This document shows positions 1-64,000 of a stretch of 64,000 bases of DNA, piece after piece (positions within the stretch are counted from its first letter, which is position 1; each line of letters opens with the position of its first letter). Location: the IMG/VR virus record IMGVR_UViG_3300042402_003952, one strand, 5' to 3'. The stretch is from a virus (lineage: Duplodnaviria; Caudoviricetes). The translations under genes were made by a program, and so were the position numbers. Below the pieces are notes generated by a model. The model was not told the origin of the DNA. It did no database searches and saw only the letters and a list, made by a program, of their open reading frames with translations.

Positions 1-226
1 TGAGTAAATCTCCATTAGTTTATACTCCTTCTCATTATACTTCTCTTCATTCTCTCACTCCACCACAAACAATTCCTTGCGTTTCTCCTAATACCACAAA
101 GTTGGTTCATACTGCTCAACCTAATGACCCAAAGCCTTATTTTGATACTTATGGTGGAGTGAAAGCAGAACCTTATAAAGATGTGAGTATAAGTTGGTAT
201 GGAGGTTATAGGGACCATTTGGGATT

Positions 227-517
227 ATGAACGAAACACTCAATAAGAACCTCACACTCATTCAAGAGGTTGCTACAAAGGCACTTGAAGAACTCAAGAA
301 TTCCACAGAACGATTTGGTGGTGTAAATTATGCTGACCTACGAGTAGTGGATGTATGGGTGAAGTATAGTATTCACGAAGAAGATTTGGAGTATGGTGTG
401 TTGATTGAAGAATGCTCACCAACTGCTTATGATTTACAGGATTATATGTTAGAATACTTGAAAGATAATCTACCTAATAATTTGGGGTGGAGCATTTATG
501 TGGAGTTGGATTGGTAG
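227..517 (+). CDS. hypothetical phage protein
   Basis: 96-aa ORF, ATG start, same strand as neighbours. Confidence 0.7.
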   Translation: MNETLNKNLTLIQEVATKALEELKNSTERFGGVNYADLRVVDVWVKYSIHEEDLEYGVLIEECSPTAYDLQDYMLEYLKDNLPNNLGWSIYVELDW

Positions 518-525
518 GAAGTTCT

Positions 526-533
526 TATAAATA
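526..533 (+). promoter_or_regulatory. T4-type late promoter TATAAATA
   Basis: exact TATAAATA, intergenic. Confidence 0.65.
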
Positions 534-573
534 AGAGTGTCTGTTGAAATCGCAAATCTCTACGGACAAGATT

Positions 574-597
574 AGGTGCTCTTTTGGGCACCTTTTC
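574..597 (+). terminator. intrinsic terminator-like hairpin
   Basis: AGGTGCTC-TTTT-GGGCACCT followed by TTTT. Confidence 0.7.
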
Positions 598-610
598 TAT
601 TATGAACTTT

Positions 611-618
611 TATAAATA
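611..618 (+). promoter_or_regulatory. T4-type late promoter TATAAATA for the endonuclease gene
   Basis: exact TATAAATA 25 nt upstream of ATG 644. Confidence 0.75.
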
Positions 619-643
619 GTAATGCGATTTCAACAAGATAGAA

Positions 644-1465
644 ATGACTTACCAAAGTCCAAGAATATACACATACAAAATTACTTTTGAAGAAGTTCCA
701 TATTACTATTATGGAGTTCATAAGGAAAAATACTTCAACGAAGAATACTGGGGTTCTCCTACAACAAACAAGTGGTGTTGGGAACTTTATACTCCAAAGA
801 AACAAATACTTCAATTTTTTGATTATACGGATGAAGGTTGGTTGAAAGCACAAGAAATTGAAGAAAGATTGATAAAACCATTTTTCAATACTGATAAATG
901 GTGTTTGAATGAAAGTTGTGGTGGTAAAATATCTCTAAAAGTTTTGCGTGAAAGTGGAAATAAATGCTATGAACTTGGTTTAGGAGTTCATTCACTAACC
1001 AAAGAGCAAAGAAGTGAAAATGGTAAAAGAACTGGTAAAATTTCTGGAAAAAAAGGAGGTGAAAGAACATATGAACTTGGTGTTGGAGTTCACGGAAGAA
1101 CAAAAGAACAGATGAGTGAAGATGGGAAACAAGGAGGAAAAAAATCATACGAACTTAAAATAGGAATACACGGAAGAACTAAAGAACAGATGGTTGAAAA
1201 TGGTAGAAAGTGTGGAAATAGAACATATGAACTTGGAATTGGAATACACGGACAAAGCAAAGAAAAAATGACGGAAAATGGAAGAAGAGGTGGAAAAATA
1301 GGAGGTAAATTAGGTTCTAAAGAAGATAAAAGTAAAGCAGCAAAAAAGGCAAATTCTCAAAGGTGGATGTGTCTTGAAACTGGATATGTTTCAAACTCTG
1401 GAGGACTTTCTAACTACCAAAAGAAAAGAGATATAGACACCTCTAAACGAGTTAGAGTATCATAA
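644..1465 (+). CDS. free-standing GIY-YIG-like (Seg-type) homing endonuclease with C-terminal tandem repeats
   Basis: N-terminal RIYTYKITF..YYYYGVH..EEYWGS, E..LI and W-CLNE resemble phage GIY-YIG domains; four ~26-aa YELG.G.HG..KE...ENG repeats. Confidence 0.7.
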   Translation: MTYQSPRIYTYKITFEEVPYYYYGVHKEKYFNEEYWGSPTTNKWCWELYTPKKQILQFFDYTDEGWLKAQEIEERLIKPFFNTDKWCLNESCGGKISLKVLRESGNKCYELGLGVHSLTKEQRSENGKRTGKISGKKGGERTYELGVGVHGRTKEQMSEDGKQGGKKSYELKIGIHGRTKEQMVENGRKCGNRTYELGIGIHGQSKEKMTENGRRGGKIGGKLGSKEDKSKAAKKANSQRWMCLETGYVSNSGGLSNYQKKRDIDTSKRVRVS

Positions 1466-1523
1466 GGACACTTTACAAACTGGAACAAGGTGCCTTTACT
1501 GGGCACCTTTTTTATTGTATAAT
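1465..1523 (+). promoter_or_regulatory. early promoter element copy 1 (palindrome + internal hairpin + TATAAT)
   Basis: AGGACA-N10-TGGAAC, 31 nt, TATAAT; hairpin AGGTGCC/GGCACCT+T-run inside. Confidence 0.75.
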
Positions 1524-1545
1524 GACTCTATGATTAATCACTTAA

Positions 1546-1968
1546 ATGAACAACGATTGGAAACCAACAAACTGGGAACCAAGGAAGCAACATCCAGAAG
1601 AAGTCGCAAATGGACTTCGTAATGCTTTTAGACAAGCAATCAAAGATGGTGTGATGGATGCTACTCCTTACTTGAAACAAATGGAACCTAAAATTGAAAT
1701 TGACCCTTCACTTATTCTCAAATCTGGTGATTGTATTTACTATCACGGAATAAAGTATCAAAAAGTAGAACAACCCAAAAGTTTTGAAAATAAACTTTGG
1801 GACTTGCTAAAAACTAAACTGAATGATACTCTTGATTGTGGTGAACTGACTGATAGTGTTATGGATTTGATTAAAGACAATATTCCAGAACCTATGGAGA
1901 ATAAGTTTCATTCTGAAATCATTCAAGGTTATAATACGGCAATTAAAGAAGTAAAGGAGAGGTTCTGA
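1546..1968 (+). CDS. hypothetical protein (KYQKVE / GYN-x-x paralog family)
   Basis: 140-aa ORF directly after early promoter. Confidence 0.7.
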   Translation: MNNDWKPTNWEPRKQHPEEVANGLRNAFRQAIKDGVMDATPYLKQMEPKIEIDPSLILKSGDCIYYHGIKYQKVEQPKSFENKLWDLLKTKLNDTLDCGELTDSVMDLIKDNIPEPMENKFHSEIIQGYNTAIKEVKERF

Positions 1969-2429
1969 TGACTAAAGAAATTGAACTTCTAAAACAAGAA
2001 ATCAAAATGCTTCAATCTAAACTCTCATTTCTTGATGAACTGGAAAAAACAAAATCACCAGTAGAAGAAGCATACAAAGATTGGTGGGGACAATATCCTC
2101 AATTAGAAACTGATTCCGAGTATGATGAAATGAGGTGGCAGGGTTTCCAAGCAGGTTTTCATTTTGCTTATGAGGAGCAGGTAAAAGAAGATGATTGTAA
2201 TGATAAATCTCTTCCTAAAATGACCCTTGAAAACAAGGGTGAGTTTGAGGTTGTTTCTTATAATGATAAGATTTATTATCGTCTGGAATATTCAACTGCT
2301 ATTTTTTGGTATATGAGAAAAGAGGATGATAATGGTGCAATTCTCCTAAAACAGATTGCTGATGGTGAAACTCATCGTCTGCTTGAAGGTGTTTGGTTTA
2401 ATGATGTGAAGAAGGGGAAGTATGACTAA
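1968..2429 (+). CDS. hypothetical protein (KSP-EEAYK module)
   Basis: 153-aa ORF, stop/start overlap. Confidence 0.7.
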   Translation: MTKEIELLKQEIKMLQSKLSFLDELEKTKSPVEEAYKDWWGQYPQLETDSEYDEMRWQGFQAGFHFAYEEQVKEDDCNDKSLPKMTLENKGEFEVVSYNDKIYYRLEYSTAIFWYMRKEDDNGAILLKQIADGETHRLLEGVWFNDVKKGKYD

Positions 2430-2569
2430 CACTCAAAAAATTCAATCTGAAATTGATGAATTACATAAAAAGTTTGATGTTCTTCAATCACAATCTGCGA
2501 CTTTAAGTGAATTGAATAGTGTGCGAAGACAGTTAAATATTGCTTATGAAATGTTGAGGAAGAACTGAA

Positions 2570-2875
2570 ATGACTAACCCAGAAATCATCGTAGAACGAA
2601 AAAAATATGGAAGTTCTGCTATGGATTATACTATGAGAGTTTATCAAAAACTTGATGAAGAAACCATAATGATTGATGGTGTGAAGTATCAAAAAGTAGA
2701 AGAACCAAAACCACCGACACTTTATGAAATGTTTTACAATAAAGGTTTAGTATCAATTTGTGATACTGTTTGTGATATTGTTGCCGATTGGTTGCCTGAT
2801 GAAGATGATGGTGATGATAGATATGCTTGTGGTTGGAATGATTGTGTTGAAAAGTTGAAGTTGAGGTTAAAATGA
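2570..2875 (+). CDS. hypothetical protein (KYQKVE / GWNDC paralog family)
   Basis: 101-aa ORF, overlaps next gene. Confidence 0.7.
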   Translation: MTNPEIIVERKKYGSSAMDYTMRVYQKLDEETIMIDGVKYQKVEEPKPPTLYEMFYNKGLVSICDTVCDIVADWLPDEDDGDDRYACGWNDCVEKLKLRLK

Positions 2876-3450
2876 CTGAACCATTAAATCATAAACTTGA
2901 TATAAGTAAAATCAAAACACTCACAGATGTAAAGAATGTCTTTGAGTGCATGAATTTGTATTCTAATGCGAGTGAAGACAACGAACAGTATGAACTCATT
3001 AAAGAATACTTCACAATTCCAAACGAAGCACAAGAACTTGTCGGATTTAAACTACCACGCAAGTCATTAGAAGAAATCCAACAAGAATTTGATGAGAAGT
3101 TTGATAGATTGATTGATATAGTAAAAAATGATTATTGGATGTCTTATGATTGGGTGAGAGCAAAACAAAAGTATGAAGACTTCTGCAATCAACAAGATAG
3201 TGATTTTAAGTATGCCCGTGAGACTGGATTTTTCCCACCTAAACTTACAGGAACATCAGATTACTCTAAACTTACTGCGATTGGTAGTAGTAATATTACT
3301 TCCAGTTTTGTAATCAAAGAAGGTGGTAAAGAAGTTGGATATTATACCTTTGGTAATGGATATTTGAAGTATTGTATGGATAAGAAACCGACTGCGATTG
3401 TTCGTTTCTTTATGAATAAACTTTTAGATTTCCGTTGGGTGGACACTTGA
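2872..3450 (+). CDS. hypothetical protein
   Basis: 192-aa ORF, ATGA coupling. Confidence 0.7.
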   Translation: MTEPLNHKLDISKIKTLTDVKNVFECMNLYSNASEDNEQYELIKEYFTIPNEAQELVGFKLPRKSLEEIQQEFDEKFDRLIDIVKNDYWMSYDWVRAKQKYEDFCNQQDSDFKYARETGFFPPKLTGTSDYSKLTAIGSSNITSSFVIKEGGKEVGYYTFGNGYLKYCMDKKPTAIVRFFMNKLLDFRWVDT

Positions 3451-3498
3451 AGAACTGGCACAGGAGCATCCCACAGGTGCTCCTTTTGGTCTTATAAT
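3440..3498 (+). promoter_or_regulatory. early promoter element copy 2
   Basis: TGGACA-N10-TGGCAC, 31 nt (contains GGAGCA/TGCTCC hairpin+T-run), TATAAT. Confidence 0.8.
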
Positions 3499-3521
3499 AC
3501 TCTCATACACACAGACACCTG

Positions 3522-3713
3522 ATGATTGACTTCTCTCAAAAACGATTTGTTGATTTGGGTCAAACACTTTATACAGAGTGGTTGAAAACTTGTTCTAATA
3601 TGCAAAGTGCTACAGAACAGGAACGACGAGAAGTGTTCAAGTTTGGTGCTGAACTTGCATTTGAAGCAGCAGAAGAGTTTGCTAAAGTATTCCATAATCA
3701 AGAGGAGAACTGA
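3522..3713 (+). CDS. hypothetical protein
   Basis: 63-aa ORF after promoter. Confidence 0.65.
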   Translation: MIDFSQKRFVDLGQTLYTEWLKTCSNMQSATEQERREVFKFGAELAFEAAEEFAKVFHNQEEN

Positions 3714-3714
3714 A

Positions 3715-4041
3715 ATGACTATCAAAACAACTGAACTTCTCAAACTCTTTACCAAAGCAAAACAACTTGATTTAAGTGTTGAGGTTTATGAGGACAAAGA
3801 TGATGATTATGTAATTCGCATTTACGAAATGTTCCGTTCAGAAGGATTTGATGAAAAAATGTTCATCACTCAAAAGGGTGAGAGCAACTGGAATAAGGCA
3901 TCATACACTATTGATGGTATGATGGATATTCTTGATGAACAGTTGGAAGAAAAACGACAAGAGAAAATCAAAGAACAAAAACGACAAGAACTTCTTGCTC
4001 GTTTGACTGATGAAGAAAAGGAGTTGCTTGGAGTAAAATGA
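3715..4041 (+). CDS. hypothetical protein (start re-assigned to ATG 3715)
   Basis: MTIKTTELL start follows GAGGAG-like SD and the upstream stop. Confidence 0.65.
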   Translation: MTIKTTELLKLFTKAKQLDLSVEVYEDKDDDYVIRIYEMFRSEGFDEKMFITQKGESNWNKASYTIDGMMDILDEQLEEKRQEKIKEQKRQELLARLTDEEKELLGVK

Positions 4042-4223
4042 CTGAACGAGTAAAATTCAAAACTATCACAAGAGTGATTGACCCAAAGACACGCATTCAT
4101 TATCTTGACGGTGTTGATGAGGATGGATACCACTGGACTGCTCAAATGACCCACCAAGAAGAACCTTGGATTATCTACAAAGAAGTTTGGAGAAAAGACC
4201 CTCAACAACCTTATGACGTTTGA
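4038..4223 (+). CDS. hypothetical protein
   Basis: 61-aa coupled ORF. Confidence 0.6.
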   Translation: MTERVKFKTITRVIDPKTRIHYLDGVDEDGYHWTAQMTHQEEPWIIYKEVWRKDPQQPYDV

Positions 4224-4479
4224 AGAAATCCTAGAAGAATACGGACAGGAAGTATTAGACACATACTACGAACTGTTCCCAGATAAGAATGTATCAAAGT
4301 TTGGTGATAGGTGTTGTGGATTTGTTGGTGAGTATCAGGATTTTGTGTTAGACTGTTATCATTCAACTGGTAGTGATGAACTGGAAACACTTGAAGACTT
4401 TATGAATGGTGTATTTCAGGAGTATTATTACTACTGCGAAAAAACAGCAACAGGATTTGTATTTTATAATGAACGATGA
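4213..4479 (+). CDS. acidic hypothetical protein, distant resemblance to the ArdA-like ORF at 30940
   Basis: acidic; ends GFVF like 30940..31347. Confidence 0.55.
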   Translation: MTFEEILEEYGQEVLDTYYELFPDKNVSKFGDRCCGFVGEYQDFVLDCYHSTGSDELETLEDFMNGVFQEYYYYCEKTATGFVFYNER

Positions 4480-5192
4480 GTGATATAATCTACTACAAAA
4501 ATGGTGAGGAAACATTTCGTATTTCTCCTTCAACTGTTGGAACCAAATGTCCTGAAACTAAACTTGAAATCAAAATGACTGAACAAAAATTCACACTTGA
4601 ACTCACACTTGACGAACTTCACATGCTTGATAAGTATGTTGAATATTGTGAAGAAACAAAAGAGTTTTTTGAAAAACTCAAGAATGCTTATCCTAAACCA
4701 AAATCACCAGCAGAGGAAGCATACAAAAAATGTTATGGGGAATATCCTTCAGGAACTCCAAGTGAAAATGCGAGGTGGGATGCTTTTCTTCGTGGTTATC
4801 AATCAACACAACCACACGCAGTTCCAGTTGATGAACCCGATTATTATGATGAAGTAGAGTGGGATGAGAAGGATAATCCTCCATATCGTATCACTGATGA
4901 AGTTGTGAATAAAATGTTGAAAAAATGGGAAGAAAATCCACCAGACTTTTTGAAGTTTGAAATGGGCAAAACTCTGGAAGATTTGATTACTCGGTGGTGG
5001 TTGGATATTCATACAGTCCATAAAGATTGGGATGTTCCAACTTATGTTGATGACCTTATAGACCAAATTCAACTTTGGTTGCCTAAAGAACAGGATAGTT
5101 CTGGAACACAAGATGTTTCTGTGATTGACCTTGTGGATGGTTATAATGACTGCCTTGAAAAAATCAAATCCAAATTGAGGAACAAAAAATGA
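4476..5192 (+). CDS. mosaic hypothetical protein (KSP-EEAYK + GYNDC modules)
   Basis: 238-aa ORF sharing modules with 1968 and 2570 ORFs. Confidence 0.7.
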   Translation: MSDIIYYKNGEETFRISPSTVGTKCPETKLEIKMTEQKFTLELTLDELHMLDKYVEYCEETKEFFEKLKNAYPKPKSPAEEAYKKCYGEYPSGTPSENARWDAFLRGYQSTQPHAVPVDEPDYYDEVEWDEKDNPPYRITDEVVNKMLKKWEENPPDFLKFEMGKTLEDLITRWWLDIHTVHKDWDVPTYVDDLIDQIQLWLPKEQDSSGTQDVSVIDLVDGYNDCLEKIKSKLRNKK

Positions 5193-5389
5193 AACTTCAC
5201 GAACGACTTACGGAATGGTATTATACTCACGATGCCGTTCAATCTGGTGATGTAATCGCAAATGAGATTGTGAATGTCGTGAAGGAATGGTTGAAAAACT
5301 ATCATAAAGAAGACACCAACAAATACGATTTTGACTATTTCAGTGGATGGGCAGATTGTATTGATATTTTAGAGAGGGATTTACGATGA
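5189..5389 (+). CDS. hypothetical protein (GWADC paralog)
   Basis: 66-aa coupled ORF. Confidence 0.65.
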   Translation: MKLHERLTEWYYTHDAVQSGDVIANEIVNVVKEWLKNYHKEDTNKYDFDYFSGWADCIDILERDLR

Positions 5390-5577
5390 CTGAACGAAAT
5401 TTTACAAAAGAACTCCTATACTCATATTATAATGATATGGAAGGTGGAGATGATGTTGAGAGCATTGATTATCGTTCTTTGATACATATCATCACCGAAC
5501 TTCATAATAGGATTGAGAAACTTGAAAGGAAGTTGGAACAACAGGAGGAGTATGCTATGGAGCAAAATGAACAATGA
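5386..5577 (+). CDS. hypothetical protein
   Basis: 63-aa coupled ORF. Confidence 0.6.
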   Translation: MTERNFTKELLYSYYNDMEGGDDVESIDYRSLIHIITELHNRIEKLERKLEQQEEYAMEQNEQ

Positions 5578-5739
5578 GAATTGAAATCACTTACACACCA
5601 CATCCAACAAAAGGATATACTGCTACTATCTGGGATGGTCCAGACGGAATTGATGAAGACAGTTTTGTTTGCCGTTCTCTTGGTGAATGCTTTGAGCAGA
5701 TTGTGATGTGGAGAACACTTAACGCACAACAATACAAAG

Positions 5740-5922
5740 ATGAATGAAGACATCCAAATGCCCAATGGAGATTTCCTAAAGAACTATCCAGATGTGACTC
5801 GTGTTGAAGTGATTACTGATACTGGAAGAGAGTTTGTTCGGTATGAATGCTCTAATGTTCAGGTAAGTCTTCAGGACGACGGACAAACACTTAAAGTATT
5901 TCTCTTTACGACTTATGACTGA
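5740..5922 (+). CDS. hypothetical protein
   Basis: 60-aa ORF. Confidence 0.6.
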   Translation: MNEDIQMPNGDFLKNYPDVTRVEVITDTGREFVRYECSNVQVSLQDDGQTLKVFLFTTYD

Positions 5923-6097
5923 CGAACAAATTGATACGATGTTAAAAATGCATAGGTATCTTATTCATTGTGAGATGAGTTATTTGGTTGATAAAACATT
6001 GAACCAAGATGACCGTGCTGCCGAACTTCAAGAAAAATTCAACGATACAAAATGGGATGACTTTGCCAAATGGTTGAAGAAGATTAGAGATGAGTGA
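5915..6097 (+). CDS. hypothetical protein
   Basis: 60-aa coupled ORF. Confidence 0.6.
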   Translation: MTDEQIDTMLKMHRYLIHCEMSYLVDKTLNQDDRAAELQEKFNDTKWDDFAKWLKKIRDE

Positions 6098-6686
6098 TTA
6101 TTCCTGGTTAGAACCAATAGAGAAACGCACAAGAGAAATAAGAGAAGAAACCCAGAGAATCAAAGATGAAACTGAAAAAATGAAACAGGAAACTCATAAT
6201 CTTCCAGTTCCTGATGATGCCCCTTGGTTGAACTTATCACAAGAGGAAGTAGAAGAACTCCGCAACAAAAAACACGAACTCACTGAATACGGCAAACAGA
6301 GGTTGAAAGAACTTATGAGCAAACCTATTCAAGCAAAAGTATCTGAAGAAGATTACCAAAAAGTTCTAGAACTTATGAATAACCAAGAACCTTATGATGC
6401 TGATAAGTTTGCGGACGAAGAACGCAAACAACGCAGTGATACTGTTCTAGCACGATATAATGCTTTCTATAATGATGAGGTTTCTGGTATGCCCCACGGA
6501 ATGGTGTTAAGTATGGAACATCTCCAATGTATTACATTAGAATGTATGATTGATGCTCTACGTTGTGAGAATATGAATGTTGAATACAATGCTATTGCGA
6601 TTGATGACATTAAGAATTTGATTGAAGGATTGTATCGGCAGAGTAATGAGTTTCTTGAACGAGTGGGGAAGAACAATGAGCGATAA
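6090..6686 (+). CDS. hypothetical coiled-coil protein
   Basis: 198-aa ORF. Confidence 0.65.
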   Translation: MSDYSWLEPIEKRTREIREETQRIKDETEKMKQETHNLPVPDDAPWLNLSQEEVEELRNKKHELTEYGKQRLKELMSKPIQAKVSEEDYQKVLELMNNQEPYDADKFADEERKQRSDTVLARYNAFYNDEVSGMPHGMVLSMEHLQCITLECMIDALRCENMNVEYNAIAIDDIKNLIEGLYRQSNEFLERVGKNNER

Positions 6687-6978
6687 ACCATTCTATCGTT
6701 TTTTTGCGATTGATTATTTTGCCACTGGTGAGGGTAGATCGTATTGGTTGCAAATTTGTCGTAACTATCAACCAGTTGATGATAGAGATCGTCAGTTTGA
6801 ACGATTTGCAAAGTTTGTACCTGATGATCATTACTTGCGTGGTTGTGATGAACTTACAGAAGAAGAGTTCATGGAGAAGTATGCTAAACTTATTCCAGAA
6901 CATGTAAAAGTTCAAGTACATCGTCGTGATCAACCTGCATTCACATGGCAAGCACACCTACACGTTAATTACTCATGA
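6676..6978 (+). CDS. hypothetical protein (start re-assigned to ATG 6676)
   Basis: MSDKPFYRFF start avoids a long overlap. Confidence 0.6.
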   Translation: MSDKPFYRFFAIDYFATGEGRSYWLQICRNYQPVDDRDRQFERFAKFVPDDHYLRGCDELTEEEFMEKYAKLIPEHVKVQVHRRDQPAFTWQAHLHVNYS

Positions 6979-7241
6979 ACATCAAATTCAAAGGACATCA
7001 AGAAACCGACCGAGAAGTAGAACTTTCACAACAAGAACTCTTCCAACTCTTTGAGATTATGCGTAAAGAGTTTGTTGAACACATTACTTATGCTAGGTTC
7101 CGTAATTGTTATTCTCCAACTCCAACGGAGAAAAACATTATAGATTTTTGCAATTCTCATTCGGTTGATGTGGAATACGACAAAGACCGTATCGCATTCT
7201 TTTCTGCTATTCTTGATAACCTTAAGAACCCATACCAATGA
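6975..7241 (+). CDS. hypothetical protein
   Basis: 88-aa coupled ORF. Confidence 0.6.
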   Translation: MNIKFKGHQETDREVELSQQELFQLFEIMRKEFVEHITYARFRNCYSPTPTEKNIIDFCNSHSVDVEYDKDRIAFFSAILDNLKNPYQ

Positions 7242-7456
7242 AACTCTGTAAAGATTGTAAGTATTATCGTAAGGATTGGTTGGGTCATCTATTTGGAATG
7301 GGACACCGACATGATACTTGTGTATCACCAAATACTTCCACAAATCTAGTAACTGGTAATGAGAGCAGGTTCTGTGATATGCTCCGTTCTAAATCTTGGG
7401 AATCACTTGATTACTCTTGTGGTCCTGATGGTAGATTTTTTGAGGAAAAGAAATGA
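7238..7456 (+). CDS. small Cys-rich hypothetical protein
   Basis: CKDCKY..C..C..CGPDGRFFE pattern. Confidence 0.65.
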   Translation: MKLCKDCKYYRKDWLGHLFGMGHRHDTCVSPNTSTNLVTGNESRFCDMLRSKSWESLDYSCGPDGRFFEEKK

Positions 7457-7635
7457 AATGGATTAAGAATCCAGACGAGATTGTACTGGAGGATGTGAAG
7501 ATGGTTCATTATGAGACAATGGAAGAAGGTCGTGCTGTGTGGTTGGGAATCTATCTTAACAACGGTCAAATATTTCACTTAAACATTGGTGGGGATAATC
7601 TTTATATTAATTATAGTGAGGAGACACCTGACTAA
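7453..7635 (+). CDS. hypothetical protein
   Basis: 60-aa coupled ORF. Confidence 0.6.
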   Translation: MKWIKNPDEIVLEDVKMVHYETMEEGRAVWLGIYLNNGQIFHLNIGGDNLYINYSEETPD

Positions 7636-7678
7636 CTGGCACAAGGATACTCCAGAAAGGACTTGGATGCCCTATAAT
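7621..7678 (+). promoter_or_regulatory. early promoter element copy 3
   Basis: GAGACA-N10-TGGCAC, 30 nt, TATAAT. Confidence 0.8.
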
Positions 7679-7700
7679 GGTTTTATAAACCCAGAGACCA

Positions 7701-8000
7701 ATGAACCCCCTACAAAGATACAAGAACTACACCCGCAAGCAGTATAATCGTTATTGTTATGATGGTGATTTTGAACCTCACTTCAGGTGGAACCCATTTG
7801 ATACAAATAACGATTGGGTATATGATAATGAGAAGTGGAGACACTTTATCTGGGGATTTCAAAATATAGCAAATGCTTGGGAGGCGTGGTCTTATTGGAT
7901 GAGAGATAAGAAGTATTCTTATAAACTTCCTTATGCGATGTGGAGTGAGATGAATGATGGATGGATGTATATGTATGAGTATTCTTGGGCGAAGAAATGA
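7701..8000 (+). CDS. Trp-rich hypothetical protein
   Basis: 99-aa ORF after promoter. Confidence 0.65.
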   Translation: MNPLQRYKNYTRKQYNRYCYDGDFEPHFRWNPFDTNNDWVYDNEKWRHFIWGFQNIANAWEAWSYWMRDKKYSYKLPYAMWSEMNDGWMYMYEYSWAKK

Positions 8001-8338
8001 ACTTTCATAAATTAATCATATCAAATAGATTTCTTCGTTACACTTCATTCTGGTGGTGGTACAGGTTAATCTCACATCAAGGATTTCGTTTTGATGATTA
8101 TCATGTATGGGGAGAGTTTTGGAGTTCTCTAAATGGTGGGTGGTTAGATATGAATTACCAATGGGAGTTTGAGAAATTCTGGGGTAAGGGAGCAAAACCC
8201 GAAAGGATTGTTCTACCAAAAAAAGATTTTGATGCCCTAGTAGAAAGACTCAACCAACCACCAGACCCTAAAGTAGTTGAAAGATTAAAAGAGATTATGA
8301 AAAAACCGGCACCTTGGGATAATGACAGAGAAATCTAA
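7997..8338 (+). CDS. hypothetical protein
   Basis: MNFHKL start couples with upstream stop. Confidence 0.6.
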   Translation: MNFHKLIISNRFLRYTSFWWWYRLISHQGFRFDDYHVWGEFWSSLNGGWLDMNYQWEFEKFWGKGAKPERIVLPKKDFDALVERLNQPPDPKVVERLKEIMKKPAPWDNDREI

Positions 8339-8498
8339 AATCTTCTACAACATCTGGAAGTGTGCTTATCAGCGCCGATATTTGTATAGGGGAACACCAA
8401 GAGAACAGAGAGAACATACTACAATTCGTATGTGCCTAGATATGAAAGACGTAAAGTTCTACCAGTTTGATTCAGAAAAACCGCGATACTTAACATGA
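8322..8498 (+). CDS. small hypothetical protein (below ORF-track cutoff)
   Basis: MTEKSKIFYNIWKCAYQRRY...KPRYLT, 58 aa, hand translated. Confidence 0.6.
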   Translation: MTEKSKIFYNIWKCAYQRRYLYRGTPREQREHTTIRMCLDMKDVKFYQFDSEKPRYLT

Positions 8499-8881
8499 TA
8501 TTCTCAAGACCTCTCCTAGGAACAAATACCAATAAAGTTAAAATGAGTTGGTGGGATTATTGGGTTGGTCACTGCTGGATGACTGGATGGCAAAGTATTC
8601 GCAACAATTTCATTACTTGGATGGATTTGGTATGGTTTGAAGACAATCAAAAACAATATACTCTTCTTAAAGATGATGTTCCATTTGAGCAGTGTTATAT
8701 TGAATTCTGGTTTGGATTAAATGATGACGATGTGTATCCTAAACATTTCTTGGAAAGTTTGCTTCAAATGGTTGATGATATTGAAACTGGTAAAGAAAAA
8801 GTATATCCACTTGATGAGGATTTCTTTGATAGAATGAAAGAACTTACTGATGGAGTAGAACTTAATGATGACGATCTTTGA
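8495..8881 (+). CDS. hypothetical protein
   Basis: 128-aa ORF. Confidence 0.65.
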   Translation: MIFSRPLLGTNTNKVKMSWWDYWVGHCWMTGWQSIRNNFITWMDLVWFEDNQKQYTLLKDDVPFEQCYIEFWFGLNDDDVYPKHFLESLLQMVDDIETGKEKVYPLDEDFFDRMKELTDGVELNDDDL

Positions 8882-9059
8882 TTTGGTACACGATGAACGT
8901 AGATATGGTTGGGTCGTAGATAAACGTTATGATTGGATCAATATGCTCTCAAGAATGAGAGATAATAATCCACAACGATTTGAAGAGTTTCAATACACCA
9001 ATGCTACGATTTATCATCACCTAGATAGAGTGCAACAAGAACAAAGTATCTACGATTAA
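8865..9059 (+). CDS. hypothetical protein
   Basis: 64-aa ORF. Confidence 0.6.
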   Translation: MMTIFDLVHDERRYGWVVDKRYDWINMLSRMRDNNPQRFEEFQYTNATIYHHLDRVQQEQSIYD

Positions 9060-9063
9060 CATT

Positions 9064-9447
9064 ATGGGACTTTATGATGAAATTCGTTCTTCTTACAATT
9101 TGGGGGAACAATTTACCAATGTAGAAATGCAAACCAAAGGTCTTGCTTGTGCGATGTGTCGCTATTGGATTTCTCCTGATGGATGTTTGTATGAATTGAC
9201 TTATAGAGAAACTCACGACTTTGCGGAAATTAGAGAAGATGATGAACGTTATGACTCTAAAAGATTATTTTTGAATTTTGAGTGGATTCCTACAGGAAAG
9301 CATGGTAAAGTAGAACCGTGTTATGTGACTGATTATGTTGAAGTTTATCCTTCATTATGGGAAGGGAAGTGGGAAGATTGGCCACGATGTATGATACATT
9401 TCAAACACGGAAAAGTACAAGACTTTGAGGACATTACAGGGCGATGA
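9064..9447 (+). CDS. phage hypothetical protein (MGL.D.I...QTK.L.C family)
   Basis: 127-aa ORF with a motif recalled from phage hypotheticals. Confidence 0.65.
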   Translation: MGLYDEIRSSYNLGEQFTNVEMQTKGLACAMCRYWISPDGCLYELTYRETHDFAEIREDDERYDSKRLFLNFEWIPTGKHGKVEPCYVTDYVEVYPSLWEGKWEDWPRCMIHFKHGKVQDFEDITGR

Positions 9448-9761
9448 TTAGTACAGAGTTGTTTCCATATGAGAATCATCCATATCGTTTAGAGTTTGGA
9501 GAAAAGAAAAATCCTACGATCTGTTTCTTTTCTTGTGAACAGCACCTTGACAAATACCTAGAAAGGTATAAACTAGATAAGAGAACTCTTAAAATTGATT
9601 ATCGCGATGGAAAACCCATTGACACCAGTAAAAAACGTAAGGGAAGTGTGGAACAAAAACCTAAACCAAAAAGTAAAGGAAGTTCTGGTACAAGTAAAGG
9701 ACGAAAACCCAGCGTGGATTCCTCTGGAAACACTTCTCGCACTACAAAGCGTAAAAAATGA
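9444..9761 (+). CDS. hypothetical protein with Lys/Ser-rich tail
   Basis: 105-aa coupled ORF. Confidence 0.65.
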   Translation: MISTELFPYENHPYRLEFGEKKNPTICFFSCEQHLDKYLERYKLDKRTLKIDYRDGKPIDTSKKRKGSVEQKPKPKSKGSSGTSKGRKPSVDSSGNTSRTTKRKK

Positions 9762-9899
9762 ACGAGCAAACTAAACTTATTTTTGCTCTAATGCAAATTG
9801 ATAATCTCACAAGTCTTCTAGAAGGAAATGAATATCAAGATTTTTTATACAGTAAATTAATTTCCGTAAGAATTGAACTGCAGAGGCAACTGAATCATT

Positions 9900-10115
9900 A
9901 TGGAAAAACAACTAATTGACGACGCATTTTATGTGGAAGAAAAAAAGTATGGACTATGGCAATCTCACTATCCTGATGGTAAAGGTATTATCACATCACT
10001 TACTGAAGAACAGTGTGTGAGATCAACACGCTGGTATTTAAAATCAAAACAAGAAGGCGAGTTTGACAAACTTGCTGAAAAAACTTATTCTGGAGAAGTT
10101 GGAGGAAAACTTTAA
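9900..10115 (+). CDS. conserved cyanophage-type hypothetical protein
   Basis: 71-aa ORF ending YSGEVGGKL. Confidence 0.65.
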   Translation: MEKQLIDDAFYVEEKKYGLWQSHYPDGKGIITSLTEEQCVRSTRWYLKSKQEGEFDKLAEKTYSGEVGGKL

Positions 10116-10569
10116 TGGCACTACGCACTTTTACTGACAAGAATGGCAATACTTGGGAGTGGAATGAAACGCCCGAAGTTCTGGAAGTTCTTAAAAACTT
10201 TCATGCAGGAGATTACGAAGGACCTCTCTACGCACCACATCCTGACTTGAGCAATGAAAACAAGACTAAACACTAATCAACAAATGTGGGCAAATATCTT
10301 TAAATGTTCTGTTGAAAGGTCTAACATTTATTTGAAAGAAAAAGACCTTGATAGGCACGCAAGAGAACATACCACAGTTGTATTAGCACTTCAAAAAGGA
10401 GAACAGTTTTGGAAGGAACTCCTGTAGAACAACCTTATCACGTTCTTGATCATACGACTCCTTGGTACGAATGGATGTCATATCTTGAGTGTTGTCAGAG
10501 TTTGAAGATAAAACCTAGCATGAATAGATTTCTCGCTTATAATAGATACTATAAGTCTGTTATAAAGGA

Positions 10570-10785
10570 ATGAATTTTTTACGCTGGTTGTTTTCTCCTA
10601 CAGATAAAGAAATGTGTGAAGAATCTAGCATTTATTCAATTATTCTTGATTTACAAGAAAGAATTGAAACTCTGGAAGCAGAGAATATTGAAACCACAAA
10701 TACTCTTTATGAACTCATGAATTCTATTGAAGCAGTTGATGCACGTATAGATATTCTGACTTTAGAAAAGTGGAAAGATAAATAA
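10570..10785 (+). CDS. coiled-coil hypothetical protein
   Basis: 71-aa ORF, AAGGA SD. Confidence 0.65.
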   Translation: MNFLRWLFSPTDKEMCEESSIYSIILDLQERIETLEAENIETTNTLYELMNSIEAVDARIDILTLEKWKDK

Positions 10786-10821
10786 TGATGCCTGAGTTGG
10801 TGGTTCTTTTCAGGTTGGGAT

Positions 10822-10848
10822 AAAGCACCTTAAGTTAAGGGTGCTTTT
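10822..10848 (+). terminator. intrinsic terminator-like hairpin
   Basis: AAAGCACC-TTAAGTTAAG-GGTGCTTT(T). Confidence 0.7.
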
Positions 10849-10852
10849 CCTG

Positions 10853-10860
10853 TATAAATA
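10853..10860 (+). promoter_or_regulatory. T4-type late promoter TATAAATA
   Basis: exact motif 27 nt upstream of ATG 10888. Confidence 0.75.
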
Positions 10861-10887
10861 TTAATAACCACCAACTTAAGAGCAGTT

Positions 10888-11484
10888 ATGAAAGGAGTAA
10901 TTTATTGCTACCATTGTATTCCTACGGGGAAGAAATACATTGGACAAACAAAATATGAAAGAAGGAGAAAAGAACACCATAATTATATGGTGAAAAATGG
11001 TTCTAAAAGAAAGTTTTATAACGCAATTAAAAAATATGGATGGGAAAATTTCATATATGGTATAATTGAAGAATGTGATAGTAATACATTACTTCAAAGA
11101 GAAATGTACTATATTAAAAAATATGGCACTTTTAAGTGTGGATATAACAGTACATTGGGTGGTGATGGTAAATCTGGATGGAAACACACTGAAGAGACTA
11201 AGGGAAAAATTGCTAAATCAAACACTGGGAAAAAACGCTCTGTTGAGCAAAGAAAACTTTTAAGTGAGATACATAAAAATAAACCACTTTCTTTAGAGCA
11301 CAGAAAATCTATAAGCGACGCACATAAAAAAACAGGATTTGTTCCTCCTTCACATAGGAATACGAAATGGTGGAATGATGGACAAATTTCTAAAAGATCT
11401 GTAGAATGTCCAGGTTATAATTGGAGTCCTGGAAGATTGCCCTTAGGTCCTTACTTTAATAGAAAAAAATGTACGAAGAATTAG
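10888..11484 (+). CDS. GIY-YIG homing endonuclease with NUMOD3-like DNA-binding repeats (Seg-like)
   Basis: GVIYC..KKYIGQT, FYNAIKKYG, E.YYI, GYN.T.GG, HTEETK.KI. Confidence 0.9.
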   Translation: MKGVIYCYHCIPTGKKYIGQTKYERRRKEHHNYMVKNGSKRKFYNAIKKYGWENFIYGIIEECDSNTLLQREMYYIKKYGTFKCGYNSTLGGDGKSGWKHTEETKGKIAKSNTGKKRSVEQRKLLSEIHKNKPLSLEHRKSISDAHKKTGFVPPSHRNTKWWNDGQISKRSVECPGYNWSPGRLPLGPYFNRKKCTKN

Positions 11485-11651
11485 ATGATTTTGAAAAAGC
11501 ACTTGCACACTTTGGAACAAGAGTAGATATTATTATCGCACTAGAAATGGGAGGAAAACTTGATGCTGACTCTGCTTACAAAAATATTAAATCGGAACTC
11601 AAAGAACTCAAGCGAATCCGCAAACAACTCAAAAAAGATGCGGATTTGTGA
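11469..11651 (+). CDS. conserved cyanophage hypothetical protein
   Basis: 60-aa ORF, L..FGTRV.II.ALEMGGK. Confidence 0.65.
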   Translation: MYEELDDFEKALAHFGTRVDIIIALEMGGKLDADSAYKNIKSELKELKRIRKQLKKDADL

Positions 11652-11766
11652 TAAATGTGGTGAGACTAAACCACTTGACAGAGACCATTATCAGGTTGTA
11701 AAATATTTCCGTGATGGTTTCTCCTATTACTGTCACGACTGCTCTAAACCTAAACCCAGAGATTAA
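11638..11766 (+). CDS. small zinc-finger-like protein
   Basis: MRICDKCGE...YYCHDC, two CxxC. Confidence 0.6.
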   Translation: MRICDKCGETKPLDRDHYQVVKYFRDGFSYYCHDCSKPKPRD

Positions 11767-11768
11767 TT

Positions 11769-12419
11769 ATGACTTTTGATTATAAAAAGTATTCACTTGA
11801 AAATCTTGAGAACTGGATGCACGATGCGATGTCTTCTGGTGAAGCAACACCACAGGAGATTTATGATGTGATTGTTAGTGTGGTTAAGGAAAATTATTAC
11901 ATATACAAGCAAAAAACATCTCAAGCATATGAACTTCTTGCTCTTCTAAATGGTAATGGGCAGTCATATGAAGATGTAGTAAAGGAAAAAGAATACTATG
12001 AACCTTCTATGCCACCTTGGGGACATAGTGACCTTGAGTATGGACTTGCTAATTCATTCTTAACTCAAGATCGCAATAGTAATTTTCCAAATGAAAATAC
12101 TGTATGCGATAAAGATGACCCTTCACCTGAATGTAAAGGTGCTTGGAATGATTTTTGGCAAGAACACTATTATCCAGAAGAACATAAACTTCATGTAACT
12201 GAAGATGGAGACATTTATTCAGTAAAAGATAAAGTGGTGAAATGGCGACTTCCCGTTCAAGTAGATGGACTTTCTGGTGATTGTTTTGTAGAGTTCCCTG
12301 ATGATTTGCTAGAAGCAGCAAATCTAAAAGAAGGAGAAACTGTGGAATGGATTGACCGTGGAGACGGTAGTTTTGAATTGAGAAAAGTAACTAAACCCCT
12401 AGCAATGGATGAGTGTTGA
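11769..12419 (+). CDS. hypothetical protein with C-terminal AbrB/MazE/SpoVT-like domain
   Basis: FVEFPDDLLEAANLKEGETVEW...GSFELRK. Confidence 0.7.
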   Translation: MTFDYKKYSLENLENWMHDAMSSGEATPQEIYDVIVSVVKENYYIYKQKTSQAYELLALLNGNGQSYEDVVKEKEYYEPSMPPWGHSDLEYGLANSFLTQDRNSNFPNENTVCDKDDPSPECKGAWNDFWQEHYYPEEHKLHVTEDGDIYSVKDKVVKWRLPVQVDGLSGDCFVEFPDDLLEAANLKEGETVEWIDRGDGSFELRKVTKPLAMDEC

Positions 12420-12649
12420 TTATGGCATTATCGAAGCAAACTCTTGATCATATTTTGGAAGCAGAAAGTCATCTGAGAGCAGCAATTAAATCTGCTGCTA
12501 CGAATGAAAAACCACTGGTTGTAAAACAACTTTCACAACTTCTTCTTGATATGGAACAATGTAAGAAGTTTGAGGAGATTATGGATATGCTTGAAAATCG
12601 TAAACCAGGCAGTCGTGGTAATTTTGGTTCTTTCTTTGATGAAGGTTAA
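12413..12649 (+). CDS. conserved cyanophage hypothetical protein
   Basis: 78-aa coupled ORF. Confidence 0.65.
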   Translation: MLIMALSKQTLDHILEAESHLRAAIKSAATNEKPLVVKQLSQLLLDMEQCKKFEEIMDMLENRKPGSRGNFGSFFDEG

Positions 12650-12932
12650 GTTTTGTAACGACAGTATAAATACAATCTTAAGAAACATCACATTTGACTT
12701 AAATACTGTTAGGATAAGAACATAATTGCAAAAGACCTATGACTTTACCATCAAGAAAAACAAACACTCTTACCGATGCAGAGTTTGATGAAATGATGGC
12801 ACTTAAAAATGCAATTAATTATAATCCTGCGGCAGTACACCACAAAAAGCAAGAAGAATTTACTGCATATCTGGTAAGAAGTTTGAGAGAACGTGGAGGT
12901 TGATAAATAACAGAAGGTATTTTTGTAGATAA

Positions 12933-13763
12933 ATGCTTTCTGAGGGTAGAAAAAGAGACACAGCAGCAAATGCAGTTTTAGCACTTTCATTTGCTGCAAA
13001 TGCAGCACAATCTCCTCAATCATTAGTAAGATCTGGACACGATGCTGCTCCAAGTCTCCCTTTAATGGGAGAACTGATGAGAAAGAGAAAGGAAGCAAAT
13101 AGAAATTTGGATAGTGCTAGAGTATCTGAACCAGCACGTAATCGTAAGAAAAAGACTTTTAAAGAGTTTGTAGAAGAATCAGCAATAATAAGAGAAGGAA
13201 GACATTTCTCATCTAAAGATGAGTTAATGAAGTATCACGGAGGAAAACTACCAGATGGAACCTTCATTAAAAATAGAGGAACTAAAGAAGCACCCAAGTA
13301 TGGTATTGCTTCAGTTCAATCTAGAGAAAATGAGAAGGAAAGAAGAGAAAAAAGAATTAAACAAGCAACAGGACAACTAACACCAAGAGAAAAGGCAAAA
13401 GTTGAACGTAAACGTAGATTAGCAAGAGAACGTGGAGCAGAACTTCATCACGCAACTGAAATAGAAACTTCTGGCAAAGAAATGAAGGATATGTCTCCTG
13501 GTGATGTGTTGAGACATAAGAAAAAGCAAGCACAAGAGAAGAAGTATCACGGTAATGACCCCAAAAACCTAGTTGTTGCAAATAAAGGTCCAGTTTCAAA
13601 ATTCAAACCACAACAACCAGGATTTCATCATGGTAAGTTCCATGCATTTGAAAGAGGTAATCGTGAAAAACTAGGTGATATTGGTAATGCCATCACTCCT
13701 ATGAGAGCTTTCACTACTCTTGTGAATAAAGCAAGAAGAAAAACTAGAAGAGGAGAAGATTGA
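12933..13763 (+). CDS. late basic protein with internal capsid-targeting-like motif and HNH-like C-terminus
   Basis: ATAAATA at 12903; internal KTFKEFVEES; LHH...GNDPKNL...HGKFH. Confidence 0.6.
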   Translation: MLSEGRKRDTAANAVLALSFAANAAQSPQSLVRSGHDAAPSLPLMGELMRKRKEANRNLDSARVSEPARNRKKKTFKEFVEESAIIREGRHFSSKDELMKYHGGKLPDGTFIKNRGTKEAPKYGIASVQSRENEKERREKRIKQATGQLTPREKAKVERKRRLARERGAELHHATEIETSGKEMKDMSPGDVLRHKKKQAQEKKYHGNDPKNLVVANKGPVSKFKPQQPGFHHGKFHAFERGNREKLGDIGNAITPMRAFTTLVNKARRKTRRGED

Positions 13764-13788
13764 TAAATAAAAGAAAAGTTATAAAAAG

Positions 13789-14247
13789 ATGAAAACTTTT
13801 AGAGAGTTCCTAGAAGAAGCATACCTCGTTGAGATGCGTAAAGAGGATAAACTTAAAGGAGAAACGAAAACTCCTCTCCACGTAACCACAACTTCAGGTA
13901 GAGTTGTGAAAAAACCTGGAGGCGGACTAGAAGTTAAGAAATCAACAAGAAAATCATTAACACCTAGAGCAGCAACTGGTAGAATGAAGCAGGGGATGAT
14001 TGATAGAGAAACACAACCATATGCTACTCGTATGCCTGGTGCTGCTAGACACGCACAAGGTGGTGGAGGTTCTGGAGCAGCAGCACCTGGTAGATTGAGA
14101 GGTGTTGGAAAACTAGAAAAGCAAAAAATGGAGAAAACTCCAGAAGGAGAAAGAGTAAGACCATTTAGTGCTGGTCCATCACCAGCACAAAAGGTTGCAT
14201 TGAGAAGAGCAAAAATAGCACGTTCAACTGGTGGCGGACAAAGATGA
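13789..14247 (+). CDS. putative internal head protein (capsid-targeting sequence)
   Basis: ATAAATA at 13763; N-terminus MKTFREFLEEA; highly basic. Confidence 0.7.
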   Translation: MKTFREFLEEAYLVEMRKEDKLKGETKTPLHVTTTSGRVVKKPGGGLEVKKSTRKSLTPRAATGRMKQGMIDRETQPYATRMPGAARHAQGGGGSGAAAPGRLRGVGKLEKQKMEKTPEGERVRPFSAGPSPAQKVALRRAKIARSTGGGQR

Positions 14248-15209
14248 AATCTTTTCAACAGTTTCTAGAAGAAGCATATTTCATACTAGAAAAGAAAAGA
14301 CAGTATGATGACTCGCACGGATTTGATAGGTCAAAGCATCCTGACCTAGAAGTTAAGTATGACCGACCAAGAGGAAAAGACCAAAATACTAACAGAAGCG
14401 GTTCTACAACTATTCACCATAAACCTTCCGGGGTTACTTATACTATTGGTCATTCTAAAAGGCATAGTTCCGATGATGAATACGAACATATGTATGATGC
14501 TAAATTAGGTGGAAAAGCAAGAACCGCACACGGACACAAACCCGAACATAATGTTAGGTGGGAACATAGTAAGTCTAATGACCAAGATAAGATGAGTCCA
14601 GGTGAAAAGTTAAGAACTGCAAGGAACGCAAAGAGGGTTTGGGATAAGCACGTCCAACATAGAATTCCTAGTGGGCATCTGGTATCTAATGAACCAGAAG
14701 AGAACTCAAGTGATAATAGAAGAAACCCTGATAAAAATACAAGAGCATCAATTTATAAGAAGTCTGGGTTTGGAAAAGTAGATAGTTGGGGTAAGCAGTA
14801 TTCGACAAAAATTGGAAAGAAATTTCATCCAGTACATAACGATGAAGACCTAGAAGAAGCAAAGGCACCAAAATCTGATGCTCTAGAAACGATTCAAAGA
14901 AAAACAAAAGGAAGAACACCAGGAATGAAGTATGTTGTTCATACTACAAGTTCTGGTGATATTCGTGTAGATAACATTGAAGTTCCAGAGAATCAAAGAG
15001 GCAAAGGAATTGCAAAAAGAACATTTAAAGGACTTCATAACTATGCAGATAATATTGGTAAAAATGTTTCTTTGACCCCAGTTGCAAAACCAGGGTATAA
15101 AGAAAAATTAGATAAGATGTATAGAAATCTAGGTTATCGAGACCGCACACCTTCGGATAGAATTGCTGGTGCAGATACAATGATTCGTACCCCCAAGGAG
15201 AAAAAATGA
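14244..15209 (+). CDS. putative internal head protein with C-terminal GNAT acetyltransferase domain
   Basis: MKSFQQFLEEA; internal DLEEA; IEVPENQRGKGIA and KMYRNLGY. Confidence 0.7.
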   Translation: MKSFQQFLEEAYFILEKKRQYDDSHGFDRSKHPDLEVKYDRPRGKDQNTNRSGSTTIHHKPSGVTYTIGHSKRHSSDDEYEHMYDAKLGGKARTAHGHKPEHNVRWEHSKSNDQDKMSPGEKLRTARNAKRVWDKHVQHRIPSGHLVSNEPEENSSDNRRNPDKNTRASIYKKSGFGKVDSWGKQYSTKIGKKFHPVHNDEDLEEAKAPKSDALETIQRKTKGRTPGMKYVVHTTSSGDIRVDNIEVPENQRGKGIAKRTFKGLHNYADNIGKNVSLTPVAKPGYKEKLDKMYRNLGYRDRTPSDRIAGADTMIRTPKEKK

Positions 15210-15991
15210 AAACCTTTCAAGAGTTTATTTACGAATGTTATGAACTAGAAGAAAGTTCAGGTGGTGAAAGAAGTGGTAGAAGAACCAGAGGTAAGGTAAC
15301 ACTTGCTCGTGGTCGTGGTGCTGATATGACTCGTCAAGAAAGAACTACTGCTTCTATCGCAAAGAAAGCAGGTCTTAAAGGAACTGGTAAGTATTCCACT
15401 AAAGACTTGAGAACAAAGCATAAGGATTATACAACTTATGATAGTGAAGATGAGTTAGATGATATTGGAAGCACAGAGCAAGACCATTTCATCCGCACTC
15501 ATTCTTCTCCAAGAAAAGCAGCAAAAAGTGAGAGATTGATTTCAAAGATGAAGTCAGTAACAAGACCTATAATTGGAAGACCTGGAATAACGGGTAGAAC
15601 GACTGCACATAAAACTACACCTTCAAGTGAAAGTGTAAGAAAAGTGAAAGACTTAAAAAAGAATATGACTAAAGCAGGTGCAAATAAAAGAGGTGAAGTT
15701 CACACTGTAGATATTATGCACCGTGATAGTAACCTTGGTAAGGGTGATAGGCACCAGCAAATGGAAAGGGGTAGAAACTTTATTCAAGCAGTGAAGGATA
15801 CTCCAAAGCATTTGAAAGCAGCAGGAGCAAAAAAAGGTGATGCTGTTGTCGGAAAACCAACTGCTGTTATGCCTGGTGAAGACAAGAAAACTGGTGAAGC
15901 AAAAAGAGCAAAACTTTATAAGAAAGCATTCGGCAAAAAGAGCACTGAAAAGTCCACAAAAACTGGATTGATGGTTGGTAAATCAGACTAA
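15206..15991 (+). CDS. putative internal head protein, possible degenerate GNAT C-terminus
   Basis: MKTFQEFIYE; basic; RAKLYKKAFG. Confidence 0.6.
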   Translation: MKTFQEFIYECYELEESSGGERSGRRTRGKVTLARGRGADMTRQERTTASIAKKAGLKGTGKYSTKDLRTKHKDYTTYDSEDELDDIGSTEQDHFIRTHSSPRKAAKSERLISKMKSVTRPIIGRPGITGRTTAHKTTPSSESVRKVKDLKKNMTKAGANKRGEVHTVDIMHRDSNLGKGDRHQQMERGRNFIQAVKDTPKHLKAAGAKKGDAVVGKPTAVMPGEDKKTGEAKRAKLYKKAFGKKSTEKSTKTGLMVGKSD

Positions 15992-16049
15992 AAGACACTC
16001 CTTGAACTGTCCCCGAGACCCCGCAAGGGGTCTTTTTTTGTGCTATACT
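15992..16049 (+). promoter_or_regulatory. early promoter element copy 4 with embedded terminator
   Basis: AAGACA-N10-TGTCCC, 30 nt containing GACCCC-GCAA-GGGGTC-T7, TATACT. Confidence 0.8.
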
Positions 16050-16069
16050 ACTTGAAACACACGAATCTT

Positions 16070-16477
16070 ATGGAACTTACAGTTGTAGCAATCAAACGTG
16101 AAGATGGTTTGTATCACTTTGACCATTCTCATAATGATACAGTTGAAGAACTTCTTTTGAATGGAACTGAAGAAGCAATTGATGATCATTGCTACTTCAA
16201 GACTGGAAAGTATCCGATTGAAGGTGATGAAGTTGAGATTTCTCTCTTCCTTGAAGAACCTTCTGATTATGATACTCTTCTGGTGAAAGAAGTATCCGAT
16301 GAAGAAGGCACGACTTATACTGATACGACGATGTGTCTTCCTGTTTGGTTGTGCCCTTGGTTGCAGGGATACTTTGGTGAAGTTCCTGATGAGATTTACA
16401 TTAAAGTGCGTCCAATTAACAAAGGTCTTGAGAGTTTCGTTGCTACTACTGGTATGAGAGGTTTTTTGAATAAATAA
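16070..16477 (+). CDS. DUF6717-like protein
   Basis: C-terminal WLCPWLQGYFGEVPDEIYIKV; ATG 16070 lies downstream of the promoter. Confidence 0.6.
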   Translation: MELTVVAIKREDGLYHFDHSHNDTVEELLLNGTEEAIDDHCYFKTGKYPIEGDEVEISLFLEEPSDYDTLLVKEVSDEEGTTYTDTTMCLPVWLCPWLQGYFGEVPDEIYIKVRPINKGLESFVATTGMRGFLNK

Positions 16478-16493
16478 AAGAAAAAGTAGTCAA

Positions 16494-16652
16494 ATGAAAC
16501 CAACACCAAGAGAATTGCAGGAAACTTATAAGACCTACGAGAGTGTTGTAGAGCATTTAATTTCAGAAGGTTATGCAGAGGATAAAGAATCTGCAGATAA
16601 GATTATTGAAGGTATGAGTGAAACCTGGTACAAATTTATAGTTAAAGAATGA
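16494..16652 (+). CDS. 52-aa late protein: stand-alone L..EGY...MSE.W module
   Basis: ATAAATA at 16470; hand translated ...HLISEGYAEDKESADKIIEGMSETWYKFIVKE. Confidence 0.65.
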   Translation: MKPTPRELQETYKTYESVVEHLISEGYAEDKESADKIIEGMSETWYKFIVKE

Positions 16653-16828
16653 AATTTCCTTTTGACCACATAGTAAAAGTACAAGAAAAAGAAATTTGGT
16701 TAAGATGCGAGAGTGCTAATACTGCCATGGGTATTAGCACTCTTGTAAATAAGTTTTATCCAGGATTTACTGCAAAAATATGCAGTGAAGATCACTTAAA
16801 TACACTGAAGAACCAGTTGGCGAACTGA
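16649..16828 (+). CDS. small hypothetical protein
   Basis: MKFPFDHIVK..., 59 aa, ATGA-coupled. Confidence 0.6.
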   Translation: MKFPFDHIVKVQEKEIWLRCESANTAMGISTLVNKFYPGFTAKICSEDHLNTLKNQLAN

Positions 16829-16867
16829 CCACTGACCTCACCCAGGGCACCGATCCCGTGCTATGAT
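16810..16867 (+). promoter_or_regulatory. early promoter element copy 5
   Basis: GAACCA-N10-TGACCA, 30 nt, TATGAT. Confidence 0.7.
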
Positions 16868-16890
16868 TACTAGGTAATCGAAAGAGATCA

Positions 16891-17109
16891 ATGGAAGTCC
16901 TTGAGTTCACCGATTCTTCTGCTATTGCAAAGATTCAGTTTGATGATGAGCAAAGTCAAGTTGGTGTAGCATATACTTATAAACCAGATCACTTTTATAT
17001 TTTTGGTTGCGAAGACCTAGATTATGTTCGTCTTCATATCAAAACTGTTGAGAGTGTGGGTAAGTTTATTGCTCAAATGAAAAAGGAAGGAACATTGCAG
17101 AGTATTTAA
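16891..17109 (+). CDS. KTSC-like domain protein
   Basis: DSSAI..I.F....V.V.Y...Y.F....ESVGKFI. Confidence 0.6.
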   Translation: MEVLEFTDSSAIAKIQFDDEQSQVGVAYTYKPDHFYIFGCEDLDYVRLHIKTVESVGKFIAQMKKEGTLQSI

Positions 17110-17421
17110 TGGAAGGATTTATTGTGGGGGATGGTTCTTATGCTGCCATCCCTTTTGGTGCAAAGGGATATATTATTATTCATAACGGACAACAACTTGA
17201 AAAACTATGCAGAACTGAAGCATCTGCAAAAAAATATATAAACGATCATAAAAGGGGAAAGTCTCTTGCAGAACTTCCCGTATGACGTTTATTTTATGGT
17301 ATCTCGGAGGGTTGGTAACTGCTCTCTTGTTTAACTATGCTTTACATCAACCGAATAAAGAATATGAAAAGCGGTTGAAAAAACTTGAAGAAAAACTCTA
17401 TCACAACTTTGAAAATTAATT

Positions 17422-17613
17422 ATGAAAACTACTACTGCTATTGGTATTACTTTTGGTGTAATTGTCCTTGTTGTTGCGGGACTTCTTTTTGAAGCGTGGT
17501 TGCTTGGTTTGATTCTATCTTGGTTTGGTGTTAATCTTACGATCTGGCAAACTTTTGCTATGATCTTTCTTGCTAATCTTATTTTCAAAAATACTGGAGT
17601 ATCTTCTAAATGA
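17422..17613 (+). CDS. small membrane protein
   Basis: 63 aa, two hydrophobic segments. Confidence 0.65.
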   Translation: MKTTTAIGITFGVIVLVVAGLLFEAWLLGLILSWFGVNLTIWQTFAMIFLANLIFKNTGVSSK

Positions 17614-18017
17614 AAAATCAAAATGGATTTATTGATCCTGCTGTTGCTCTGATTGCAGTTGGTGCTGTTGTCGTTGGTGGTCTCATCTTTATTGGTGGTC
17701 CCCAATACAACGTATGGCAACAATCTCTTGCTGGTAAAGCAGAACTGCAGAAGGCAGAATATACTCGTCAGGTTGCAGTTCTGGAAGCACAAGCAAAGAA
17801 AGATTCTGCACAGCAACTTGCTGATGCTGAAATCATCCGTGCTCAAGGTGTTGCCAAGGCAAACCAAATCATTGGTAATTCATTGAAAGATAATCGTGAG
17901 TATCTTCAGTATCTGTATATCACGGGCATTGAAGATGGTAGCAAGAATGGTAATGTGACCATTTATGTACCTACCGAAGGTGGTCTTCCCGTTCCTACAC
18001 TCCAAATGAACAAATGA
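17610..18017 (+). CDS. membrane-anchored SPFH/band-7-related phage protein
   Basis: N-terminal TM, then YNVWQQ...AEIIRAQGVAKANQII...YLQYL. Confidence 0.6.
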   Translation: MKNQNGFIDPAVALIAVGAVVVGGLIFIGGPQYNVWQQSLAGKAELQKAEYTRQVAVLEAQAKKDSAQQLADAEIIRAQGVAKANQIIGNSLKDNREYLQYLYITGIEDGSKNGNVTIYVPTEGGLPVPTLQMNK

Positions 18018-18227
18018 ACCGAAATCGTAAGTATGTCATCGCTGGATTGACTGTCTTTGCATTTATTCTTGGTTGGAATGTCTTTTTAATCCAACGCGAT
18101 GAGCGAATGTATGATGCTTATTATCATTCTACATCAGTAGAGAATCTAAAGAAAATACCCTCTGATAAAATCAATTGACTTTTTATCAGAGAAACTTTAT
18201 ACTATTTTTGTTAAGCAAACGAGGTTA

Positions 18228-18467
18228 ATGGCACAAAAATTTCTTTATATCGTAGATCACTTCGTAACTTTTCCACGTTCAGAATATGGAGGAGTTTGGA
18301 ACGTGATTGCAGAAGATGACGATGAATGTTTTGATTTGATTAAAGATTATGATGAGGGATTCAATGAAGAGTTTTATGTAAATCTTCGGGAAAAAGTAGT
18401 TAATGCAAGAACTTATGCTCTTGCCGAAGATGTAGAATCCACTGTTGTTGAATCCTTTACCACCTGA
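18228..18467 (+). CDS. conserved cyanophage hypothetical protein
   Basis: 79-aa ORF, GAGG SD. Confidence 0.65.
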   Translation: MAQKFLYIVDHFVTFPRSEYGGVWNVIAEDDDECFDLIKDYDEGFNEEFYVNLREKVVNARTYALAEDVESTVVESFTT

Positions 18468-18626
18468 TTATGACACATCACGTTGCACACACAAACAAAA
18501 TGATCTTTGATTTGAAAACTCAATATCAGGCACAAATCAGTCGTCTTCAAGATAAAATCAAAGACCAAGAAGAAGAAATTGCTAAACTCAAAACACTAAT
18601 TTCTCTTTTGTGTGTTGAAAAGGAAT

Positions 18627-18866
18627 ATGAAGTATGACCCTCAAGTTAATGATTTTGTGATTTGGAAACCCCACATCAAAGGGTGGGTTTATTATAAAGA
18701 TTCCGAATATCTGACTATTGAGACTAGAGTTAAACCTAAAGATAGTATAAATCTTTTAGACGCTCCATTTCACGCAAATAACAGATTACTTGTGATTTGT
18801 TATAAAAATCAATGGGGCGAATTAAACTACGTTAAGTCTCGCAAATCAATCTATGAAGAGGAGTAA
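18627..18866 (+). CDS. hypothetical protein
   Basis: MKYDPQVNDFVIW start. Confidence 0.6.
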   Translation: MKYDPQVNDFVIWKPHIKGWVYYKDSEYLTIETRVKPKDSINLLDAPFHANNRLLVICYKNQWGELNYVKSRKSIYEEE

Positions 18867-19095
18867 TCTCTGGAAACTCTGGGCACTTTCTTTAGGGGAA
18901 AAGGCAAGTGAATGCAACAAAGAGGCGGATAAAGTAGCAATTATCCGCACTCTTATGTTTCTTTCTATTTTCATCACTAACTGCTTTATTGTCTTTAATG
19001 CAGTAAGAACTCATATAATCCCAGCAGAAACTAAAGATATTAAGTGTAGTATTGAATATCCAAGGCATATGAATAAACCATTTGAATATGAGTAA
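18853..19095 (+). CDS. small membrane protein
   Basis: 80 aa with one TM segment. Confidence 0.6.
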   Translation: MKRSNLWKLWALSLGEKASECNKEADKVAIIRTLMFLSIFITNCFIVFNAVRTHIIPAETKDIKCSIEYPRHMNKPFEYE

Positions 19096-19127
19096 ATATA
19101 AATATTCTCATAGTGCTTAAAAAACAA

Positions 19128-19928
19128 ATGGATTCTAGAGACATTCAATCGTACCAAGAAGTTCATACTATTGATGAAGGTATCCGTTCTTCATTGAAGA
19201 GATTTCTTGGTAGAAAAAAGAAAGAAGCAGAAGCACCAAAACCAATGAGTAGAGGTGAAGTTCTACGTCAGAGATATAATGTTGGACCAGAAAAATCTGA
19301 TACTTCTGCAAAGAGACAAATTCTCAATCGTAGTCGTGCAAGAGCAGAAAGAGATGAAGAGAAATATGGTGGTTCCATATATACCAAAAAAGTTGCAGAT
19401 AAATCAAGAGAAGCACATAATCGTTATTTGAAAGCTGGTTATAGTAAGTATGGTGCTACACATACTGCAGGGAGTGCTCCCGAACAAGGTAGAGGTAATA
19501 AAGCAAGAAAAAGAGCAGCAGCACTCAATAAAGAAGAATTTGATTTCATCCTCTATCATCTTGTAAATGAGGGATATACAAATAATCTTAAAGGTGCAGA
19601 AGTCATTGCATCAAATATGAGTGAAGAATGGGTGGAGAGTATTGTTGAAGAACTTACTGGAGAAAGAAGAACAAGAGCATTAGAAAAAGGAGGATATTTA
19701 GCAAACAGGGTTGCTAGTGGAAAGGAAGGACAACCAGTAGAAAGAAGAAATCGTAGTGGTGATGTAACTATGAGAACAACTACAAAAGGACCAACTAAAA
19801 GAGGGGGTATTGGGTTTAAAGGAAAATCAAAATCAGATTGGTATGGTGGTGATGATACACACGGTTCTGGTAATAAATCAAGAAGAAGGAGAGGATTGGA
19901 AGTCAAAGATACAAGTGATGATTTATGA
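19128..19928 (+). CDS. late basic protein with L..EGY...MSE.W module (probable internal/processed virion protein)
   Basis: TATAAATA 19097-19104; MDSRDIQSYQEV..IDEG; YHLVNEGY...MSEEWVESIVEE. Confidence 0.65.
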   Translation: MDSRDIQSYQEVHTIDEGIRSSLKRFLGRKKKEAEAPKPMSRGEVLRQRYNVGPEKSDTSAKRQILNRSRARAERDEEKYGGSIYTKKVADKSREAHNRYLKAGYSKYGATHTAGSAPEQGRGNKARKRAAALNKEEFDFILYHLVNEGYTNNLKGAEVIASNMSEEWVESIVEELTGERRTRALEKGGYLANRVASGKEGQPVERRNRSGDVTMRTTTKGPTKRGGIGFKGKSKSDWYGGDDTHGSGNKSRRRRGLEVKDTSDDL

Positions 19929-19955
19929 GTTGAGACCACTTCCCAAACCGTCTCA

Positions 19956-19980
19956 AGGTGCTCCCGAGGCACCTTTTTTT
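19956..19980 (+). terminator. intrinsic terminator
   Basis: AGGTGC-TCCCGAG-GCACCT + T-run. Confidence 0.75.
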
Positions 19981-20025
19981 ATGAAAAACACTTTTACAAA
20001 ATAAATAATCAAAAAGTGTTTAAAA

Positions 20026-20523
20026 ATGAAAAACTTTACTCAATTTAATGAAGATATGCAATCATTAAGGAGAAATCTTGATGCCATATCAAAACAGGAT
20101 GCTCCAGCAGAAAGACTTGCACAGAGAAGAAGAATTGCTGCTGAAAGATCAAAAACTTCTGCAAGTGACTTTGTAGAAAGACAGAAAGCAAATATACAAG
20201 CACAAAAAGAAAAATATGCACAAATGAGACAAGATTATGAAGAAAGACAGGAACAATTAAGAGCAAAGAGGCAGGCAGAAAAAGAAAAAAAAGAAGCGGA
20301 AAGACAAGCAAGATTAGAAAGACAAAATCAACAGAAAGAAGAGTTGTATTTGGAGCAAACTCCAATAATGAAACCTAATCTTTATAGTCAGTTAGTTGCA
20401 AGGCGCCAGGCAGCACAAAAATCAGCACATATTAAACACGTCCATCAAGAAATAGGTGCAGAAGCAAGATCGCAAGAGGCAGCACATCAAGCAAGACTTA
20501 AAAAACTCACTGGGACACCTTGA
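20026..20523 (+). CDS. late coiled-coil protein with capsid-targeting-like N-terminus
   Basis: ATAAATA at 20001; MKNFTQFNED; charged heptads. Confidence 0.6.
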   Translation: MKNFTQFNEDMQSLRRNLDAISKQDAPAERLAQRRRIAAERSKTSASDFVERQKANIQAQKEKYAQMRQDYEERQEQLRAKRQAEKEKKEAERQARLERQNQQKEELYLEQTPIMKPNLYSQLVARRQAAQKSAHIKHVHQEIGAEARSQEAAHQARLKKLTGTP

Positions 20524-20569
20524 GAACTGGCACACTCCCCTTGCCGCGCCGCCCAATCTGGGGTATGAT
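20512..20569 (+). promoter_or_regulatory. early promoter element copy 6
   Basis: GGGACA-N10-TGGCAC; TTGCCG-17-TATGAT. Confidence 0.8.
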
Positions 20570-20933
20570 ACTTAAGTTCGGTTGGAAAAGGTCAAATGGA
20601 CGACTTCGATGATTTTCAGATTGAAGAAATCTCTGGATTTGATTTTGCAGAAGCATCCTTCGATAATTTCTTTGAAGATGATGATGAAGATAGGATTTTC
20701 AACTCCTTTTTAAAAAGTAATTACGAGTACTGATTTTTAGTTTTATTCTAATTTTCATTTTTAATTTATGACTCCCGACACGTACAATTTTACTGGTGAT
20801 GCTACAACCTTCCTTGGTGCTGTTGGTGTTATTTCGGCGTTTATTATTGTTAGCACTGCTTTCCGCAGGTTCTTCAATAGCCCTTACAATGTTCGTGTAA
20901 AGACTCAAGCAAACACTGAAACTCCTGAAATCA

Positions 20934-21122
20934 ATGACTGATACTGTTAATGTTCTCCCGCATCTCCAAGAACTTCAACAAACTTGGAGGCGACAAAATT
21001 TTAGTATGACCCAATCGCAGAAAGAAGAGTATGAAATGCTCCTTCAAGCAAGACGAGAGAGGGTAAAATACTTTTATGCGAATGGATTGGTCTCAAAGGG
21101 TCGCGCTAAAGCGGACACTTGA
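20934..21122 (+). CDS. conserved cyanophage hypothetical protein
   Basis: 62-aa ORF. Confidence 0.65.
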   Translation: MTDTVNVLPHLQELQQTWRRQNFSMTQSQKEEYEMLLQARRERVKYFYANGLVSKGRAKADT

Positions 21123-21170
21123 CGGACTGGCACACGGGCACTTGACCTACCCCAGGTTTCCTGGTATGAT
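21112..21170 (+). promoter_or_regulatory. early promoter element copy 7
   Basis: CGGACA-N10-TGGCAC; TTGACC-17-TATGAT. Confidence 0.85.
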
Positions 21171-21192
21171 ACTCTCATAAGCAACCAAACCG

Positions 21193-21378
21193 ATGGAACT
21201 CCCAAAAATTGGTGACATTAAAGTTCGAATTAGAAACAGTTCAGACGGAACTTTTATTGTTCAGGTTGATGAATTCAAAGAAAACACCTTGAGAGGTGAT
21301 TCTTATTGGCAAAATATAGTATTCAAAGAATACAAGAAAGAACAAGACGCAATTAAGTTTGCTTCCCGTTTTCAATAA
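21193..21378 (+). CDS. hypothetical protein
   Basis: 61-aa ORF after promoter. Confidence 0.6.
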   Translation: MELPKIGDIKVRIRNSSDGTFIVQVDEFKENTLRGDSYWQNIVFKEYKKEQDAIKFASRFQ

Positions 21379-21403
21379 CCTCACACAAAACAAACCCATC
21401 TTT

Positions 21404-21547
21404 ATGAAGTATTTGGTTGATCTTTACGTTGGTGGTAAGGTCTTTAAGGAAGAAGTTTATGCTAATTCCCCAAAAGATGCGCGGGAAACTGCTCAAGCAA
21501 GAAATCCGACTGCAAAAGTAGTTGGTGTTAATGTTTCTTTCAAATGA
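21404..21547 (+). CDS. small conserved cyanophage protein
   Basis: MKYLVDLYVGGKVFKEEVYA...ARNPTAKVVGVN. Confidence 0.6.
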   Translation: MKYLVDLYVGGKVFKEEVYANSPKDARETAQARNPTAKVVGVNVSFK

Positions 21548-21828
21548 GTTCAATGACTGTTGATTTTTCTAAATCAAATCTTTCCAAGATTCAACCTAAA
21601 TTAAGAACTCAAGGAGTTGTATCTGGCAATTTTGGAAAAGCAAAGGTAAAATCAGGTTCTTCTCTTAAAGAACTTGGCAATACCAATGTTAAAGTAGTTA
21701 AATGTGCTACTCAAGATGAGTATCTCACTCGTCTTTACAAAGCATTTGATGCGACTGATGATTCTAAACTGAAACAGTTTATTTACACCGAAATTCGCAA
21801 AATTCTTGTTCAAAGAGGGCAATGGTGA
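21544..21828 (+). CDS. hypothetical protein
   Basis: 94-aa coupled ORF. Confidence 0.65.
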   Translation: MSSMTVDFSKSNLSKIQPKLRTQGVVSGNFGKAKVKSGSSLKELGNTNVKVVKCATQDEYLTRLYKAFDATDDSKLKQFIYTEIRKILVQRGQW

Positions 21829-21847
21829 GTGTATAACTAATATCACT

Positions 21848-21905
21848 GTGCCACTTCTTCTAGTGGCACATAACACTTTACAAGGCACGGTCATCGTGCT
21901 ATGAT
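21848..21905 (+). promoter_or_regulatory. early promoter element copy 8
   Basis: GTGCCAC-N8-GTGGCAC; TTTACA-17-TATGAT. Confidence 0.85.
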
Positions 21906-22117
21906 GTATTCATCAAGTCAAGGAGGTTTCAATGGTGTTCAAAAATCAAAACCCAATAGATGATTACGAAGACTTTGCTCTTAAATATCTTGGTATTGAC
22001 CTTGAAGATTATGTCGAATTTATTGGGGACTATGAAGTTCAAGATGAGGAACTAGAATACTCCCTGTCTGCTTGACTTATAGACCGCTGCAGTTCGGTCT
22101 CTAAATATAAACTGTTC

Positions 22118-22188
22118 GGGGAATTAGTTAAACGGTATAACGGGTGCTTTGCAAGCACTTATTAGCAGTTCGATTCTGCTATTCTCCA
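22118..22188 (+). tRNA. trnA: tRNA-Ala(UGC)
   Basis: acceptor GGGGAAT/ATTCTCC with G3:U70; D stem GTTA/TAAC; anticodon loop TTTGCAA; T loop TTCGATT; no encoded CCA. Confidence 0.92.
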
Positions 22189-22229
22189 TTGGGAATAGTA
22201 ATTCCCAAATAGTCCATTACTATTTGTAT

Positions 22230-22454
22230 ATGTCTGACAAACTGATTGCTCTTGCTGCTGAAATCGTTGATACCAACCCTGCTGGTGCTCAACTGATTGT
22301 GAATCTGACTAATGCAGAAACTGGTGCTAAACTGATTGAAGCACTGGATAATTATGACTCCACTGTTCTTGAGAATCATACTGAACCCGTGGATTCTGAA
22401 GATGACGGTTATGTGTCTCTTACTGATGCTAAAGGTGCTGTAAATACTCTCTGA
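22230..22454 (+). CDS. hypothetical protein
   Basis: MSDKLIALAAE start downstream of the tRNA. Confidence 0.6.
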   Translation: MSDKLIALAAEIVDTNPAGAQLIVNLTNAETGAKLIEALDNYDSTVLENHTEPVDSEDDGYVSLTDAKGAVNTL

Positions 22455-22490
22455 TTATTCTTTTTCTGATTCCTTTACTTTAACTTTATT

Positions 22491-22742
22491 ATGGCACGTC
22501 GTAGCAAATCTGCTTCTCGTCAAGTGGTTGAATCTCTGAAAGACCAACTCACTGAGTATTTCCGTGAAAATGTCTTTGATGATTGTGATTATGAAAACCT
22601 GACTGGTTCTGAACTCTTTGAGGCACTGGTTGAAACATTCAAAGAACTTGAGAATGACCTCAAGGAAGAACTGAAACCCATTCAATATGTACTAAATAAA
22701 CTTGACCCAGAGGATTCTGAATCTCAAGTCCTTAACGGTTAA
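22491..22742 (+). CDS. acidic hypothetical protein
   Basis: 83-aa ORF. Confidence 0.65.
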   Translation: MARRSKSASRQVVESLKDQLTEYFRENVFDDCDYENLTGSELFEALVETFKELENDLKEELKPIQYVLNKLDPEDSESQVLNG

Positions 22743-22829
22743 TTTCTACGGGCATTAAAGGTCCAAACTTTAAGTAAGTCCCACACCCTCTATGCCTCTT
22801 AATAATGCACAAACAGGAGGGTCTCTTAT

Positions 22830-22902
22830 GGGGCAGCAGCATGACGGATCATGCACCATCCTTCTAAGATGTAAGATGGGGGTTCAAATCCCTCCTGCCC
22901 TG
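22830..22902 (+). tRNA. trnR: tRNA-Arg(UCU)
   Basis: acceptor GGGGCAG/CTGCCCT; D stem GCAT/ATGC; anticodon loop CTTCTAA; T loop TTCAAAT. Confidence 0.88.
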
Positions 22903-22919
22903 CTTTATTTTTTATTACA

Positions 22920-23690
22920 ATGAAACTCAAAGTTCTTAGTGATTTGCACCTGGAGCACTTTGTTGCTTGTCAAGTATTTGATGTTGGTGAAGGTGATGTT
23001 CTAGTTCTTGCTGGGGACATTCTTTGTGCCAAGCACTTTAAGACTGATGGATATATTCACGCAGTCTATGATAGGTTCCTGAGTGATTGCAGTAAGAACT
23101 ATGATAAAGTTCTGTATGTGATGGGAAATCATGAGCCGTATGGATACAATTATGAGGGAACAAAAAAGAAACTAAAAGAGAATCTTCCTCATAATTTCCA
23201 TCTCCTTGATAATGATACAATAACTATCAACAACTGGAACTTTATTGGTTTTACACTCTGGACTGATTTTCGTAATGAAAATGCTCTGGAAATGATGGAG
23301 GCAGAGTGCAATATGAATGATTACAAAGTCATTCGTATTGGTAGTATGTATCGTAAATTGAGAGCAGATGATACTCTTGCATTTCATAAGGAAAGCAAGA
23401 AGTATCTCCTCAAGCAACTACAAACACTGAATGAGAACGTATTTGTCATCAGTCATCACTCACCGAGTTGTCAATCGGTTCCGCAGCAATACAAGAATAA
23501 TGCAAATGGTGCTTATTGTAGTAATCTTGATGATGTTATTGTGAATCACCAACAAATCAAGTATTGGGTTCATGGACACACCCACAATCACTTTGATTAT
23601 GGTATAGAACAGTGTAGAGTGATTTGTAATCCTGGTGGTTATCCAGGTCAAGATACTGGTTTTAATCCAAACTTTGAAATTCAACTGTGA
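22920..23690 (+). CDS. calcineurin-like metallophosphoesterase
   Basis: SDLH, LAGDI, GNHE, SHH.P, HGHTH motifs. Confidence 0.9.
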   Translation: MKLKVLSDLHLEHFVACQVFDVGEGDVLVLAGDILCAKHFKTDGYIHAVYDRFLSDCSKNYDKVLYVMGNHEPYGYNYEGTKKKLKENLPHNFHLLDNDTITINNWNFIGFTLWTDFRNENALEMMEAECNMNDYKVIRIGSMYRKLRADDTLAFHKESKKYLLKQLQTLNENVFVISHHSPSCQSVPQQYKNNANGAYCSNLDDVIVNHQQIKYWVHGHTHNHFDYGIEQCRVICNPGGYPGQDTGFNPNFEIQL

Positions 23691-23941
23691 TTATGACAAT
23701 CAAACAAATCGAAAGCATTTTTTCTGAATCTGGAGTTGTAAAAGTTTCAGCAGTAATTGAGGATTCTATTTTGATGTATTCTCAAACTCTTTATGACCCT
23801 GCTGAATATGGACCTGCTATTTGTGAGGCATCATTTGAGTTAGATGAAGATGAGATTCTTCCAGACGATGAAGATAAACTTATTCAGTTTCTTGAAAATC
23901 TCAATTTGGACTGGATTTTAATAGATAGTAGTGATTACTAA
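23687..23941 (+). CDS. conserved cyanophage hypothetical protein
   Basis: 84 aa; Q..YDPAEYGPA.C. Confidence 0.65.
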   Translation: MIMTIKQIESIFSESGVVKVSAVIEDSILMYSQTLYDPAEYGPAICEASFELDEDEILPDDEDKLIQFLENLNLDWILIDSSDY

Positions 23942-24045
23942 CTAAAAAAATGAAAGACCTAACATTAGATGAAATGTTGGAAATTGCTGCTCAACGAGAA
24001 GCGGCAAATGAAGCACTACTAAAACGCCAAGAAGAGGATAGTGGG

Positions 24046-24103
24046 GGGACACTTGGGGAACCGTCCCCTGAAACCCCCACAGACCCCTCTGATGCCCTAT
24101 CAT
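24046..24103 (+). promoter_or_regulatory. early promoter element copy 9
   Basis: GGGACA-N10-CGTCCC, 30 nt, TATCAT. Confidence 0.75.
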
Positions 24104-24259
24104 AGTCCTATGAGAAATCAAGGGAATGACCACTCCAAATTGGCAACACAATTCAGGAAAAGATAAGAATACAAAAGGTTCTTGCAAGGGGAAACTCAAA
24201 GCAAGAAAGCAAGCACTTCAACACATCAAACGCAAACTCAAAGTAATCTGATGACCTAT

Positions 24260-24424
24260 CAAAATCTTTTGGAGATTCTTCAGACTCTGACTCTGGAGCA
24301 GTTGAAGTCTGATGTGTCAATTTATGATATTGCCAATGATGAGTTTTATCCGATGAATAGTTTTCATTTCTCGGACCATACAACTCAAGTTCTTGACACT
24401 GACCACCCTTACGTTTCTTTCTGA
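24260..24424 (+). CDS. small hypothetical protein
   Basis: MTYQNLLEILQTL...DHPYVSF. Confidence 0.55.
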   Translation, partial: QNLLEILQTLTLEQLKSDVSIYDIANDEFYPMNSFHFSDHTTQVLDTDHPYVSF

Positions 24425-24426
24425 TT

Positions 24427-24693
24427 ATGTATCGCAATCTTGCTAATCTCAAGCAACGGGTTGATGACCTGATTGCAACGTATGGTGAAGATGCCTATGT
24501 TGCTGCATTTGTTTTCAGTCCTGCTGATGTATTCACTATGGATGAGAACTTTGTAGAGCAATATCTTCCTGATGAAGATGCTTGTGAAGTTCTTTATGAA
24601 GTAGGAAATACTGATTACATTTATCAAGTAATTGGTGAATGTATTGATGATGAAGTTGCCCGTCTGAAACTCAAGCAAAGTATCAAAAAATGA
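24427..24693 (+). CDS. hypothetical protein
   Basis: 88-aa ORF. Confidence 0.65.
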   Translation: MYRNLANLKQRVDDLIATYGEDAYVAAFVFSPADVFTMDENFVEQYLPDEDACEVLYEVGNTDYIYQVIGECIDDEVARLKLKQSIKK

Positions 24694-25067
24694 AAGAAGT
24701 CACCATCACTGTTAAACTTCTCCTTGAGGATGACCAACCTTCTTGCGATTGGATTTATGAAAGTATCTACGAACAACTGAATCACGATGCAGGAGAATCA
24801 ATTCTTGAGTATTCTGACGATGAACCAGTGCTTTTCCGTTGGATTGACTGACTGACGAAAGCAAACCTTCAACACAATCAATTTATTTTAATGGCAAAAG
24901 CACTGACTGACGAAATGCGCCAACTTCGCGCTGATATTGTTGAGTTTGTGAATCTTGCAATCAATGAGAAACAAGATGCTTCTTTTTATACTGACGAGCA
25001 AGTAATTGAACTTAAAAAGCAAGCACAACGTATCTCTAAGTTTCTTGGTGTAGTTAAGTAGAGTGGT

Positions 25068-25125
25068 GTGCCACCTGTAGCACTGGCACATTTAACCCCC
25101 GCAGACCCCCCTGATGCCCTATAAT
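25068..25125 (+). promoter_or_regulatory. early promoter element copy 10
   Basis: GTGCCA-N10-TGGCAC, 30 nt, TATAAT. Confidence 0.85.
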
Positions 25126-25149
25126 ACAGGGACACAAGCAAAGGAGACC

Positions 25150-25392
25150 ATGACGGTTCTTGATGTTTTCCACTACACTACTTCTCGTTGGGATTGGCAC
25201 GAAGGTAATGTAAATCAAATGTGGATTCAAGAGATTGAGCAATCGGAAGATTACTACAGTTATGTTGCTGTTGCTTACAATCCTCGCAAGGATGCAACTA
25301 TGGTAATGTCTGAACCACGTTGCTATGCTGATACCTTGAACTGGGTTCGTAAGTTCTGTGGTTCTTTCTGCATTCTTCCTCAATACTGCTGA
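25150..25392 (+). CDS. hypothetical protein
   Basis: MTVLDVFHY start after AAGGAG SD. Confidence 0.65.
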   Translation: MTVLDVFHYTTSRWDWHEGNVNQMWIQEIEQSEDYYSYVAVAYNPRKDATMVMSEPRCYADTLNWVRKFCGSFCILPQYC

Positions 25393-25394
25393 TT

Positions 25395-25580
25395 ATGAGA
25401 TTTGTTGGTAATTGTATCAATTCATTTGATGAATTTGGGAATTGTATTATTCCCCAACTTCCTTTCTCCAATGTTACTGATTTCGCACAACTTGTGGAAG
25501 AAAATGATAATGTAGAGATTGGAAATTTTGTTATTCAGTATAACCAAGAAACTGACGTTCATTCATTTTTTTTCAAATGA
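25395..25580 (+). CDS. hypothetical protein
   Basis: 61-aa ORF. Confidence 0.55.
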   Translation: MRFVGNCINSFDEFGNCIIPQLPFSNVTDFAQLVEENDNVEIGNFVIQYNQETDVHSFFFK

Positions 25581-25879
25581 CTTTCACCTTCCCTCGTCTG
25601 TCTGCTGGTATCTACGAAGTACAGAAGGATTCTAACACAGTTGGATTCATTCGTAAAGTCAATGCTGGTAAGTGGATGGTTGCTGATGTTGTAGATACTC
25701 CACAAGAGGTCACAAAGACTCTCAAAGATGCAAAGGATGCTTGTATCAATCTCATCATCTTTAATGTACTTGACAAGACTTCAGATAGTGAGTATGATAC
25801 CTTTGTCCAGGATGATAAGAATAGTGTAGATAAGTTTAAGACTCTTAAGGAACCAACTCTGGACCCTATCTTATTCTGA
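25577..25879 (+). CDS. hypothetical protein
   Basis: 100-aa coupled ORF. Confidence 0.65.
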   Translation: MTFTFPRLSAGIYEVQKDSNTVGFIRKVNAGKWMVADVVDTPQEVTKTLKDAKDACINLIIFNVLDKTSDSEYDTFVQDDKNSVDKFKTLKEPTLDPILF

Positions 25880-25937
25880 GTGCCACTTGTGGAACCGTCC
25901 AGCATCTCTCCCAAACCCACGGGAGAGATGCTATACT
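25880..25937 (+). promoter_or_regulatory. early promoter element copy 11
   Basis: GTGCCA-N10-CGTCCA, 30 nt (hairpin GCATCTCTC/GAGAGATGC), TATACT. Confidence 0.8.
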
Positions 25938-25960
25938 GTATGAATACAAACGTTAATTGA

Positions 25961-27196
25961 TTGATGCTGACTCTTCTTCCTTATCAACAACGTGCTCTTG
26001 ATGCTGTGCAAAAAGCAATCAGGGGTTCTGTCTATATTCCTACTGGTGGCGGTAAGACTGTTGTGATGATGGAAGATGCTCGTCAACGTGTTCTTAACGC
26101 AAAAGAACCGATGACGTTTGTTGTTGTTGCACCTCGTATTCTGCTTGCAAATCAACTCTGCTCAGAGTTTGAAGAGTATCTCAAAGACCAGAATGTTGCT
26201 TATATTCACGTTCATAGTGGAGAAACTCATCATCAATCCACTACACGTTCAGCAGTCATTGCCGAATACAATGACACTGCAATCGGAAGTGGCAAGCATC
26301 AGTTCATTTTCACTACTTACAATTCGATTGGTCGGGTGAACGAAGCAGACATTAACATTGATGTGGTGTATTTTGATGAAGCACACCACTGTGTGAAACC
26401 TTCTAACTTTGTGGGTATTGCTCACACTTCATCAGTTGCAGATAATGCTTATTTCTTCACTGCAACTCCGAAGTTCAATAACAGCAAAGAGTCGATGAAC
26501 AATACTGATGTTTATGGCAACAACATCATCAGTATTCCTGCACAAGAATTGATTGATGCAGGTAGTATCATTCCCCCTAAAGTTGTGCCTTATGAAGCAC
26601 AAACCATTCGCACCAAAGAAAATGCACCTTTTGTAGATGCAGAAAACATTGTAGGTATTCTGTCAGAGATTTCTGATTGTGATGCTCCTAAAGTTCTTGT
26701 TGCTGCTCCTAGCACCAAAGTAATTTGGGCAATGTTCACTGAGAGTGATTTGCTGCAACAACTCAATGACATGGGTTATACCATTATGCACATCACTTCC
26801 AAGCACGGTGCTTATATTGATAAGAATAAAGTATCCCGTGAAGTTTTCTTTGAGAGGATGAATGAGTTTGGTGCAGATCCAGACAAGAAGTTCATTGTAT
26901 TTCATTACTCTATCTTGAGTGAGGGAATCAATGTCCAAGGTTTGACTCATTGCATTATGCTTCGCAATCTTCCTATGATTGAAATGTGTCAAACGATTGG
27001 TCGGGTCATCCGTATGCACAGAGAAGACCGTAAAGCAATCGCAGAAGGTAAGATGAAGGCAGGAGAGTTTGCATTTTATCGCAAACCCTTTGGTACTATT
27101 ACCATTCCCGTTAATAATAACTATGGGGATAGGATTGCTCGACAACTTCAAAGTGTGATTGACACTGTTTTTGTGAAAGGTGAAGTGGTTGTATAA
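25961..27196 (+). CDS. SF2 DEAD/DEAH-box helicase (type III Res-subunit-like)
   Basis: PTGGGKT, DEAHH, TATP, LSEGINV, QTIGRVIR. Confidence 0.9.
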   Translation: MMLTLLPYQQRALDAVQKAIRGSVYIPTGGGKTVVMMEDARQRVLNAKEPMTFVVVAPRILLANQLCSEFEEYLKDQNVAYIHVHSGETHHQSTTRSAVIAEYNDTAIGSGKHQFIFTTYNSIGRVNEADINIDVVYFDEAHHCVKPSNFVGIAHTSSVADNAYFFTATPKFNNSKESMNNTDVYGNNIISIPAQELIDAGSIIPPKVVPYEAQTIRTKENAPFVDAENIVGILSEISDCDAPKVLVAAPSTKVIWAMFTESDLLQQLNDMGYTIMHITSKHGAYIDKNKVSREVFFERMNEFGADPDKKFIVFHYSILSEGINVQGLTHCIMLRNLPMIEMCQTIGRVIRMHREDRKAIAEGKMKAGEFAFYRKPFGTITIPVNNNYGDRIARQLQSVIDTVFVKGEVVV

Positions 27197-27223
27197 ATCT
27201 CTATGTGTCCCACATAGAATACA

Positions 27224-27388
27224 ATGCCCTTCACTAAAAAGTTTCCTAAATCAGGTGAAACTAAACACATTCGAGTTCCAGTAATTTATGCTAACCTTGT
27301 ATTAGAACTAATGGAACTCTTTGAGAATAAATTTGAACCAGAAAGGGGAACACATCTTCTCAGAAAGTACATTAACAATCTCAGTTGA
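27224..27388 (+). CDS. 54-aa putative ribbon-helix-helix DNA-binding protein
   Basis: hand translated MPFTKKFPKSGETKHIRVPVIYANLVLELMELFE... Confidence 0.55.
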   Translation: MPFTKKFPKSGETKHIRVPVIYANLVLELMELFENKFEPERGTHLLRKYINNLS

Positions 27389-27403
27389 GTCCAATGTGTC
27401 TGT

Positions 27404-27461
27404 GTGCCACTTGTAGGGGTGGCACACTAAAAGAGCACAGACCCCTCTGGGGTGCTATCAT
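27404..27461 (+). promoter_or_regulatory. early promoter element copy 12
   Basis: GTGCCAC-N8-GTGGCAC, 30 nt, TATCAT. Confidence 0.85.
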
Positions 27462-27485
27462 TACAAAGTAATCGGTTGAGGAGCA

Positions 27486-27686
27486 ATGTTTAATCTGATT
27501 TCTGGTTTCACAATGGGTGAGTGTAGTGAGTTGATTACTTGTGCTTATAACTCTGCTGCTTGGTATCGCTACCTTGCACAAGATAGTGAGCAGAATCGTG
27601 ATTATTGGTTGGAGCGTGCAGAGAAATCTGAACTGCTTGCCGATAAGTTGAATGATGCCTACTCCAAGGCACTTTACGTTGCTTGA
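27486..27686 (+). CDS. hypothetical protein
   Basis: 66 aa, GAGGAG SD. Confidence 0.65.
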   Translation: MFNLISGFTMGECSELITCAYNSAAWYRYLAQDSEQNRDYWLERAEKSELLADKLNDAYSKALYVA

Positions 27687-27839
27687 TGACAACAATGACT
27701 TACACTCCAATTCAATCGAACCTTCCTTATCTGAAGGTTCCCGAAAACCGATTGAATCTTGCATTTAATTGGTATAACAGGCAGAAAGATCATCCATTGA
27801 ACTTTCCCTGTTTTGCTTATTGGATTCAACTTTGTGAAA

Positions 27840-28040
27840 ATGATGGAACTGACTACTGAAACTATGATTGACACTGTTCTGACGATGGAAGAAATCCTGA
27901 CTGAAAAGCAACTGCTTTCTCTGCGGGACATTATTTACTTCTACAAAGAGTTTCAACTGGAACTCTACAATTATCCTCAAGAGGATACTCTTTTCACTAA
28001 AACTCAACGAGAACTGTTCGACATTTTCGATATCAAATGA
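27840..28040 (+). CDS. hypothetical protein
   Basis: MMELTTETMIDTVLTMEE... Confidence 0.6.
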   Translation: MMELTTETMIDTVLTMEEILTEKQLLSLRDIIYFYKEFQLELYNYPQEDTLFTKTQRELFDIFDIK

Positions 28041-28267
28041 CTTTCATTGAAGCACTCATTGCATCTGGTTATGTCTTTGATGATGAGGACTATGATGGTT
28101 GTTATGTAAAACAGGACTCGGAAGGTTTCATTCACTGTTATCAGGAAAATGTGGAGGATGAGACTGATAAGGAGTGGAATTATGTAAAAATGACTGATGA
28201 TTTTGATGTTATCATTGAAACAACGGTCTTTGATGATGACAACTGTGTTCCCTGTGCTACATTATGA
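28037..28267 (+). CDS. acidic hypothetical protein
   Basis: 76-aa coupled ORF. Confidence 0.6.
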   Translation: MTFIEALIASGYVFDDEDYDGCYVKQDSEGFIHCYQENVEDETDKEWNYVKMTDDFDVIIETTVFDDDNCVPCATL

Positions 28268-28473
28268 CTTCTATTTCTTTCACTTCTGGTGAGTTGCTTG
28301 ATATTATCAAAGCACTTGAGTATTATGAAGATGATGCTTATTTCAATCAGGAAGATGCACAACTTGCTTCTTATTACTTGAGTATGCAAAATCAATTTCA
28401 ACGCATTTATCAAAAGTTGCAAGAATTGCCTGGAGAGGATAGAGTTGCTAATCTTGTTCTTGCTGCAAACTAA
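28264..28473 (+). CDS. hypothetical protein
   Basis: 69-aa coupled ORF. Confidence 0.6.
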   Translation: MTSISFTSGELLDIIKALEYYEDDAYFNQEDAQLASYYLSMQNQFQRIYQKLQELPGEDRVANLVLAAN

Positions 28474-28655
28474 TGAAACCTAAATTCCGTGCCGTATTAG
28501 AAATGGCAATCGAGGAAGGTGTGAGGTATGGATACAACCGTGCATTTAAGCATAATCCAGAACCTCACATTGATTCGATAACTGATACTATTGTAACTGA
28601 AATCTTTAATTCACTCGACACTTGGTTTGATGATGTCAACTGCACTGAAAACTAA
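28473..28655 (+). CDS. hypothetical protein
   Basis: 60-aa coupled ORF. Confidence 0.6.
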   Translation: MKPKFRAVLEMAIEEGVRYGYNRAFKHNPEPHIDSITDTIVTEIFNSLDTWFDDVNCTEN

Positions 28656-29058
28656 AATGAATCCCGAAGTTAAGAAAAAGTGGATTGATGCTCTGCGTTC
28701 TGGTTGGTATGATCAAGGCAGTGAGAAACTCCGCAGTGTAACTGGTTATTGTTGCCTTGGTGTTCTCTGTGATTTGTATACACAAGAAACAAAACTGGTA
28801 GGTTGGGAGTTTCGAGGTGCATTTAAGGAAGAAAATACTCAACCAACTGATTATTGGTATTTTGACGGAGAGGGTGAGTTTCTGCCTGAATCTGTAAAAG
28901 AATGGGCAGGACTTCCTGTTGGTAATCCTAGTGTCCGAGTGGATGTAACCGACAATGATGATGAAGATGATTGGTTCTATACTGATGAGATTGCCAATCT
29001 GAACGATTCGGGTTATACTTTCGATGAACTTTCTAACTTGATTGAATCTCAATTCTGA
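28627..29058 (+). CDS. widespread phage hypothetical protein (W..ALRSG.Y.Q...CCLGVLC family)
   Basis: recognisable motif. Confidence 0.7.
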   Translation: MMMSTALKTKMNPEVKKKWIDALRSGWYDQGSEKLRSVTGYCCLGVLCDLYTQETKLVGWEFRGAFKEENTQPTDYWYFDGEGEFLPESVKEWAGLPVGNPSVRVDVTDNDDEDDWFYTDEIANLNDSGYTFDELSNLIESQF

Positions 29059-29076
29059 TGAGTCCAATGATGCGAT

Positions 29077-29133
29077 GTGCCACTTGTTCTAGTGGCACAC
29101 TAAAAGAGCACAGATCCCTAAATGTGGTATTGT
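29077..29133 (+). promoter_or_regulatory. early promoter element copy 13
   Basis: GTGCCAC-N8-GTGGCAC, 29 nt, TATTGT. Confidence 0.8.
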
Positions 29134-29180
29134 ATAGGAGTGGTGAGGGATGCCGCACCACATGCTCTTTATTTTTTGCA

Positions 29181-29513
29181 ACATTGGAACTGACTAATTC
29201 TTTCCCCTCTGTTGAGTCTGCTATCAACAAACTCAAGCAGTTTAATTATATTCAGTTTGGTGCTGATGTAATCAAGTTTGCTGCAACTTTCTCTGCTATT
29301 GTTGTTGCTGCAGTTTCCTATGGTTGGACCGCATTTCAACTTTGGTGGGATGATAATGGTGAAGCAACCCAAGTCAATTTCATTCGGTTTGTTGTAAATG
29401 TAATTGACTTTGTTGCTGCGATTGTGATTGCTATTCCCAAGATTTATCGTTGGGTGAAACTGAACACCAATCGCCTGGTTGATTCTCTGTTCTTTCAGTA
29501 CATTTTTGCTTGA
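29181..29513 (+). CDS. membrane protein (start uncertain, downstream of promoter)
   Basis: two hydrophobic helices; the listed 29058 start runs through the promoter. Confidence 0.5.
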   Translation, partial: TLELTNSFPSVESAINKLKQFNYIQFGADVIKFAATFSAIVVAAVSYGWTAFQLWWDDNGEATQVNFIRFVVNVIDFVAAIVIAIPKIYRWVKLNTNRLVDSLFFQYIFA

Positions 29514-29560
29514 TTAAGCGTTCCATTTGAGAACGTTTTTTTACCTCACACCACAACAAA

Positions 29561-30139
29561 ATGAACAATCTAGATCTGATCATTGAGGCATATAATTCTG
29601 AAGTTGAAACTATCCCACAAATTCACAAAGAAGAAGGTGGCGGGAAAGCAAGGAACGCATCTGGAGTTCTTTTTGAGAATTTTACCCACAGGATTTGTTC
29701 AGATAATGGTCTTGTAGCAAAAAAGAATGATTATAAAAAAAGTAAAGAAGTACTTGGATTTGCTGTAAATAATCTTCAAGTAGATAAACACATTTATAAA
29801 AACAAAGAACTCAAAAAACTTTTAGAATTGAAGGCATATCTAGATTCTTGTTATTTGAAGCGTGCTGTGCTAGACTTTATTGAACTTTGTGAATCTCCTG
29901 ATGTTCCAAATGAAGTTGACTGTGCGATTCTATGTGGACAAGAATGTGTATCAAAGGATACTCTAAACTACTATACTGCTTATTTTAAGAGTAAAACAAA
30001 TAAAGATTTGAATATTTTTGTTGTCAATAAAGTTAAAAAACGCAACGCAAGCAAAGCGATATATATGGAACAATATATTGATGACTTTCAACTTGATATT
30101 GATGAAGTAAATAAATTTGTTGAGTGGTTAAATAAATGA
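29561..30139 (+). CDS. putative PD-(D/E)xK restriction-type endonuclease
   Basis: G..FE, QVD, LELK pattern; ATGA-coupled to an MTase. Confidence 0.5.
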   Translation: MNNLDLIIEAYNSEVETIPQIHKEEGGGKARNASGVLFENFTHRICSDNGLVAKKNDYKKSKEVLGFAVNNLQVDKHIYKNKELKKLLELKAYLDSCYLKRAVLDFIELCESPDVPNEVDCAILCGQECVSKDTLNYYTAYFKSKTNKDLNIFVVNKVKKRNASKAIYMEQYIDDFQLDIDEVNKFVEWLNK

Positions 30140-30933
30140 ATCAATTATACAATGATGATATGTTTTCTGTAATGGAAAATCTTTCAGATAACAGTATAGA
30201 CCTATTACTTACAGATTTTCCTTATGGAACTTTGAATAAAAGAAATCAATGGGATAATATAATTGATTATCCAAAGTTTTGGGATATTGCAAATAGAATC
30301 TGTAAACCATCTTGTCCAATAATTTCAACTGCTGCACAACCATTTACGACTGTTTTAATTTCTTCCAACTATAAAGACTTTAAGTACTGTATGGTTTGGG
30401 AAAAATCAAAAGCAACTGGTTATCTAAACGCAAAAAAACAACCCTTACGTGCCCACGAAGATATTGTGGTGTTTTACAAGAAACAACCAACTTACAATCC
30501 TCAAATGACACAGGGAACTCCTTATGATAAAGGAACTGCAGTCAGAGATACAGAATCTTATGGTGTTCAGACGAAAGAAGTTCACGTTAAAAATGATTCT
30601 GGATTGAGATACCCAAGAAGTGTAATTTATTTCAAAACAGCAGAAAGTGAAGGTAAGTATCACCCAACACAAAAACCTATTTCTCTTTATCAGTGGTTGA
30701 TTAAAACATTTTCAAATGAAAATGATGTTGTTCTCGATCCTTGTATGGGAAGTGGAACTACAGGAGTTGCTTGTAAAATTGAAAATAGAAAGTTTATAGG
30801 AATCGAAAAAGAGCAAAATTACTATAACATTGCTGCGGAAAGAATTAACAATACGATTGTGGGTGTGCCAGTCCAGCAAGTGGCACACTACACCCCCCAA
30901 ACGCCCCTGCTGGATGCTATGATTACGAAGTAA
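30136..30933 (+). CDS. beta-class N6-A/N4-C DNA methyltransferase
   Basis: motif IV TDFPY near N-terminus, HPTQKP, motif I DPCMGSGTTG. Confidence 0.9.
   Translation: MNQLYNDDMFSVMENLSDNSIDLLLTDFPYGTLNKRNQWDNIIDYPKFWDIANRICKPSCPIISTAAQPFTTVLISSNYKDFKYCMVWEKSKATGYLNAKKQPLRAHEDIVVFYKKQPTYNPQMTQGTPYDKGTAVRDTESYGVQTKEVHVKNDSGLRYPRSVIYFKTAESEGKYHPTQKPISLYQWLIKTFSNENDVVLDPCMGSGTTGVACKIENRKFIGIEKEQNYYNIAAERINNTIVGVPVQQVAHYTPQTPLLDAMITK
30865..30923 (+). promoter_or_regulatory. early promoter element copy 14 (inside MTase 3' end)
   Basis: GTGCCA-N10-TGGCAC, 31 nt, TATGAT. Confidence 0.8.
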
Positions 30934-30939
30934 TCAAGG

Positions 30940-31347
30940 TTGAGAGACCCAATGACTGCTACTCAAGTGGAACTGAAAACTGAAACTCAAGAACTGATTT
31001 CTGAACTTGTTGAAGATTCCTATGCTGTAGATGACATTTATGAGTTCATTGCGGAATATGGTGAGAGCAACTTTGTTGAGCATTATGAAAACTATGTTCA
31101 ATTTGGTGAATCTTACGCTTATGAAGCAGTAGATGTTTTCATTGAAGAGTTTGGTATTGATAATCTCCAATCCTTTGAAGATTCTTATCGCGGTGTGTGG
31201 GAGTCCAAAGAACACTATGCAGAAAACTTTGTGACTGATTGTTATTCTATTGACAATCCTGGTTTTATTGAGATTGATTGGGAGGCAACTTTCGATAATC
31301 TTGATTGCACCTATGTTGATGGTTTTGTTTTTGATAACCAATTCTGA
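30940..31347 (+). CDS. ArdA-like acidic antirestriction (DNA mimic) protein
   Basis: very acidic; FEDSYRGVWES.EHYAE...IDWE resembles the ArdA C-terminal motif. Confidence 0.6.
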   Translation: MRDPMTATQVELKTETQELISELVEDSYAVDDIYEFIAEYGESNFVEHYENYVQFGESYAYEAVDVFIEEFGIDNLQSFEDSYRGVWESKEHYAENFVTDCYSIDNPGFIEIDWEATFDNLDCTYVDGFVFDNQF

Positions 31348-31592
31348 TGCGACTTCAATCTAAAGATGGAAATATGGTGGTAGATTTCTACCCCATCAAA
31401 ACTCCAATGGGTGATGTATCTAAAGAGTGGTATCTAAAGATTCTCACTTTTATGGGCAAATCTCAATCCAAGAAGTTTCTCAATCGAATTGAGATGAATC
31501 TTGAGATTGAAGAATATCTTAACAACATTCCTATTCCCTATGATGTTGTTAAGTTCAATACTATTCCACAACTTGCTAATCCTTTTGAATGA
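31347..31592 (+). CDS. hypothetical protein
   Basis: 81-aa coupled ORF. Confidence 0.65.
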   Translation: MRLQSKDGNMVVDFYPIKTPMGDVSKEWYLKILTFMGKSQSKKFLNRIEMNLEIEEYLNNIPIPYDVVKFNTIPQLANPFE

Positions 31593-32002
31593 GTACTCGC
31601 TCTAGAATTGGTCTTGAACTGAAGAATAAAAGTATTCTTTCTGTCTATCATCATTGGGATGGTTATCCTGAATGGTTAGGTCGGATTCTAAAGACTCACT
31701 ACAACACTAGAGAGAAAGTTGCAGAACTGATTGATGGTGGTGATATGAGTTCTTGCTGGACTGATTCACGTTGGGATGATAGTGCTGATGGTTCTTATGG
31801 ACCACAATACTATTCTCAACGTGGAGATAATTGTCCTCCACGTCTTGATGCTGATCTCTGTGAGTATCTACTTCCAGAGGATAGTGAAGAGTACTCCTAT
31901 CTCTTCCGAAATGGTGAATGGGTATGTTATAGTATGAATCAGTTTGATGATTCTAAACTACCCAAAATTGTTGAAATTCCTTCTGCTCCTCTTTTTGTTT
32001 GA
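31589..32002 (+). CDS. widespread phage hypothetical protein (MSTR..I...Y.H.DGYP family)
   Basis: recognisable motif. Confidence 0.7.
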   Translation: MSTRSRIGLELKNKSILSVYHHWDGYPEWLGRILKTHYNTREKVAELIDGGDMSSCWTDSRWDDSADGSYGPQYYSQRGDNCPPRLDADLCEYLLPEDSEEYSYLFRNGEWVCYSMNQFDDSKLPKIVEIPSAPLFV

Positions 32003-32190
32003 TTATGTCTGAAATTAACCGCGACCAACTTGTTCAAGAATACATTGACCGTGTTCTTGATAATATGAGCACCAAGGATTTGATGCGAATTGTTGGAGAC
32101 CAACTGGAAGAGAATCTTTCTGCTTACACTGATGAAGAATTGATTGCTGAAGTTACAGATTATTATCCTGAACTTCTGGAATCTGCCTGA
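31999..32190 (+). CDS. hypothetical protein
   Basis: 63-aa ORF. Confidence 0.6.
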   Translation: MIMSEINRDQLVQEYIDRVLDNMSTKDLMRIVGDQLEENLSAYTDEELIAEVTDYYPELLESA

Positions 32191-32237
32191 TTCTCAACAG
32201 TTTCAGATGGACCGTCGATGAGACTGCGGCGGATGAC

Positions 32238-32369
32238 CTAGGGCACCTGTGACGCCAAATTGCAGGTTTTTGGGTTTTTGATGCTTCCCAAACCCCTTGC
32301 GCCGCAAGGGTTCTCGTTTGGGACTCAAATGAGTCTAGGTGCCCCTGGTGCCTTCTGCCCAAACCCTAG
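32238..32369. other. GC-rich multi-palindromic intergenic element
   Basis: nested/alternative inverted repeats, see findings. Confidence 0.7.
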
Positions 32370-32373
32370 CACT

Positions 32374-32430
32374 GTGCCAGTTGGGGGACTGACCACTAAA
32401 CCCCCTGCTGGGTCGGTTCCGTGGTATTGT
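32374..32430 (+). promoter_or_regulatory. early promoter element copy 15
   Basis: GTGCCA-N10-TGACCA, 29 nt, TATTGT. Confidence 0.75.
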
Positions 32431-32493
32431 ATATGGGTGGTGAGGGAAGGGCAACCAACTCACCCCACAAACGTCAAACTAAATCAAACTAAA

Positions 32494-32691
32494 ATGTCTG
32501 TTGATTTCTCTAAAGATGTGATGCTCGGTATGCTCCGCAAGGGTGCTACTGGTAATCAGATTCTGGACATTCTTGATGTGATTGTTCCTGATCAAACTGA
32601 ACTCACCCGTGAGCAAGTTTGTGAAGATCTTGCGATTGCTGACTGTCCCGAGAATGATGATGAGATTGAAGCATACCTTGCTGCAGTCTGA
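32494..32691 (+). CDS. hypothetical protein (true start 32494)
   Basis: MSVDFSKDVMLGML, downstream of promoter and leader hairpin. Confidence 0.65.
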   Translation: MSVDFSKDVMLGMLRKGATGNQILDILDVIVPDQTELTREQVCEDLAIADCPENDDEIEAYLAAV

Positions 32692-32702
32692 GTTTTAATT
32701 TT

Positions 32703-32723
32703 GGGGGGAGATTATTCTCCCCT
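32703..32723 (+). terminator. hairpin between CDS and tRNA
   Basis: GGGGAGA-TTAT-TCTCCCC. Confidence 0.5.
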
Positions 32724-32729
32724 CTGTGG

Positions 32730-32801
32730 GGCAATGTAGTTCAGTGGTAGAACAAGAGATTCATACCCTCTACGTCGGTGGTTCGATTCCACCCATTGCT
32801 A
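32730..32801 (+). tRNA. tRNA with CAU anticodon (elongator Met or Ile2)
   Basis: acceptor GGCAATG/CATTGCT; D stem GTTC/GAAC; loop TTCATAC; T stem GGTGG/CCACC; lacks initiator features. Confidence 0.88.
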
Positions 32802-32817
32802 CTCTATTCCTTTATTC

Positions 32818-33012
32818 TTGACTTCAATGTTCATTGCTTGTCCTGTTACATTCATTCTTGAAGATGCAGAATGGTTTGATGATGTTTTTGAAGCAACGGA
32901 ATCTGCACTTGATTGGAGTGTGGAACTCTCAGGAGAAAATGTGATTGTTTATGAAGCAATCGAAGGAAATTATGGTTATGATTTCAAACCACTTTCTTCA
33001 ATTTCTGCCTAA
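32818..33012 (+). CDS. hypothetical protein
   Basis: 64-aa ORF. Confidence 0.6.
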   Translation: MTSMFIACPVTFILEDAEWFDDVFEATESALDWSVELSGENVIVYEAIEGNYGYDFKPLSSISA

Positions 33013-33039
33013 TTTCACTCACTCACTCACTAAACTTAA

Positions 33040-33249
33040 ATGAAAGTCAAAGTTAATTCAATCGAAATTGATTTCACTGATGATGTTTGTGATTGTCCCC
33101 CTGATATGAATTATCAAAAAGGACTGATTCAATCTGTTCTTGATAGTGAGTGGATTGTTGATGATGAAGAGGAAATTGTAGATATGATTAGTGATGAAAT
33201 TGGTTGGTGCATCTATAAAATAGATTACACAACTTCACCTGAAAACTGA
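33040..33249 (+). CDS. acidic hypothetical protein
   Basis: 69-aa ORF. Confidence 0.6.
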   Translation: MKVKVNSIEIDFTDDVCDCPPDMNYQKGLIQSVLDSEWIVDDEEEIVDMISDEIGWCIYKIDYTTSPEN

Positions 33250-33274
33250 AAGAGCAAGCGAGGCACTACAAATT

Positions 33275-33595
33275 ATGAATCGTCAAATCATCAACTATCC
33301 TGAAACTCAAGAAGAATGGAATAATCTTCCTCAAGATTTTCTTGATTATCTTGATGTTTTGGATGAGGTAAAGAGTATCAAAGCAGAGCATTCAAATAAT
33401 CCGGTAGATCCACTTTATCCTAATTATGATTATGAGTGGGAACTTGATAGCAAACTTGCATTGGAGACTATTCTTTATTATTGGAATCAAGTCGATAAAG
33501 AACTTCCTTCTAACGATGAAATTCTTGATGGAATCAATGAAGGATACGCAGAGGCAGCATATGATGATTATGTAAGTTCTGCTTATTCTTATTGA
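33275..33595 (+). CDS. acidic hypothetical protein
   Basis: 106-aa ORF. Confidence 0.65.
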   Translation: MNRQIINYPETQEEWNNLPQDFLDYLDVLDEVKSIKAEHSNNPVDPLYPNYDYEWELDSKLALETILYYWNQVDKELPSNDEILDGINEGYAEAAYDDYVSSAYSY

Positions 33596-33599
33596 TGAT

Positions 33600-33656
33600 G
33601 TGCCACTTGTAGGGGTGGCACACTAAACGGGCACTGGAACTTTTTTCTGGTAGATT
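33600..33656 (+). promoter_or_regulatory. early promoter element copy 16
   Basis: GTGCCAC-N8-GTGGCAC, 29 nt, TAGATT. Confidence 0.8.
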
Positions 33657-33708
33657 AAGAGGGTGGAAGGGGTCAGTCCCACCCGAGTCCAATTCTTTAC
33701 TTCTTGTT

Positions 33709-34383
33709 ATGGATCGTTCGCAAGTTATCGCAAAGATTCAATCCATTCTGAAACTGCAGAATGGTACTGACTTTGAGGGTGAAGCATCTGCTGCTGCCCG
33801 AATGATTGATAAACTGTGCAAACAGTATGGAATCACTGTAAGCGAAGCAACTGAAACTCAAGTTCTTGATGAAGAGTTTGTTTCTTTCAAAAGAATCAAT
33901 GTTGCTCTTTCTACTCTTGCCAATGCGATTGCAACGTTCTATGATGCAAAAGCATATCTGAAGAATGGAGATACAAAGTCTCTTCAAATCATTGGTAGTG
34001 AAGCACAACAAATCCAAGTGCGACTCTATTATGATTACCTTGTTCAGGTGATGGAGAAAGAGGCAGAAGTTGCACATAAAGCAGAGAAAATCCTTTGCTC
34101 TCTGCGTGGTGATTCTGTTTCCCGTTCTTTCAAACTTAATTTCCGCAAGGCATTTGCAGATAAAGTTGCAGAACGTCTGAAGGAAATGAAACTGGCAGAG
34201 AACCGAGTTCATGATGATGCCGAAGCAGTGAGTAATAAACTCTCCACAATGCGATTTGGACGTGCCAAGAAGATGAATGGTGCAAACGGTGCTGGTGCTT
34301 ATTCTGGCGCAAACGTAGGTGCTGGTGTTTCTTTGAACCGTCAAGCATCTGGTTCTGTGACCAAACAACTCTGTGGGGTGTGA
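33709..34383 (+). CDS. DUF2786-domain protein
   Basis: N-terminal KIQSILKL....EGEA.AA...I.KL..QYGI. Confidence 0.7.
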   Translation: MDRSQVIAKIQSILKLQNGTDFEGEASAAARMIDKLCKQYGITVSEATETQVLDEEFVSFKRINVALSTLANAIATFYDAKAYLKNGDTKSLQIIGSEAQQIQVRLYYDYLVQVMEKEAEVAHKAEKILCSLRGDSVSRSFKLNFRKAFADKVAERLKEMKLAENRVHDDAEAVSNKLSTMRFGRAKKMNGANGAGAYSGANVGAGVSLNRQASGSVTKQLCGV

Positions 34384-34420
34384 GTTAATCACCCCTTTCT
34401 TTTCCTTTATTCTTGATACA

Positions 34421-34750
34421 ATGAACGCACAACTTTCGATTGATGAATGCAAAGTGATGTGGGTTGTTGGTGCCCTCGAACGTCTTGCAACTTTGGGTAT
34501 GATTGGACCTGATATTCCATTGCAACTGTCTGTTGATGCAGTGGAAGATTATATGGAGATTGATAATCACCGAAATCTGCTGTTTGAATCAGACTTTGAG
34601 ATTGTGAGTATTTTTAATGCACTTTCAAAAGATGAGTGTGTTCCTGAACCTGAACCTGAAGATGTTGATGCGATTGTAGATTTGATTTTGCAATATAAGA
34701 ACAATCGCACAGAGATTGTGAAGTTTGCACTGTCGCATCAGACTGTGTGA
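34421..34750 (+). CDS. hypothetical protein
   Basis: MNAQLSIDEC start. Confidence 0.6.
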   Translation: MNAQLSIDECKVMWVVGALERLATLGMIGPDIPLQLSVDAVEDYMEIDNHRNLLFESDFEIVSIFNALSKDECVPEPEPEDVDAIVDLILQYKNNRTEIVKFALSHQTV

Positions 34751-34765
34751 GTCCAATGATGCGAT

Positions 34766-34822
34766 GTGCCAGTTGTAGCAGTGGCACACTAAACGGGCAC
34801 TGGAACTTTTTTCTGGTAGATT
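34766..34822 (+). promoter_or_regulatory. early promoter element copy 17
   Basis: GTGCCA-N10-TGGCAC, 29 nt, TAGATT; downstream part identical to copy 16. Confidence 0.8.
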
Positions 34823-34884
34823 AAGAGGGTGGAGGGAGCGGGTCTCACCGTCCCACCCAAGTCCCATTCTTTATTTGAATTAAG

Positions 34885-35463
34885 ATGACTTCTTTCATTG
34901 TTGAAAAGCAAGGCGAAGAGATTGCTTTTGATAGCAAGTTTGAGTCTCTGAATGATGCAAAAGCATATATCAAAGATAAACTGAACTATAATAATTTCGC
35001 AATGAATCTGGTTGAGAAGAAGAAAGTGTCTGAAAAGCAAATTGCTTGGATGCACTATCTTGCAACTCAAAGTGTGATTGATTCTCAAACTCCTGTTGAG
35101 AATGGTGAGTATATCAATCTGGTGGAGAAAATGTATGATGCAGGTGCAAACCGTCGCACCAAGTTTCAAGTGCGACTGCCTGGTATTACTCTCTCCACTG
35201 TGAATAAGGGTGCAAATATCGGTTGTGTTTATGTTTTTGAGAACAACCAATATGTTGGTAAGATTACTCAAAACGGTGAGTTGAAAGGTAATGTCTCCGA
35301 AGATGTTAAAAATCTGCTAGAGGACGCTAATGACAATCTCCTGCAACTGGCAAAGATTTATGGGCACGAGACTGGTTCTTGCTCTATTTGCGGTCGCACT
35401 CTGAATGACCCTCTCTCTGTACAGATGGGAATTGGTCCTGTTTGTGAAAAGCGCCTTGCCTAG
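34885..35463 (+). CDS. protein with C-terminal DUF6011-like zinc finger
   Basis: GSCSICGRTLNDP.S...GIGPVC. Confidence 0.75.
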   Translation: MTSFIVEKQGEEIAFDSKFESLNDAKAYIKDKLNYNNFAMNLVEKKKVSEKQIAWMHYLATQSVIDSQTPVENGEYINLVEKMYDAGANRRTKFQVRLPGITLSTVNKGANIGCVYVFENNQYVGKITQNGELKGNVSEDVKNLLEDANDNLLQLAKIYGHETGSCSICGRTLNDPLSVQMGIGPVCEKRLA

Positions 35464-35499
35464 TTTCTAATTCATCTGTCCCACATAACAACAACTCCA

Positions 35500-35748
35500 A
35501 TGTTCGATCAACTCCAATTCGAAGCACACCCTATTCCTGGTGCAATTCAAGCAAGGTATAAGTTCAGCAATGAATGGAGTATTTCTGTTGTTTCTGGACT
35601 TCCTGGAAGTGGATTATATGGTAATGTGACGGATAATACATATGAAGTTGCAATCTTTCGACCCAATGGAAATATGACTGAAGATGTAATTGCTTGGAAT
35701 ACAAAAGCAGAAGTTTCTGCAATGATGAAAGTACTGGTTCAACTCTAG
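35500..35748 (+). CDS. widespread phage hypothetical protein
   Basis: F.N.W.ISVV...G.YG.....YEVAI. Confidence 0.65.
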   Translation: MFDQLQFEAHPIPGAIQARYKFSNEWSISVVSGLPGSGLYGNVTDNTYEVAIFRPNGNMTEDVIAWNTKAEVSAMMKVLVQL

Positions 35749-35780
35749 TCTTTCGACCAATTCACAATACACTTTCAAAA

Positions 35781-35963
35781 ATGACTAAAACTGAAACAAT
35801 CAAATTTTTCATCAAACAAATTGAAGGTGATTTAGAAGACCTGTCTTGGCAGATTCGAGAGGAGACAAATTATGAAGATAATTCTGTTGATGATTTGAGT
35901 GAAGAATATGATGAGAAGAAAGAACATCTAGAGAATCTCAAAATCATTCTTTCTCAACTCTGA
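35781..35963 (+). CDS. hypothetical coiled-coil protein
   Basis: MTKTETIKFF start. Confidence 0.55.
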   Translation: MTKTETIKFFIKQIEGDLEDLSWQIREETNYEDNSVDDLSEEYDEKKEHLENLKIILSQL

Positions 35964-35988
35964 CCTAAATTAACAAAAGGAAAAACCA

Positions 35989-36219
35989 ATGTCTAAAACA
36001 CAACGCAAAGGTAATTCTTCTGATTATTACCCATACCGCCGACCAAAGACATTTAATGAAATCAAGCAACTTGAAACTTTACTCCACGATAATGAGGTAG
36101 AACTTCGGAATAGGGATAAGGCAAAGATTCATAATCTTCCCACTGTTTATGATGACATTGTAAAGAGTGGATATTATGAGGATTATGATTGGAAGCATCA
36201 TTGGGATAAAGTATCATAG
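35989..36219 (+). CDS. hypothetical protein
   Basis: 76 aa, AAGGA SD. Confidence 0.65.
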   Translation: MSKTQRKGNSSDYYPYRRPKTFNEIKQLETLLHDNEVELRNRDKAKIHNLPTVYDDIVKSGYYEDYDWKHHWDKVS

Positions 36220-36244
36220 TCTCAAGGTGAGTCTCTGATACCAT

Positions 36245-36301
36245 GTGCCACCTGTAGCGCTGGCACACTAAAAGAGCACGGTGCTCAAAAGGTGCTATAT
36301 T
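36245..36301 (+). promoter_or_regulatory. early promoter element copy 18
   Basis: GTGCCA-N10-TGGCAC, 29 nt, TATATT. Confidence 0.8.
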
Positions 36302-36573
36302 AAGAGGGTGGAGGGAGCAGGGGTGCCTGTCCCACCCAAGACCCATTGTTTATTTGAATTAAGATGACTGCTGCTCAACGAATGGAAAAGCAATTCTTCA
36401 TCAGTTTCATTTCTCTTATCAATGAGGTTCAGGGTAAGACTAAACTTCCCTCTCAAGTTGTTAAGAATCGCAAGTCTGCTTGGGTAAAGCAAGTTTCCAA
36501 TCCCAAGCAAAAGAAAGATGCACTTTCTCTTGTGTAGTTCTTTCTTTCTTTCCTTCTTCTCTTTCTTCAATCA

Positions 36574-36759
36574 ATGATGAAACTCACCAAAGCACAAAAA
36601 GAAATTCTTCTCACTCTTGAGAATGGTGATGTTGTTAATAATTGGTCGCAACGTATGCGAGCACTTCAACCACTGATTGATGCTGGTATTGTTTATATCA
36701 AGGTGACGAATGATAAGAATGGAATTACAGAAGATGTAAGAGTTGCACTGGTTGATTAG
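36574..36759 (+). CDS. small hypothetical protein
   Basis: 61-aa ORF. Confidence 0.55.
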   Translation: MMKLTKAQKEILLTLENGDVVNNWSQRMRALQPLIDAGIVYIKVTNDKNGITEDVRVALVD

Positions 36760-36794
36760 TTCTTTTCTTCCTTCCTTTTTCTTTCTTAACAACA

Positions 36795-37034
36795 ATGACT
36801 CAAACTCTCACTGAAACTATCTACTCTGATGCTCTGTTCTTTCTGACTCGCTACTTTAATCAGTTTGATGAATGTGAGTTGCAAGAGTACGATGATTTGA
36901 CTGTTCAAGACATTGTTGATGTTCTTGGTTATGCAAGTTTTGAAGATCATTATCATCCTGATGTAGCATATATTTCTGATGTTCGCAAACTGAAAAGTCT
37001 GCGCGATGAAATTCATAATCGCTTCTATCAATAA
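36795..37034 (+). CDS. hypothetical protein
   Basis: 79-aa ORF. Confidence 0.6.
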   Translation: MTQTLTETIYSDALFFLTRYFNQFDECELQEYDDLTVQDIVDVLGYASFEDHYHPDVAYISDVRKLKSLRDEIHNRFYQ

Positions 37035-37279
37035 GTCTTTCTTCTCTTTCATCTGTCCCACATAAAAACAAACAATGCTGATCAAAACCACTTTCGACAT
37101 TCAAGATCGCACTCCTGTCTATGCGATTTGTAATGCAAATCATCAGTGTGGTATGATTACGACTAGCATTATCAATGCAATCAAAGCAGGACAATGTAAG
37201 TCTTTCGATGAAGTGAAAACTCTTATCAATCGCTAAATTATGACTTCGCTTCTTTAATATACCAAACGCCTTACAATCA

Positions 37280-37474
37280 TTGAACAAAGAACAACTGAAT
37301 CTTCAAGCAGAAAACACTCTTCTGCAGATGGAAAAGCGAATGATTAAACTGACGAAGAGCAAGAAGAAAAAGAATAGGTCAAATGCAAGTGCTATTTTTA
37401 TGGAATGGCAAGAAGTATTTCAACAACATAATGAATCAGTAGAACTTCTCTGGGTGCCTAATTTTTACCAATGA
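37280..37474 (+). CDS. hypothetical protein
   Basis: 64-aa ORF. Confidence 0.5.
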   Translation: MNKEQLNLQAENTLLQMEKRMIKLTKSKKKKNRSNASAIFMEWQEVFQQHNESVELLWVPNFYQ

Positions 37475-37619
37475 CTGAAATGATTTTCCGATTCACACCT
37501 GAAGAACTTGAAGTTCTGCAATCTCTGATTGGATTCTTTAATGATGTTGGTATTCCTGATGGTGTAGACCAAGAATCATATGATTCATTGTTCAACAAAG
37601 TGATGTCTAATTAAACAAA

Positions 37620-37823
37620 ATGACACTTTCATCTCAAACACTTCACAACTTGTCTGATGCACTTAAATCAGAAGTGCTTGATTATATTCGATACAATGAT
37701 CGCTATGTTTCGACAATGTATGAATTGATTTCAGATGCAATTCATGATAAACTTGGTCCAGTTGATGATGATGTTTTAACTGAACTTACTTTTATTACTT
37801 TTGATTCTCTGACATTAGAATGA
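37620..37823 (+). CDS. hypothetical protein
   Basis: 67-aa ORF. Confidence 0.6.
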   Translation: MTLSSQTLHNLSDALKSEVLDYIRYNDRYVSTMYELISDAIHDKLGPVDDDVLTELTFITFDSLTLE

Positions 37824-38032
37824 TGAAACTCTCTCAAATGATTATTCTTCAAAAACAAGATCACGGTTGTGTTTATACTCTTGATCCTGATGAGAATGAA
37901 TTGTATTATGCTCCTATCTACAAAGATAACACTGTAAATCTTTCTGAATTTGCACCTGTTGATCTTGCTGATGTAGATGATATTTACGATATACTGACTA
38001 TTCAAAAAGAACTCATCAAACTGAACAAATGA
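37820..38032 (+). CDS. hypothetical protein
   Basis: 70-aa coupled ORF. Confidence 0.6.
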   Translation: MMKLSQMIILQKQDHGCVYTLDPDENELYYAPIYKDNTVNLSEFAPVDLADVDDIYDILTIQKELIKLNK

Positions 38033-38229
38033 CTTTTATGAATGAATCTACACTGGATCTTTTCTGCCAGCACGAAGATGAAACTTATGCTGATGAATAT
38101 GCAATGGAATTTGAAAGAAAAGCAGCAGAGTTGGAGATTACTGTTGATTATTTCCTAATGGAATTTGTGTAATACCAAATAGATTTCTCTTTTGATTGCT
38201 TGATATAAAGGATGCTTTGAATCTTAATT

Positions 38230-38418
38230 ATGACATTTGACTCACTTCTTCACGATCTTGATTTCATCTACGATGCTCAAGCAGGATCCTATTTTCAGGA
38301 AGATCATCAACAAAATCTACACACCTATGCTCACATCAGAAACAATCAATGGTTATATGAAAAGTATGATACAAACGATCAAGTAATCTCTACTATTCCT
38401 TTTTACACTTATGATTGA
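38230..38418 (+). CDS. hypothetical protein
   Basis: 62-aa ORF. Confidence 0.5.
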   Translation: MTFDSLLHDLDFIYDAQAGSYFQEDHQQNLHTYAHIRNNQWLYEKYDTNDQVISTIPFYTYD

Positions 38419-38561
38419 ACTGATTCTAGCAACTACAATTACATCTATTCCATATCAAGAAAAAGTTAATCGTAGTTGTTCTTATATTGTAGGAATCCCT
38501 TATGCTTCTGATAACTTTACTGATGAAGAATGGAAAAGATTTGAGTTATGTAGGAAGTTGA

Positions 38562-39092
38562 TTAAGATTTAGGTGAAGTATTCATTACTTTACGAAGTCC
38601 ATATTGATTGATATATTGTTCCAGTGCGCTTTCAATCATATTATTCATAAATTCATAAGAGTTAGGAACTGGTAATCCTTTTCTTATGCTTGCAGAATGA
38701 ACTTCTTTTACTTTTTCTAATATAAACTTATCTATTTCAAAACCATTTACAACTGCTTTATATTCTACATTTGCTTTTTTAGTTACCCATTCTAGATTTT
38801 CTAATCTATTATCTGCACTGTTTTTATTTCGATGATTTACTTCCATTGTAATATCTTCTGTTGGAATGAAAGCAAGAGCAACTAATCTATGAACTAGAAA
38901 GTTTCTTTTTTTACCGTATTTGTCAGATAGTAATACTGCTCTATATCCACAATTTCTTTTCTTCCAACCAGGAGAAAGTATCTTTGGTTTCTTATACTTA
39001 AAAGACCATATATTTCCTTCTGTGTCTACACCATATTCAGGGTAATCTTTTAAGTATTTTGTATCTTCAAGTTTCAGTAATCTGGTTTCCAT
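38562..39092 (-). CDS. NUMOD4-HNH homing endonuclease
   Basis: YPEYGVDTEGNIWS (NUMOD4); VHRLVALAFI..VNH.N....DNRLENLEWVT. Confidence 0.9.
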   Translation of the reverse strand: METRLLKLEDTKYLKDYPEYGVDTEGNIWSFKYKKPKILSPGWKKRNCGYRAVLLSDKYGKKRNFLVHRLVALAFIPTEDITMEVNHRNKNSADNRLENLEWVTKKANVEYKAVVNGFEIDKFILEKVKEVHSASIRKGLPVPNSYEFMNNMIESALEQYINQYGLRKVMNTSPKS

Positions 39093-39209
39093 TTGATTGA
39101 GTTTACCACTAAAAGGTATATAGTGGTAAATGCTATTTAAGAAAAGGTTAATATTGAGAATTACTATGATTAGAGATTGATAAATTGATATAATGGTAGT
39201 GTTATATTG

Positions 39210-39321
39210 TTAATACCTTAAAGAATGTGAGTTCTTATGATTAATACCTTAAAGAATGTAGTTAATACCTTAAGAAACCTTAAAGAATGTAGTTAATACC
39301 TTAAGAAACCTTAAAGAATGT
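39210..39321. repeat. iteron-like tandem repeats (ACCTTAA(A)GAA x6)
   Basis: ACCTTAA at 39215, 39246, 39267, 39277, 39298, 39308. Confidence 0.9.
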
Positions 39322-39347
39322 GAGTTCTTGTCGCGGTCTTGGCCTGC

Positions 39348-39405
39348 ATTATAACACATCAGCGCTGTTTTGTCAATACCCCCAGGACACTCCAAAAATC
39401 GGCAC
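39348..39405 (-). promoter_or_regulatory. early promoter element copy 19, reverse orientation, perfect sigma70 consensus
   Basis: minus strand TTGACA-17-TATAAT; palindrome AGGACA-N10-CGGCAC 30 nt from the -10 box. Confidence 0.85.
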
Positions 39406-39918
39406 ACCACTATAAAATTATAAACACTCCCAGACACGTCTATATGCCCCTGCAAGGCACTTATAAACTCATTTAGGGGTCAGAGTACCGAAGTGCTGGT
39501 TTTTGTGATTAAATCAGCATAGGATAGAACTACAAAAACCAGCAAGAACTTGTATAAATAAACATAACAATTCAATTCATAGTGCGAATTTGAACTTTCC
39601 TACGGGGTCAAAAGTCAAATTCTACAGAAGCGAAAAGTTAATAAAACATTTGATAATTTATAGAATCAAAGTTCTCATAGGGTCTTTATAAAAACCCTCT
39701 CTCCAAAGTCAATGAAATAAAACCATTGATGGAGAAAACAAATACTGAAAGAGATTATCAAAACTGAATACTCACCGAAACCCAATAAAAGCACATAATT
39801 CCTGCTTTAGATTCTTATGCGAATTTCTAAAGATGTCAGGAAGGTTTTATACTATCAAAAATTATTTAATTATCAAGGTTTTATCAGAACTCTTTTATTC
39901 TATCACATAATCTTCTAG

Positions 39919-39947
39919 TTGACAAGTACTCATAATGTCGCTAGAGT
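39919..39947 (+). promoter_or_regulatory. sigma70-type promoter
   Basis: TTGACA-17-TAGAGT. Confidence 0.6.
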
Positions 39948-40044
39948 ATGTTTGTTGCTGTTAAAGAGAAATAATAACATCAAGAACTTAAAGACCCGTC
40001 CGAAGGACAACACGACCGAAGGGAGTGTTTCTATAAGGCACTGG

Positions 40045-40073
40045 TTGACAATTATAATAAGACCTGATAGAAT
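40045..40073 (+). promoter_or_regulatory. sigma70-type promoter directly upstream of the 72-bp array
   Basis: TTGACA-17-TAGAAT. Confidence 0.75.
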
Positions 40074-40096
40074 ATAACAATCAGAACAAACAAAAG

Positions 40097-40339
40097 TCAT
40101 TCGTGATTAGATAAGATTCGTATCATTATAAAAGACACAAGCACTAATGATAAGAATGAATCACAAAGTCATTCGTGATTAGATAAGATTCGTATAGAAA
40201 AATCATAATACTTAAGACTGGCAATAAAGAACTCATAAGTTCATTCGTGATTAGATAAGATTCGTATAGAAAATTGATAATACAACACAACTGTGAGATT
40301 ATAATCACAAAGTCATTCGTGATTAGATAAGATTCGTAT
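40097..40339. repeat. CRISPR-like array: four identical 27-nt repeats, 45-nt spacers, 72-bp period
   Basis: TCATTCGTGATTAGATAAGATTCGTAT at 40097, 40169, 40241, 40313. Confidence 0.9.
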
Positions 40340-40423
40340 AGAGATTCGATCTTATCAGAATCTCAAAGAAATCATAAGAAGAAAATATTCGTTTATATCT
40401 CAAGTTCGTTGTGGGGCAAATAC

Positions 40424-40452
40424 TTGACGGGCACTGAAAGGTCTGGTAGAAT
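40424..40452 (+). promoter_or_regulatory. sigma70-type promoter
   Basis: TTGACG-17-TAGAAT upstream of ORF 40493. Confidence 0.7.
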
Positions 40453-40492
40453 TAACCAGTAGAGTTTATTCGTTCTTTCGGTTCTTTAACTT

Positions 40493-40660
40493 ATGGCAAC
40501 TTCTTACCTTAAAGCACAAAGGAATAAGTATCGTATCACTCTGGAATTAAACGTGAATGAAGATTTTAATCCTCATCAGATTAACTGGAAGAAACTATTC
40601 GGGTTAGACAGTAAAGAATCAGTGAAGAGTTATGTAGAAGATCTCTCCGTGCCCTGGTAA
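40493..40660 (+). CDS. 55-aa conserved cyanophage-type protein (below track cutoff)
   Basis: hand translated MATSYLKAQRNKYRITLELNV.EDFNPHQINWKKLF... Confidence 0.65.
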   Translation: MATSYLKAQRNKYRITLELNVNEDFNPHQINWKKLFGLDSKESVKSYVEDLSVPW

Positions 40661-41265
40661 TTAAGAATACAATCCAACATTCCTCTGTTGTATTATACTT
40701 TCGTGGAGTAAGAAACATCGCCTGATAGATGTTTCGTTTATTATTATTACTTTGTCTGATTGTTTTTATCTTTAATGGCAACTTAATTCTTTATACTTAT
40801 TATTATTCGTCGTTAATTGGCGGCAGTTAGTATAAAGAATAGTCAGTTCTTATTAAATAAGTAGAGTTTTTTCGTGCTTAAGTAATAAGAACTTCGTTGT
40901 TTTATTCTAATAACACAGTGATTTGGTGGCAGTTAGTATAAACAACACGAATAACTAATACTTATTCGTTGTCAGTTGTTTATTCGTTATAGCAGTTATT
41001 TTATTTTATTTGTTATTGTTTATATCGGGCGTTGCCCCCGTATATAAAAACGCCCCACTACCCTAACCTACACTGTATGTCTTTTTCGACCTATCTATCA
41101 CTCTCATAAAAAAAAAATTCCATAAAAAAAAATGTCTCCAAAAAGAAAAGTAAATTGCCACGGATGGGGAATCTTCGGAGGTAAGCACAAGAAAAAGAAA
41201 AGTTGCGCAACAGGTATCTTCAGAACTCCTGCTCAAAAAAGAGCATCCTCAAAAAGAAAGAAGAG

Positions 41266-41409
41266 ATGAAAAAATCAGCACCATATTGGAATTTTTGGAG
41301 AGTGATACTTGCAGGATGGATGATCAGATACCCAAAGCAAATGAGTAGAATTTCATTAACATCTCTGGGCATTTTGATTAGTCTGATATATAATGCAATG
41401 GTAAAATAA
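41266..41409 (+). CDS. small membrane protein
   Basis: MKKSAPYWNFWRVILAGW... Confidence 0.55.
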   Translation: MKKSAPYWNFWRVILAGWMIRYPKQMSRISLTSLGILISLIYNAMVK

Positions 41410-41443
41410 CTTTATCATAAAAAAAATTTCGTAAAAATTTTTT

Positions 41444-41641
41444 ATGCAAACGGAAAAAATATATCACATCTACGCAAAAGATAAGTGTTTATTTCATTCT
41501 ATTAAAGAGGATGAATTCGAAACAACTTGGAATACCATTAACAATATGGTAGGAATTATGAAAACTGACTATATTATAGAAGACTTATCCTATGAGGAAT
41601 TGATTTTTCAGAAAGAAATGAGTTTAAACTCTTCGCATTGA
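41444..41641 (+). CDS. conserved cyanophage hypothetical protein
   Basis: 65-aa ORF. Confidence 0.65.
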   Translation: MQTEKIYHIYAKDKCLFHSIKEDEFETTWNTINNMVGIMKTDYIIEDLSYEELIFQKEMSLNSSH

Positions 41642-41690
41642 CAACTGCATATATAGACTGTTAAAATTGATCTGAAGGTTTTATTTTTTT

Positions 41691-42458
41691 ATGGCAAAAG
41701 GATTTACTGTAAAAGCAACAGCACCAACATCCAAAAAAGAAGACTGGGATATTGATGCGATTAAAGAAAGGATGCGAGGAAAGTCAATTGTATTTTGTCT
41801 TCCTGGTCGTGGGTGTTCCTTTATTTTTCTGAAGAACTTTGTGCAACTGTGCTTTGATATGGTACAGAATGGAATGAGTATTCAAATCTCTCAAGATTAT
41901 TCATCAATGGTTAATTTTGCACGTTGCAAATGTTTGGGTGCAAATGTACTTCGTGGACCAAAGCAAATTCCTTGGGATGGAAAACTGCAATATGATTATC
42001 AACTTTGGATTGACTCGGATATTGTCTTTGACACAAACAAATTCTGGCAACTTTGTGATCTTTCTCTGAGTGAAGATGGTACTGAGCGGGAAATCACTGC
42101 TGGTTGGTATGCTACAGAGGATGGGCACACAACTTCTGTCGCACACTGGTTGGAGGAAGATGATTTCCGCAAGAATGGTGGAGTGATGAATCATGAAACC
42201 GTTGAGTCTATTCAAAAACGTCGGAAACCTTTCACTGTTGATTACACTGGTTTTGGTTGGGTACTCATCAAGAATGGTGTTTTTGAAAACCTCGAATATC
42301 CTTGGTTTGCACCTAAAATGCAAGTCTTTGAGTCTGGTCAAGTTCAAGATATGTGCGGTGAAGATGTTTCATTCTGTCTTGATGCAAAAGAGGCAGGATT
42401 TGAAATCTGGTGCGATCCTCGTATCAGAGTGGGGCATGAGAAAACTCGTATTATCTGA
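41691..42458 (+). CDS. conserved cyanophage GT-A (family 2-like) glycosyltransferase-fold protein
   Basis: LWIDSDIVF (DxD), YTGFGWVLIK, GED.SFC, GHEK. Confidence 0.75.
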   Translation: MAKGFTVKATAPTSKKEDWDIDAIKERMRGKSIVFCLPGRGCSFIFLKNFVQLCFDMVQNGMSIQISQDYSSMVNFARCKCLGANVLRGPKQIPWDGKLQYDYQLWIDSDIVFDTNKFWQLCDLSLSEDGTEREITAGWYATEDGHTTSVAHWLEEDDFRKNGGVMNHETVESIQKRRKPFTVDYTGFGWVLIKNGVFENLEYPWFAPKMQVFESGQVQDMCGEDVSFCLDAKEAGFEIWCDPRIRVGHEKTRII

Positions 42459-42614
42459 TGACAAAAAAACTCTACAATCTTTTATATAAAGGTCGTAAAA
42501 TTTATACAAATCTCACTATAGATGACTGTAGTGAGATTCTTGAAGACTTCTCAGAGCGTTTCTACTCGGGAGAAGACATTGATCCAACTTTAATTGAAAT
42601 GGAGGAAATTACAA

Positions 42615-42758
42615 ATGGCTAAAGGTGGAAGTAATAAAGTACTGTTTCAACCAGGAGCACCGAAGAAGACACGTCAAGGACGTTCTCCACGTACATTGTT
42701 GAGTGCAACCTCTCGTAATGGACGTAAAAAGAAATATCGCGGACAAGGTAAAGGTTAA
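42615..42758 (+). CDS. 47-aa basic conserved cyanophage protein
   Basis: GGAGG SD; MAKGG...KKTRQG...KKYRGQGKG. Confidence 0.65.
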   Translation: MAKGGSNKVLFQPGAPKKTRQGRSPRTLLSATSRNGRKKKYRGQGKG

Positions 42759-42768
42759 TATTATAGAT

Positions 42769-42795
42769 AAGCAGGAAGTAATTCCTGCTTTTTTT
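42769..42795 (+). terminator. intrinsic terminator
   Basis: AAGCAGGAA-GTAA-TTCCTGCTT + T-run. Confidence 0.8.
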
Positions 42796-42805
42796 GTTAG
42801 GTGTT

Positions 42806-43501
42806 ATGGCATATTTAAATCACAATCTTCCAACAATTACTTGTTATATTCGCAATGAATTTCTCTACAATCATAAAAAAGGTCACGGAGAGGTAACTTT
42901 ATGCGATGTACACTCTGTAGCGTCCTTAGAGAAGCATGTACCTCTCTTTGAAGCATTTTTAGAGAATGGTGTTAACTGGACTCGTAGACCTATTCATGCA
43001 TTTTGTTGGAAATCTGATGCACCAGTTCCTCAATTAGAAGAATGCATGTGGTGGGATTGCTTTTCTCCTTATATTGATGTTCAAGTTCGTTCAAGGTTGG
43101 CTAACTTACGTGCTGAACTTATCAATTATCGAGGAGAAAAAAATGAAGGGACATATCTTTTTACGCTCGATTGGTCATGGGAGTCAAAATCTACTCTGAA
43201 TACTAACTTTAGTGAGACTCCAGAGCACAAATGTGCCCATCTTTTCAAAATGGACAATGGAAATTTCTATGCATATCCAAATAATAAGATATTATGGTAT
43301 GATGATGCATGGACTAAGAACAGAATTACCAAAAATCCAGGTTATGAAATTGATTTGACCGAATATTCTGTTGAAAATCGTCGCAAAATTGAGACCTCCG
43401 ACGATTTTATGTACGAAATCACAAATATTCGGGATAGCAACCCCGTAAAAAGTTCTGATTTAACAAATCAGGAGAAAAAAAATGACCAAACAAGTGGATA
43501 A
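42806..43501 (+). CDS. conserved cyanophage hypothetical protein
   Basis: MAYLNHNLP...; 231 aa. Confidence 0.7.
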   Translation: MAYLNHNLPTITCYIRNEFLYNHKKGHGEVTLCDVHSVASLEKHVPLFEAFLENGVNWTRRPIHAFCWKSDAPVPQLEECMWWDCFSPYIDVQVRSRLANLRAELINYRGEKNEGTYLFTLDWSWESKSTLNTNFSETPEHKCAHLFKMDNGNFYAYPNNKILWYDDAWTKNRITKNPGYEIDLTEYSVENRRKIETSDDFMYEITNIRDSNPVKSSDLTNQEKKNDQTSG

Positions 43502-43736
43502 AGACCAGAATTTTATGAAAAATGAGTGGGGAACTCAGTACTTATCTTCAGAATATGGTTGGGAAGAGAAAGTTGAGAAGCAAAAAATGCTTCGAGAGAT
43601 TGCAAGTGATGATTTAACTCCCAAAAAGCACGATTTCTTCTATCAAAATGAAATTCATTCACAAATTCGCAATGATAATGACTATGATGACTGGGAATAT
43701 GGCACTGAACCACTTTATGAATCAAAAAATCTCTAA
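43482..43736 (+). CDS. hypothetical protein
   Basis: 84-aa ORF. Confidence 0.65.
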   Translation: MTKQVDKDQNFMKNEWGTQYLSSEYGWEEKVEKQKMLREIASDDLTPKKHDFFYQNEIHSQIRNDNDYDDWEYGTEPLYESKNL

Positions 43737-43742
43737 TAAATA
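43736..43742 (+). promoter_or_regulatory. late promoter ATAAATA for the baseplate operon
   Basis: motif 21 nt upstream of gp25 ATG. Confidence 0.7.
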
Positions 43743-43763
43743 AGACAGAATTACTTATTTTTC

Positions 43764-44165
43764 ATGCCCGCTGAAAGGATAAGCAAGTCATTTAAAGATA
43801 TTAGTTTATCCTTTCAGGTTAATCCTCTGAATTATGATCTGATTGCGATTAAAAATGAGACGGCTATTGCCAGATCACTTCGCAATCTTGTTTTAACTCA
43901 ACCGGGTGAAAGATTTTTTAACCAAAATCTTGGTTCTAGGATTAATCAGTCTCTTTTTGAAATGCTTGATGAAATAAGTGCCTCTGTTATAAGAGACGAA
44001 ATCAAAAATACAATTGAAAATTATGAACCAAGAGTGAGTTTAATTGACGTTGAAGTAACTCCAAATGATGAAAATTATGAATTCAATGTAACTATTAAAT
44101 ATTACATCGTTGGTGCTGATGTATTACCTCAACAATTATCATTTGCATTACAACCAACACGATAA
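43764..44165 (+). CDS. gp25: baseplate wedge subunit gp25
   Basis: FKDISLSF..NP...AIARSLRNLVLT..GERFF...GS...YEPRV. Confidence 0.92.
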   Translation: MPAERISKSFKDISLSFQVNPLNYDLIAIKNETAIARSLRNLVLTQPGERFFNQNLGSRINQSLFEMLDEISASVIRDEIKNTIENYEPRVSLIDVEVTPNDENYEFNVTIKYYIVGADVLPQQLSFALQPTR

Positions 44166-46079
44166 ATGGCACTAGTCAACTTCACCAATCTAGATTTCGA
44201 TCAAATTAAGACTTCTCTTAGAGATTATCTAAGATCGAATTCAAATTTTACAGACTATGATTTCGAAGGATCCAATCTTTCAGTCATACTAGATGTTCTT
44301 GCATATAATACATATATTTCCTCATATAACGCTAATATGATTAGCAATGAGGTGTTTATTGATAGCGCGACTCTAAGAGAAAATGTAGTATCTCTTGCAA
44401 GAAGCATTGGATATGTTCCGAGATCCAGAACTGCATCAAAAGCCAATGTTTCTTTCTTTGTAGATACATCTACCACTACTTCCCCACAAAAACCTCTTAC
44501 ACTTACTCTTAAAAAAGGAATTGTTGCGACTTCAACCGGAACATTTAGTGGAATAAGTTACGTTTATTCAATTCCAGATGATATTACCGTTCCAGTCAAC
44601 AATGGTATTGCCGAATTTAATAATATAGACATTTATGAAGGAACATATATTACTGAGACATATACTGTAGATTCATTAACGCCTAATCAAAGATACATTT
44701 TAAATAATGAAAATGTTGATAGTTCTTTAATTAGAGTAGATGTAAGAGATGGTCAACTTGGACCAAGAAAGAAATACATTCAATCTAATAATATTTTATC
44801 AGTAAATTCTGATTCAAAAATATTCTTTATTCAAGAGATTGAAGATCAAAGATATGAGTTATTATTTGGCGATGGAATACTCGGAAGAAAACTTGTTAGT
44901 GGTGAAATAGTAGATATTTCTTACATTATAACAGGTGGAGAAACTGCAAATGGAGTATCTTCATTTACTTTCAATGGAACAATTGTTGATAATTCTTCAT
45001 TTAATATAATTAGCGGGATTTCTTTAATTACTACAAATATTGTTTCTGGTGGAGGTAGAGAAATTGAATCCGTTGATTCAATCAAAAAATATGCAACTAA
45101 AATCTATGCAGCACAAAATCGTGCCGTAACTGCAAGTGATTTTGAGGCGATTATACCTCAGATATATCCAGAGACGGAATCGGTTTCTGCTTTTGGTGGG
45201 GAAGATTTGAGTCCTCCACAATACGGAAAGGTTTTTATTACAATTAAACCAGAAAATGGATTTTTTGTTCCTAATAGTATAAAGGATTCTATCAAAGAAA
45301 AATTAAAGCAATATTCGGTTGCTGGAATTATTCCAGAAATAATGGATCTTAAGTACCTTATACTAGAGATAAACTCTACAATTTACTATAATAATAATCT
45401 AGCACCTTCATCAGAATATATTACAAGTACAGTTTCTAATAATATCAAAAAGTATGCAAATTCATCGGAGTTGAATAAGTATGGAGCAAGGTTTAAGTAT
45501 AGTAAATTCCTAAAGATTATTGATGATGGTCATGAATCAATCACGTCCAATATTACAACTGTTCAAATGAGACGCGATTTAAAACCAGAGTTAAATAGAT
45601 TAGCGACATATGAAATATGTTTTGGAAATGAATTTCACATAAAAGATCTCAGAGGATTTAATATTAAATCTTCTGGTTTTAAGATTCCTGGTGTACAAGA
45701 TACAGTTTACTTAAGTGATATTCCAAATGAAGGTAAACTTACTGGCACTATTTTTATTTTCAAATTAGATTCAATTCAGGGGTCCAAAACAATTAAAGCA
45801 AATGCAGGAACAATAGATTATGTAAAGGGCGAAATAAACTTAAGTGCAATCACAATTGAATCTACGAGTAAAGATAGTGGCGGAGAACCAATTATTGAAA
45901 TCTCTGCAATACCAGAATCAAATGATGTAATCGGACTACAAGATCTTTATTTGAATTTAAGCATTGATAATGTAACGTTAAATACTTTATCAGACAAAAT
46001 ATCTTCTGGAGAAGATCCTTCAGGGTCTACCTACACAAAAACAGCAAGCTATAGCAACGGAACAATCGTAAGAGAATAA
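44166..46079 (+). CDS. gp6: baseplate wedge subunit gp6
   Basis: LDFDQIK..L...FTDYDFEGS.L..ILDVLAYN; AQNRAVTA.DF. Confidence 0.95.
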   Translation: MALVNFTNLDFDQIKTSLRDYLRSNSNFTDYDFEGSNLSVILDVLAYNTYISSYNANMISNEVFIDSATLRENVVSLARSIGYVPRSRTASKANVSFFVDTSTTTSPQKPLTLTLKKGIVATSTGTFSGISYVYSIPDDITVPVNNGIAEFNNIDIYEGTYITETYTVDSLTPNQRYILNNENVDSSLIRVDVRDGQLGPRKKYIQSNNILSVNSDSKIFFIQEIEDQRYELLFGDGILGRKLVSGEIVDISYIITGGETANGVSSFTFNGTIVDNSSFNIISGISLITTNIVSGGGREIESVDSIKKYATKIYAAQNRAVTASDFEAIIPQIYPETESVSAFGGEDLSPPQYGKVFITIKPENGFFVPNSIKDSIKEKLKQYSVAGIIPEIMDLKYLILEINSTIYYNNNLAPSSEYITSTVSNNIKKYANSSELNKYGARFKYSKFLKIIDDGHESITSNITTVQMRRDLKPELNRLATYEICFGNEFHIKDLRGFNIKSSGFKIPGVQDTVYLSDIPNEGKLTGTIFIFKLDSIQGSKTIKANAGTIDYVKGEINLSAITIESTSKDSGGEPIIEISAIPESNDVIGLQDLYLNLSIDNVTLNTLSDKISSGEDPSGSTYTKTASYSNGTIVRE

Positions 46080-46080
46080 G

Positions 46081-49000
46081 ATGGCAGATACAAGAATTAA
46101 AATTGGTTCAATCGTACAAAATCAACTTCCCGATTTTGTACTAGAAGAATATCCTCTTGTTAGTGAATTCCTTAAGGAGTATTACAACTCTGTAGAAGGT
46201 CAAGGATCAACACTTGATATTCTTCAAAATATTGATCAATATTTAAAAGTTGATGAACTTTATAAATCAACATTTGCCAGAACAATTACTGTAAAACCAC
46301 AATCTCCACAAACTTTCTTTCAAATTAGTGGTGGTTATTCGGTAAATGATCTTATTGTCTTAAAAAATGGCACTAAATTACTGAAAGATACTGACTATTT
46401 TGCTACAGATGGATCTTCAGTAATACTAGTTACTCCTGCTGTTCCCGGTGATGTTTTAGAGTTTGTTGTAGAATCTCCATCTTCAACTATTTTGACAAGT
46501 GATGTTGAATTTGTAGACACTACAATTAACGTCGCATCTACATATGGATTTCCCGATACCAATGGAATTATCCAAATTGATTCGGAAATCATACTTTATT
46601 CATCAAAAACTTCTACTTCCTTCAAAGATTGTACTAGAGGGTTTAGCGGTATAACTTCTTATAGAGCAAGTAATCAACCAGATCAACTCGTATTTTCAAC
46701 ATCTGAAATTGCAGAACATACCTCAAAAACAACTGTTGCAAACTTAAGTTCTTTATTCTTAAAAGAATTTTTAACAAAAATAAAATCACAATTAGTTCCT
46801 GGATTTGAAAATAGAACGCTTGCAGAAGGTCTGGATGAAAGAAATTTTATTAAAAATGCAAAGAGTTTTTATTCATCAAAAGGAACTGATGATTCCTACA
46901 AATTACTTTTCAAGGCATTATTTGGACAGGAAGTAAGTGTAATTAAGCCAAGAGATTATTTACTCAAACCATCTGATGCTCAATATAGAGTTGTTAGAGA
47001 TTTGGTTGTTGAGTCTATTTCTGGAGATCCAATGGATCTTGAGAATAGGACTTTATATCAAGACCAAGTTGGAGGCTATAATAAGGCTTATGGATCTGTT
47101 ACTAAAGTTGAGAAAATTCAAAGATCCGGAAGAACCTTTTATGTCTTAAGTCTTGACTATGATTATAATAAAGATCTTACTGTTAGTGGATCTATTTACG
47201 GAAACTTTTCAATACATCCGTCTACGAAAGTAATTGCAGGAGTATCTACTAGTAGCACTGTTATTGATGCTGATTCTACTATTGGATTTCCCTCAAATGG
47301 ACAATTAGATTTTAATGTAAATGGAATTGATTATACTATTTCATATTTCAACAAAAATACTACTCAATTTTACATTACATCATCACCTTCTATTTCTATT
47401 CCAACAGGAACTGATCTAAAATTAAATCAGTATGCTTATGCTAATGTTGGTGTTTCAACTGTAAAGGTTAGAATAACTGGTGTTCTATCTGAAGTCGATT
47501 ATGACTCAAGAAACACATTAATGAAAAAAGGCGACTCACTGAGTGCGGTTTCTTTAGGATACAATCCAAAAGGTATATTAGCAAATAATTGGATTTTTAA
47601 TCTTGCTACAAAGTATAACGTCAAAACTATTAGTGGACCTAATTCTTCTAATCTAATAACAAATGTTTTTACTTACGAAGTAAGTACTTACGATCCACAT
47701 TCATTTTCACTTGGCGATAATTTAAGATTAATAAATCCAAATGGCGATAAAGATAATTATAAAGTTGTAAGTGTTAATAATGAATATTCGATTGTAGTAG
47801 AAGGAGTAAAGATTAATAATCTTACCCTGAAGTATGTAATTGAGAGGATTTTGAAAAAACCAAAATTCACCAATTACACAGATGTCAATTCATACTCTGC
47901 TAATATTCAAAATGTCTATTTAAACAATGAAGACGAAATATATGTCACATCCAATTCATTGCCAAATTATTTGGACGAAGATGTAAATACAAAGAATACT
48001 AATGTTATTTTCTCTGGAATTTTTAATGGAGAAACTTTAGATTTAAGTTCTGGAAATCCAACCAATTTACATGGATTTATCACTGGTGATGCTATTGTTT
48101 ACAGTAGAAATGCTTTTAATCCAGATGAATACTTGAATATTTCTGAAAAAACTTATTTTGTAAAAAGAGTAGATAATACTACAATAAAAATTGCAAGCAG
48201 TAAAACGGATTTATATAAAAATAAATTTGTAACTGTATCTGGAACTGCAAAAAATAATATTTTTAAAAGATTAAAATTTAATATATCACCACTATCGCAG
48301 CAAGGTTATATAAAAAAAATATCAAAACCTGTTTCTGCAGATGTAGTATCAGAGACTCCAACAGGTCCAGTTGGAATATTTGTGAATGGTGTAGAAGCTT
48401 ATAGTTATAAATCTACAGATAAAGTTTTTTATGGTGGAATTCAATCCATAAACGTCATTGGTGGCGGAGAAAATTATGATGTAATTAACACACCTACTGT
48501 ATTGGTAGAAGATAGTGTTGGTTATGGTGCATCTGCTTTTGCTCACGTTGTTGGAAAATTAGAAAAAATAGATGTAATAGATGGTGGATTTGATTATCTT
48601 GAAGATCCAATTATAACCATAACAGGTGGAAATGGATATGGAGCATATGCTAAACCTAATATGACTTCATTTAGGCATAGTGTATCATTCAATTCAATTC
48701 AAAGTTCTGGATTTGTTAATCTAACTACTAATACAATTGGTTTTTCATCTTATCATAAATTTAGAGATTATGAAAGAGTTACATATCTAACTGAGGGACA
48801 AACTGGAGTTGGCGGATTATCAACAAATGCACAGTATCATGTTTCTGTTCAAGATGCATATAATGTTAGGTTGCATAAAACTTTAGATGATGCTGTTTCT
48901 GGTATAAACACAGTAGATTTAACTTCTTATGGTGTTGGAATTCATCTAATAGAATCCACACTATCAAAGAGAAAAATATCAAATGTTAGTGTATTGAATT

Positions 49001-52000
49001 TAGGTTCTGGATATACTAATAAAAAAATTTCTTGCGCCATCTCCGGAATTCACACTTCATCAAATACTATTAAAATAATTGATCATGGTTATAAAACTGG
49101 AGAAATTGTTGTATATAATTCGACAGGTTCTGCAGTTGGCGGATTATCAAATAATCAATCATATTATATTACCGCAGTAAATAAAGATGAATTCAAATTA
49201 TCTCAAGTTGGAATTGCTACTACAAATAAAGATTTTTATTTTAAAACCAAACAGTTTATAAATCTGACTTCGGTAGGATCTTCATACCATACATTTAACT
49301 ACCCCAACATAGTTGTAAGTGTATCTGGAAAAATTGGTGTATCTACACTAACTGGACAAGATTTTAGTGCTAAACTACAACCAAGTTTTAAAGGAGAAAT
49401 TAGCAACATCTTTATTAAAGATTCTGGTGTTGGATATGGGTCTTCTGAAATCATTAATTACGAAAGACAACCAAAAATTACTTTGGGTATTGGATCAGGA
49501 GCTCAACTTTCACCCGTACTTAATGGAGGAAGAATAACAGAAGTTATAGTTCTCAATAGTGGTAATAATTATACTTCCGCACCAAAAATTGAAGTTTTGG
49601 GAATAGGAACCGGTGCAGTTTTAACTCCTATTGTAAATTCTGGTAAAATTGTTGAAGTAAAGGTTGTTAATGGCGGAGTCGGATTTAATACTACGGGAAC
49701 TTTCTTAAATATAGTTCCTTCTGGAAATGGATTCTCACACGAAGTAAAAATAAAATCTTGGACTATTAACACTGTAGAAAGATATTTAAATGATGAACAA
49801 ATTGTGGATGATGATGGTGTAGTTGAGGTCTCTTCATATACTGTAAGTGGTTCACAATATTGTCATTTATATGCACCAAGAAAGTTAAGAAGAAGTGTAT
49901 TTGGTATTGATTATGTAAATGGGAACAAAGTTTATGTACCAGATTTAAAATTAGTAAACAATAGAGAGGTAGTTTCTACCACACACTCACCTATAATTGG
50001 ATGGGCATACGATGGAAATCCAATTTACGGACCATATGGTTATAGCGAAAAAACAGGAGGATCTGTAAGAGAACTTACATCTGGATATATTTCATTGCCT
50101 TCTAGTGATAGACCAGATCCAATTTCTACTACAGGACAAAGAATATATCCAGAAGGATTTTTTGTTGAAGATTATCAATATAATGCAAGTGGAGATTTAG
50201 ATGAGCATAATGGAAGATTTTGTGTAACACCAGAGTATCCAAACGGAACTTATGCATATTTTACTACAATTAATAATGGATTAACAGAAACTGCCGGTGT
50301 CTTCAGGAATTACAAAAAACCAGTTTTCCCTTACATAGTTGGTAATACTTTTAAATCTACTCCAATTGATGTAAATTATGATAGAAACATAAACCAAAAT
50401 AATTTTAATTATACAGAATCTGGAATTTGGAGGAACACTAAACCATACAATCTAAAAAGCAATAACTCTGGATATGATTTCGTATTTGATCCATTAAAAG
50501 TTAGAAAACCAGTAGTTACTGTAAGATCAACTTCTGTTGGACAACTATCTAATGTTGGAGTTGTTACTGGAGGTTCTGGATATAAAGTAGGAGATACTAT
50601 CAATTTTAATAATACTAATTCTGGCGGGTTCAATGCTTACGGTCAAGTATCGTTTGTAAAAGGAAAAGAAATAAAATCAATTAGTTTTGCTTCTACCTAC
50701 ACTCAAGGAGTTGAATTTTATCCATATAATAATGGAAATAAACTTGTAGGATTTTCTTCATTACCACATAGTTTTATAAGCAATGATATTGTTTCAATAT
50801 CTGGTTTAAGCACTTCTGTTAAGATTTTTAATTCGTTTTTTGTAGTTGGAGTTAATACTCACACTTTAGTTCTATCAAAAGCAGTAGGAAATTCTACATC
50901 TACCGGAATTGTCACTTATTTTGATATAAATGGATCTTTAGACTTCTCATATATTAGAGAAAATGACGTTTATAAAGTTGAAAATGAAAAGGTTAAAGTT
51001 CTTTCTGTAGATGAACTTTCCTCTAGAATTAAGGTTTTAAGAGGATATGATTCAACTGTAGGAGTTTCTCATACAGCATCTACGGTTTTATATGAACAAA
51101 CAAGAAAATTTACCATAGGATTTAGAAATAATAACAGCAATTTTAACTTTAATTTTAATAGAGAACTATATTTTAATCCAACAGAGTCACTCAGTCTTGG
51201 TACGACTTCTGGAGTGGGAATCGGATCAACTTTATATTTTTCAAATCCAGGTGCTGGAATCACTAATATTTTTGTTCCGACTAAAACAATATATCTACAA
51301 TCACATTCATTAAACACTGGAGATGAGTTAATTTACTCTAGTAATGGAGGATCTCCATTCTTTGTTTCTGATGATGGCGCTTCAAGTTTCCAATTACTTG
51401 ATAATCAAGTAATTTATGTTGCAAAAGTATCTGATGATTTAATCGGTATTTCTACAAATAAAGTTGGATTGGGATCAACAGGATCATTTGTAGGAATAAA
51501 CAGCAGTATCTTAACATCAACAGTTTATTTTACAAATGTAGGATCTGGTGTTAATCACAGTTTTAAGACAAATTACTCCAATGTTCTAACTGGAGAAGTT
51601 TTAAGAAACACAGTTACTGTTGCCGCGGCTTCAACTCATGGATTAGAAAGAGGAGATAGTATTTTTATTGATTCTCTTCCAGGAATTACCACCAATGTAG
51701 TAATTAAATATAATGATGAAAACAAAAGACTTCTTGTTAACCCAAGATCTTTCACTGCATCTGCAGTAAATTTATCAGACAATAAGATATACATTGAAAA
51801 TCATGAGTATACTACAGGACAAAAAGTAGTTTATAATGCGACAACTTCAATTGGAGGTTTGGAAAATGATAAAATTTATTATATTGTGAGATATAATAAA
51901 GATTACATTAGATTATCTTCAAGTTATTACAATGCGACTAAAGAAGTTCCAGAAATTATAGACTTTACGAGTACTTCTGAAGGATCTATTTCATTAGTCA

Positions 52001-55000
52001 ATCCTAGTATTCCTATTATTCCCAATCAAACAATAAATTTTGATCTATCAGATAGATCACTTTCCTTTACAAAGAATGCTAATTTATATTCAGCATTTGA
52101 TTTTGTAATCTATTCTAATTCTAATTTTACTAAGGTTTTTGATAAAATTGAAGGATCTTCTAATTTTAGTGTAATAAAAACAGGAAAAATTGGTATTGAT
52201 TCTACTTCTTCTGTCAAATTAACTACTTCTGGCGTAGAGACAGATTTGTACTATCGTTTGGTTCCTGTTGATTTGTTCAACAACTCAACGGTTAAAAAGG
52301 AAATTATAATAGACGATGAGAATGTAGATTCTAATAACACATTAAAACTAACAAGAAGTTCATACTCTGGTTTTCATAATGTAGTTGGAGTTGGACAAAC
52401 GACTTTCACATTCAATATAATTGATTATCCAGAAAAAACATCCTACACAAGTTCTGATGGACTTTTTGAATATTTTACAGACTCTAAAACAGCAATTGGT
52501 GCAATTAGTGAAATTGATTTATTGTCCGGCGGTAAAAATTATCAGTCTTTACCCGGAATAACTTCAGTATTTTCAGAGATTGGAAGAGATGCAATTTTAA
52601 ATCCAAACACTAGTTCAATTGGAAACATTAATCGAATTGACATTGATGATATTGGATTTGATTATCCATCAGATATTACTCTGAGTCCATCTTCCAAACT
52701 ACCTCAAGTATTAAAAGTTAAACCACTTTCCACTTTTGATAACATCGGCGTTTCTTCTGTTGGAATTAACTACACATTATCTCCAAATTTAGTAGTTATT
52801 GATTCAGTTACAAATAAAGTCGTTACTGATGTTGATTTGAAATTTAATATAAAAACAAAAGAAGTTGATATTATAAAAAATACTGATGGAATTAATAATG
52901 CAACACCACGTATTGTGCCTATTAATAACTCAAATGGAGTATCCATTGACAATGTAACATTTAACAATTCCACAAAAGATGTAACTATAGAACTTGGTGT
53001 AAACTATAGTTTTGGTCAGACTTTTCCATTTAATGTTGGCGATAGAGTTCTGGTTGAAAATGTAAGTGTTGGCATAGCAACAACTGCAAAGGGATATAAC
53101 TCAAAGAATTATGATTATGCATTATTTACATTAACTTCAGTAAGTCCGCAATATGGAGGATCTGGAGCTTCTATTACATATAATCTTTCAAATTACTTAT
53201 CTGGATCAGAAATTCCCGGAACATTTAATGCAGAAAATTCTGCAGGCATCGTTGTTCCTGAAAAATACTTTCCAGTTTTTAATCCTGTATTGAAACCAGG
53301 TGCATTTATAGTAGGTGAAAAGGTTACTAGCGAATCTTATTCTGGAACTGTATTAGAGTGGAATTCTGACACAGAACAGATTAAAGTTTCTTCTTCAGAT
53401 TCATTTGATCAAGGTAAATTTATTAGAGGAGAAACTTCAAACGCCAAAGGAACTATTGGAGATGTGCAAGATTTTAATGCTGTCTATTTAATAGGCCCAT
53501 CTGCAGTAGTGAACAAGGGGTGGAATAAAGAAACTGGATTCTTAAATAATGCACTACAAGTAACTTCAGATAATAATTATTATCAGTATTTTTCATATTC
53601 TATTAAATCGAAAGTTGATTATGAAACTTGGAATGAATCTATTGGTAATTTAAACCACACAGTTGGTTTCAAAAAATTTGGTGACTTGGAAATTGAGTCT
53701 ATTGATGCATCTTTTACGGGAATATCTACTGCACAAAACGAAGGAAGTTTTATTGGCATATCAGATTTAATTCAAGAAATAGATCTAAATTGTGTTAATG
53801 ATTTTGATCTTGCTAGAGAAAAAACTATAAAAATTTCTGATAATTATATTTCAAATGAAATTATTCTCAATACAGTCTCTCTCCAAGATGAATTCCAATC
53901 ACTTGGAAATAGAGTTTTAATGATTGATGATTTCAGTGATCAGTTTTCAAATGTTCCTGCAGAAAATAACTATGCAAATGCTGATACCTTTAGACTATCT
54001 GATATAAGATCCAAAAAATATGTAACTTATGTAAGAGACAAAAGATTTACTGGTCTGAGGCAGGTCTATCTAGTTTCATTATTACATGATGGACTAGAAG
54101 GTTATTTGAGTCAATATGCAAGAGTTGAAACTAATAGAGATTTAGGATCTTTTGATTTTTCTATTTTTGGATCTGAAGGAACTTTAAGATTTTATCCATT
54201 GAACTTCTTAGTTAATGATTATGATATTAGTGTGATGTCTTATGGAATTACTGATATTATTTCTGGAATTGGAAGTACATCTCTTGGAAATATTGTTGAA
54301 TTAAAATCATCCACTGCGACTATACCATCAGGAACTTCTTCACAAACAACTATTGTTGGTATCGGATCAACATATAGAGCATCTAAAGTATTAGTAGAAC
54401 TTTCGTCCACAAATGGAGAATATTATGAATTTAACGAGTTGACTCTTATTCACGATGGAAATAATGTAAGTATTCTTGAATATGGACAACTTTCAAACGA
54501 AAGTAGAGTTAGATATGTTGGAGATGGAATAGGTTCTTACACCGCTTATATTTCTGGATCCAATATAAACTTAGATTTTACTCCAAATGTTGGATTAGGA
54601 ACAACATATATTGCCAATACAGTTAGAGTTTCTGTAGCAAGCACTATAGGAACTAATACGGGATCATTGACATTTAATACCGGTCAAGTCCAGTCCAGTT
54701 ATGTTTCAATATCATCGTCTCCCACACCAACACAAAATAAAATTTCAACTTATAGTTTAGATCATTCTGGAGCATATTATTTTGTAGTAGTTGAGGACAA
54801 AACAAATAATACATATCAAGCATCAGAGATTACAGTTGTTGATGATGATACTGATGCATATCTTGCTGAGTTTGGTATAGTTGAGTCTTCCTCTGGACTA
54901 GGTACAATGGGAGTTGGTGTTGGTGCTACAGGAACCAGTTTGTATTTTACACCAAATCCAAATATAAATGTTGATGTTAGAGTTTATCAGCACGCTATGC

Positions 55001-58000
55001 GCGTTGTTGATGTAGATAATTCTTTTGAATTCTATAGTTTGGAAAATGCAAGAATTGATTCCAAGTTTACAGGTTATCAAGGGACTTACAATTCGATTAA
55101 AAAATCATTCAACCTATATCATCAACAAAATCCTATTTTCCAAAGAGTATTTAATGCTTCAGATTCTACAATTGTAGATATTACAAAAGATACAATAAGA
55201 ATTCCTAAGCATTATTTTGTTACTGGAGAAGAATTGGCATATAGTGAAGGTGATGGATCTCCAATTGGGATTGCAACCACAACTATCACTGGAATAGGAA
55301 CAACTGATAAACTACCATCAAGTGTTTTTGTTGTTAAAGTAAATGATCTTAATATTAAATTAGCATCTTCTGCTCAAAATGCACTAAAAACAGTTCCAGA
55401 AGTGTTTAGTTTGACTTCTGTTGGTATTGGCACTACTCATAAATTAACTTCATTAAAGCAGAATGCAAAGTCTTTAATTTCTATTGATAATTTGATTCAA
55501 ACGCCAATTGTATCAACATCAACTACTACATTTCTATCGAGGTCATCTTCATTAAATGAGAATACTATTACTCTTTCTGGAATAACTTCGATATTTGGAG
55601 GAGATTTGCTTAAGGTTGATAATGAAATTATAAAGGTCAATACAGTTGGATTTGGAAGTACTAATGTTCTTCTAGTTGATAGAGGTTGGATGGGAACTGA
55701 TCCAGCAAACCATTTAAATGGATCTCTAATAACAAAAATTACTGGAAACTATAATATCATTGATAACACTATACATTTCGTAGAAGCACCTTATGGAAAC
55801 TCTCCAATAGGAACAATCACAAATAAACCAGATTCTAGAGACTATACTGGAATTACGACAAGATCCACATTTAGTGGAAGAGTTTTTTTAAGATCTGGTC
55901 TTGAAAATGGAACTCTTGATTCATATGACAAAAATTATATTTTTGATGGATTATCTGAACAATTTACTGGAATTCAAACACAATTTAAATTAACTTCAAA
56001 TAAATCTGATGTAAGTGGAATTTCTACAGGATCTATAATTCTTCTTATTAATAATATATTCCAAGAACCACAAAGACTTGGAACTATTAGCATTCAAGGT
56101 GATTATAAGATGTCCGATGGCGCCGGAATAACAACATTAGCATTCACCGGAAGTATTTCATCTACATCATATGATGTTAATACTGCAAGTATACCTAGAG
56201 GTGGAGTGATTGTTTCCGTTGCTTCTTCTCAAGGATTTGGATATCAACCGCTAGTATCTGCAGGAGGAACATCAATAGTTTCAGTTGGAGGAACAATTTC
56301 TTCAATTAGTGTTGGAAATATTGGATCTGGATATAGGGGTCAATCAAAGTATGAAATAATTACTCAAACCTCCACTTCAATTAGTGCTGGATCTACCATT
56401 ATTCCTATCAATAATTCAAATGGTGTTATTCAAAAATTGAGTTTATCTTCATCTAATACTATTAATATAGGATCTACATTCATAGACGTTCCCATAGTTG
56501 GTGTAGGAATATCACATGTATTGATAGGTAGTGGAAATACATCATCACAGGGAATCACTGCAGATTCCACAGTATTGATAAGTCTGAATTCACCAACTAT
56601 TGGGTTTGTGGATGTTGGAGTAAAAACTGCAAGCATTGGAAATGTTAATTATGAATTTATTGGATTTGCAACCATTTCTTCTGGACATGTTTCCAATAAT
56701 GTTACTATCACTAATCCAGGTTCAGGATATACTTCATCCAATCCTCCTGTAGTAGTATTTGATTCTCCATTAAGTTATTCAAATATTCCTCTAATATATG
56801 CTCCTGGATACTCGGGTATAGGAACTGCAGCAACTGTAAACATTGTTGTTGGTCAGGCATCTAGTATTACTGATTTTGAAATTAAAAATCTTGGATATGC
56901 TTATAAGGTCTCGGAGGTATTAACTGTACCTACTGGAGGATTGACTGGAATACCAACTGATCCTTCTAAACCATTTAGAAATTTTGAATTATCAATTGAT
57001 CAAGTATTTTCCGATGCGTTTTCTGCCTGGTCAGTAGGAGACCTTCAAGTAATTGATAAAATAGAAAACTTATTTAATGGAACAAGAAGAACATTCCCAA
57101 TAAAGATAAATGGAACACAAACTTCAATTAGAGCAAGAGTTGGATCAAATATTGATGTTCAAGCGACTTTATTGGTCTTTATCAATGATGTACTACAAGT
57201 TCCAGGATCTGGATATATCTTCAAAGGTGGTAGTATTATAACATTTACAGAAGCTCCAAAAGAAGGAGATAGTTGTAAGATTATATTCTATAAAGGAACC
57301 GAGTCTGTAGATGTTCTTTTTGCTGATATTTTAGAAACTATAAAAATTGGAGATGATGTAAGACTGAATAGTGATAACGTTCTACTTAAAGAAGATGACA
57401 GACTTGTTACCGAAATAGTTGCTTCTGATACCATTCAAACAAATTCATATCCGGGACCAGGATTAACTCTTGATGAAGATCTATCTAGACCACTTATTTG
57501 GTGTAGACAAACTGAGGATAAGATTATTAATGGAAAGGAAATTGGAAAGGATAGAGAGTTATATGAGCCACTCATCCAACCACTATCAAATATTATTAGT
57601 AACGTTGGTATTGGTTCAACTGAGATATTTGTACAAAGCGTAAAGATATTCTTTGATGATTCTAGAGAAAACGCAACAATACCATTCAAGACGAAGATTT
57701 TAGTAACTTCTCAGGACACTATTGTAGGTGCTTCAGCAACTGCAATAGTATCTGCCGCAGGAACAGTTTCCTCTATTTCTTTATCTAATAGTGGATCTGG
57801 ATTTACAACTACACCTTCAGTTACTATCTCAAATCCAATTGGATTTGGAACTTCTGTAGGAATAGGAAGTACTGCTTTAGCGATTTCTTCTATCACTTCT
57901 GGTATTGTTACTTCATTTACAATTACAAATCCTGGATTCGGATATACTTCATCCAAACCACCTCAAGTTTTAATTGAGTATCCAGCACTTAATTATGAGA

Positions 58001-58575
58001 AAATTGAAGATGTTACTTATGAAGGTGATTTTGGAATTATAGTTGGCATAAAAACTACCACTGTTGGTGTTGCATCCACTGGAATTGTATTTGATTTATT
58101 TGTTCCAACAGATTCTTACTTAAGAAATACTAACATTAATGTTGGAATTGCAACGACTGGTATTAGTGGTATTAAGACAGATTATTACTTTACAGTTTTC
58201 AATTCTAATATTGGATTTGGTATTACTTCTCTAGATTCCAACTCATCAATTGTTGGCGTTGGTACAACTTGTTTAGATAATGTTTATAAGGTTGCATCAG
58301 TTTCTATAGCATCTACAAGCGTTCCTGGAGTCGGCGTAACTAACGTTTCAAGAGTTGTGGTTAGTGTCTTGAATTATAATGGATTGACTGGAACTGGATT
58401 TAGTAATTTCTATGGTGAATTTAGTTGGGGCAGAATAAGTGTTCCTACAAGAAAGAATCCTACAATCTTTACAGCATATACTCGAAATGGCATATCTGGT
58501 CTTTCTACATCACCAATTGTTCAAAGATTAAATCCATTGAGATACGTTGGATATTCAACTACATTACAACAATAA
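46081..58575 (+). CDS. gp7: giant baseplate wedge initiator / structural protein (gp7-like), 4164 aa
   Basis: position between gp6 and gp8; QLPDFV.EEYP...FLK.YY, FY.SKGT..SYK.LF..LFG; repeated GxGY beta modules. Confidence 0.8.
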   Translation: MADTRIKIGSIVQNQLPDFVLEEYPLVSEFLKEYYNSVEGQGSTLDILQNIDQYLKVDELYKSTFARTITVKPQSPQTFFQISGGYSVNDLIVLKNGTKLLKDTDYFATDGSSVILVTPAVPGDVLEFVVESPSSTILTSDVEFVDTTINVASTYGFPDTNGIIQIDSEIILYSSKTSTSFKDCTRGFSGITSYRASNQPDQLVFSTSEIAEHTSKTTVANLSSLFLKEFLTKIKSQLVPGFENRTLAEGLDERNFIKNAKSFYSSKGTDDSYKLLFKALFGQEVSVIKPRDYLLKPSDAQYRVVRDLVVESISGDPMDLENRTLYQDQVGGYNKAYGSVTKVEKIQRSGRTFYVLSLDYDYNKDLTVSGSIYGNFSIHPSTKVIAGVSTSSTVIDADSTIGFPSNGQLDFNVNGIDYTISYFNKNTTQFYITSSPSISIPTGTDLKLNQYAYANVGVSTVKVRITGVLSEVDYDSRNTLMKKGDSLSAVSLGYNPKGILANNWIFNLATKYNVKTISGPNSSNLITNVFTYEVSTYDPHSFSLGDNLRLINPNGDKDNYKVVSVNNEYSIVVEGVKINNLTLKYVIERILKKPKFTNYTDVNSYSANIQNVYLNNEDEIYVTSNSLPNYLDEDVNTKNTNVIFSGIFNGETLDLSSGNPTNLHGFITGDAIVYSRNAFNPDEYLNISEKTYFVKRVDNTTIKIASSKTDLYKNKFVTVSGTAKNNIFKRLKFNISPLSQQGYIKKISKPVSADVVSETPTGPVGIFVNGVEAYSYKSTDKVFYGGIQSINVIGGGENYDVINTPTVLVEDSVGYGASAFAHVVGKLEKIDVIDGGFDYLEDPIITITGGNGYGAYAKPNMTSFRHSVSFNSIQSSGFVNLTTNTIGFSSYHKFRDYERVTYLTEGQTGVGGLSTNAQYHVSVQDAYNVRLHKTLDDAVSGINTVDLTSYGVGIHLIESTLSKRKISNVSVLNLGSGYTNKKISCAISGIHTSSNTIKIIDHGYKTGEIVVYNSTGSAVGGLSNNQSYYITAVNKDEFKLSQVGIATTNKDFYFKTKQFINLTSVGSSYHTFNYPNIVVSVSGKIGVSTLTGQDFSAKLQPSFKGEISNIFIKDSGVGYGSSEIINYERQPKITLGIGSGAQLSPVLNGGRITEVIVLNSGNNYTSAPKIEVLGIGTGAVLTPIVNSGKIVEVKVVNGGVGFNTTGTFLNIVPSGNGFSHEVKIKSWTINTVERYLNDEQIVDDDGVVEVSSYTVSGSQYCHLYAPRKLRRSVFGIDYVNGNKVYVPDLKLVNNREVVSTTHSPIIGWAYDGNPIYGPYGYSEKTGGSVRELTSGYISLPSSDRPDPISTTGQRIYPEGFFVEDYQYNASGDLDEHNGRFCVTPEYPNGTYAYFTTINNGLTETAGVFRNYKKPVFPYIVGNTFKSTPIDVNYDRNINQNNFNYTESGIWRNTKPYNLKSNNSGYDFVFDPLKVRKPVVTVRSTSVGQLSNVGVVTGGSGYKVGDTINFNNTNSGGFNAYGQVSFVKGKEIKSISFASTYTQGVEFYPYNNGNKLVGFSSLPHSFISNDIVSISGLSTSVKIFNSFFVVGVNTHTLVLSKAVGNSTSTGIVTYFDINGSLDFSYIRENDVYKVENEKVKVLSVDELSSRIKVLRGYDSTVGVSHTASTVLYEQTRKFTIGFRNNNSNFNFNFNRELYFNPTESLSLGTTSGVGIGSTLYFSNPGAGITNIFVPTKTIYLQSHSLNTGDELIYSSNGGSPFFVSDDGASSFQLLDNQVIYVAKVSDDLIGISTNKVGLGSTGSFVGINSSILTSTVYFTNVGSGVNHSFKTNYSNVLTGEVLRNTVTVAAASTHGLERGDSIFIDSLPGITTNVVIKYNDENKRLLVNPRSFTASAVNLSDNKIYIENHEYTTGQKVVYNATTSIGGLENDKIYYIVRYNKDYIRLSSSYYNATKEVPEIIDFTSTSEGSISLVNPSIPIIPNQTINFDLSDRSLSFTKNANLYSAFDFVIYSNSNFTKVFDKIEGSSNFSVIKTGKIGIDSTSSVKLTTSGVETDLYYRLVPVDLFNNSTVKKEIIIDDENVDSNNTLKLTRSSYSGFHNVVGVGQTTFTFNIIDYPEKTSYTSSDGLFEYFTDSKTAIGAISEIDLLSGGKNYQSLPGITSVFSEIGRDAILNPNTSSIGNINRIDIDDIGFDYPSDITLSPSSKLPQVLKVKPLSTFDNIGVSSVGINYTLSPNLVVIDSVTNKVVTDVDLKFNIKTKEVDIIKNTDGINNATPRIVPINNSNGVSIDNVTFNNSTKDVTIELGVNYSFGQTFPFNVGDRVLVENVSVGIATTAKGYNSKNYDYALFTLTSVSPQYGGSGASITYNLSNYLSGSEIPGTFNAENSAGIVVPEKYFPVFNPVLKPGAFIVGEKVTSESYSGTVLEWNSDTEQIKVSSSDSFDQGKFIRGETSNAKGTIGDVQDFNAVYLIGPSAVVNKGWNKETGFLNNALQVTSDNNYYQYFSYSIKSKVDYETWNESIGNLNHTVGFKKFGDLEIESIDASFTGISTAQNEGSFIGISDLIQEIDLNCVNDFDLAREKTIKISDNYISNEIILNTVSLQDEFQSLGNRVLMIDDFSDQFSNVPAENNYANADTFRLSDIRSKKYVTYVRDKRFTGLRQVYLVSLLHDGLEGYLSQYARVETNRDLGSFDFSIFGSEGTLRFYPLNFLVNDYDISVMSYGITDIISGIGSTSLGNIVELKSSTATIPSGTSSQTTIVGIGSTYRASKVLVELSSTNGEYYEFNELTLIHDGNNVSILEYGQLSNESRVRYVGDGIGSYTAYISGSNINLDFTPNVGLGTTYIANTVRVSVASTIGTNTGSLTFNTGQVQSSYVSISSSPTPTQNKISTYSLDHSGAYYFVVVEDKTNNTYQASEITVVDDDTDAYLAEFGIVESSSGLGTMGVGVGATGTSLYFTPNPNINVDVRVYQHAMRVVDVDNSFEFYSLENARIDSKFTGYQGTYNSIKKSFNLYHQQNPIFQRVFNASDSTIVDITKDTIRIPKHYFVTGEELAYSEGDGSPIGIATTTITGIGTTDKLPSSVFVVKVNDLNIKLASSAQNALKTVPEVFSLTSVGIGTTHKLTSLKQNAKSLISIDNLIQTPIVSTSTTTFLSRSSSLNENTITLSGITSIFGGDLLKVDNEIIKVNTVGFGSTNVLLVDRGWMGTDPANHLNGSLITKITGNYNIIDNTIHFVEAPYGNSPIGTITNKPDSRDYTGITTRSTFSGRVFLRSGLENGTLDSYDKNYIFDGLSEQFTGIQTQFKLTSNKSDVSGISTGSIILLINNIFQEPQRLGTISIQGDYKMSDGAGITTLAFTGSISSTSYDVNTASIPRGGVIVSVASSQGFGYQPLVSAGGTSIVSVGGTISSISVGNIGSGYRGQSKYEIITQTSTSISAGSTIIPINNSNGVIQKLSLSSSNTINIGSTFIDVPIVGVGISHVLIGSGNTSSQGITADSTVLISLNSPTIGFVDVGVKTASIGNVNYEFIGFATISSGHVSNNVTITNPGSGYTSSNPPVVVFDSPLSYSNIPLIYAPGYSGIGTAATVNIVVGQASSITDFEIKNLGYAYKVSEVLTVPTGGLTGIPTDPSKPFRNFELSIDQVFSDAFSAWSVGDLQVIDKIENLFNGTRRTFPIKINGTQTSIRARVGSNIDVQATLLVFINDVLQVPGSGYIFKGGSIITFTEAPKEGDSCKIIFYKGTESVDVLFADILETIKIGDDVRLNSDNVLLKEDDRLVTEIVASDTIQTNSYPGPGLTLDEDLSRPLIWCRQTEDKIINGKEIGKDRELYEPLIQPLSNIISNVGIGSTEIFVQSVKIFFDDSRENATIPFKTKILVTSQDTIVGASATAIVSAAGTVSSISLSNSGSGFTTTPSVTISNPIGFGTSVGIGSTALAISSITSGIVTSFTITNPGFGYTSSKPPQVLIEYPALNYEKIEDVTYEGDFGIIVGIKTTTVGVASTGIVFDLFVPTDSYLRNTNINVGIATTGISGIKTDYYFTVFNSNIGFGITSLDSNSSIVGVGTTCLDNVYKVASVSIASTSVPGVGVTNVSRVVVSVLNYNGLTGTGFSNFYGEFSWGRISVPTRKNPTIFTAYTRNGISGLSTSPIVQRLNPLRYVGYSTTLQQ

Positions 58576-58576
58576 C

Positions 58577-58584
58577 TATAAATA
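58577..58584 (+). promoter_or_regulatory. late promoter TATAAATA
   Basis: exact motif upstream of gp8. Confidence 0.8.
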
Positions 58585-58600
58585 GATAAAAAACGGTAAA

Positions 58601-60157
58601 ATGTCTGCAATTATAACTGATCAACTTAGAGTATTAAACGCAAAGAATTTTGTCGCAGCAGCTACTTCAACCACAAGTAGCTATTATACCTTTGTAGGTC
58701 TTCCAAATGCATCAAATTACGATGCAAATTGGGATTCTGTTCCTCCAGCACCAAAAGATTCTTTTGATGAACAGAATGATTACTGGGATACAATGATTGC
58801 ATTGAAGAAAATTTTGAGTAGTGATGTTCGTCAAGTGGTTAGAAAAGTCACTTGGACAACAGGAACAATTTATGATATGTATAGGCATGATATTAATAGA
58901 ACTAAAGTATCAGTACCATCAAATTCCACAAATTTATATTCAGCAAACTACTATGTAGTTAATAGTGATTATAGAGTTTATATTTGTCTTTATAATGGTG
59001 TTGATCCAGAAAATCCTAGCGGAAAACCATCTCTAGATGAGCCAACTTTTACTGATTTAGAACCAAGATCAGCGGGAGACAGCGAAGACGGTTATATATG
59101 GAAATATTTGTTTACCATTAAACCAAGTGAACTGGTAAAATTTGATTCTACTAATTTTATTCCTGTTCCTTCTGATTGGGAAACAAATTCAGATTATTCT
59201 GCAGTTAGAAATAATGCGCTAACAAGTGGTCAAATTAAAATTGTAACAGTAACTAATAGAGGCGTAGGTTTAGGAACTGCAAGTAGAACTTATACCAGAG
59301 TTCCTATTTACGGCGATGGCGCTGGAGCTGAGTGTACTATTACAGTCAATGCCGACTCAAAAGTAGGATCTGTAATAGTCACAAATGGTGGTTCTGGATA
59401 TACTTATGGAACAATTGATTTAGTTTCTGGAACTGTTCCAACTGGATCATCTAGTCCAGTTTTTGATGTTATTATTCCACCACAAAACGGACATGGATAT
59501 GACATTTATAGAGAGTTGGGTGCGTACAGAGTTTTAGTTTATTCAAGGATTGAAAATGATAATGAAAATCCAGACTTTATAACAGGAAATCAAATAGCAA
59601 GAGTTGGAATAGTACAAAATCCTTTGTCTTATAATTCAGACTCGGTTTTAAATGAGAGTAAAGCTAGTTCACTATCTGCCTTAAAATTAGTAGGAACTGG
59701 ATATAGCACCGCAAATTTTATTGCTGACAGTTTAATATCTCAAACTATTGGTGTAGGATCTACTGCAGTTGGTAGAGTAGTTTCTTATGATAAGAATACT
59801 GGAGTATTAAAGTATTGGCAAGATAGAACTTTGGTTGGATTTAATAGTGATGGATCTAAAAATCCAGATACGTTGTATGGATTTAAATTGCATAGATTTA
59901 CAGCATTTCCAGAAACAGGTGGATCATTGACAATTACAGCATCTGGAGTTAGTGGTCTTGGTATTGATACATCATTTACAGGTGTCTCTACCACAATAAA
60001 TAATAGAAAGTATTACCTTGGGCAAACATTTTTTAATGGAACCTCAAATCCAGAGGTTGAGAAGTATTCCGGTAATATAATTTATGTTGATAATAGACCT
60101 TCCATAACTAGGTCGTCTAATCAAAAAGAAGATATCAAAGTCATTTTGCAATTCTAA
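58601..60157 (+). CDS. gp8: baseplate wedge subunit gp8
   Basis: MSAIITDQLR, W..MIALKKI, YDMYR, DGYIWKYLFTI, SGNIIYVDNR. Confidence 0.92.
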   Translation: MSAIITDQLRVLNAKNFVAAATSTTSSYYTFVGLPNASNYDANWDSVPPAPKDSFDEQNDYWDTMIALKKILSSDVRQVVRKVTWTTGTIYDMYRHDINRTKVSVPSNSTNLYSANYYVVNSDYRVYICLYNGVDPENPSGKPSLDEPTFTDLEPRSAGDSEDGYIWKYLFTIKPSELVKFDSTNFIPVPSDWETNSDYSAVRNNALTSGQIKIVTVTNRGVGLGTASRTYTRVPIYGDGAGAECTITVNADSKVGSVIVTNGGSGYTYGTIDLVSGTVPTGSSSPVFDVIIPPQNGHGYDIYRELGAYRVLVYSRIENDNENPDFITGNQIARVGIVQNPLSYNSDSVLNESKASSLSALKLVGTGYSTANFIADSLISQTIGVGSTAVGRVVSYDKNTGVLKYWQDRTLVGFNSDGSKNPDTLYGFKLHRFTAFPETGGSLTITASGVSGLGIDTSFTGVSTTINNRKYYLGQTFFNGTSNPEVEKYSGNIIYVDNRPSITRSSNQKEDIKVILQF

Positions 60158-60163
60158 AGAATT

Positions 60164-63100
60164 ATGCCACAGCAAACTAACCTAAACGTATTTCCATATT
60201 TTGATGACTTTGATCGAGAAAATCAATACTATAGAGTTCTTTTTAAGCCAGGTTATCCAGTACAGGCTAGAGAACTAACAACATTACAATCAACTCTCCA
60301 AAGTCAAATAGAACAACTTGGAGATCACTTTTTTAAGGAAGGATCGGTTGTAATTCCTGGAAATATTAACTATGTTGATAATTATTATGCAGTAGAACTC
60401 CAAGAAAATTATCTTGGATCGGCAGTTTTAGATTATTTGCCATACTTGATTGGAGCAAGAATTAGAGGATCTAGTAGTGGTGTTAGAGCTCAGGTAGTTG
60501 GAATTTTAGATTTAACTAATTCGGAAAGAGGAAATAATACACTATATGTAAATTTTTTAGGATCAGATACTGCTACTAATAGTTTACAAGGTTTTGCTGC
60601 GGATGAAATTTTAATCGTAGAAGACGGAATATTTGAAACAAGTACCATAAATGAAGATAATTCAGTAATTATTCAACCCGGAGATGGATTTGCACTGACT
60701 ATAGGTGGAAATCCAAATTCAATTGCCTCTTCTGCTCACATATCTAATGGTGTTTATTATTTAAGAGGACATTTTGTAGATGTTGAAGAACAATCAATTC
60801 TTCTAGATCAATATGGAAATAAACCAAGTTATAAAGTTGGTTTAGAAGTTACAGAAACTATCGTAAATTCCGATTTTGATATTGATATTAATGACAATGC
60901 TCAGGGATTTTCAAATTATGCGGCACCAGGTGCTGACAGATTGCAGATTCAGGCAATACTTACAAAAATACCATTAGATAATACATCTTCAGAATTAACT
61001 TCTAATTTTGTACAACTTTTAGAAGTTAGAAATGGAATTTTACAACAACAGATTACCAATCCCGATTATAATATTTTTGAGAAGGAGCTAGCAAGAAGAA
61101 CATATGACGAATCTGGAAATTATTATGTAAAACCACCAACTCTTGTTGTTAATGAAACTCTAGATGATCTAAAAGGAAATAATGGTGTGTTTAGAGATGG
61201 ACAATTAACATACAATAATAATAAAGCATCTGATGAGTTAGGAACTTATGTTATATCTCCATTAAAGGCATTTGTAAGCGGATATGAAATAGATGTAGTA
61301 GGAACAACATATCTTGATTTTGAAAAACCAAGAACTACAAAATTACTAGAAGATCAAAGCGTAAATTATGTTACAGGACCAACTTATACTCTCAACAGAG
61401 TATATGGATCACCATCACTTGGAATTTCAACTTCATATGCATTAAGTTTAAGAGATCGTAGAGTAGGGTCAAACCAGACTAGTGCTGCAGGAAAAGAAAT
61501 AGGACTAGCAAGAGTATATGATTTTGCACTGGAGTCTGGATCTTATAACACTTCCACTCCAAATGCTAATGAGTGGGATATTGCTTTATATGATATTCAA
61601 ACTTATACTGAAATTTCTTTAAATGAACCAATCACACTTACTACACCAACTTATATTAAAGGAAAATCTAGTGGGGCAACTGGTTTCCTAAGATATAATG
61701 CTTCTAATTCAGGTATTATAACAGCATATAATACGAAAGGATCATTTTTAGTTGGTGAAAGATTTATATTTGATGGTATAGAAAATACAAGAGTTTCCAC
61801 TGCTCTCACTGCATATTCTACAAATGAAGTAAGATCTTTGTATGGAATAGTGGGAAGTGGATCAACATTTACTGCAGATATTAAGCAATCTGTACTAGCA
61901 AATGTTGGACAAGTAAAAATAACTGCTACTGGCGGTGGAATTAGCACTGTAACCTCCTCTGACTTTATCTTCACAGGAATTGCAACTGTTGGAGGAACTG
62001 TTGCATTTTCAAATCCAGGTCTATCGGTAAATACCTTTGCTAAAATAGAAACAGTTTCTCAGAGTTCTATTACAATTTCTGGTGTAACTACAGTTTCTGG
62101 TGTCTGTGATGGTGGACTACCTACATCTGACATTAACCCAAGTGATTTTAGAGTTTTATATTCTAATTTCCAGTCATCAATTGATAATACATTATATACA
62201 ACACTACCAAAGAGAAATATTGCTTCAGTGGACTTGACGGACTCATCATTAACCGTAAGAAATCAATATAATGTAACTATTACTACCAATTCTACGAATA
62301 CAGTTTCTGCAGAATCCACTGAAACTTTCTTACCATTTGATGAAGAAAGATATGTACTTATCACTAATTCTGGTGTTACTGAGAGTTTAAGTTCAGATAA
62401 ACTTGTATTTTCTAATGGCGGCAGAGAATTAACGATTAATGGATTACAAACTACTTCTGGAACAGGAAGATTAATTGCAACACTAAGAAAAACGAATATT
62501 AAGTCAAAAGTTAAGAATAAAAATAGAGTAAAGACAATTGTAGTTGATAAGTCTAAGTATGCTTATTCCGGTGTAGGTGCCACTACGAATAATGATGGAC
62601 TTACTTATGGAACTTATCCATATGGAACAAGAGTTCAGGACGAAGATATTTGTTTACTTGAACCAGATGTAACAATACTATATGGAATATATGAATCAAA
62701 TGATACATCTGAACCAGAACTTCCAAATCTAACACTTTCTTCAATTATCAGTCCAACAGGAAAAACTGATGATTTGTTAGTTGGCGAAGAATTTGTAGGA
62801 TCTACCAGTAGTGCAGTTGGTGTTTATGCAGAAAAACTAAATGCAACAAAAATATCATATGTGGTATTGAATTCTAATAGATTCCAAGTGGGTGAAATAA
62901 TTACATTTAAAGAATCAGGCATAACAGCTACTGTTACTGCGTTTGATGCTGGTGATAATAACATCACTGCAAATTATACTTTTGATAATGGTCAAAGAAA
63001 TACAATTTATGACTACTCTAGAATTACAAGAAAATCAAATTCAAAGGAACCAGTTAGAAAACTAAAGATTGCTTACGAATCTGCAAGTTTTTCAACTTCA

Positions 63101-64000
63101 GATACTGGAAATATTACCACTGCAGATTCATATAATCAATTTGATTATTGCGACATTCCAAGTGTAAATGGAATTAGAAACACAGATATTCTTGATATTA
63201 GACCAAGAGTTTCAAACTTTGCAGTAACTACATCGGCATTATCTCCATTTGAATTTAATGCTAGAAGTTTCACATCAAGTGGAAATTCTGCTTCTAATGT
63301 TTTAGCATCCGATGAATCTATACTGTTAAACTATTCTTATTACTTACCAAGAATTGATAAAATTTATTTAACAAAAGATGGCGTATTCCAACTAAACAAA
63401 GGAGAACCTGCAGATAATCCACAACCTCCAGTGGATATTGACGATGCATTAAATATTGCAACCATTACATTACCAGCATATCTCTGTAATGTTAATGATG
63501 CAAGTCTAAATCTTGCAGAACACAAGAGATATAGGATGAAGGATATTCATTCTCTTGAAAATAGAATCAAGAACTTAGAATATTATACTTCACTTTCTCT
63601 ATTAGAAACTGATACTTCAAATCTATTCATTAGAGATGTAAATGGTCTTAATAGATTTAAGTCAGGATTTTTTGTAGATGACTTCTCAACAACTTCTGCA
63701 CAGAAAAAAGTAACTATAGTAAAGAATAGTATTGATATTGAGAATTCTGAATTAAGACCTTCACATTATACCACAGAAGTTGACTTAATTATTGGATCCA
63801 ATTCATTAATCGGTTTAGGAGTTACTGCCAATCCACAAGCAGATCTTAGATACGTAACAGATCTTAATGGAACTAATATTGCAAAAAGCAAAGAGTTAGT
63901 AACTTTGAATTATGTTGAAGTTGAGGAAATAGTTCAACCATACGCAACTAGAATTGAAAGCGTATCTCCATTTAGAGTAGGATATTATGGAGGAACTATT
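60164..64000 (+). CDS. VrlC/DUF4815-like virion structural protein, 3'-truncated (absent from ORF track)
   Basis: MPQQTNLNVFPYFDDFD....YYRVLFKPGYPVQARELTTLQS; APGADRL and GFFVDDF seen downstream; continuity only spot-checked. Confidence 0.85.
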   Translation, partial: MPQQTNLNVFPYFDDFDRENQYYRVLFKPGYPVQARELTTLQSTLQSQIEQLGDHFFKEGSVVIPGNINYVDNYYAVELQENYLGSAVLDYLPYLIGARIRGSSSGVRAQVVGILDLTNSERGNNTLYVNFLGSDTATNSLQGFAADEILIVEDGIFETSTINEDNSVIIQPGDGFALTIGGNPNSIASSAHISNGVYYLRGHFVDVEEQSILLDQYGNKPSYKVGLEVTETIVNSDFDIDINDNAQGFSNYAAPGADRLQIQAILTKIPLDNTSSELTSNFVQLLEVRNGILQQQITNPDYNIFEKELARRTYDESGNYYVKPPTLVVNETLDDLKGNNGVFRDGQLTYNNNKASDELGTYVISPLKAFVSGYEIDVVGTTYLDFEKPRTTKLLEDQSVNYVTGPTYTLNRVYGSPSLGISTSYALSLRDRRVGSNQTSAAGKEIGLARVYDFALESGSYNTSTPNANEWDIALYDIQTYTEISLNEPITLTTPTYIKGKSSGATGFLRYNASNSGIITAYNTKGSFLVGERFIFDGIENTRVSTALTAYSTNEVRSLYGIVGSGSTFTADIKQSVLANVGQVKITATGGGISTVTSSDFIFTGIATVGGTVAFSNPGLSVNTFAKIETVSQSSITISGVTTVSGVCDGGLPTSDINPSDFRVLYSNFQSSIDNTLYTTLPKRNIASVDLTDSSLTVRNQYNVTITTNSTNTVSAESTETFLPFDEERYVLITNSGVTESLSSDKLVFSNGGRELTINGLQTTSGTGRLIATLRKTNIKSKVKNKNRVKTIVVDKSKYAYSGVGATTNNDGLTYGTYPYGTRVQDEDICLLEPDVTILYGIYESNDTSEPELPNLTLSSIISPTGKTDDLLVGEEFVGSTSSAVGVYAEKLNATKISYVVLNSNRFQVGEIITFKESGITATVTAFDAGDNNITANYTFDNGQRNTIYDYSRITRKSNSKEPVRKLKIAYESASFSTSDTGNITTADSYNQFDYCDIPSVNGIRNTDILDIRPRVSNFAVTTSALSPFEFNARSFTSSGNSASNVLASDESILLNYSYYLPRIDKIYLTKDGVFQLNKGEPADNPQPPVDIDDALNIATITLPAYLCNVNDASLNLAEHKRYRMKDIHSLENRIKNLEYYTSLSLLETDTSNLFIRDVNGLNRFKSGFFVDDFSTTSAQKKVTIVKNSIDIENSELRPSHYTTEVDLIIGSNSLIGLGVTANPQADLRYVTDLNGTNIAKSKELVTLNYVEVEEIVQPYATRIESVSPFRVGYYGGTI

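Follow-up and report, generated by a model that had tools for sequence, protein, structure and literature searches.

Homing endonucleases need near-silence in order to persist in a phage, and T4 secures it by combining a hairpin with a late promoter. The locus described here raises the question of whether a leader standing before such a gene in a cyanophage silences it in that manner, through two complementary arms on one transcript, or whether it also gives rise to a small RNA that acts on the nuclease message. The locus lies in a 64,000-nucleotide stretch of viral DNA (IMG/VR record IMGVR_UViG_3300042402_003952), the whole of which is referred to below as the window. A first-pass annotation of the sequence had proposed that a promoter placed before an antisense arm makes a short antitoxin-like RNA, separated by a terminator from a second promoter and from the sense arm of a GIY-YIG nuclease message.

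Two leader sites and the genes behind them

The source of the window is a T4-like cyanomyovirus, and the same DNA is present in lake metagenomes. Among isolates the only near match was Synechococcus phage DSL-LC03, with 4% of the query covered, and an exact-protein match with identical gene context was obtained to five JGI contigs. Two leader sites were located in the window, at 526-646 and 10777-10890, the module that they share being about 115 bases long.

At site 1 the plus strand carries an outer box resembling a late promoter and putatively active as one (P1, TATAAATA, 526..533), followed by a 5′ arm (538..554) that is hypervariable in its core, conserved at its GCA end and complementary to the mRNA leader. 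The arm runs into a small 5′ hairpin (SL1, 539..567) in which 539-544 pairs with 562-567 and the core of the 5′ arm occupies the loop. Behind it come an intrinsic terminator (T1, 574..599), whose hairpin at 574-593 consists of an 8-bp GC stem with a tetraloop and is succeeded by TTTTCT, an inner late promoter (P2, TATAAATA, 611..618) nested in the loop of a long-range helix, and a 3′ arm (623..640) that forms nearly the entire leader of the P2 transcript and spans the Shine-Dalgarno position. The homing-endonuclease-like gene of 273 aa (644..1465) starts with the ATG at 644. The boxes, terminator hairpin, arms and start codon all lie where the first-pass annotation had placed them, and TGTTGAAATCGCA at 542-554 is, as it had stated, the perfect 13-nt complement of TGCGATTTCAACA at 623-635.

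The same order of elements recurs on the plus strand at site 2, as had been claimed, except that the outer box there (P1, 10777..10784) reads GATAAATA and not TATAAATA; it overlaps the stop codon of ORF 10570..10785. It is followed by a 5′ arm (10790..10805), the first 6 nt of which pair with 10810-10815 as SL1, by T1 with its T-run (10822..10852; terminator hairpin at 10822-10847), by P2 (TATAAATA, 10853..10860) and by a 3′ arm (10866..10883) that stops 4 nt short of the AUG. The arms of the two sites had been called unrelated, which is true of the arm sequences and not of the leader overall: the site-2 leader scores 66 bits against the covariance model described below and is therefore a member of the same family despite its differing arms and gene.

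Regarding the genes, the GIY-YIG assignment stands for site 2 and is much less certain for site 1. The site-2 gene (10888..11484, 198 aa, ATG at 10888) is a GIY-YIG + NUMOD3 homing endonuclease by Pfam (PF01541 and PF07460) and matches phrog_314 with an E-value of 1e-33. The match of ORF 644..1465 to this homing-endonuclease family is weak (E 4e-5), no Pfam family was matched by it, no hit was found in a profile search of PDB sequences, and its profile-profile comparison with canonical GIY-YIG neighbours gave no significance. Since Pfam gave none and the phrog_314 match is weak, its GIY-YIG assignment rests on motif resemblance, namely a GIY-YIG-like IY...YYYG motif at the N-terminus; the C-terminus carries repeated GxH..TKEQ modules, and the AlphaFold model of the N-terminal 110 aa has a pLDDT of 39. 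The last 34 aa of the protein (1360-1462) are 65% identical to the end of S-PM2 p181, an ORF that adjoins the F-CphI endonuclease gene between psbA and psbD, and this common tail looks like a DNA-binding segment. The controlled genes are homing endonucleases at site 1 (phrog_314), at site 2 (GIY-YIG + NUMOD3) and in related modules (HNH and others), with at least five endonuclease types, HNH among them, being preceded by the module.

The 3′ end of the site-1 cassette (1466..1545, plus strand) is also organized. A GGACACTT-like stretch after the endonuclease stop codon is followed by a second terminator (T2, 1487-1509), the loop of which holds a −35 hexamer, and then by TATAAT, giving a sigma-70-like promoter (TTTACT-17-TATAAT, 1495-1523); the unit is conserved after most of the related endonuclease genes and would allow early transcription to resume at the phage gene that comes next. 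A weak match to the leader model was also noted at 1442-1548 (29 bits, E 0.008), where a short helix (1459-1464 / 1529-1534) overlaps the endonuclease stop, encloses T2 and the sigma-70-like −10 element and lies 12 nt upstream of the ATG of ORF 1546; the masking logic may be faintly echoed here for the downstream gene, or the match may be due to chance. On the other flank, a copy of ORF 227..517 with about 96% identity occurs in river metatranscriptome contigs from six runs, with another gene immediately behind it whose start overlaps its stop, so a close relative exists without a cassette at this position.

Pairing of the arms across the module family

All relatives of ORF 644 are preceded by the same leader, at the 42 IMG/VR loci at which they were found and in the isolates S-SRM01 and B23, which hold six and three copies of the module, respectively. 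A search made independently of P1, asking for a late-promoter box and a leader able to pair upstream, yielded 42 distinct modules, to which inspection by eye added a 43rd locus (L035); the alignment to the covariance model comprised 50 modules, including IMG/VR cyanophage contigs. The covariance model recovered zero modules from the well-studied phages Syn9, P-HM2 and S-PM2. The weak covariance match in Syn9 consisted of box, terminator and box with the arms absent, and the F-CphI gene of S-PM2 likewise has a terminator and TATAAATA without arms. No match of the leader was obtained by blastn against isolate phages, and none at E<=1 in an Rfam scan of 400-12000.

Perfect 13-nt inverted repeats with a loop of 10-150 nt occur twice in the window and at least once in 30 of 100 local shuffles. 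A lone repeat of this kind is hence not rare, and the case is carried by the recurrence and covariation seen among 50 modules, by which the arrangement is not a product of chance and the recurrence of the family is real. The other repeat of the window (39494-39506 / 39532-39544) lies just upstream of TATAAATA at 39553. It falls within an ORF-poor 2 kb (39100-41100) that holds four copies of a repeat with a 72-nt period (40089-40355) and an array with a 31-nt period (39205-39329), has no Rfam match and could be an origin-like or regulatory region.

In the predicted fold of the read-through RNA of site 1 (−42.2 kcal/mol, z −6.9), positions 538-554 pair with 623-640 in a helix which ends 4 nt upstream of the AUG and encloses both the terminator and the second box; folding predicts a long-range helix at site 2 too. 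The RNA initiated at P2 is by itself unstructured. The mean energy of the arm duplex is −21.9 kcal/mol for cognate and −9.8 kcal/mol for non-cognate arms.

A search of related endonuclease leaders for covarying arms had been suggested as a check of the original proposal, and the arms do covary. Across the 50 modules double changes were seen in all 11 pairs of the long helix, with 99.6% of cells paired; the covariation score was 0.741, compared with 0.24 in shuffles (none of 500 reaching the observed value) and 0.10-0.135 in slid controls. In 20 closely related modules the non-coding positions are frozen, with variation confined to the cores of the arms, the loop of T1 and the initial base of P1. 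The RNA duplex of the plus strand is more stable than that of the minus strand in 30 of 30 modules, with 32 G:U pairs. As the arms vary and yet covary, and as they pair better on the plus strand, an RNA helix appears to be under selection, and the 32 G:U pairs together with the consistent plus-strand preference exclude a purely DNA-level role and a minus-strand RNA. By these folding models, the pairing of the arms masks the translation start of the homing-endonuclease genes on read-through RNA and is a selected RNA interaction. The rapid, compensated change of the arms could stem, however, from template switching between the inverted repeats and not from selection. Within a genome the arms are no more divergent than between genomes, and one contig carries two modules with the same arms; given that arms within a genome are not more orthogonal, there is no sign of selection for separate specificities in trans.

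The outer box, the 5′ hairpin and the predicted short RNA

The family consensus of P1 is NATAAATA, with a minority form xCTAAATA, and NATAAATA is the reported late promoter of cyanophages (PMC2984593). In all 43 modules detected independently of P1, xxTAAATA precedes the 5′ arm at a fixed distance. The box is also the left edge of conservation in the module: the preceding bases are random, and information rises from about zero to its maximum exactly at P1. Of 42 modules, 41 have TATAAATA as the inner box. P1 frequently departs further from the consensus than P2, for which reason the short RNA may be a minority species, and in several loci P1 touches or overlaps the stop codon of the gene before it. 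The ends of the long helix match the transcript starts predicted 6 nt after P1 and P2; in 30 of 30 modules the 3′ arm opens with the predicted P2 start.

The distribution of NATAAATA in the window is equally skewed, with 14 occurrences on the plus strand and none on the minus strand. Nine of the 14 stand 16-27 nt before an ATG, and this suggests that stray late-promoter boxes are strongly avoided in the window. Both P1 boxes are among the few NATAAATA outside promoter position and are the sole ones of these that are then followed by a terminator. The plus-strand boxes include those at 12902, 13762, 16469, 19097, 20000, 43735 and 58577. The last of these (TATAAATA) succeeds a single ORF of 4164 codons (46081-58575) and is itself followed by two more large ORFs. 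A TCTAAATA at 22100 lies 10 nt upstream of a tRNA-Ala (22118-22188).

The hairpins on either side of the 5′-arm core are conserved as structures. The stem of SL1 joins the opening 5-7 nt of the 5′ arm to a segment immediately upstream of T1 and occurs in 12 sequence types with compensatory changes (permutation p<1e-4 in a per-sequence test). This test was used in place of a column-wise count on the model-fitted alignment, whose weak outcome (69% paired) reflects misalignment of the 3′ strand from one subfamily to another. The T1 stem covaries in 9 of its 10 pairs. In the fold of the predicted short RNA, the loop of SL1 carries the variable core of the 5′ arm, and cofolding of this RNA with the P2 leader gave a ddG of −12.1 kcal/mol at site 1 and of about −12 to −14 kcal/mol overall.

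At the level of sequence, then, an antisense segment complementary to the translation-initiation region of its target, and kept so by covariation, is flanked by its own promoter-like box (P1, 43 of 43 modules) and its own terminator (T1). A late RNA of about 60 nt running from P1 to T1 is a plausible prediction from these signals; at site 1 the hypothetical species would span 539..599 on the plus strand, as deduced from P1, SL1 and T1, and would consist of SL1 and the terminator hairpin. The fixed distance of P1 and the covariation of SL1 and of T1 favour such an RNA, and a trans-acting small late RNA is the best explanation for the additional conserved parts, at odds of about even. The stronger proposition, that each cassette encodes its own late RNA of about 60 nt, the loop of which nucleates a duplex at the 5′ end of the cognate mRNA and restrains that message in trans, is put forward tentatively, its chances falling slightly short of even. 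A P1-SL1-T1 covariance model run on the window, S-SRM01 and B23 recovered full modules only, and free-standing P1-SL1-T1 units were not found in these three. In the literature searched on such leaders, no description was found of the outer box, the 5′ hairpin or the terminator within the loop.

Mechanism, alternatives and known systems

The explanation that best accounts for the data overall, and which we hold to have an even chance of being right, combines a mask on read-through RNA, a late mRNA from P2 and an antisense-like RNA from P1 to T1; the same estimate covers the view of the leader as a portable control unit travelling with the homing-endonuclease genes of freshwater T4-like cyanophages. 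T1 would halt most of the transcription coming from upstream, and any RNA reading through would hold both arms and fold into a helix of 15-17 bp over the ribosome-binding region, leaving the nuclease untranslated. P2 lies in the loop, and its mRNA would begin at the first base of the 3′ arm; owing to this start, the late mRNA would lack the 5′ arm, be unstructured and be translatable. P1 most likely fires late and, with T1, would release the RNA of about 60 nt made up of SL1 and the terminator hairpin. The SL1 loop would offer the 5′-arm core to the P2 mRNA at its 5′ end; from there pairing would extend across the whole 20-nt leader, and translation would be damped in trans so that the nuclease is kept low. 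What is observed comprises the elements and their conservation, the covariation of T1, SL1 and the long helix, and the plus-strand polarity; from these we infer that P1 and P2 are active promoters, that T1 terminates, that the short RNA exists and in which direction it acts. Should both promoters fire at the same time, the benefit of repressing one's own mRNA is not obvious.

A leader acting in cis alone would be a mask of T4 type, provided with a nested late promoter and with a terminator for insulation, P1 yielding no functional RNA; in a variant, P1 would be kept as the border of the cassette, as a supply of stop codons or for protein binding. SL1 would be a folding intermediate that brings the arm core to the 3′ arm within one molecule. 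The arms and P2 fit the established scheme exactly (PMC2988022), and hairpins of this sort are on record for cyanophage-like endonucleases (PMC2677866). The confinement of P1-SL1-T1 to full modules, the lack of arm orthogonality within genomes and the contact of P1 with upstream stop codons in several loci also agree with such a leader. It would, however, not account for the unchanging TAAATA, which in 43 of 43 modules keeps its spacing from the arm and has random bases before it, nor for both ends of the helix being the predicted starts of two transcripts, nor for the maintenance of SL1 by compensatory changes; the concentration of plus-strand NATAAATA in promoter position, with none on the minus strand, speaks against it as well. 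Taken jointly, the two versions form a serious possibility which we would nonetheless not expect to be correct.

The opposite extreme, originally proposed for this locus, is that the terminator separates the RNAs fully and the arms meet only as small RNA and mRNA with no intramolecular role. T1 is indeed strong-looking and conserved, and the short RNA is predicted to pair with the leader, but no intrinsic terminator is complete, the RNA that reads through must form a very stable intramolecular helix, and intramolecular masking is the known T4-type means of silencing such genes; with a 273-aa nuclease as the target and no type I toxin peptide, this reading is improbable. Still further from likely is an element acting as DNA, whether as a cruciform, as a site of recombination or cleavage, or as terminal repeats bounding a mobile unit. 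The thought is invited by a perfect 13-bp inverted repeat within a cassette that is mobile, and template switching can homogenise inverted repeats, yet the G:U pairs would be A-C mismatches on the other strand, the plus-strand RNA is uniformly the stabler, it is pairing and not arm sequence that is conserved, and the repeat flanks the terminator and P2 only, with the endonuclease gene outside. The order of promoter, hairpin, terminator and gene is also similar to that of an attenuator or riboswitch-like leader, in which P1 would be the true nuclease promoter and SL1 with T1 a regulated terminator. SL1 and the T1 stem have no bases in common, which leaves no antiterminator alternative; RNA reading through from P1 would be translationally masked, a consensus late promoter (P2) follows directly after T1 and Rfam offers no match, so that we give this reading very little credence.

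The module shows that a whole lineage of lake cyanophages governs many unrelated nucleases through a single standard leader that can be exchanged between them, with three extra conserved parts that the T4 model does not need. If the small RNA is made, the module would offer a clear example, open to test, of RNA control in trans among T4-like phages, with six copies available in the cultured S-SRM01; it would stand for a widespread family of dedicated trans-acting antisense RNAs in these phages, for a new route by which selfish nucleases limit their own cost, and for a natural set of short covarying RNA-RNA pairs usable as specific translational switches. If no small RNA is made, the invariance of the outer promoter box needs another explanation.

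Among known antisense systems, the closest in layout are the c4 RNA of P1/P7, which acts on icd-ant, and the CI RNA of satellite P4. These leader-encoded RNAs lie upstream on the strand of their target, are complementary to its ribosome-site region through inverted repeats, act both on their own transcript and in trans, and shift specificity by paired substitutions. They are processed from the operon transcript and control immunity genes. The module resembles them in its predicted short RNA, upstream and on the same strand, in its inverted-repeat complementarity and in its paired substitutions, and differs in that the predicted RNA has its own promoter and terminator and a nuclease as target; there is no sequence relation.

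A second comparison is with IS10 RNA-OUT/RNA-IN and with the RNAs of type I toxin-antitoxin systems such as hok/sok and tisB/istR-1. Here too the loop of a hairpin would meet the 5′ end of the mRNA of a harmful selfish gene and cover its ribosome site. RNA-OUT and Sok, however, are transcribed from the opposite strand across their target, and type I toxins are small membrane peptides, whereas the module RNA is predicted only and would come from the same strand. The targets being nucleases of 198 and 273 aa, the module is not a member of type I toxin-antitoxin systems; the term antitoxin-like, used at first, is apt as a mechanistic analogy and not as a class. Opposite-strand overlap, the mark of true cis-antisense RNAs such as RNA-OUT, Sok and CfrI of S-PM2, is absent, since all signals and both arms lie on the plus strand and the complementarity is that of an inverted repeat. 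According to a review of 2010, no trans-acting antisense RNA had been functionally characterised in T4-like phages (PMC3014915).

The promoter-early stem-loop units (PeSLs) of T4-like phages are early promoters found in hyperplastic regions of the RB49/phi1, PST and nt-1 phage pairs (PMC2839356, PMC4122927). The stem-loop/terminator at 1466-1545 is PeSL-like in having a sigma-70-type promoter built into it, and T1 with P2 resembles the same design with a late promoter. PeSLs have no flanking complementary arms, and their likeness to the module is one of design.

The nearest relatives in mechanism are the translational masks of T4 type. Masks with a nested late promoter precede I-TevI, I-TevII, I-TevIII, segB and mobE of Aeromonas phage Aeh1, and the T4 genes e, soc and 49 are under similar masks; long transcripts hide the ribosome site, and the late promoter within the hairpin gives a translatable RNA (PMC2988022, PMC3014915). 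The first-pass annotation had set the module apart from this single-hairpin scheme, a contrast that was overdrawn, as the same arms form a T4-type mask on read-through RNA. As in T4, the predicted helix sequesters the ribosome-binding region on transcripts started upstream, a TATAAATA late promoter in the hairpin would yield a shorter RNA without the 5′ arm, and the genes controlled are homing endonucleases. In contrast to T4, the loop of about 68 nt contains a conserved intrinsic terminator, a second late-promoter box stands before the 5′ arm, the start of that arm also forms a conserved local hairpin, and the module is one homologous portable unit common to unrelated endonuclease types.

TATAAATA hairpins with conserved complementary motifs were described by Dassa et al. 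(2009) for the leaders of cyanophage-like free-standing endonucleases at metagenomic loci, where the stem precedes the start codon and was read as a mobE-like mask (PMC2677866). The kinds of gene and of phage are the same and the stem likewise has a late-promoter element inside, whereas a terminator, an upstream promoter and a small RNA go unmentioned in its text (PMC2677866); the element may be the same as the module or related to it. In view of the T4 scheme and of these hairpins (PMC2677866), the arms and the inner late promoter are not new. The basic logic of the leader is the known one of T4, and the module is a more elaborate, portable variant of it.

Follow-up and report, generated by a model that had tools for sequence, protein, structure and literature searches.

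The window analysed here is a 64,000-nt stretch of viral DNA (IMG/VR record IMGVR_UViG_3300042402_003952) from a T4-like cyanomyovirus, with a G+C content of 35% and every gene on the + strand; among public sequences it is closest to the freshwater Synechococcus phages S-SRM01 and B3/B23. At the locus under study, a small gene is followed by a leader (10777-10890), by the gene of an endonuclease and by a gene of the DUF7219 family (Table 1). The original prediction had named in this leader an ATAAATA box, two complementary arms, a terminator hairpin, the motif TATAAATA and the ATG of the nuclease gene, and we recovered every one of these elements in place.

Table 1. Features of the nuclease locus and of the related leader in the window
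Feature	Coordinates	Strand	Basis and remarks
Upstream gene, 71 aa	10570..10785	+	ORF list; final codons and stop overlap P1
Segment replacing 54 nt of the endonuclease-free S-SRM01 allele	10758..11496	+	Global alignment; contains recoded gene ends, leader and endonuclease gene
P1, putative late-promoter box GATAAATA (NATAAATA type)	10777..10784	+	Motif and family conservation; ATAAATA at 10778-10784; predicted start near G10790
Left arm	10789..10805	+	Part a (GCCUGA) and variable core b (GUUGGUGGUU); pairs with 10866-10884 in MFE and centroid folds
Hairpin H1	10790..10815	+	Stem 10790-10796 / 10809-10815, arm core b in the loop; fold of the left half
Hairpin H2, intrinsic-terminator-like	10817..10851	+	Core 10822-10831 / 10838-10847; UUUU run 10845-10848; putative termination
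P2, putative late promoter TATAAATA	10853..10860	+	In the loop of the long-range helix; predicted start near A10866
Right arm (b' and a'')	10866..10884	+	Includes Shine-Dalgarno-like AAGAG 10878-10882; ends 3 nt before ATG 10888
Free-standing GIY-YIG / NUMOD3 homing endonuclease gene, 198 aa	10888..11484	+	Pfam, PHROG
Downstream DUF7219 gene	11469..11651	+	Pfam DUF7219 9e-22; ORF list
Sister leader copy	526..646	+	Before 273-aa endonuclease-like gene 644-1465; fold z = -6.0

Among the selfish elements of T4-like phages, homing endonucleases are the main ones and, to our knowledge, the containment of their toxicity is understood for a few coliphage genes only. The 198-aa protein matched the Pfam families GIY-YIG (25.5 bits, cut-off 22.6) and NUMOD3 (24.3 bits, cut-off 20.4) as well as PHROG 314, 'homing endonuclease' (1.2e-33); a PDB sequence search with this protein returned no match. 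As in the seg-like class, a catalytic GIY-YIG domain is combined with a NUMOD-type DNA-binding module, and the gene is present or absent at a conserved intergenic site in related phages, this site being empty in S-SRM01 and occupied in the uncultured contigs L055-L057, whose cassette lies exactly where that of the window does.

The empty allele that the original prediction had proposed to look for in relatives was found in S-SRM01, where the orthologues of both flanking genes directly overlap (ATGTATGA) and no nuclease gene separates them; the orthologue of the 71-aa gene is at positions 1370-1621 of locus L001. By global alignment, the left flank (10670-10757) is 82% identical to S-SRM01 L001 1500-1587 and the right flank (11497-11648) is 72% identical to L001 1642-1793. 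The two alleles differ between these flanks, with 10758-11496 in the window for 54 nt in S-SRM01, and the unit therefore consists of the leader and the nuclease gene, bordered on each side by a few recoded codons. At the sequence level, the presence or absence of a cassette at a conserved site is the usual signature of a free-standing homing endonuclease. We also observed that the last ~9 codons of the upstream gene (10758-10785) and the first ~9 codons of the DUF7219 gene (11469-11496) differ strongly between the alleles with and without endonuclease; these divergent gene ends are probably recoded or co-converted flanks of the target site. In the endonuclease-free S-SRM01 allele the ATG of the DUF7219 gene overlaps the stop of the upstream 71-aa gene. 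In the window this ATG lies 13 nt 5' of the endonuclease stop codon, with a 16-nt overlap between both genes, and the insertion may have shifted any translational coupling of DUF7219 from the 71-aa gene to the nuclease gene.

The two arms of the leader contain an exact complement, AGTTGGTGGTT (10795-10805) with AACCACCAACT (10866-10876), and one delimitation of the arms gave 10795-10808 and 10863-10876. The suggestion that this complement could be extended by G-U pairs was borne out: the helix comprises 17 pairs between 10789-10805 and 10866-10884, with two one-base bulges and 60 nt from arm to arm. The 131-nt fold of this region has -39.7 kcal/mol (z = -3.8). The hairpin H1 and this long-range helix compete for identical bases and are mutually exclusive. 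Part a of the left arm, GCCUGA, resembles the rRNA anti-Shine-Dalgarno sequence, and the G+C-rich hairpin H2 has a short U tract, with four U followed by CC (UUUUCC). A T4 late box spans about -13 to -6, and by this rule each predicted start coincides with the first base of an arm, at ~10790 for P1 and ~10866 for P2. We infer the promoter activity of P1 and P2 from these sequence features.

The sequence NATAAATA is the published late promoter of cyanomyoviruses (PMC2984593). In the window, ATAAATA was found 14 times on the + strand and 0 times on the - strand, for ~26 copies expected over both strands (~13 per strand), and all 14 copies are located at gene boundaries or gene fronts, with zero within gene bodies. 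The core of the late promoter thus appears purged wherever it is unused. Since ATAAATA is restricted to gene boundaries of the + strand and has a published role as late promoter, a surviving copy is unlikely to be neutral. TATAAATA taken alone showed no enrichment in the window, with 7 copies found for 5.8 expected.

We then compared this leader with those of related genes. For this purpose, relatives of both window nucleases were fetched from IMG/VR, their upstream regions were compared, and a covariance model of the layout was run on 384 kb of related phage DNA and on the window. The model found 100 copies in the related DNA, and we collected 71 distinct leaders, 2 from the window, 6 from S-SRM01, 3 from B3 and the remainder from uncultured viral contigs; the same search gave zero copies in the marine phage ME01. 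In the window the model gave exactly two matches, one of 96.5 bits at 526-646 and one of 79.9 bits at 10777-10890. The leader had been described as a second, independent copy of the one at the other site. This independence did not hold, as both match the same covariance model and are homologous members of one family rather than products of convergence. In the case of the sister leader, orthologous leaders in S-SRM01 and B3 show compensatory changes in the arms. The claim that the layout itself is under selection was strengthened, with 71 distinct copies of identical order and spacing and with covarying arms. The invariant order is N[A/C]TAAATA, a ~5-nt spacer, the left arm, a short complement of the 5' part of this arm and a U-tract terminator hairpin, followed by TATAAATA, a 4-5-nt spacer, the right arm, a few bases and the ATG.

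The degree of conservation differs strongly along this order. P2 contains ATAAATA in 71/71 leaders, and P1 reads ATAAATA in 55, CTAAATA in 13 and TATATAATA in 3. The distance from the box to the first paired base is 5 nt for P1 in 65/71 leaders and 4-5 nt for P2. P1 and P2 are the most conserved columns, with entropies of 0.15 and 0.22 bits, compared with 1.05 bits for the spacer next to P1; the spacers and the unpaired tail are intermediate (near 1 bit), and the arm core is the most variable part (1.48 and 1.52 bits, 36 variants in 71 leaders), the hypervariable stretch in the H1 loop being 7-10 nt long. It had been feared that the first ATAAATA, which overlaps the end of the upstream gene, was incidental. 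This concern can be set aside, as the box is conserved in the family at a fixed 5-nt distance from the arm while the 5' flanks are unrelated; since these flanks are unrelated between insertion sites, the first box lies inside the mobile unit. The ATGATG just after it had been read as the relic of a start codon at which the cassette was inserted. This reading was not sustained, as the ATGATG lies within the leader and recurs at unrelated sites (L059, L061, L067, L092, L033, L034 and L069).

The genes found behind the leaders belong to 3-4 GIY-YIG-like types and to the HNH type, with in addition a possible PD-(D/E)XK/zinc-finger protein and two short unknowns. The leader thus appears, from its distribution, to be a module travelling with nuclease genes or exchanged between them. 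A gene annotated 'translation initiation factor 2' in S-SRM01 (MW015081.1, 62406-63273; L136) stands directly behind a leader copy, and this name is probably the mis-annotation of a nuclease-type gene. Several contigs (L059, L027, L037, L060, L071 and L098) carry two or three leader and nuclease cassettes within 1.3-3.5 kb, with arm cores that are all different, as in L059, where leaders were found at 125-227, 1396-1503 and 3554-3642; these contigs look like tandem nuclease islands. A crude screen of ORF orientation revealed no clear case, among the collected loci, of a cassette placed opposite to its neighbours. In the window, a terminator of the AAGGTGC...GCACCTTTT type, like the leader hairpin, follows the sister gene 644-1465 on its 3' side (1487-1523, +) and overlaps a sigma-70-like promoter (TTTACT-17-TATAAT), forming a PeSL-like composite of terminator and early promoter; similar terminators are present at 19955 and 16015. 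The search of Rfam with the leader gave no family above threshold, the best permissive matches (E = 0.2-2) being unrelated. Elsewhere in the window, Rfam matched an abiF RNA motif at 22786-22822 (+; 42 bits, threshold 37), between the tRNA genes 22118-22188 and 22830-22902.

We examined the conservation of the structure in the family. RNAalifold on a plain MAFFT alignment gave no structure, the variable arms being misaligned. Pairing statistics were taken from the covariance-model alignment of the 71 distinct rows, and in this alignment, which leans towards the model structure, 91.9% of the cells of the long-range helix and terminator are paired, compared with 68.1% after shuffling; 24/25 pairs are changed on both sides, and the covariation score is 0.643, compared with 0.221 for shuffled alignments (0/500 shuffles reach the observed value) and at most 0.152 with slid partners. 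For H2, 94-97% of the cells are paired and 10/10 pairs vary on one or both sides. Because a model-guided alignment leans to its model, an alignment-free duplex test was added. In this test, left arms paired with their own right arms with a mean of -23.5 kcal/mol, versus -10.0 kcal/mol for cross pairs, and the left arm of the window gave -23.1 kcal/mol with its own partner versus a median of -8.6 kcal/mol with the right arms of other copies. The helices contain many G-U pairs (for example GU 19, GC 17 and AU 13 at one pair), which points to an RNA of the + strand rather than to DNA.

When left halves were folded alone, all ~50 distinct ones (from the 55 leaders collected first) formed H1 and then H2, adjacent to each other. 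H1 is made of the 5' part of the arm and its downstream complement, with the arm core in a loop of 12-17 nt. Its stem covaries in classes, GCCUGA/UCAGGU, GUCUGU/ACGGAC, UGCUUG/CAAGCA and UACCUAUA/UAUAGGUA. A second covariance model, built for H1, suffered from register errors, with 64.7% of the H1 cells paired; as its alignment is badly registered, we based the support for H1 on the folds of individual sequences and on own-versus-cross duplex energies. These a/a' duplexes gave -6.75 kcal/mol for own pairs versus -3.77 kcal/mol across classes, with a block-diagonal class matrix. In these folds, the stretch from ~10790 to the U tract would fit a stand-alone RNA of ~60 nt.

We consider it likely that this leader is a portable RNA control element of cyanophage homing-endonuclease genes, with a core made of a cis mask and P2 and with an additional antisense layer made of P1 and H2. 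The best-supported core, in our analysis, is the cis mask with a nested late promoter, which the original prediction had kept as a fallback. In T-even and related phages, the ribosome sites of I-TevI, I-TevII, I-TevIII, segB and Aeh1 mobE are sequestered by a hairpin on early and middle transcripts; a late promoter within the structure gives a translatable late RNA, and the T4 late genes e, soc and 49 use the same hairpin device (PMC2988022). In the cyanophage leaders, likewise, an arm pairs with the ribosome-binding region and a late-promoter box lies between the arms in 71/71 sequences. RNA coming from the upstream operon would be partly stopped at the terminator H2. The RNA that reads through would carry both arms and form the 17-pair helix, which would bury the AAGAG and the stand-by region on its 5' side and leave the nuclease untranslated. 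After replication, the late RNA polymerase would start at P2 and produce an mRNA deprived of the left arm, which would be translatable.

Computed accessibilities are consistent with this mask. The mean unpaired probability from -18 to +3 is 0.69 in the P2 transcript, and from -18 to -5 it is ~0-0.1 at most positions in RNAs that contain the left arm, whether they start at P1 or upstream. Against masking, the ATG and the preceding 3 nt stay unpaired and the Shine-Dalgarno-like element is weak; initiation in cyanobacteria may depend little on Shine-Dalgarno pairing. Translational masking and termination at H2 are thus predictions from these folds.

The second layer of the proposed mechanism concerns P1. 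From its position at the 5' end of the left arm, this promoter would, together with H2, produce an RNA of ~60 nt with two hairpins, delimited by a conserved late-promoter box and a terminator-like hairpin. This RNA would dampen the late translation of the nuclease, in trans when it is terminated and in cis when it reads through. The predicted RNA and the first 19 nt of the P2 mRNA are complementary, and the net gain of pairing in trans was computed as -13.5 kcal/mol after the cost of opening H1. As expected for an antisense small RNA, the fold presents the complement in a loop, in ~50 distinct left halves. From these sequence features, the P1-H1-H2 RNA is probably an antisense repressor of late nuclease synthesis. 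We propose more tentatively a joint reading, plausible and still open to serious doubt, in which a separately transcribed ~60-nt RNA of the same strand, with the loop as a 'barcode', would be the private translational repressor of each cassette, acting in trans, and in which diversifying selection would act against cross-talk between cassettes of one genome or of co-infecting phages. As 16 of the 71 copies deviate from the consensus, P1 may be weaker than P2 or dispensable.

A run search found no sequencing run containing half of the stretch. Five short contigs from four RNA libraries cover 10809-11109 only; such contigs cannot show RNA ends and may be DNA or related cassettes, so that they speak neither for nor against the short RNA. 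One of them extends across the terminator and P2, as would be expected of read-through RNA and of contaminating DNA alike. Other targets of the arm in trans were looked for in the window, and none was found except an 11-nt match in a long gene at 61131. There, an exact copy of the right-arm core AACCACCAACT occupies 61131-61141 (+), inside a long structural-type gene, for ~0.03 copies expected over both strands; we took this match as a coincidence since it is away from any start codon.

The helix and P2 could also do everything in cis, the upstream ATAAATA being the stop-codon-rich end of the cassette or an inherited relic, and H1 an aid to folding or termination or a protection for the 3' ends of mRNAs from upstream. 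Such cis control is what has been published for T4, and no extra parts are required (PMC2988022). Moreover, P1 is off consensus in more than a fifth of the leaders, the RNA-library contigs give no transcript support for the short RNA, and H1, which lies directly against H2, might do no more than stabilise upstream transcripts after their termination. However, P1 is conserved almost as well as P2, with a fixed spacing to the arm next to variable spacers, and a neutral ATAAATA is unexpected in a window where this motif is purged from non-promoter places. A pure cis mask needs neither the independent covariation of H1 nor the presence of the arm core in its loop, and it leaves unexplained why this paired core is the most variable part of the leader. 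We consider this cis-only account rather unlikely.

The inverted repeat might act in DNA, as an operator for autorepression by the endonuclease, a cruciform or a recombination site. Autorepression of I-TevI at a site overlapping its late promoter is established (PMC2988022) and the arms do flank P2; yet one leader serves at least 5 unrelated nuclease families, which leaves no place for a protein-specific operator, and an operator of the I-TevI type was rejected on this ground. In addition, complementarity alone is kept in hypervariable arms, the frequent G-U pairs would not match in DNA or on the opposite strand, and the position of the right arm follows the ribosome site and the predicted start of the transcript, so that a DNA-level element is very improbable. 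Attenuation by a leader peptide, in which a short ORF from ATGATG (10785-10790) through the left arm would control termination or the opening of the mask, could draw on the ATG, GTG or TTG present at this position in 54/71 leaders and on the overlap of the window ATG with the upstream stop (TAATG). We rejected it, as start codon, length and frame are all unconserved: 17/71 leaders have no start codon, the peptide length varies between 2 and 33 residues, close relatives differ in frame, no peptide is conserved, and the TG belongs to the paired arm. It is barely credible. As for a chance assembly of A+T-rich motifs without function, to which the lack of enrichment of TATAAATA in the window might lend some weight, it is already refuted by the leader family, with 71 distinct copies of one architecture, covariation and every copy of the motif on the coding strand at gene fronts; its probability is practically negligible.

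The masked ribosome site with its nested late promoter resembles the T-even I-TevI, segB and mobE systems (Edgell, Gibb and Belfort 2010, PMC2988022) in that the nuclease gene is embedded in an earlier transcription unit, an upstream arm pairs with the region of the ribosome site, a TATAAATA-type late promoter would give a late RNA lacking the upstream arm, and late-only expression is expected. In the reviewed T4 cases, terminators lie inside mobE and segF and not in the leader (PMC2988022). The cyanophage helix, unlike the T-even ones, is long-range and holds a full intrinsic terminator in its loop; another late-promoter box, also conserved, is placed at the 5' end of the left arm, this arm has its own covarying alternative hairpin, and one homologous portable module with a hypervariable arm core serves several nuclease families. 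With respect to the T4 device, what appears new is that P1 is conserved and precisely placed, that the loop contains a terminator and that H1 covaries. We found in the literature no description of a second upstream late promoter, of a terminator in the loop or of the leader family.

In the RNA-OUT/RNA-IN system of IS10, and likewise with the type I toxin-antitoxin and plasmid antisense RNAs such as Sok/hok and CopA, a small and stable RNA forms a stem-loop, and this loop is the complement of the 5' end and the ribosome site of an mRNA; the RNA is read from the opposite strand or has a divergent promoter. The putative cyanophage RNA is like RNA-OUT and type I antitoxins in its target, the mRNA of the nuclease or toxin of the mobile element itself, and in its variable specificity sequence. 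It is unlike them in being encoded on the same strand, upstream in tandem, with a complementarity that comes from an inverted repeat and a left-arm sequence also able to act in cis; the RNA here is a prediction from sequence. The PeSL cassettes of T4-type phages (Arbiol et al. 2010, PMC2839356; Comeau et al. 2014, PMC4122927) are likewise short conserved units of stem-loop and promoter, which recur between the accessory genes of variable regions and move together with gene cassettes. PeSLs differ by their early promoters of sigma-70 type, by having no arms that mask a ribosome site and by having no tie to nuclease genes, whereas the cyanophage leader has two promoters of the late type. The account of the CfrI antisense RNA of cyanophage S-PM2 in PMC2984593, which cites Millard et al. 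2010, offers another case in which a T4-like cyanophage has an antisense RNA associated with a homing endonuclease gene; as described in that account, CfrI is ~225 nt long and lies on the opposite strand across the endonuclease gene and psbA, its sequence and layout being unrelated to those of the leader.

Phage annotation currently misses this leader family, since it is absent from Rfam and from the literature that we found. Freshwater cyanophages have in it one exchangeable RNA module for many nuclease families. As a structured RNA the leader is also an unusually clear natural example: its two covarying folds exclude each other, and its 'address' sequence is free. Should the short RNA exist, an antisense regulator would be encoded there in a new way, on the same strand, with tandem promoters and an inverted repeat, and the family would offer a ready-made set of orthogonal pairs of repressor and target. 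If this is true, phage homing endonucleases would carry a brake on copy number and toxicity similar to a type I antitoxin or to RNA-OUT.

Follow-up and report, generated by a model that had tools for sequence, protein, structure and literature searches.

Capsid-targeting-like tags on a four-gene cassette of a T4-like phage from lake water

Tagged and processed head proteins in described phages

The capsid-targeting sequence of the T4 internal proteins, defined by Mullaney and Black in 1996 according to a review of the field, is an N-terminal decapeptide whose targeting depends on positions 4 (aromatic) and 7 (Phe) and whose cleavage depends on positions 8 (aliphatic) and 10 (Glu) (PMC9026906). 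The T4 record gives MKTYQEFIAEA as the start of both IPII and IPIII and MKTFKEF as that of IPI, which bears out the MKT(F/Y)xEF start ascribed to all three in the original prediction for the locus studied here. We know of no internal, polyprotein or post-leader tags in the T4 internal proteins. Jumbo phages of the phiKZ-like and SPN3US-like kinds have a T4-like prohead protease that cuts many head-internal proteins after Glu (PMC9026906, PMC5694885). Among the cyanophages, the virions of S-CREM2 contained the non-structural proteins SAM hydrolase, APH-like kinase and cytidylyltransferase (PMC10665884), and a tagged cytidylyltransferase family, T4-GC190, was detected in the virions of S-SM1 (PMC3037559). 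Neither paper draws a link between presence in the virion and the tag (PMC10665884, PMC3037559). Our literature search found no paper linking the capsid-targeting sequence to cyanophages, and within the library searched the two terms co-occurred only in a T4 review.

The DNA analysed here, referred to as the window, is a stretch of 64 kb from a T4-like phage of the freshwater cyanomyovirus lineage, found in lake water. It contains a cassette of four neighbouring genes whose products share with the T4 internal proteins an N-terminal decapeptide with equal residues at positions 2-4, 7, 8 and 10, basic and mutually unrelated mature parts behind one tag, a gene cluster in a variable genome region with a late-type promoter, and membership of a phage family possessing a gp21-type protease. 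They differ from them in that the mature parts have no sequence similarity to one another across the two phages, the cassette proteins are larger (152-321 aa versus 95-193 aa) and their cargo includes GNAT-type enzymes. A search of the cassette proteins against internal-protein families (Pfam including IPI, and PHROG) gave no match to these families, the sole match being phrog_3966 over the first 40-70 residues. Through its predicted cut sites the cassette resembles the inner-body and ejection proteins of the jumbo phages, which have redundant sites, more than one per propeptide, whereas the jumbo-phage proteins have an S/A-x-E cleavage motif, no MKTF-type tag and another lineage.

Layout of the cassette and its late-type signals

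The cassette occupies 12933-15991 on the + strand and consists of the translationally coupled ORF1 (12933-13763, 276 aa), ORF2 (13789-14247, 152 aa), ORF3 (14244-15209, 321 aa) and ORF4 (15206-15991, 261 aa), with ATGA overlaps joining ORF2, ORF3 and ORF4. The four proteins are hydrophilic, with a pI of 9.7-11.0 and a K+R content of 20-23%, far above most proteins of the window, in agreement with the original prediction of four consecutive K/R-rich ORFs. The predicted terminator was also present at 16015-16039 (+ strand), where a strong hairpin (16015-16034), the top short G+C hairpin of the region, is followed by a T-run and ends the operon. No DNA relatives of the cassette were found by megablast against the phage collection, and the nearest record, a 36-kb fragment, carried neither the tag nor a prohead protease. 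Two ORF4 homologues and nine strict matches to the tag were present in the cultured phage S-SRM01, and the synteny of the cassette was kept in S-SRM01 and in metagenomic contigs. This synteny, together with conserved homologues numbering in the hundreds and two confident AlphaFold models, already excludes the idea that the ORFs are not genuine genes or that the motifs cluster by chance, for which the missing database annotation of the cassette ORFs was the sole supporting point.

Both ATAAATA motifs of the original prediction were located. The first (12903-12909, + strand) lies 30 nt upstream of the ORF1 start and overlaps the stop codon of an upstream 54-aa gene, and the ORF1 homologue in the relative L045 has the motif upstream at equal spacing. 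The second (13763-13769, + strand) lies 26 nt upstream of the ORF2 start and is conserved in L045, G002 and G004. The published late-promoter consensus of cyanomyoviruses is NATAAATA (PMC2984593). The window contains 14 copies of ATAAATA, every one on the coding strand, while its reverse complement is absent (0 copies versus 10.6 expected), and nine of the 14 copies sit 22-35 nt upstream of an ORF start, an interval comprising 3.2% of positions. A spacing of 23-34 nt was also seen upstream of the baseplate genes gp25 and the wedge gene at 58601. Since the coding-strand count is itself at chance level (14 versus 14.7 expected), the promoter call draws its support from strand bias and spacing rather than from transcripts; among the RNA runs, a single metatranscriptome contained a small share of the cassette sequence. 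The cassette would be a late operon of cargo genes with a pair of NATAAATA-type promoters and a single terminator, a reading of the sequence that we regard as moderately likely jointly with the head-cargo explanation given below.

The original prediction had placed this cassette as a late island within the early region. The late-type promoter part of that claim stood, but the island did not keep its borders, because further late-type motifs precede an upstream gene (12666) and downstream genes (16470, 19098 and 20001), which extends the late zone to about 10.8-20.5 kb, wider than the cassette. Sigma-70-like promoters showed no excess between 9 and 19 kb (28 versus 27.8 in shuffles), a count that speaks neither for nor against early flanks, and the neighbouring late ORFs matched only families of unknown function in PHROG and Pfam.

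The tag, its conservation and its carriers in virions

ORF2, ORF3 and ORF4 begin with MKTFREFLEEA, MKSFQQFLEEA and MKTFQEFIYEC, respectively, sharing the start MK(T/S)FxxF(L/I)xE, and ORF1 carries KTFKEFVEES internally at residue 74, so that all four strings listed in the original prediction were recovered. All four positions critical in T4 are matched, at the N-terminus in ORF2, ORF3 and ORF4 and at the internal residues 73-82 in ORF1, and the assignment of a T4-type capsid-targeting tag to these ORFs was upheld to this extent. The pattern K[TS][FY]x[EQ]F had four matches on the + strand of the window, all within the cassette ORFs. An independent repeat search returned a DNA repeat at 13145, 13785, 14240 and 15202, together with a fifth copy at 20022. 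The latter marks a fifth tagged ORF beyond the coordinates originally given (20001-20523, + strand), with ATAAATA at 20001 and an ORF at 20026-20523 that encodes a basic coiled coil of 165 aa starting with MKNFTQFNED, a variant of the tag in which Asp occupies position 10. In the T4 tag, Asp at this position allows targeting and blocks processing (PMC9026906).

Several hundred metagenomic relatives, with identities as low as about 30%, kept the tag although the cargo behind it was swapped, and some of these relatives bear the exact IPII/IPIII string of T4. Nearly all of 120 close ORF4 homologues begin with the tag, followed by sequences of differing classes. When ORF4 relatives were clustered at 50% identity, the tag was present in 31 of the 55 representatives, reaching 25-30% identity to ORF4. 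S-PM2 gave no strict match, so not every member of the family has the tag. In ORF1, the tag (13149-13178, + strand; K-KTFKEFVEE, with a predicted cut after Glu82) follows a conserved leader module (12933-13148, + strand; residues 1-72, MLSEGRKRD...AANAAQSP...). Leaders of this type, about 73 residues long and starting with M-[LI]-x-E-[GA], always stand upstream of a tag, and they were found fused before ORF1-type, ORF4-type and other cargo and on the first cassette gene in five relatives (G002, G003, G004, G006 and L045). Relatives of the ORF1 cargo also begin directly with MKTF (forms of 204-231 aa), and the same type of cargo was seen either with an N-terminal MKTF or with a post-leader tag in which Lys, Asn or Gly replaces Met. 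Polyproteins of two or three tag-plus-domain units exist, with tags at the module boundaries; the ORF3-type GNAT, for example, stands as a tagged gene of its own in relatives and carries the tag internally in L045. Function of the T4 tag was demonstrated at the N-terminus, and the T4 review (PMC9026906) describes no internal, polyprotein or post-leader (73-residue) tags, whereas the ORF1 tag is internal and the cassette lineage has all three arrangements. The mature parts contained fewer sites of the type [LIV]xE than expected (2 versus 6.4, P about 0.03), and such sites gathered at the tags and junctions. The major capsid proteins of cyanophages retain LxE/A where T4 gp23 has FLTE/A (the slash marks the cut position).

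The window contains no head genes and no gp21-type prohead protease, and the co-occurrence of cassette and gp21 therefore rests on relatives. One related contig (G006) carries the cassette together with a Peptidase_S77 prohead protease, and a gp21-type prohead protease is present in S-SRM01, S-CRM01 and S-CREM2. In the cultured S-CREM2 (175 kb), a relaxed tag pattern matched four sites, the starts of ORF6, ORF13, ORF14 and ORF154, with no match in the reversed control, and all four proteins are listed in the published virion proteome, whose authors caution that virion preparations might also contain co-purified proteins that are simply abundant (PMC10665884). The tags of the S-CREM2 and S-SM1 virion proteins read MKDFDSFLEE, VKRFDAFLTE, MKNFSSFLTE and MKKFSAFLNE. 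These proteins have the kind of N-terminal tag and the phage family in common with the cassette and differ in their cargo families and in gene arrangement, the genes being scattered or in a minus-strand block and not in such a cassette.

A shared N-terminus need not concern the capsid; it could be a relic of paralogy, an element of translation initiation or of the mRNA in late genes, or an address for some other late complex or for turnover. The DNA repeat at the four ORF tags is 69-87% identical, every copy lies at or near the translation start of a late-type gene, and T4 gp61.1, an unstudied candidate for a non-virion protein, has the same start, all of which would suit such an origin. It is nevertheless improbable, since synonymous codons vary at the conserved tag residues, which indicates selection on the protein level, the motif also occurs far from start codons with Met replaced, it is joined to cargo of unrelated kinds, the positions it conserves coincide exactly with those known from T4 genetics, and the four S-CREM2 carriers are all virion proteins.

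Given the head-loading tag of T4 on all four, the proteins probably travel in the virus particle and enter the host together with the DNA. By analogy to T4, the explanation that we moderately favour is that the four ORFs form a late operon of tagged phage-head cargo, which is docked, cleaved and ejected with the DNA. The M-K-(T/S)-(F/Y)-x-x-F-(L/I/V)-x-E tag would dock each protein on the scaffolding core while the prohead is being assembled, and a gp21-type prohead protease would cut after the Glu at position 10, with a probable second cut at an [LIV]xE site five or six residues beyond it. The protease would also cut the internal tags of ORF1 and ORF3, so that the mature proteins would be freed within the capsid and exit with the DNA at infection. 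Docking, cleavage and ejection, as well as the targets of the enzymes, are inferred.

The cargo domains and what they may do

Among the cargo of the cassette, the ORF3 C-terminus and ORF4 would be acetyltransferase-like, ORF2 a basic DNA-associated protein and ORF1 a His-rich domain. The ORF1 cargo (13179-13763, + strand) contains the invariant motifs HH..T, YHGxxPxNL and PGFxH, of which the HH, N and H are invariant across 33 sequences. It had no Pfam match and no PDB match at E <= 0.001 by Foldseek, and VIA-align over 48,161 chains gave a maximum Z of 3.8, covering the C-terminal helices only. A weak nuclease lead from Atlas, with a score of 0.76, was below the Atlas noise level. The conserved His/Asn pattern had made an HNH or His-Me finger nuclease, defined by a beta-beta-alpha metal finger with a catalytic His and an Asn/His metal ligand, a conceivable identity for ORF1, which we do not claim. 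ORF2 (13789-14247, + strand) is composed of the tag MKTFREFLEE and a Gly/Lys/Arg-rich protein of 142 residues with a pI of 11.0. Homologues with the same tag occur in L045, G002, G003 and G004, no recognisable domain was found in Pfam or PHROG, and ORF2 resembles an internal protein of basic character that associates with DNA.

ORF3 has two parts. The first (14244-14858, + strand) consists of the tag MKSFQQFLEE and a domain that shows a remote relationship to the core of ORF4 (hhalign probability 71%, E 3.8e-5), and it ends with DLEE/A, a relic tag with a predicted second cut after residue 205. The second (14859-15209, + strand; residues 206-321) is, as judged from sequence and model, a GNAT acetyltransferase domain, having both the fold and the Q/RxxGxG/A acetyl-CoA loop, intact as RGKGIA. 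It matched Pfam Acetyltransf_10 with an E of 0.0035, short of the curated cut-off, was 34% identical to an S-CRM01 acetyltransferase (tblastn), and reached an Atlas feature score of 0.91 to phage GNAT clusters and a TM-score of up to 0.77 (normalised by the matched Atlas model). Relatives have stand-alone genes of tag plus GNAT of about 126 aa, and the S-CRM01 acetyltransferase g185 begins with MKTFDEF.

ORF4 (15206-15991, + strand) consists of the tag MKTFQEFIYE, a linker and a globular alpha/beta domain. In its confident AlphaFold model (pLDDT 87), which shows a GNAT-like fold with modest structural matches, the tag forms a helix (residues 4-17) followed by a disordered linker (19-35) and the globular domain (43-261). 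For residues 69-261, GNATs made up most of the 50 best VIA matches (Z 5.2-7.8). The best structural match was AcrVA5 (PDB 6IUF), a minimal GNAT acetyltransferase that inactivates Cas12a, with an rmsd of 3.1 A over 92 of 95 residues and a Z of 7.8, which falls below the VIA-align caution line of Z 8. Foldseek gave no match to ORF4 at E <= 0.001 and a weak match to the RNase E small domain at E 0.06. The claim of the original prediction that some of the cargo has enzymatic domains was supported for at least one cargo, through the GNAT domain of ORF3 and the GNAT-like fold of ORF4. The ORF4 core and the ORF3 GNAT were unrelated by hhalign (probability 0.1%).

The ORF4 domain and AcrVA5 are alike in being small phage-borne GNAT-like folds, but they share only 6% identity at a score under the trusted level, and ORF4 is set apart by large insertions and by an acetyl-CoA loop that is degenerate (RGRNF, the second Gly being absent). 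AcrVA5 is produced after infection and not known as a packaged protein. A possible though doubtful extension of the head-cargo explanation is that the tag, beyond being an N-terminal address, acts as punctuation of polyproteins. Cargo genes would fuse and split at the tags, the head protease would release each unit, and the 73-residue leader on the first gene of each cassette would come free as a head component in its own right. Acetyltransferases among the injected cargo would then modify targets in host defence or takeover upon arrival, a ready-made AcrVA5-like counter-defence. To ascribe an anti-defence role to the cassette, as known for IPI*, would be pure analogy.

The tag might also load the proteins into the head without their being effectors, as internal proteins that neutralise or organise the DNA or as parts of the assembly core. 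All four proteins are very basic and hydrophilic, as this would require, ORF2 in particular is Gly/Lys/Arg-rich without a recognisable domain, the basic coiled coil of ORF 20026 recalls scaffold proteins, and no function is known for T4 IPII and IPIII either. Enzymes as cargo, however, fit poorly with a purely charge-neutralising role, and the ORF3 GNAT has an intact acetyl-CoA loop, ORF4 folds as a compact GNAT-like domain, and relatives bear the same tag on a SAM hydrolase, a kinase and a nucleotidyltransferase. We consider such a structural role rather unlikely.

On the preferred reading of the cassette as ejected head cargo, the tag would make it possible to predict from sequence, by a simple rule, the proteins that T4-like cyanophages carry in the capsid, and it offers an explanation for the SAM hydrolase, kinase and cytidylyltransferase in cyanophage virion proteomes. 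The cassette shows a way in which cargo can be exchanged or fused, namely by moving whole tag-plus-domain units, and the tag could become a packaging handle for cyanophage engineering, as it already is in T4. Because proteins delivered with the DNA would act before the phage genes are read, they are a natural place to search for first-line counter-defence and host takeover in these viruses, which keep globally important cyanobacteria in check.

Tagged basic proteins of the cassette

The cassette consists of four plus-strand ORFs, ORF1 (12933-13763), ORF2 (13789-14247), ORF3 (14244-15209) and ORF4 (15206-15991), the last three of which are joined by ATGA overlaps. The T4-type capsid-targeting sequence (CTS), M-K-(T/S)-(F/Y)-x-x-F-(L/I/V)-x-E, formed the N-terminus of ORF2 (MKTFREFLEE), ORF3 (MKSFQQFLEE) and ORF4 (MKTFQEFIYE) and was internal in ORF1 (KTFKEFVEE, residues 74-82). 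On the plus strand of the window, the pattern K[TS][FY]x[EQ]F was confined to these four ORFs, and a repeat search made without prior knowledge recovered the same DNA element at 13145, 13785, 14240, 15202 and 20022. The proteins had a pI of 9.7-11.0, 20-23% Lys plus Arg and strongly negative hydropathy, in a window whose proteins are mostly acidic. Pairwise BLAST among the four revealed no clear similarity beyond the first ~20 residues; the best match beyond the tags, between ORF3 63-191 and ORF4 127-254, was weak. The four tagged, K/R-rich ORFs of the original prediction were recovered as described, and its statement on the N-termini of the T4 internal proteins was borne out on the T4 record, where MKTYQEFIAEA begins IPII and IPIII and MKTFKEF begins IPI.

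The first ten residues of T4 IPIII are enough for packaging, with targeting information at residues 4 and 7 and processing information at residues 8 and 10, and Asp at position 10 blocks cleavage while leaving targeting intact (PMC9026906). The window tags carry Phe4, Phe7, Leu/Ile/Val8 and Glu10, and the ORF4 tag differs from that of IPIII at two of ten positions. A second [LIV]xE followed every tag at five or six residues; further into the mature parts, only two such sites occurred where shuffles predicted 6.4 (P about 0.03), and the ORF3 domain junction accounts for one. This junction, DLEE|AKAPK, appears from its sequence to be a relic tag retaining the cleavage half, and in the related locus L045 an internal GKTFREFLKEA immediately precedes the ORF3-type acetyltransferase (GNAT) domain. 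T4 gp23 reads FGSFLTE|AEIGG at residue 65, and cyanophage major capsid proteins carry, at residues 51-56, LxE with Ala or Thr as the next residue, which fits a conserved protease specificity. A protease of the gp21-type family Peptidase_S77 was found in the cyanophages S-SRM01, S-CRM01 and S-CREM2 and in one cassette-bearing contig (G006).

A fifth tagged gene lies beyond the cassette, a 165-aa basic coiled-coil ORF (20026-20523) that starts MKNFTQFNED, with ATAAATA at 20001, 25 nt upstream. Position 8 is Asn and position 10 Asp, for which T4 rules predict a product that is targeted yet uncleaved. S-SRM01 shares this Asp10 subclass (MKSFSQFQED, MKSFQQFQED), one copy standing directly 3' of the major capsid gene. 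In T4, the hypothetical protein gp61.1 (NC_000866 18966-19130, 54 aa), which is acidic and adjoins the primase gene, also has a CTS-like start (MKTFKEFIKE).

ORF1 had 228 relatives. Its cargo domain stood either directly behind an N-terminal MKTF (forms of 204-231 aa) or downstream of a conserved leader of 73 residues, and in the latter forms the Lys of the tag was preceded by Lys, Met, Asn, Gly, Leu or Val. The leader (12933-13148 in the window; homologues P0013, P0030, P0050, P0141 and P0224) always precedes a tag, is also fused to ORF4-type and other cargo, and was found on the first cassette gene in every related contig examined. The leader opens with M-[LI]-x-E-[GA] and continues through a basic segment and a hydrophobic helix rich in Ala to AAQSP; its first four residues resemble a protease site.

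Conservation of the tag and tagged proteins in virions of other cyanophages

ORF4 had 341 database relatives, and nearly all of the best 120 begin MKT[FY]xEF[ILV]xE, with distinct sequence classes directly behind the tag; one relative (P0071) contains the exact T4 IPII/IPIII string MKTYQEFIAEA. A search of 1.8 billion representatives matched ORF4 to 58 clusters, and the tag was kept, down to ~30% identity, in 31 of the 55 whose sequences were read. Several of these are polyproteins in which tag-plus-domain units, two or three per protein, are spaced ~209 residues apart (e.g. P0275, P0276). The codons at the conserved tag residues differ between copies; the constraint therefore acts on the protein. 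Three to six tagged genes were present per cassette in five IMG/VR contigs. The cultured freshwater phage S-SRM01 had nine strict tag matches, all on the coding strand (control, none), including two ORF4 homologues that adjoin a homologue of the window ORF at 16040. A 79-aa tagged protein, MKTFxEF(M/I)SEHCGCVDN, was also seen behind ATAAATA in two related contigs (G002, 18954; G004, 60182; loci L083 and L100).

The S-CREM2 virion proteome comprises 52 proteins, including six non-structural ones left unexplained by its authors (PMC10665884). A relaxed pattern, [MV]-K-x-hydrophobic-x-x-F-hydrophobic-x-E, had exactly four matches in the 175-kb S-CREM2 genome and none in the reversed control. All four fell at start codons (OR473000, 3837-13331, locus L108, and 124608), those of ORF6 (SAM hydrolase), ORF13, ORF14 (kinase) and ORF154 (cytidylyltransferase), and all four products are in the virion proteome, for which we calculated a chance of ~0.003 given that 52 of 221 S-CREM2 proteins were detected. 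These four puzzling non-structural virion proteins all begin with the tag in relaxed form. The so-called Cas9-like protein ORF12, likewise a member of the proteome, carries RFASFMAE|A close to the N-terminus (residues 19-26), a motif absent from its undetected neighbours. Two of the four tagged genes stand behind ATAAATA. The orthologous cytidylyltransferase T4-GC190 of S-SM1 begins MKKFSAFLNE, and it was detected in S-SM1 virions (Sullivan et al.). A targeting sequence is nowhere mentioned in the S-CREM2 and S-SM1 virion papers.

Late-type promoter motifs and the source phage

The window has 35% G+C, and nearly all its long ORFs are on the plus strand. T4-type baseplate genes occupy the part from 43.7 kb onward (gp25-like, gp6-like, a 4164-residue giant protein and further wedge proteins), and the gp6 homologue is ~58% identical to its counterparts in the Synechococcus/Prochlorococcus myoviruses S-SM2, Bellamy and P-TIM68. 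Since lake-water and freshwater metagenomes also contain DNA near-identical to the window, the source is an uncultured freshwater T4-like phage of Kyanoviridae type, and its host is likely a cyanobacterium. At 40089-40355, a direct repeat recurs four times at exactly 72-nt intervals, in the manner of a short CRISPR-like array or a set of iterons.

The motif ATAAATA agrees with the cyanomyovirus late-promoter consensus NATAAATA (PMC2984593). Its 14 copies in the window, a count at expectation (14.7), were all on the plus strand, whereas its reverse complement TATTTAT was absent from the whole window against 10.6 expected (zero reached in 0 of 200 shuffles), which suggests selection against antisense late promoters. 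Nine copies lay 22-35 nt upstream of an ORF start, as only 3.2% of positions do; these plus-strand copies precede ORF1 (12903), ORF2 (13763), the ORFs at 16494, 19128 and 20026, two GIY-YIG endonuclease genes, gp25 (43736) and the wedge gene at 58601. Motif, strand bias and spacing were alike in related loci, and the operon was ended by a G+C-rich hairpin with a T-run (16015-16039).

Eight of the 14 copies fell within 7.7-20.5 kb, a region in which a repeat search of the window found no copies of the promoter-like families D4 and D7. The cassette had been proposed as a late-expressed island inside the early region; its two promoters and closing terminator agreed with the motif spacing and the hairpin, but this distribution places it within a wider late-type zone and not in isolation.

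The GIY-YIG homing-endonuclease-like genes (644-1465 and 10888-11484) each have two ATAAATA copies upstream (527-643; 10778-10887), the proximal one 32-34 nt from the start. The recurrent module EGY...A..I...MSE.W is shared by a 52-aa late ORF (16494-16652), the interior of a 266-aa basic late ORF (19128-19928) and adjacent genes in related contigs (L045 10295-10750; L046 8924-9667), every copy standing behind ATAAATA. Two families of intergenic repeats, a 24-nt palindrome TGTGCCAC...GTGGCACA (eight copies) and GGACAC..ACTGGCACA (six copies), spread over 21847-36267 and 1466-39412, respectively, are missing from 7.7-20.5 kb and probably represent promoter or operator cassettes belonging to a different temporal class.

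Cargo domains and proposed capsid targeting

Residues 206-321 of ORF3 are a GNAT domain, in accord with the enzymatic cargo originally proposed. Pfam matches to GNAT were weak, the RGKGIA loop was present, the Atlas feature score was 0.91, and the structural TM-score reached 0.77 (normalised by the matched Atlas model). The domain was 34% identical to an S-CRM01 acetyltransferase that itself starts MKTFDEF, and it forms a separate tagged gene of ~126 aa in three related contigs (G002, G004, G006). The first domain of ORF3 aligned over residues 97-176 with the ORF4 core by profile comparison (hhalign probability 71%). In the ORF4 model (mean pLDDT 87, pTM 0.77), a disordered linker separates the helical tag from a globular domain. 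GNATs made up most of the 50 structures that matched ORF4 best (Z 5.2-7.8), led by the anti-CRISPR AcrVA5 (Z 7.8, rmsd 3.1 Å, 92 residues aligned). Given such modest scores and a degenerate cofactor loop, the activity of ORF4 is uncertain. The ORF1 cargo has invariant His and Asn residues in an HNH-like arrangement, and sequence and structure searches gave no fold or family match supporting a nuclease; ORF2 had no recognisable domain.

The parallel with IPI* and GmrSD is offered as an analogy. The mature cassette proteins are not homologous to the T4 internal proteins. The cassette system has the testable sequence features of the T4 CTS-plus-gp21 system and would work alike; internal tags in polyproteins and the conserved pre-tag leader are its unusual features. 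Capsid targeting is well supported by the comparative evidence and published proteomics, from which we infer it for the cassette proteins themselves, and the acetyltransferase-like cargo is the ground for the idea that they may act as effectors.

Follow-up and report, generated by a model that had tools for sequence, protein, structure and literature searches.

A candidate injected acetyltransferase behind a T4-type capsid-targeting sequence in a freshwater T4-like phage

The C-terminal third of ORF 14244 of a freshwater T4-like phage encodes a small acetyltransferase of the GNAT type (mini-GNAT), and this gene begins, as do the genes on either side of it, with a capsid-targeting sequence like that of T4. 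Because this T4-type loading tag stands on an acetyltransferase and on two basic neighbors, the phage probably delivers a finished enzyme that modifies proteins into the cell along with its DNA. The system is probably of a known kind, the internal-protein/Alt-type cargo of T4, here with an acetyltransferase.

Genomic setting and capsid-targeting sequences

The window, by which we mean the whole stretch of 64,000 nucleotides analyzed, belongs to a T4-like phage. An ORF of 4,164 residues is flanked by homologues of the baseplate proteins gp6 and gp8 (PHROG E-values of 8e-195 and 1e-162), and the window also encodes GIY-YIG homing endonucleases and three tRNAs. The closest gp6 matches are cyanomyoviruses, with at most 58% identity. 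Most of the public runs in which the stretch occurs are metagenomes of lakes and fresh water, and a DNA search with the region gave no match among isolated phages. The features of the gene cluster under study are as follows.

13763..13769, + strand: ATAAATA late-promoter-like motif, 26 nt 5' of ORF 13789
13789..14247, + strand: ORF 13789, 152 aa, basic, pI 11, with the targeting sequence MKTFREFLEEAYLVE at its start
14244..15209, + strand: ORF 14244, a 321-aa fusion of tag, module A, junction and mini-GNAT
14244..14291, + strand: capsid-targeting sequence MKSFQQFLEEAYFILE of ORF 14244, with two L/I-x-E sites (LEE, residues 8-10; ILE, residues 14-16)
15206..15991, + strand: ORF 15206 (module B), 261 aa, basic, beginning MKTFQEFIYECYELEE; widespread and conserved
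16015..16044, + strand: intrinsic-terminator-like hairpin and T run, which closes the unit 3' of ORF 15206

With the ATAAATA motif in front and the terminator behind, ORFs 13789, 14244 and 15206 look like one late transcription unit, as head cargo requires. ATGA overlaps link all three, the stop of ORF 13789 overlapping the start of ORF 14244 in this way, and the hairpin part of the terminator (16015-16034) is strong. Each of the 14 copies of ATAAATA in the window is on the + (coding) strand, against 26 expected over both strands, and one of them is located 23 nt 5' of the baseplate gene gp8 (58578). The RNA-library runs cover only part of the stretch (shares of 0.23-0.34), with one contig, from a relative, and with DNA carry-over possible; they are not counted as proof of transcription.

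For T4 it has been established that the aromatic residues at positions 4 and 7 of the tag drive targeting, that L/I at position 8 and E at position 10 serve processing, and that the prohead protease gp21 cleaves after L/I-x-E (PMC9026906). The leaders of ORF 13789 (MKTFREFLEE), ORF 14244 (MKSFQQFLEE) and ORF 15206 (MKTFQEFIYE) were compared with that of T4 IPII/IPIII, MKTYQEFIAE, taken from the T4 record. All three keep the T4 determinants, namely an aromatic residue at 4, F at 7, L/I at 8 and E at 10, and the tagged products are basic (K+R 19-23%, pI 9.4-11). The capsid-targeting signals proposed in an earlier note on this DNA are thus real, and they recur: at least 17 of the 150 best GNAT homologues start with MKT[FY]..F[IL].E, including those of the cultured cyanophages S-CRM01 (gp185) and B23 (gp252), the latter adjoining gp25 and gp6. 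Among 35 related viral contigs the GNAT is present in six, in all six with its own tag and just 5' of module B; module A is present in three, and there the GNAT and module A are separate genes that flank module B. The leader is kept at the protein level among homologues of only ~40% identity.

No gp21 gene was found within the 64-kb window, and a complete 247-kb relative with a module B homologue encodes a gp21-family protease (PF03420, E 1e-36, 122.9 bits). Avoidance of L/I-x-E within the mature parts was not significant (1 site seen, 2.7 expected, P=0.23) and was dropped as an argument. T4 packages proteins that are joined to the C-terminal side of IPIII or of its tag, and delivers them into the host (PMC9026906), so a fusion such as ORF 14244 should still be loaded.

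The mini-GNAT domain and its companion modules

ORF 14244 contains, behind its targeting sequence, the following parts.

14292..14858, + strand: module A, residues 17-205; a stand-alone 205-aa gene in relatives
14859..15206, + strand: mini-GNAT acetyltransferase domain, residues 206-321
14997..15014, + strand: RGKGIA acetyl-CoA pyrophosphate-binding loop (GNAT motif A), R252-G-K-G255-I-A257, which fits Q/R-x-x-G-x-G/A

The earlier note had read up to three GNAT-like domains in these genes. For the C-terminal third of ORF 14244, sequence profiles and a predicted structure confirm a genuine mini-GNAT with an intact cofactor loop. In an exhaustive HMMER search, 267 library proteins matched the domain at E<=0.001, and 52 of the 55 aligned family members match Acetyltransf_7 (Pfam) at E<=0.01, the best with an E-value of 7.9e-10. 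The consensus of the loop over the 55 members is RGxGxG. The window's own domain scores under the Pfam cut-offs (17.7 vs 23.6 bits and 18.5 vs 30); the Pfam matches of the window protein are to GNAT families only, all of them sub-threshold, and the polyvalent homologues described below do pass the cut-off. The terminal string KMYRNLGY lies within the domain. The N of the NKG motif, which at least 90% of the family keep, is missing from the window's copy, so that its activity may be altered.

The AlphaFold model of the mini-GNAT (pLDDT 84.4) has the order α, β, β, α3, β5, α4, β6 and contains the GNAT core β4-α3-β5-α4-β6. In the model the β4-α3-β5-α4 core and the RGKGIA loop are intact, and they are conserved over the 55 diverse members. 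According to a Foldseek search of the PDB with this model, all 50 best matches are GNATs. The family profile likewise retrieved essentially only GNAT structures from the PDB, with 6IUF (a 96-residue chain, E 5.9e-5) in second place. This entry is AcrVA5 (PMC11021501), and the predicted fold matches it over the whole chain (Foldseek TM 0.62-0.64 by target).

In a viral structure library, the model matched best (TM 0.73-0.76) to parts of phage proteins of very large size, and three of the seven best matches are annotated as N-acetyltransferase or structural protein. In three giant homologues (2,467-3,900 residues) the domain adjoins ART-PolyVal or ADPrib_exo_Tox together with other polyvalent-protein domains, and the match to phrog_10691 sits inside a profile of 3,925 positions. 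In polyvalent proteins of phages, Iyer et al. (2017) described a GNAT family next to ART domains, for which they predicted a role as capsid-delivered protein modifiers (PMC5512222). From the shared architecture, not from accession numbers, we infer that the mini-GNAT belongs to this same family.

Module A lacks the motif A that defines the cofactor loop, as the earlier note had said of the first half of this ORF: the loop between β4 and α3 reads SKSNDQDKMSPGEK, in which R/Q-x-x-G-x-G/A is absent. It gave no Pfam match and no PDB profile match, and its hhalign comparison with the GNAT profile reached a probability of 1.2%. The AlphaFold model (pLDDT 75.6, pTM 0.71) shows strands and helices in the order of a GNAT. 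Foldseek returned nothing for this model at E<=0.001; in VIA-align, GNATs make up 48 of the 50 best chains, with Z-scores of 6.4-8.1, where values below 8 are the tool's caution zone, and with 98-131 residues aligned (most 100-123) within residues 29-195 at an r.m.s.d. of mostly 2.8-3.9. GNAT clusters account for six of the seven named rows in the ESM Atlas, the feature search of which gave nothing usable for modules A or B. Module A has a conserved cluster of histidines, with H59, H70, H96, H98, H102, H145 and H195 invariant. From a predicted model and middling Z-scores, we tentatively read module A as a GNAT-fold protein in which the chemistry is different or lost.

Module B has more than 340 close homologues and a diverged branch, B'. 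No family match was found in Pfam or the PDB; a GNAT did not appear in Pfam even at E<=10 nor in two PDB profile searches. Neither hhalign with a broadened B/B' alignment nor an unfiltered hmmsearch gave significant support for a GNAT, the hhalign probability against the GNAT profile being 0.5-1.1%. A collinear alignment of 83 columns with the β4-β6 region of module A is non-significant (probability 2.2%), and a GKG after a β-strand, a possible lookalike of the cofactor loop, is not conserved in B'. When the profiles of A and B were compared, nothing was found in common except the 17-residue tag; once the tags had been removed, nothing remained but a short TxASIxKKxG...YSTK match that is not significant.

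Of the three domains proposed, then, the C-terminal one stands, module A is GNAT-like in its predicted fold only, and module B, which gave no significant GNAT signal in the sequence searches, is at most a candidate. The AlphaFold and Foldseek check that had been suggested gave a GNAT fold for the C-terminal domain and, for module A, a null result in Foldseek at the threshold given above. The strings on which the proposal was built are all in place, NTRASIYKKSGFG at residues 165-177 of ORF 14244 and RAKLYKKAFG at residues 234-243 of ORF 15206; the terminal motif YKKxGFG that A, B and the GNAT were thought to share is not significant (hhalign 0.5-2%).

The fusion junction and the exchange of cassettes

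Two further features concern the border between module A and the mini-GNAT; a slash marks the junction or cut position in the sequences of this section.

14847..14861, + strand: junction DLEE/A, residues 202-206; candidate prohead-protease site and remnant of the GNAT's own tag
14850..16468, + strand: swapped cassette (GNAT body, ORF 15206, terminator, ORF 16040), missing from 92-96% identical relatives

The DLEEA site conforms to the prohead-protease rule of T4. Most homologues of ORF 14244 are proteins of 200-207 residues that match no more than its first 205 residues, with an acidic tail at the end. The homologues P0019 and P0020 begin with MKTYQQFIEE/AKAPKPDALETIQ, run through the GNAT and then pass via ..EEFEYELEE/SS.. 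into a module B homologue. In the alignment of the junction, MKTYQQFIEE/AKAPK of the relatives stands against ..DEDLEE/AKAPK of the window, from which it follows that DLEE/AKAPK, with its DLEEA site, is a remnant of the targeting sequence that the acetyltransferase gene itself carried.

Other fusions also carry an L/I-x-E linker at every module border. P0031 consists of a B' module followed by the GNAT, P0307 and P0308 join B' to an AAA_33 kinase in both orders, and P0188 and P0179 have a leader of 73 residues followed by tag and module B. The fusion junctions keep the L/I-x-E part of the tag though the initiator Met is gone.

Up to position 14849, and from 16469 onward, the window has 92-96% identity with three metagenomic contigs (blastn of L002/L003/L004; alignment A5); between these points the contigs have ~0.2 kb in place of the window's 1.6 kb. 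In two of these three, the replacement opens with another tag, GTG-KTFQEFLFEE. The right breakpoint falls together with the ATAAATA at 16470. Further loose ends are located at the tag of ORF 13789 and just past the tag of ORF 15206.

Could the fusion be a product of assembly? A chimera at 14849/14850 was rejected, since the joint has no long shared repeat and is bridged by contigs of three DNA runs from different years (2016, 2017 and 2019) with 0-3 differences. From one of these three runs there is also a variant contig with MKTFRQFLEEAKAPK (DNA: ATG AAA ACC TTT AGG CAG TT + C CTA GAA GAA GCA..) immediately after ORF 13789; here the GNAT has its own tag and module A is absent. Three arrangements thus occur among close relatives and co-occurring variants: module A by itself, the GNAT by itself behind its own tag, and a GNAT-B fusion. 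The breakpoints of these variants are all in or at the tag-coding sequence, and therefore the leader clearly acts as a recombination site.

Proposed head cargo, alternative readings and known systems

With moderate confidence we favor the explanation that these proteins are head cargo of the T4 internal-protein/Alt type, and that the acetyltransferase is freed from its fusion by the head protease and injected. On the basis of the sequence and the T4 precedent, the late unit of ORFs 13789, 14244 and 15206 of this freshwater T4-like (cyanomyovirus-type) phage would encode the cargo, and the T4-type targeting sequence would dock each product onto the scaffolding core of the prohead. A gp21-type prohead protease would cleave after L/I-x-E and so remove the tag, while an extra cut at DLEE/A of ORF 14244 would yield module A (~22 kDa) and the 116-residue mini-GNAT. 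The freed proteins would stay associated with the DNA in the head and accompany it into the cell. There, as soon as infection begins, the mini-GNAT would use host acetyl-CoA to acetylate a protein of the host, most likely a component of defense, transcription or translation. Delivery would parallel that of T4 Alt, and the chemistry that of AcrVA5. The parallel to Alt had already been drawn in the earlier note and appears reasonable, because the GNAT is real, lies behind a site that fits the protease rule, and the leaders are real as well.

If the GNAT is packaged, it might instead act on the phage's own basic internal proteins or scaffold before or during the filling of the head and tune their grip on DNA. 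The neighboring tagged proteins are all K/R-rich (K+R 19-23%, pI 9.4-11) and the GNAT recurs beside or fused to modules B and B', but the same GNAT family also stands beside ADP-ribosyltransferases in polyvalent proteins and occurs in many unrelated contexts without B, and close relatives keep the basic proteins though they lack the GNAT; we regard this self-acetylation as improbable. We are equally reserved about the view that the leader is a mere module for recombination and translation start, and the GNAT an ordinary late cytoplasmic enzyme that is never packaged. It would account for the breakpoints of all variants being in or at the leader-coding sequence; against it, the leader retains exactly the residues for targeting and processing in T4 (PMC9026906), is conserved as protein over homologues at ~40% identity, and leaves its L/I-x-E in the fusion junctions after loss of the initiator Met.

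It is unlikely that the modules with a GNAT fold are without catalysis and serve for binding or structure, for instance as abundant DNA-associated head fillers or as decoys, with the activity of the C-terminal domain lost. Module A without a cofactor loop would agree with such a role, as would a window GNAT that scores below the Pfam thresholds and is missing one near-invariant residue; the RGKGIA loop and the β4-α3-β5-α4 core, intact in the window and conserved across the 55 members, speak against it. Very improbable, finally, is an injected toxin-like acetylator of aminoacyl-tRNA (TacT/AtaT/GmvT type) that shuts off host translation. Although both GNAT-like modules match structures of TacT, GmvT and AtaT in fold, these are placed no higher than acetyltransferases of protein N-termini, lysine or polyamines, and a block of translation at entry would also stop the phage's own early genes; for these reasons the reading was set aside. 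The mini-GNAT also lacks the N-terminal half present in such toxins.

A wider hypothesis, which extends the favored reading of an injected acetyltransferase and which we offer as possible but doubtful, is that the locus supplies an arsenal of injected effectors. The GNAT fold would be the common origin of the mini-GNAT, of the His-rich module A and perhaps of module B, and their chemistries would have come to differ. The tag would be a loader and cut mark as a peptide and a recombination point as DNA, at which cassettes could be swapped, stacked or fused harmlessly, since the protease separates the products again. The mini-GNAT would act as an inhibitor of defense by acetylation at the time of entry.

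The comparison with IPI, IPII, IPIII and Alt of T4 shows the same near-identical tag (MKT[FY]QEF[IL].E), L/I-x-E sites and basic products, a late expression that is here probable from the motifs, and a hypervariable locus in which the tag alone is common to the genes. In contrast to the T4 internal proteins and Alt, the cargo here has an acetyltransferase fold and also occurs in head-to-tail fusions, in which the tag persists as a linker, and it is known from sequence alone. A literature search found the capsid-targeting sequence not linked to an acetyltransferase, with cyanophages given a passing mention at most.

Gp185 of S-CRM01, annotated as "acetyltransferase", and gp252 of B23 are the same mini-GNAT (~33% identity over the domain) behind the same leader (MKTFDEFLTE.. 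and MKTYSQFITE..). Both are stand-alone genes of ~130 residues in which the tag is unannotated. Like the GNATs of polyvalent proteins, the domain has homologues that adjoin ART-PolyVal or ADPrib_exo_Tox; here, on the other hand, it is part of a solo or two-module protein with a T4-type tag and not of a giant polyprotein. AcrVA5 and the mini-GNAT are both of ~95-115 residues and lack the usual N-terminal arm. AcrVA5, encoded on mobile elements, inactivates Cas12a by acetylation and so modifies a defense protein. It has no capsid tag, and because the two share only 15-17% identity we do not claim that the mini-GNAT is a member of the AcrVA5-like anti-CRISPR acetyltransferases; no link of the mini-GNAT to CRISPR was found.

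To our knowledge, the activity of an injected phage protein is known in few cases, and these include some of the fastest tools of counter-defense, such as IPI and Alt of T4. If the explanation that we favor is true, an acetyltransferase would join this small set. The tagged enzyme can be recognized by its tag in the sequence alone; it is present in S-CRM01 and B23, and giant polyvalent proteins contain a related domain. In aquatic phage-host systems it would become directly testable which proteins of the host undergo modification during the first seconds of infection. Moreover, the natural variants show how a cargo locus evolves, with cassettes exchanged at the tag-coding sequence and with fusions that may be tolerated because the tag doubles as a protease site.

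Acidic ORF and late-promoter-like motif

The cassette that close relatives lack also carries an acidic ORF, which lies downstream of the terminator and is without the capsid-targeting tag:

16040-16477, acidic ORF of 145 residues, pI 4.4, GTG start, inside the swapped cassette

All 14 copies of ATAAATA in the window (sites 527 to 59996) are on the + strand, and their number is about half of that expected by chance. Most of them sit 15-30 nt upstream of starts. The strand bias, scarcity and placement of the motif fit a late promoter on which selection acts.

Small modules and a shared motif

A small module occurs at two places in the window, as well as in the relatives P0009-P0013:

16494-16652, small module L..EGY....A..I...MSEEW
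19113-19928, ORF 19113, with the same small module inside it

It is seen in three settings, namely as a stand-alone gene, within ORF 19113, and fused N-terminally to module A, the His-rich part of ORF 14244. In P0009-P0013 the joint with module A reads ..MSEEWRYSILE|KKRQ.., with an ILE site again at the junction end.

A short motif is common to residues 165-189 of ORF 14244, in module A (TRASIYKKSGFGK..GKQYSTK), and residues 45-66 of ORF 15206, which is module B (TTASIAKKAGLKGTGKYSTK); although visually striking, this likeness reached no significance in the profile comparison. Proteins of the diverged branch B' have ERAAFKKAG at the matching position.

Leaders, insertions and kinase fusions

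One ORF contains a tag-like sequence inside the protein:

12933-13763, ORF 12933, internal KKKTFKEFVEE, site at 13149

Its first codon is AAA instead of ATG, and a 73-residue leader (MLSEGRKRDTAANAVLALSFAANAAQSP...) precedes it. This leader-plus-tag arrangement recurs, because the relatives P0188 and P0179 share the leader, followed by MKTFREFLEE and then module B. In many module B homologues (P0207, P0209, P0212, P0218) a cysteine-containing mini-module (CWPGYKKKGTQKLFGKTYNRCVK) lies directly behind the tag.

In P0307 and P0308 the fusion partner of the B' module is a P-loop kinase of the AAA_33 family (PF13671); both orders occur, and a tag lies at the joint. Judging from these fusions, kinases are probably cargo of the same system.
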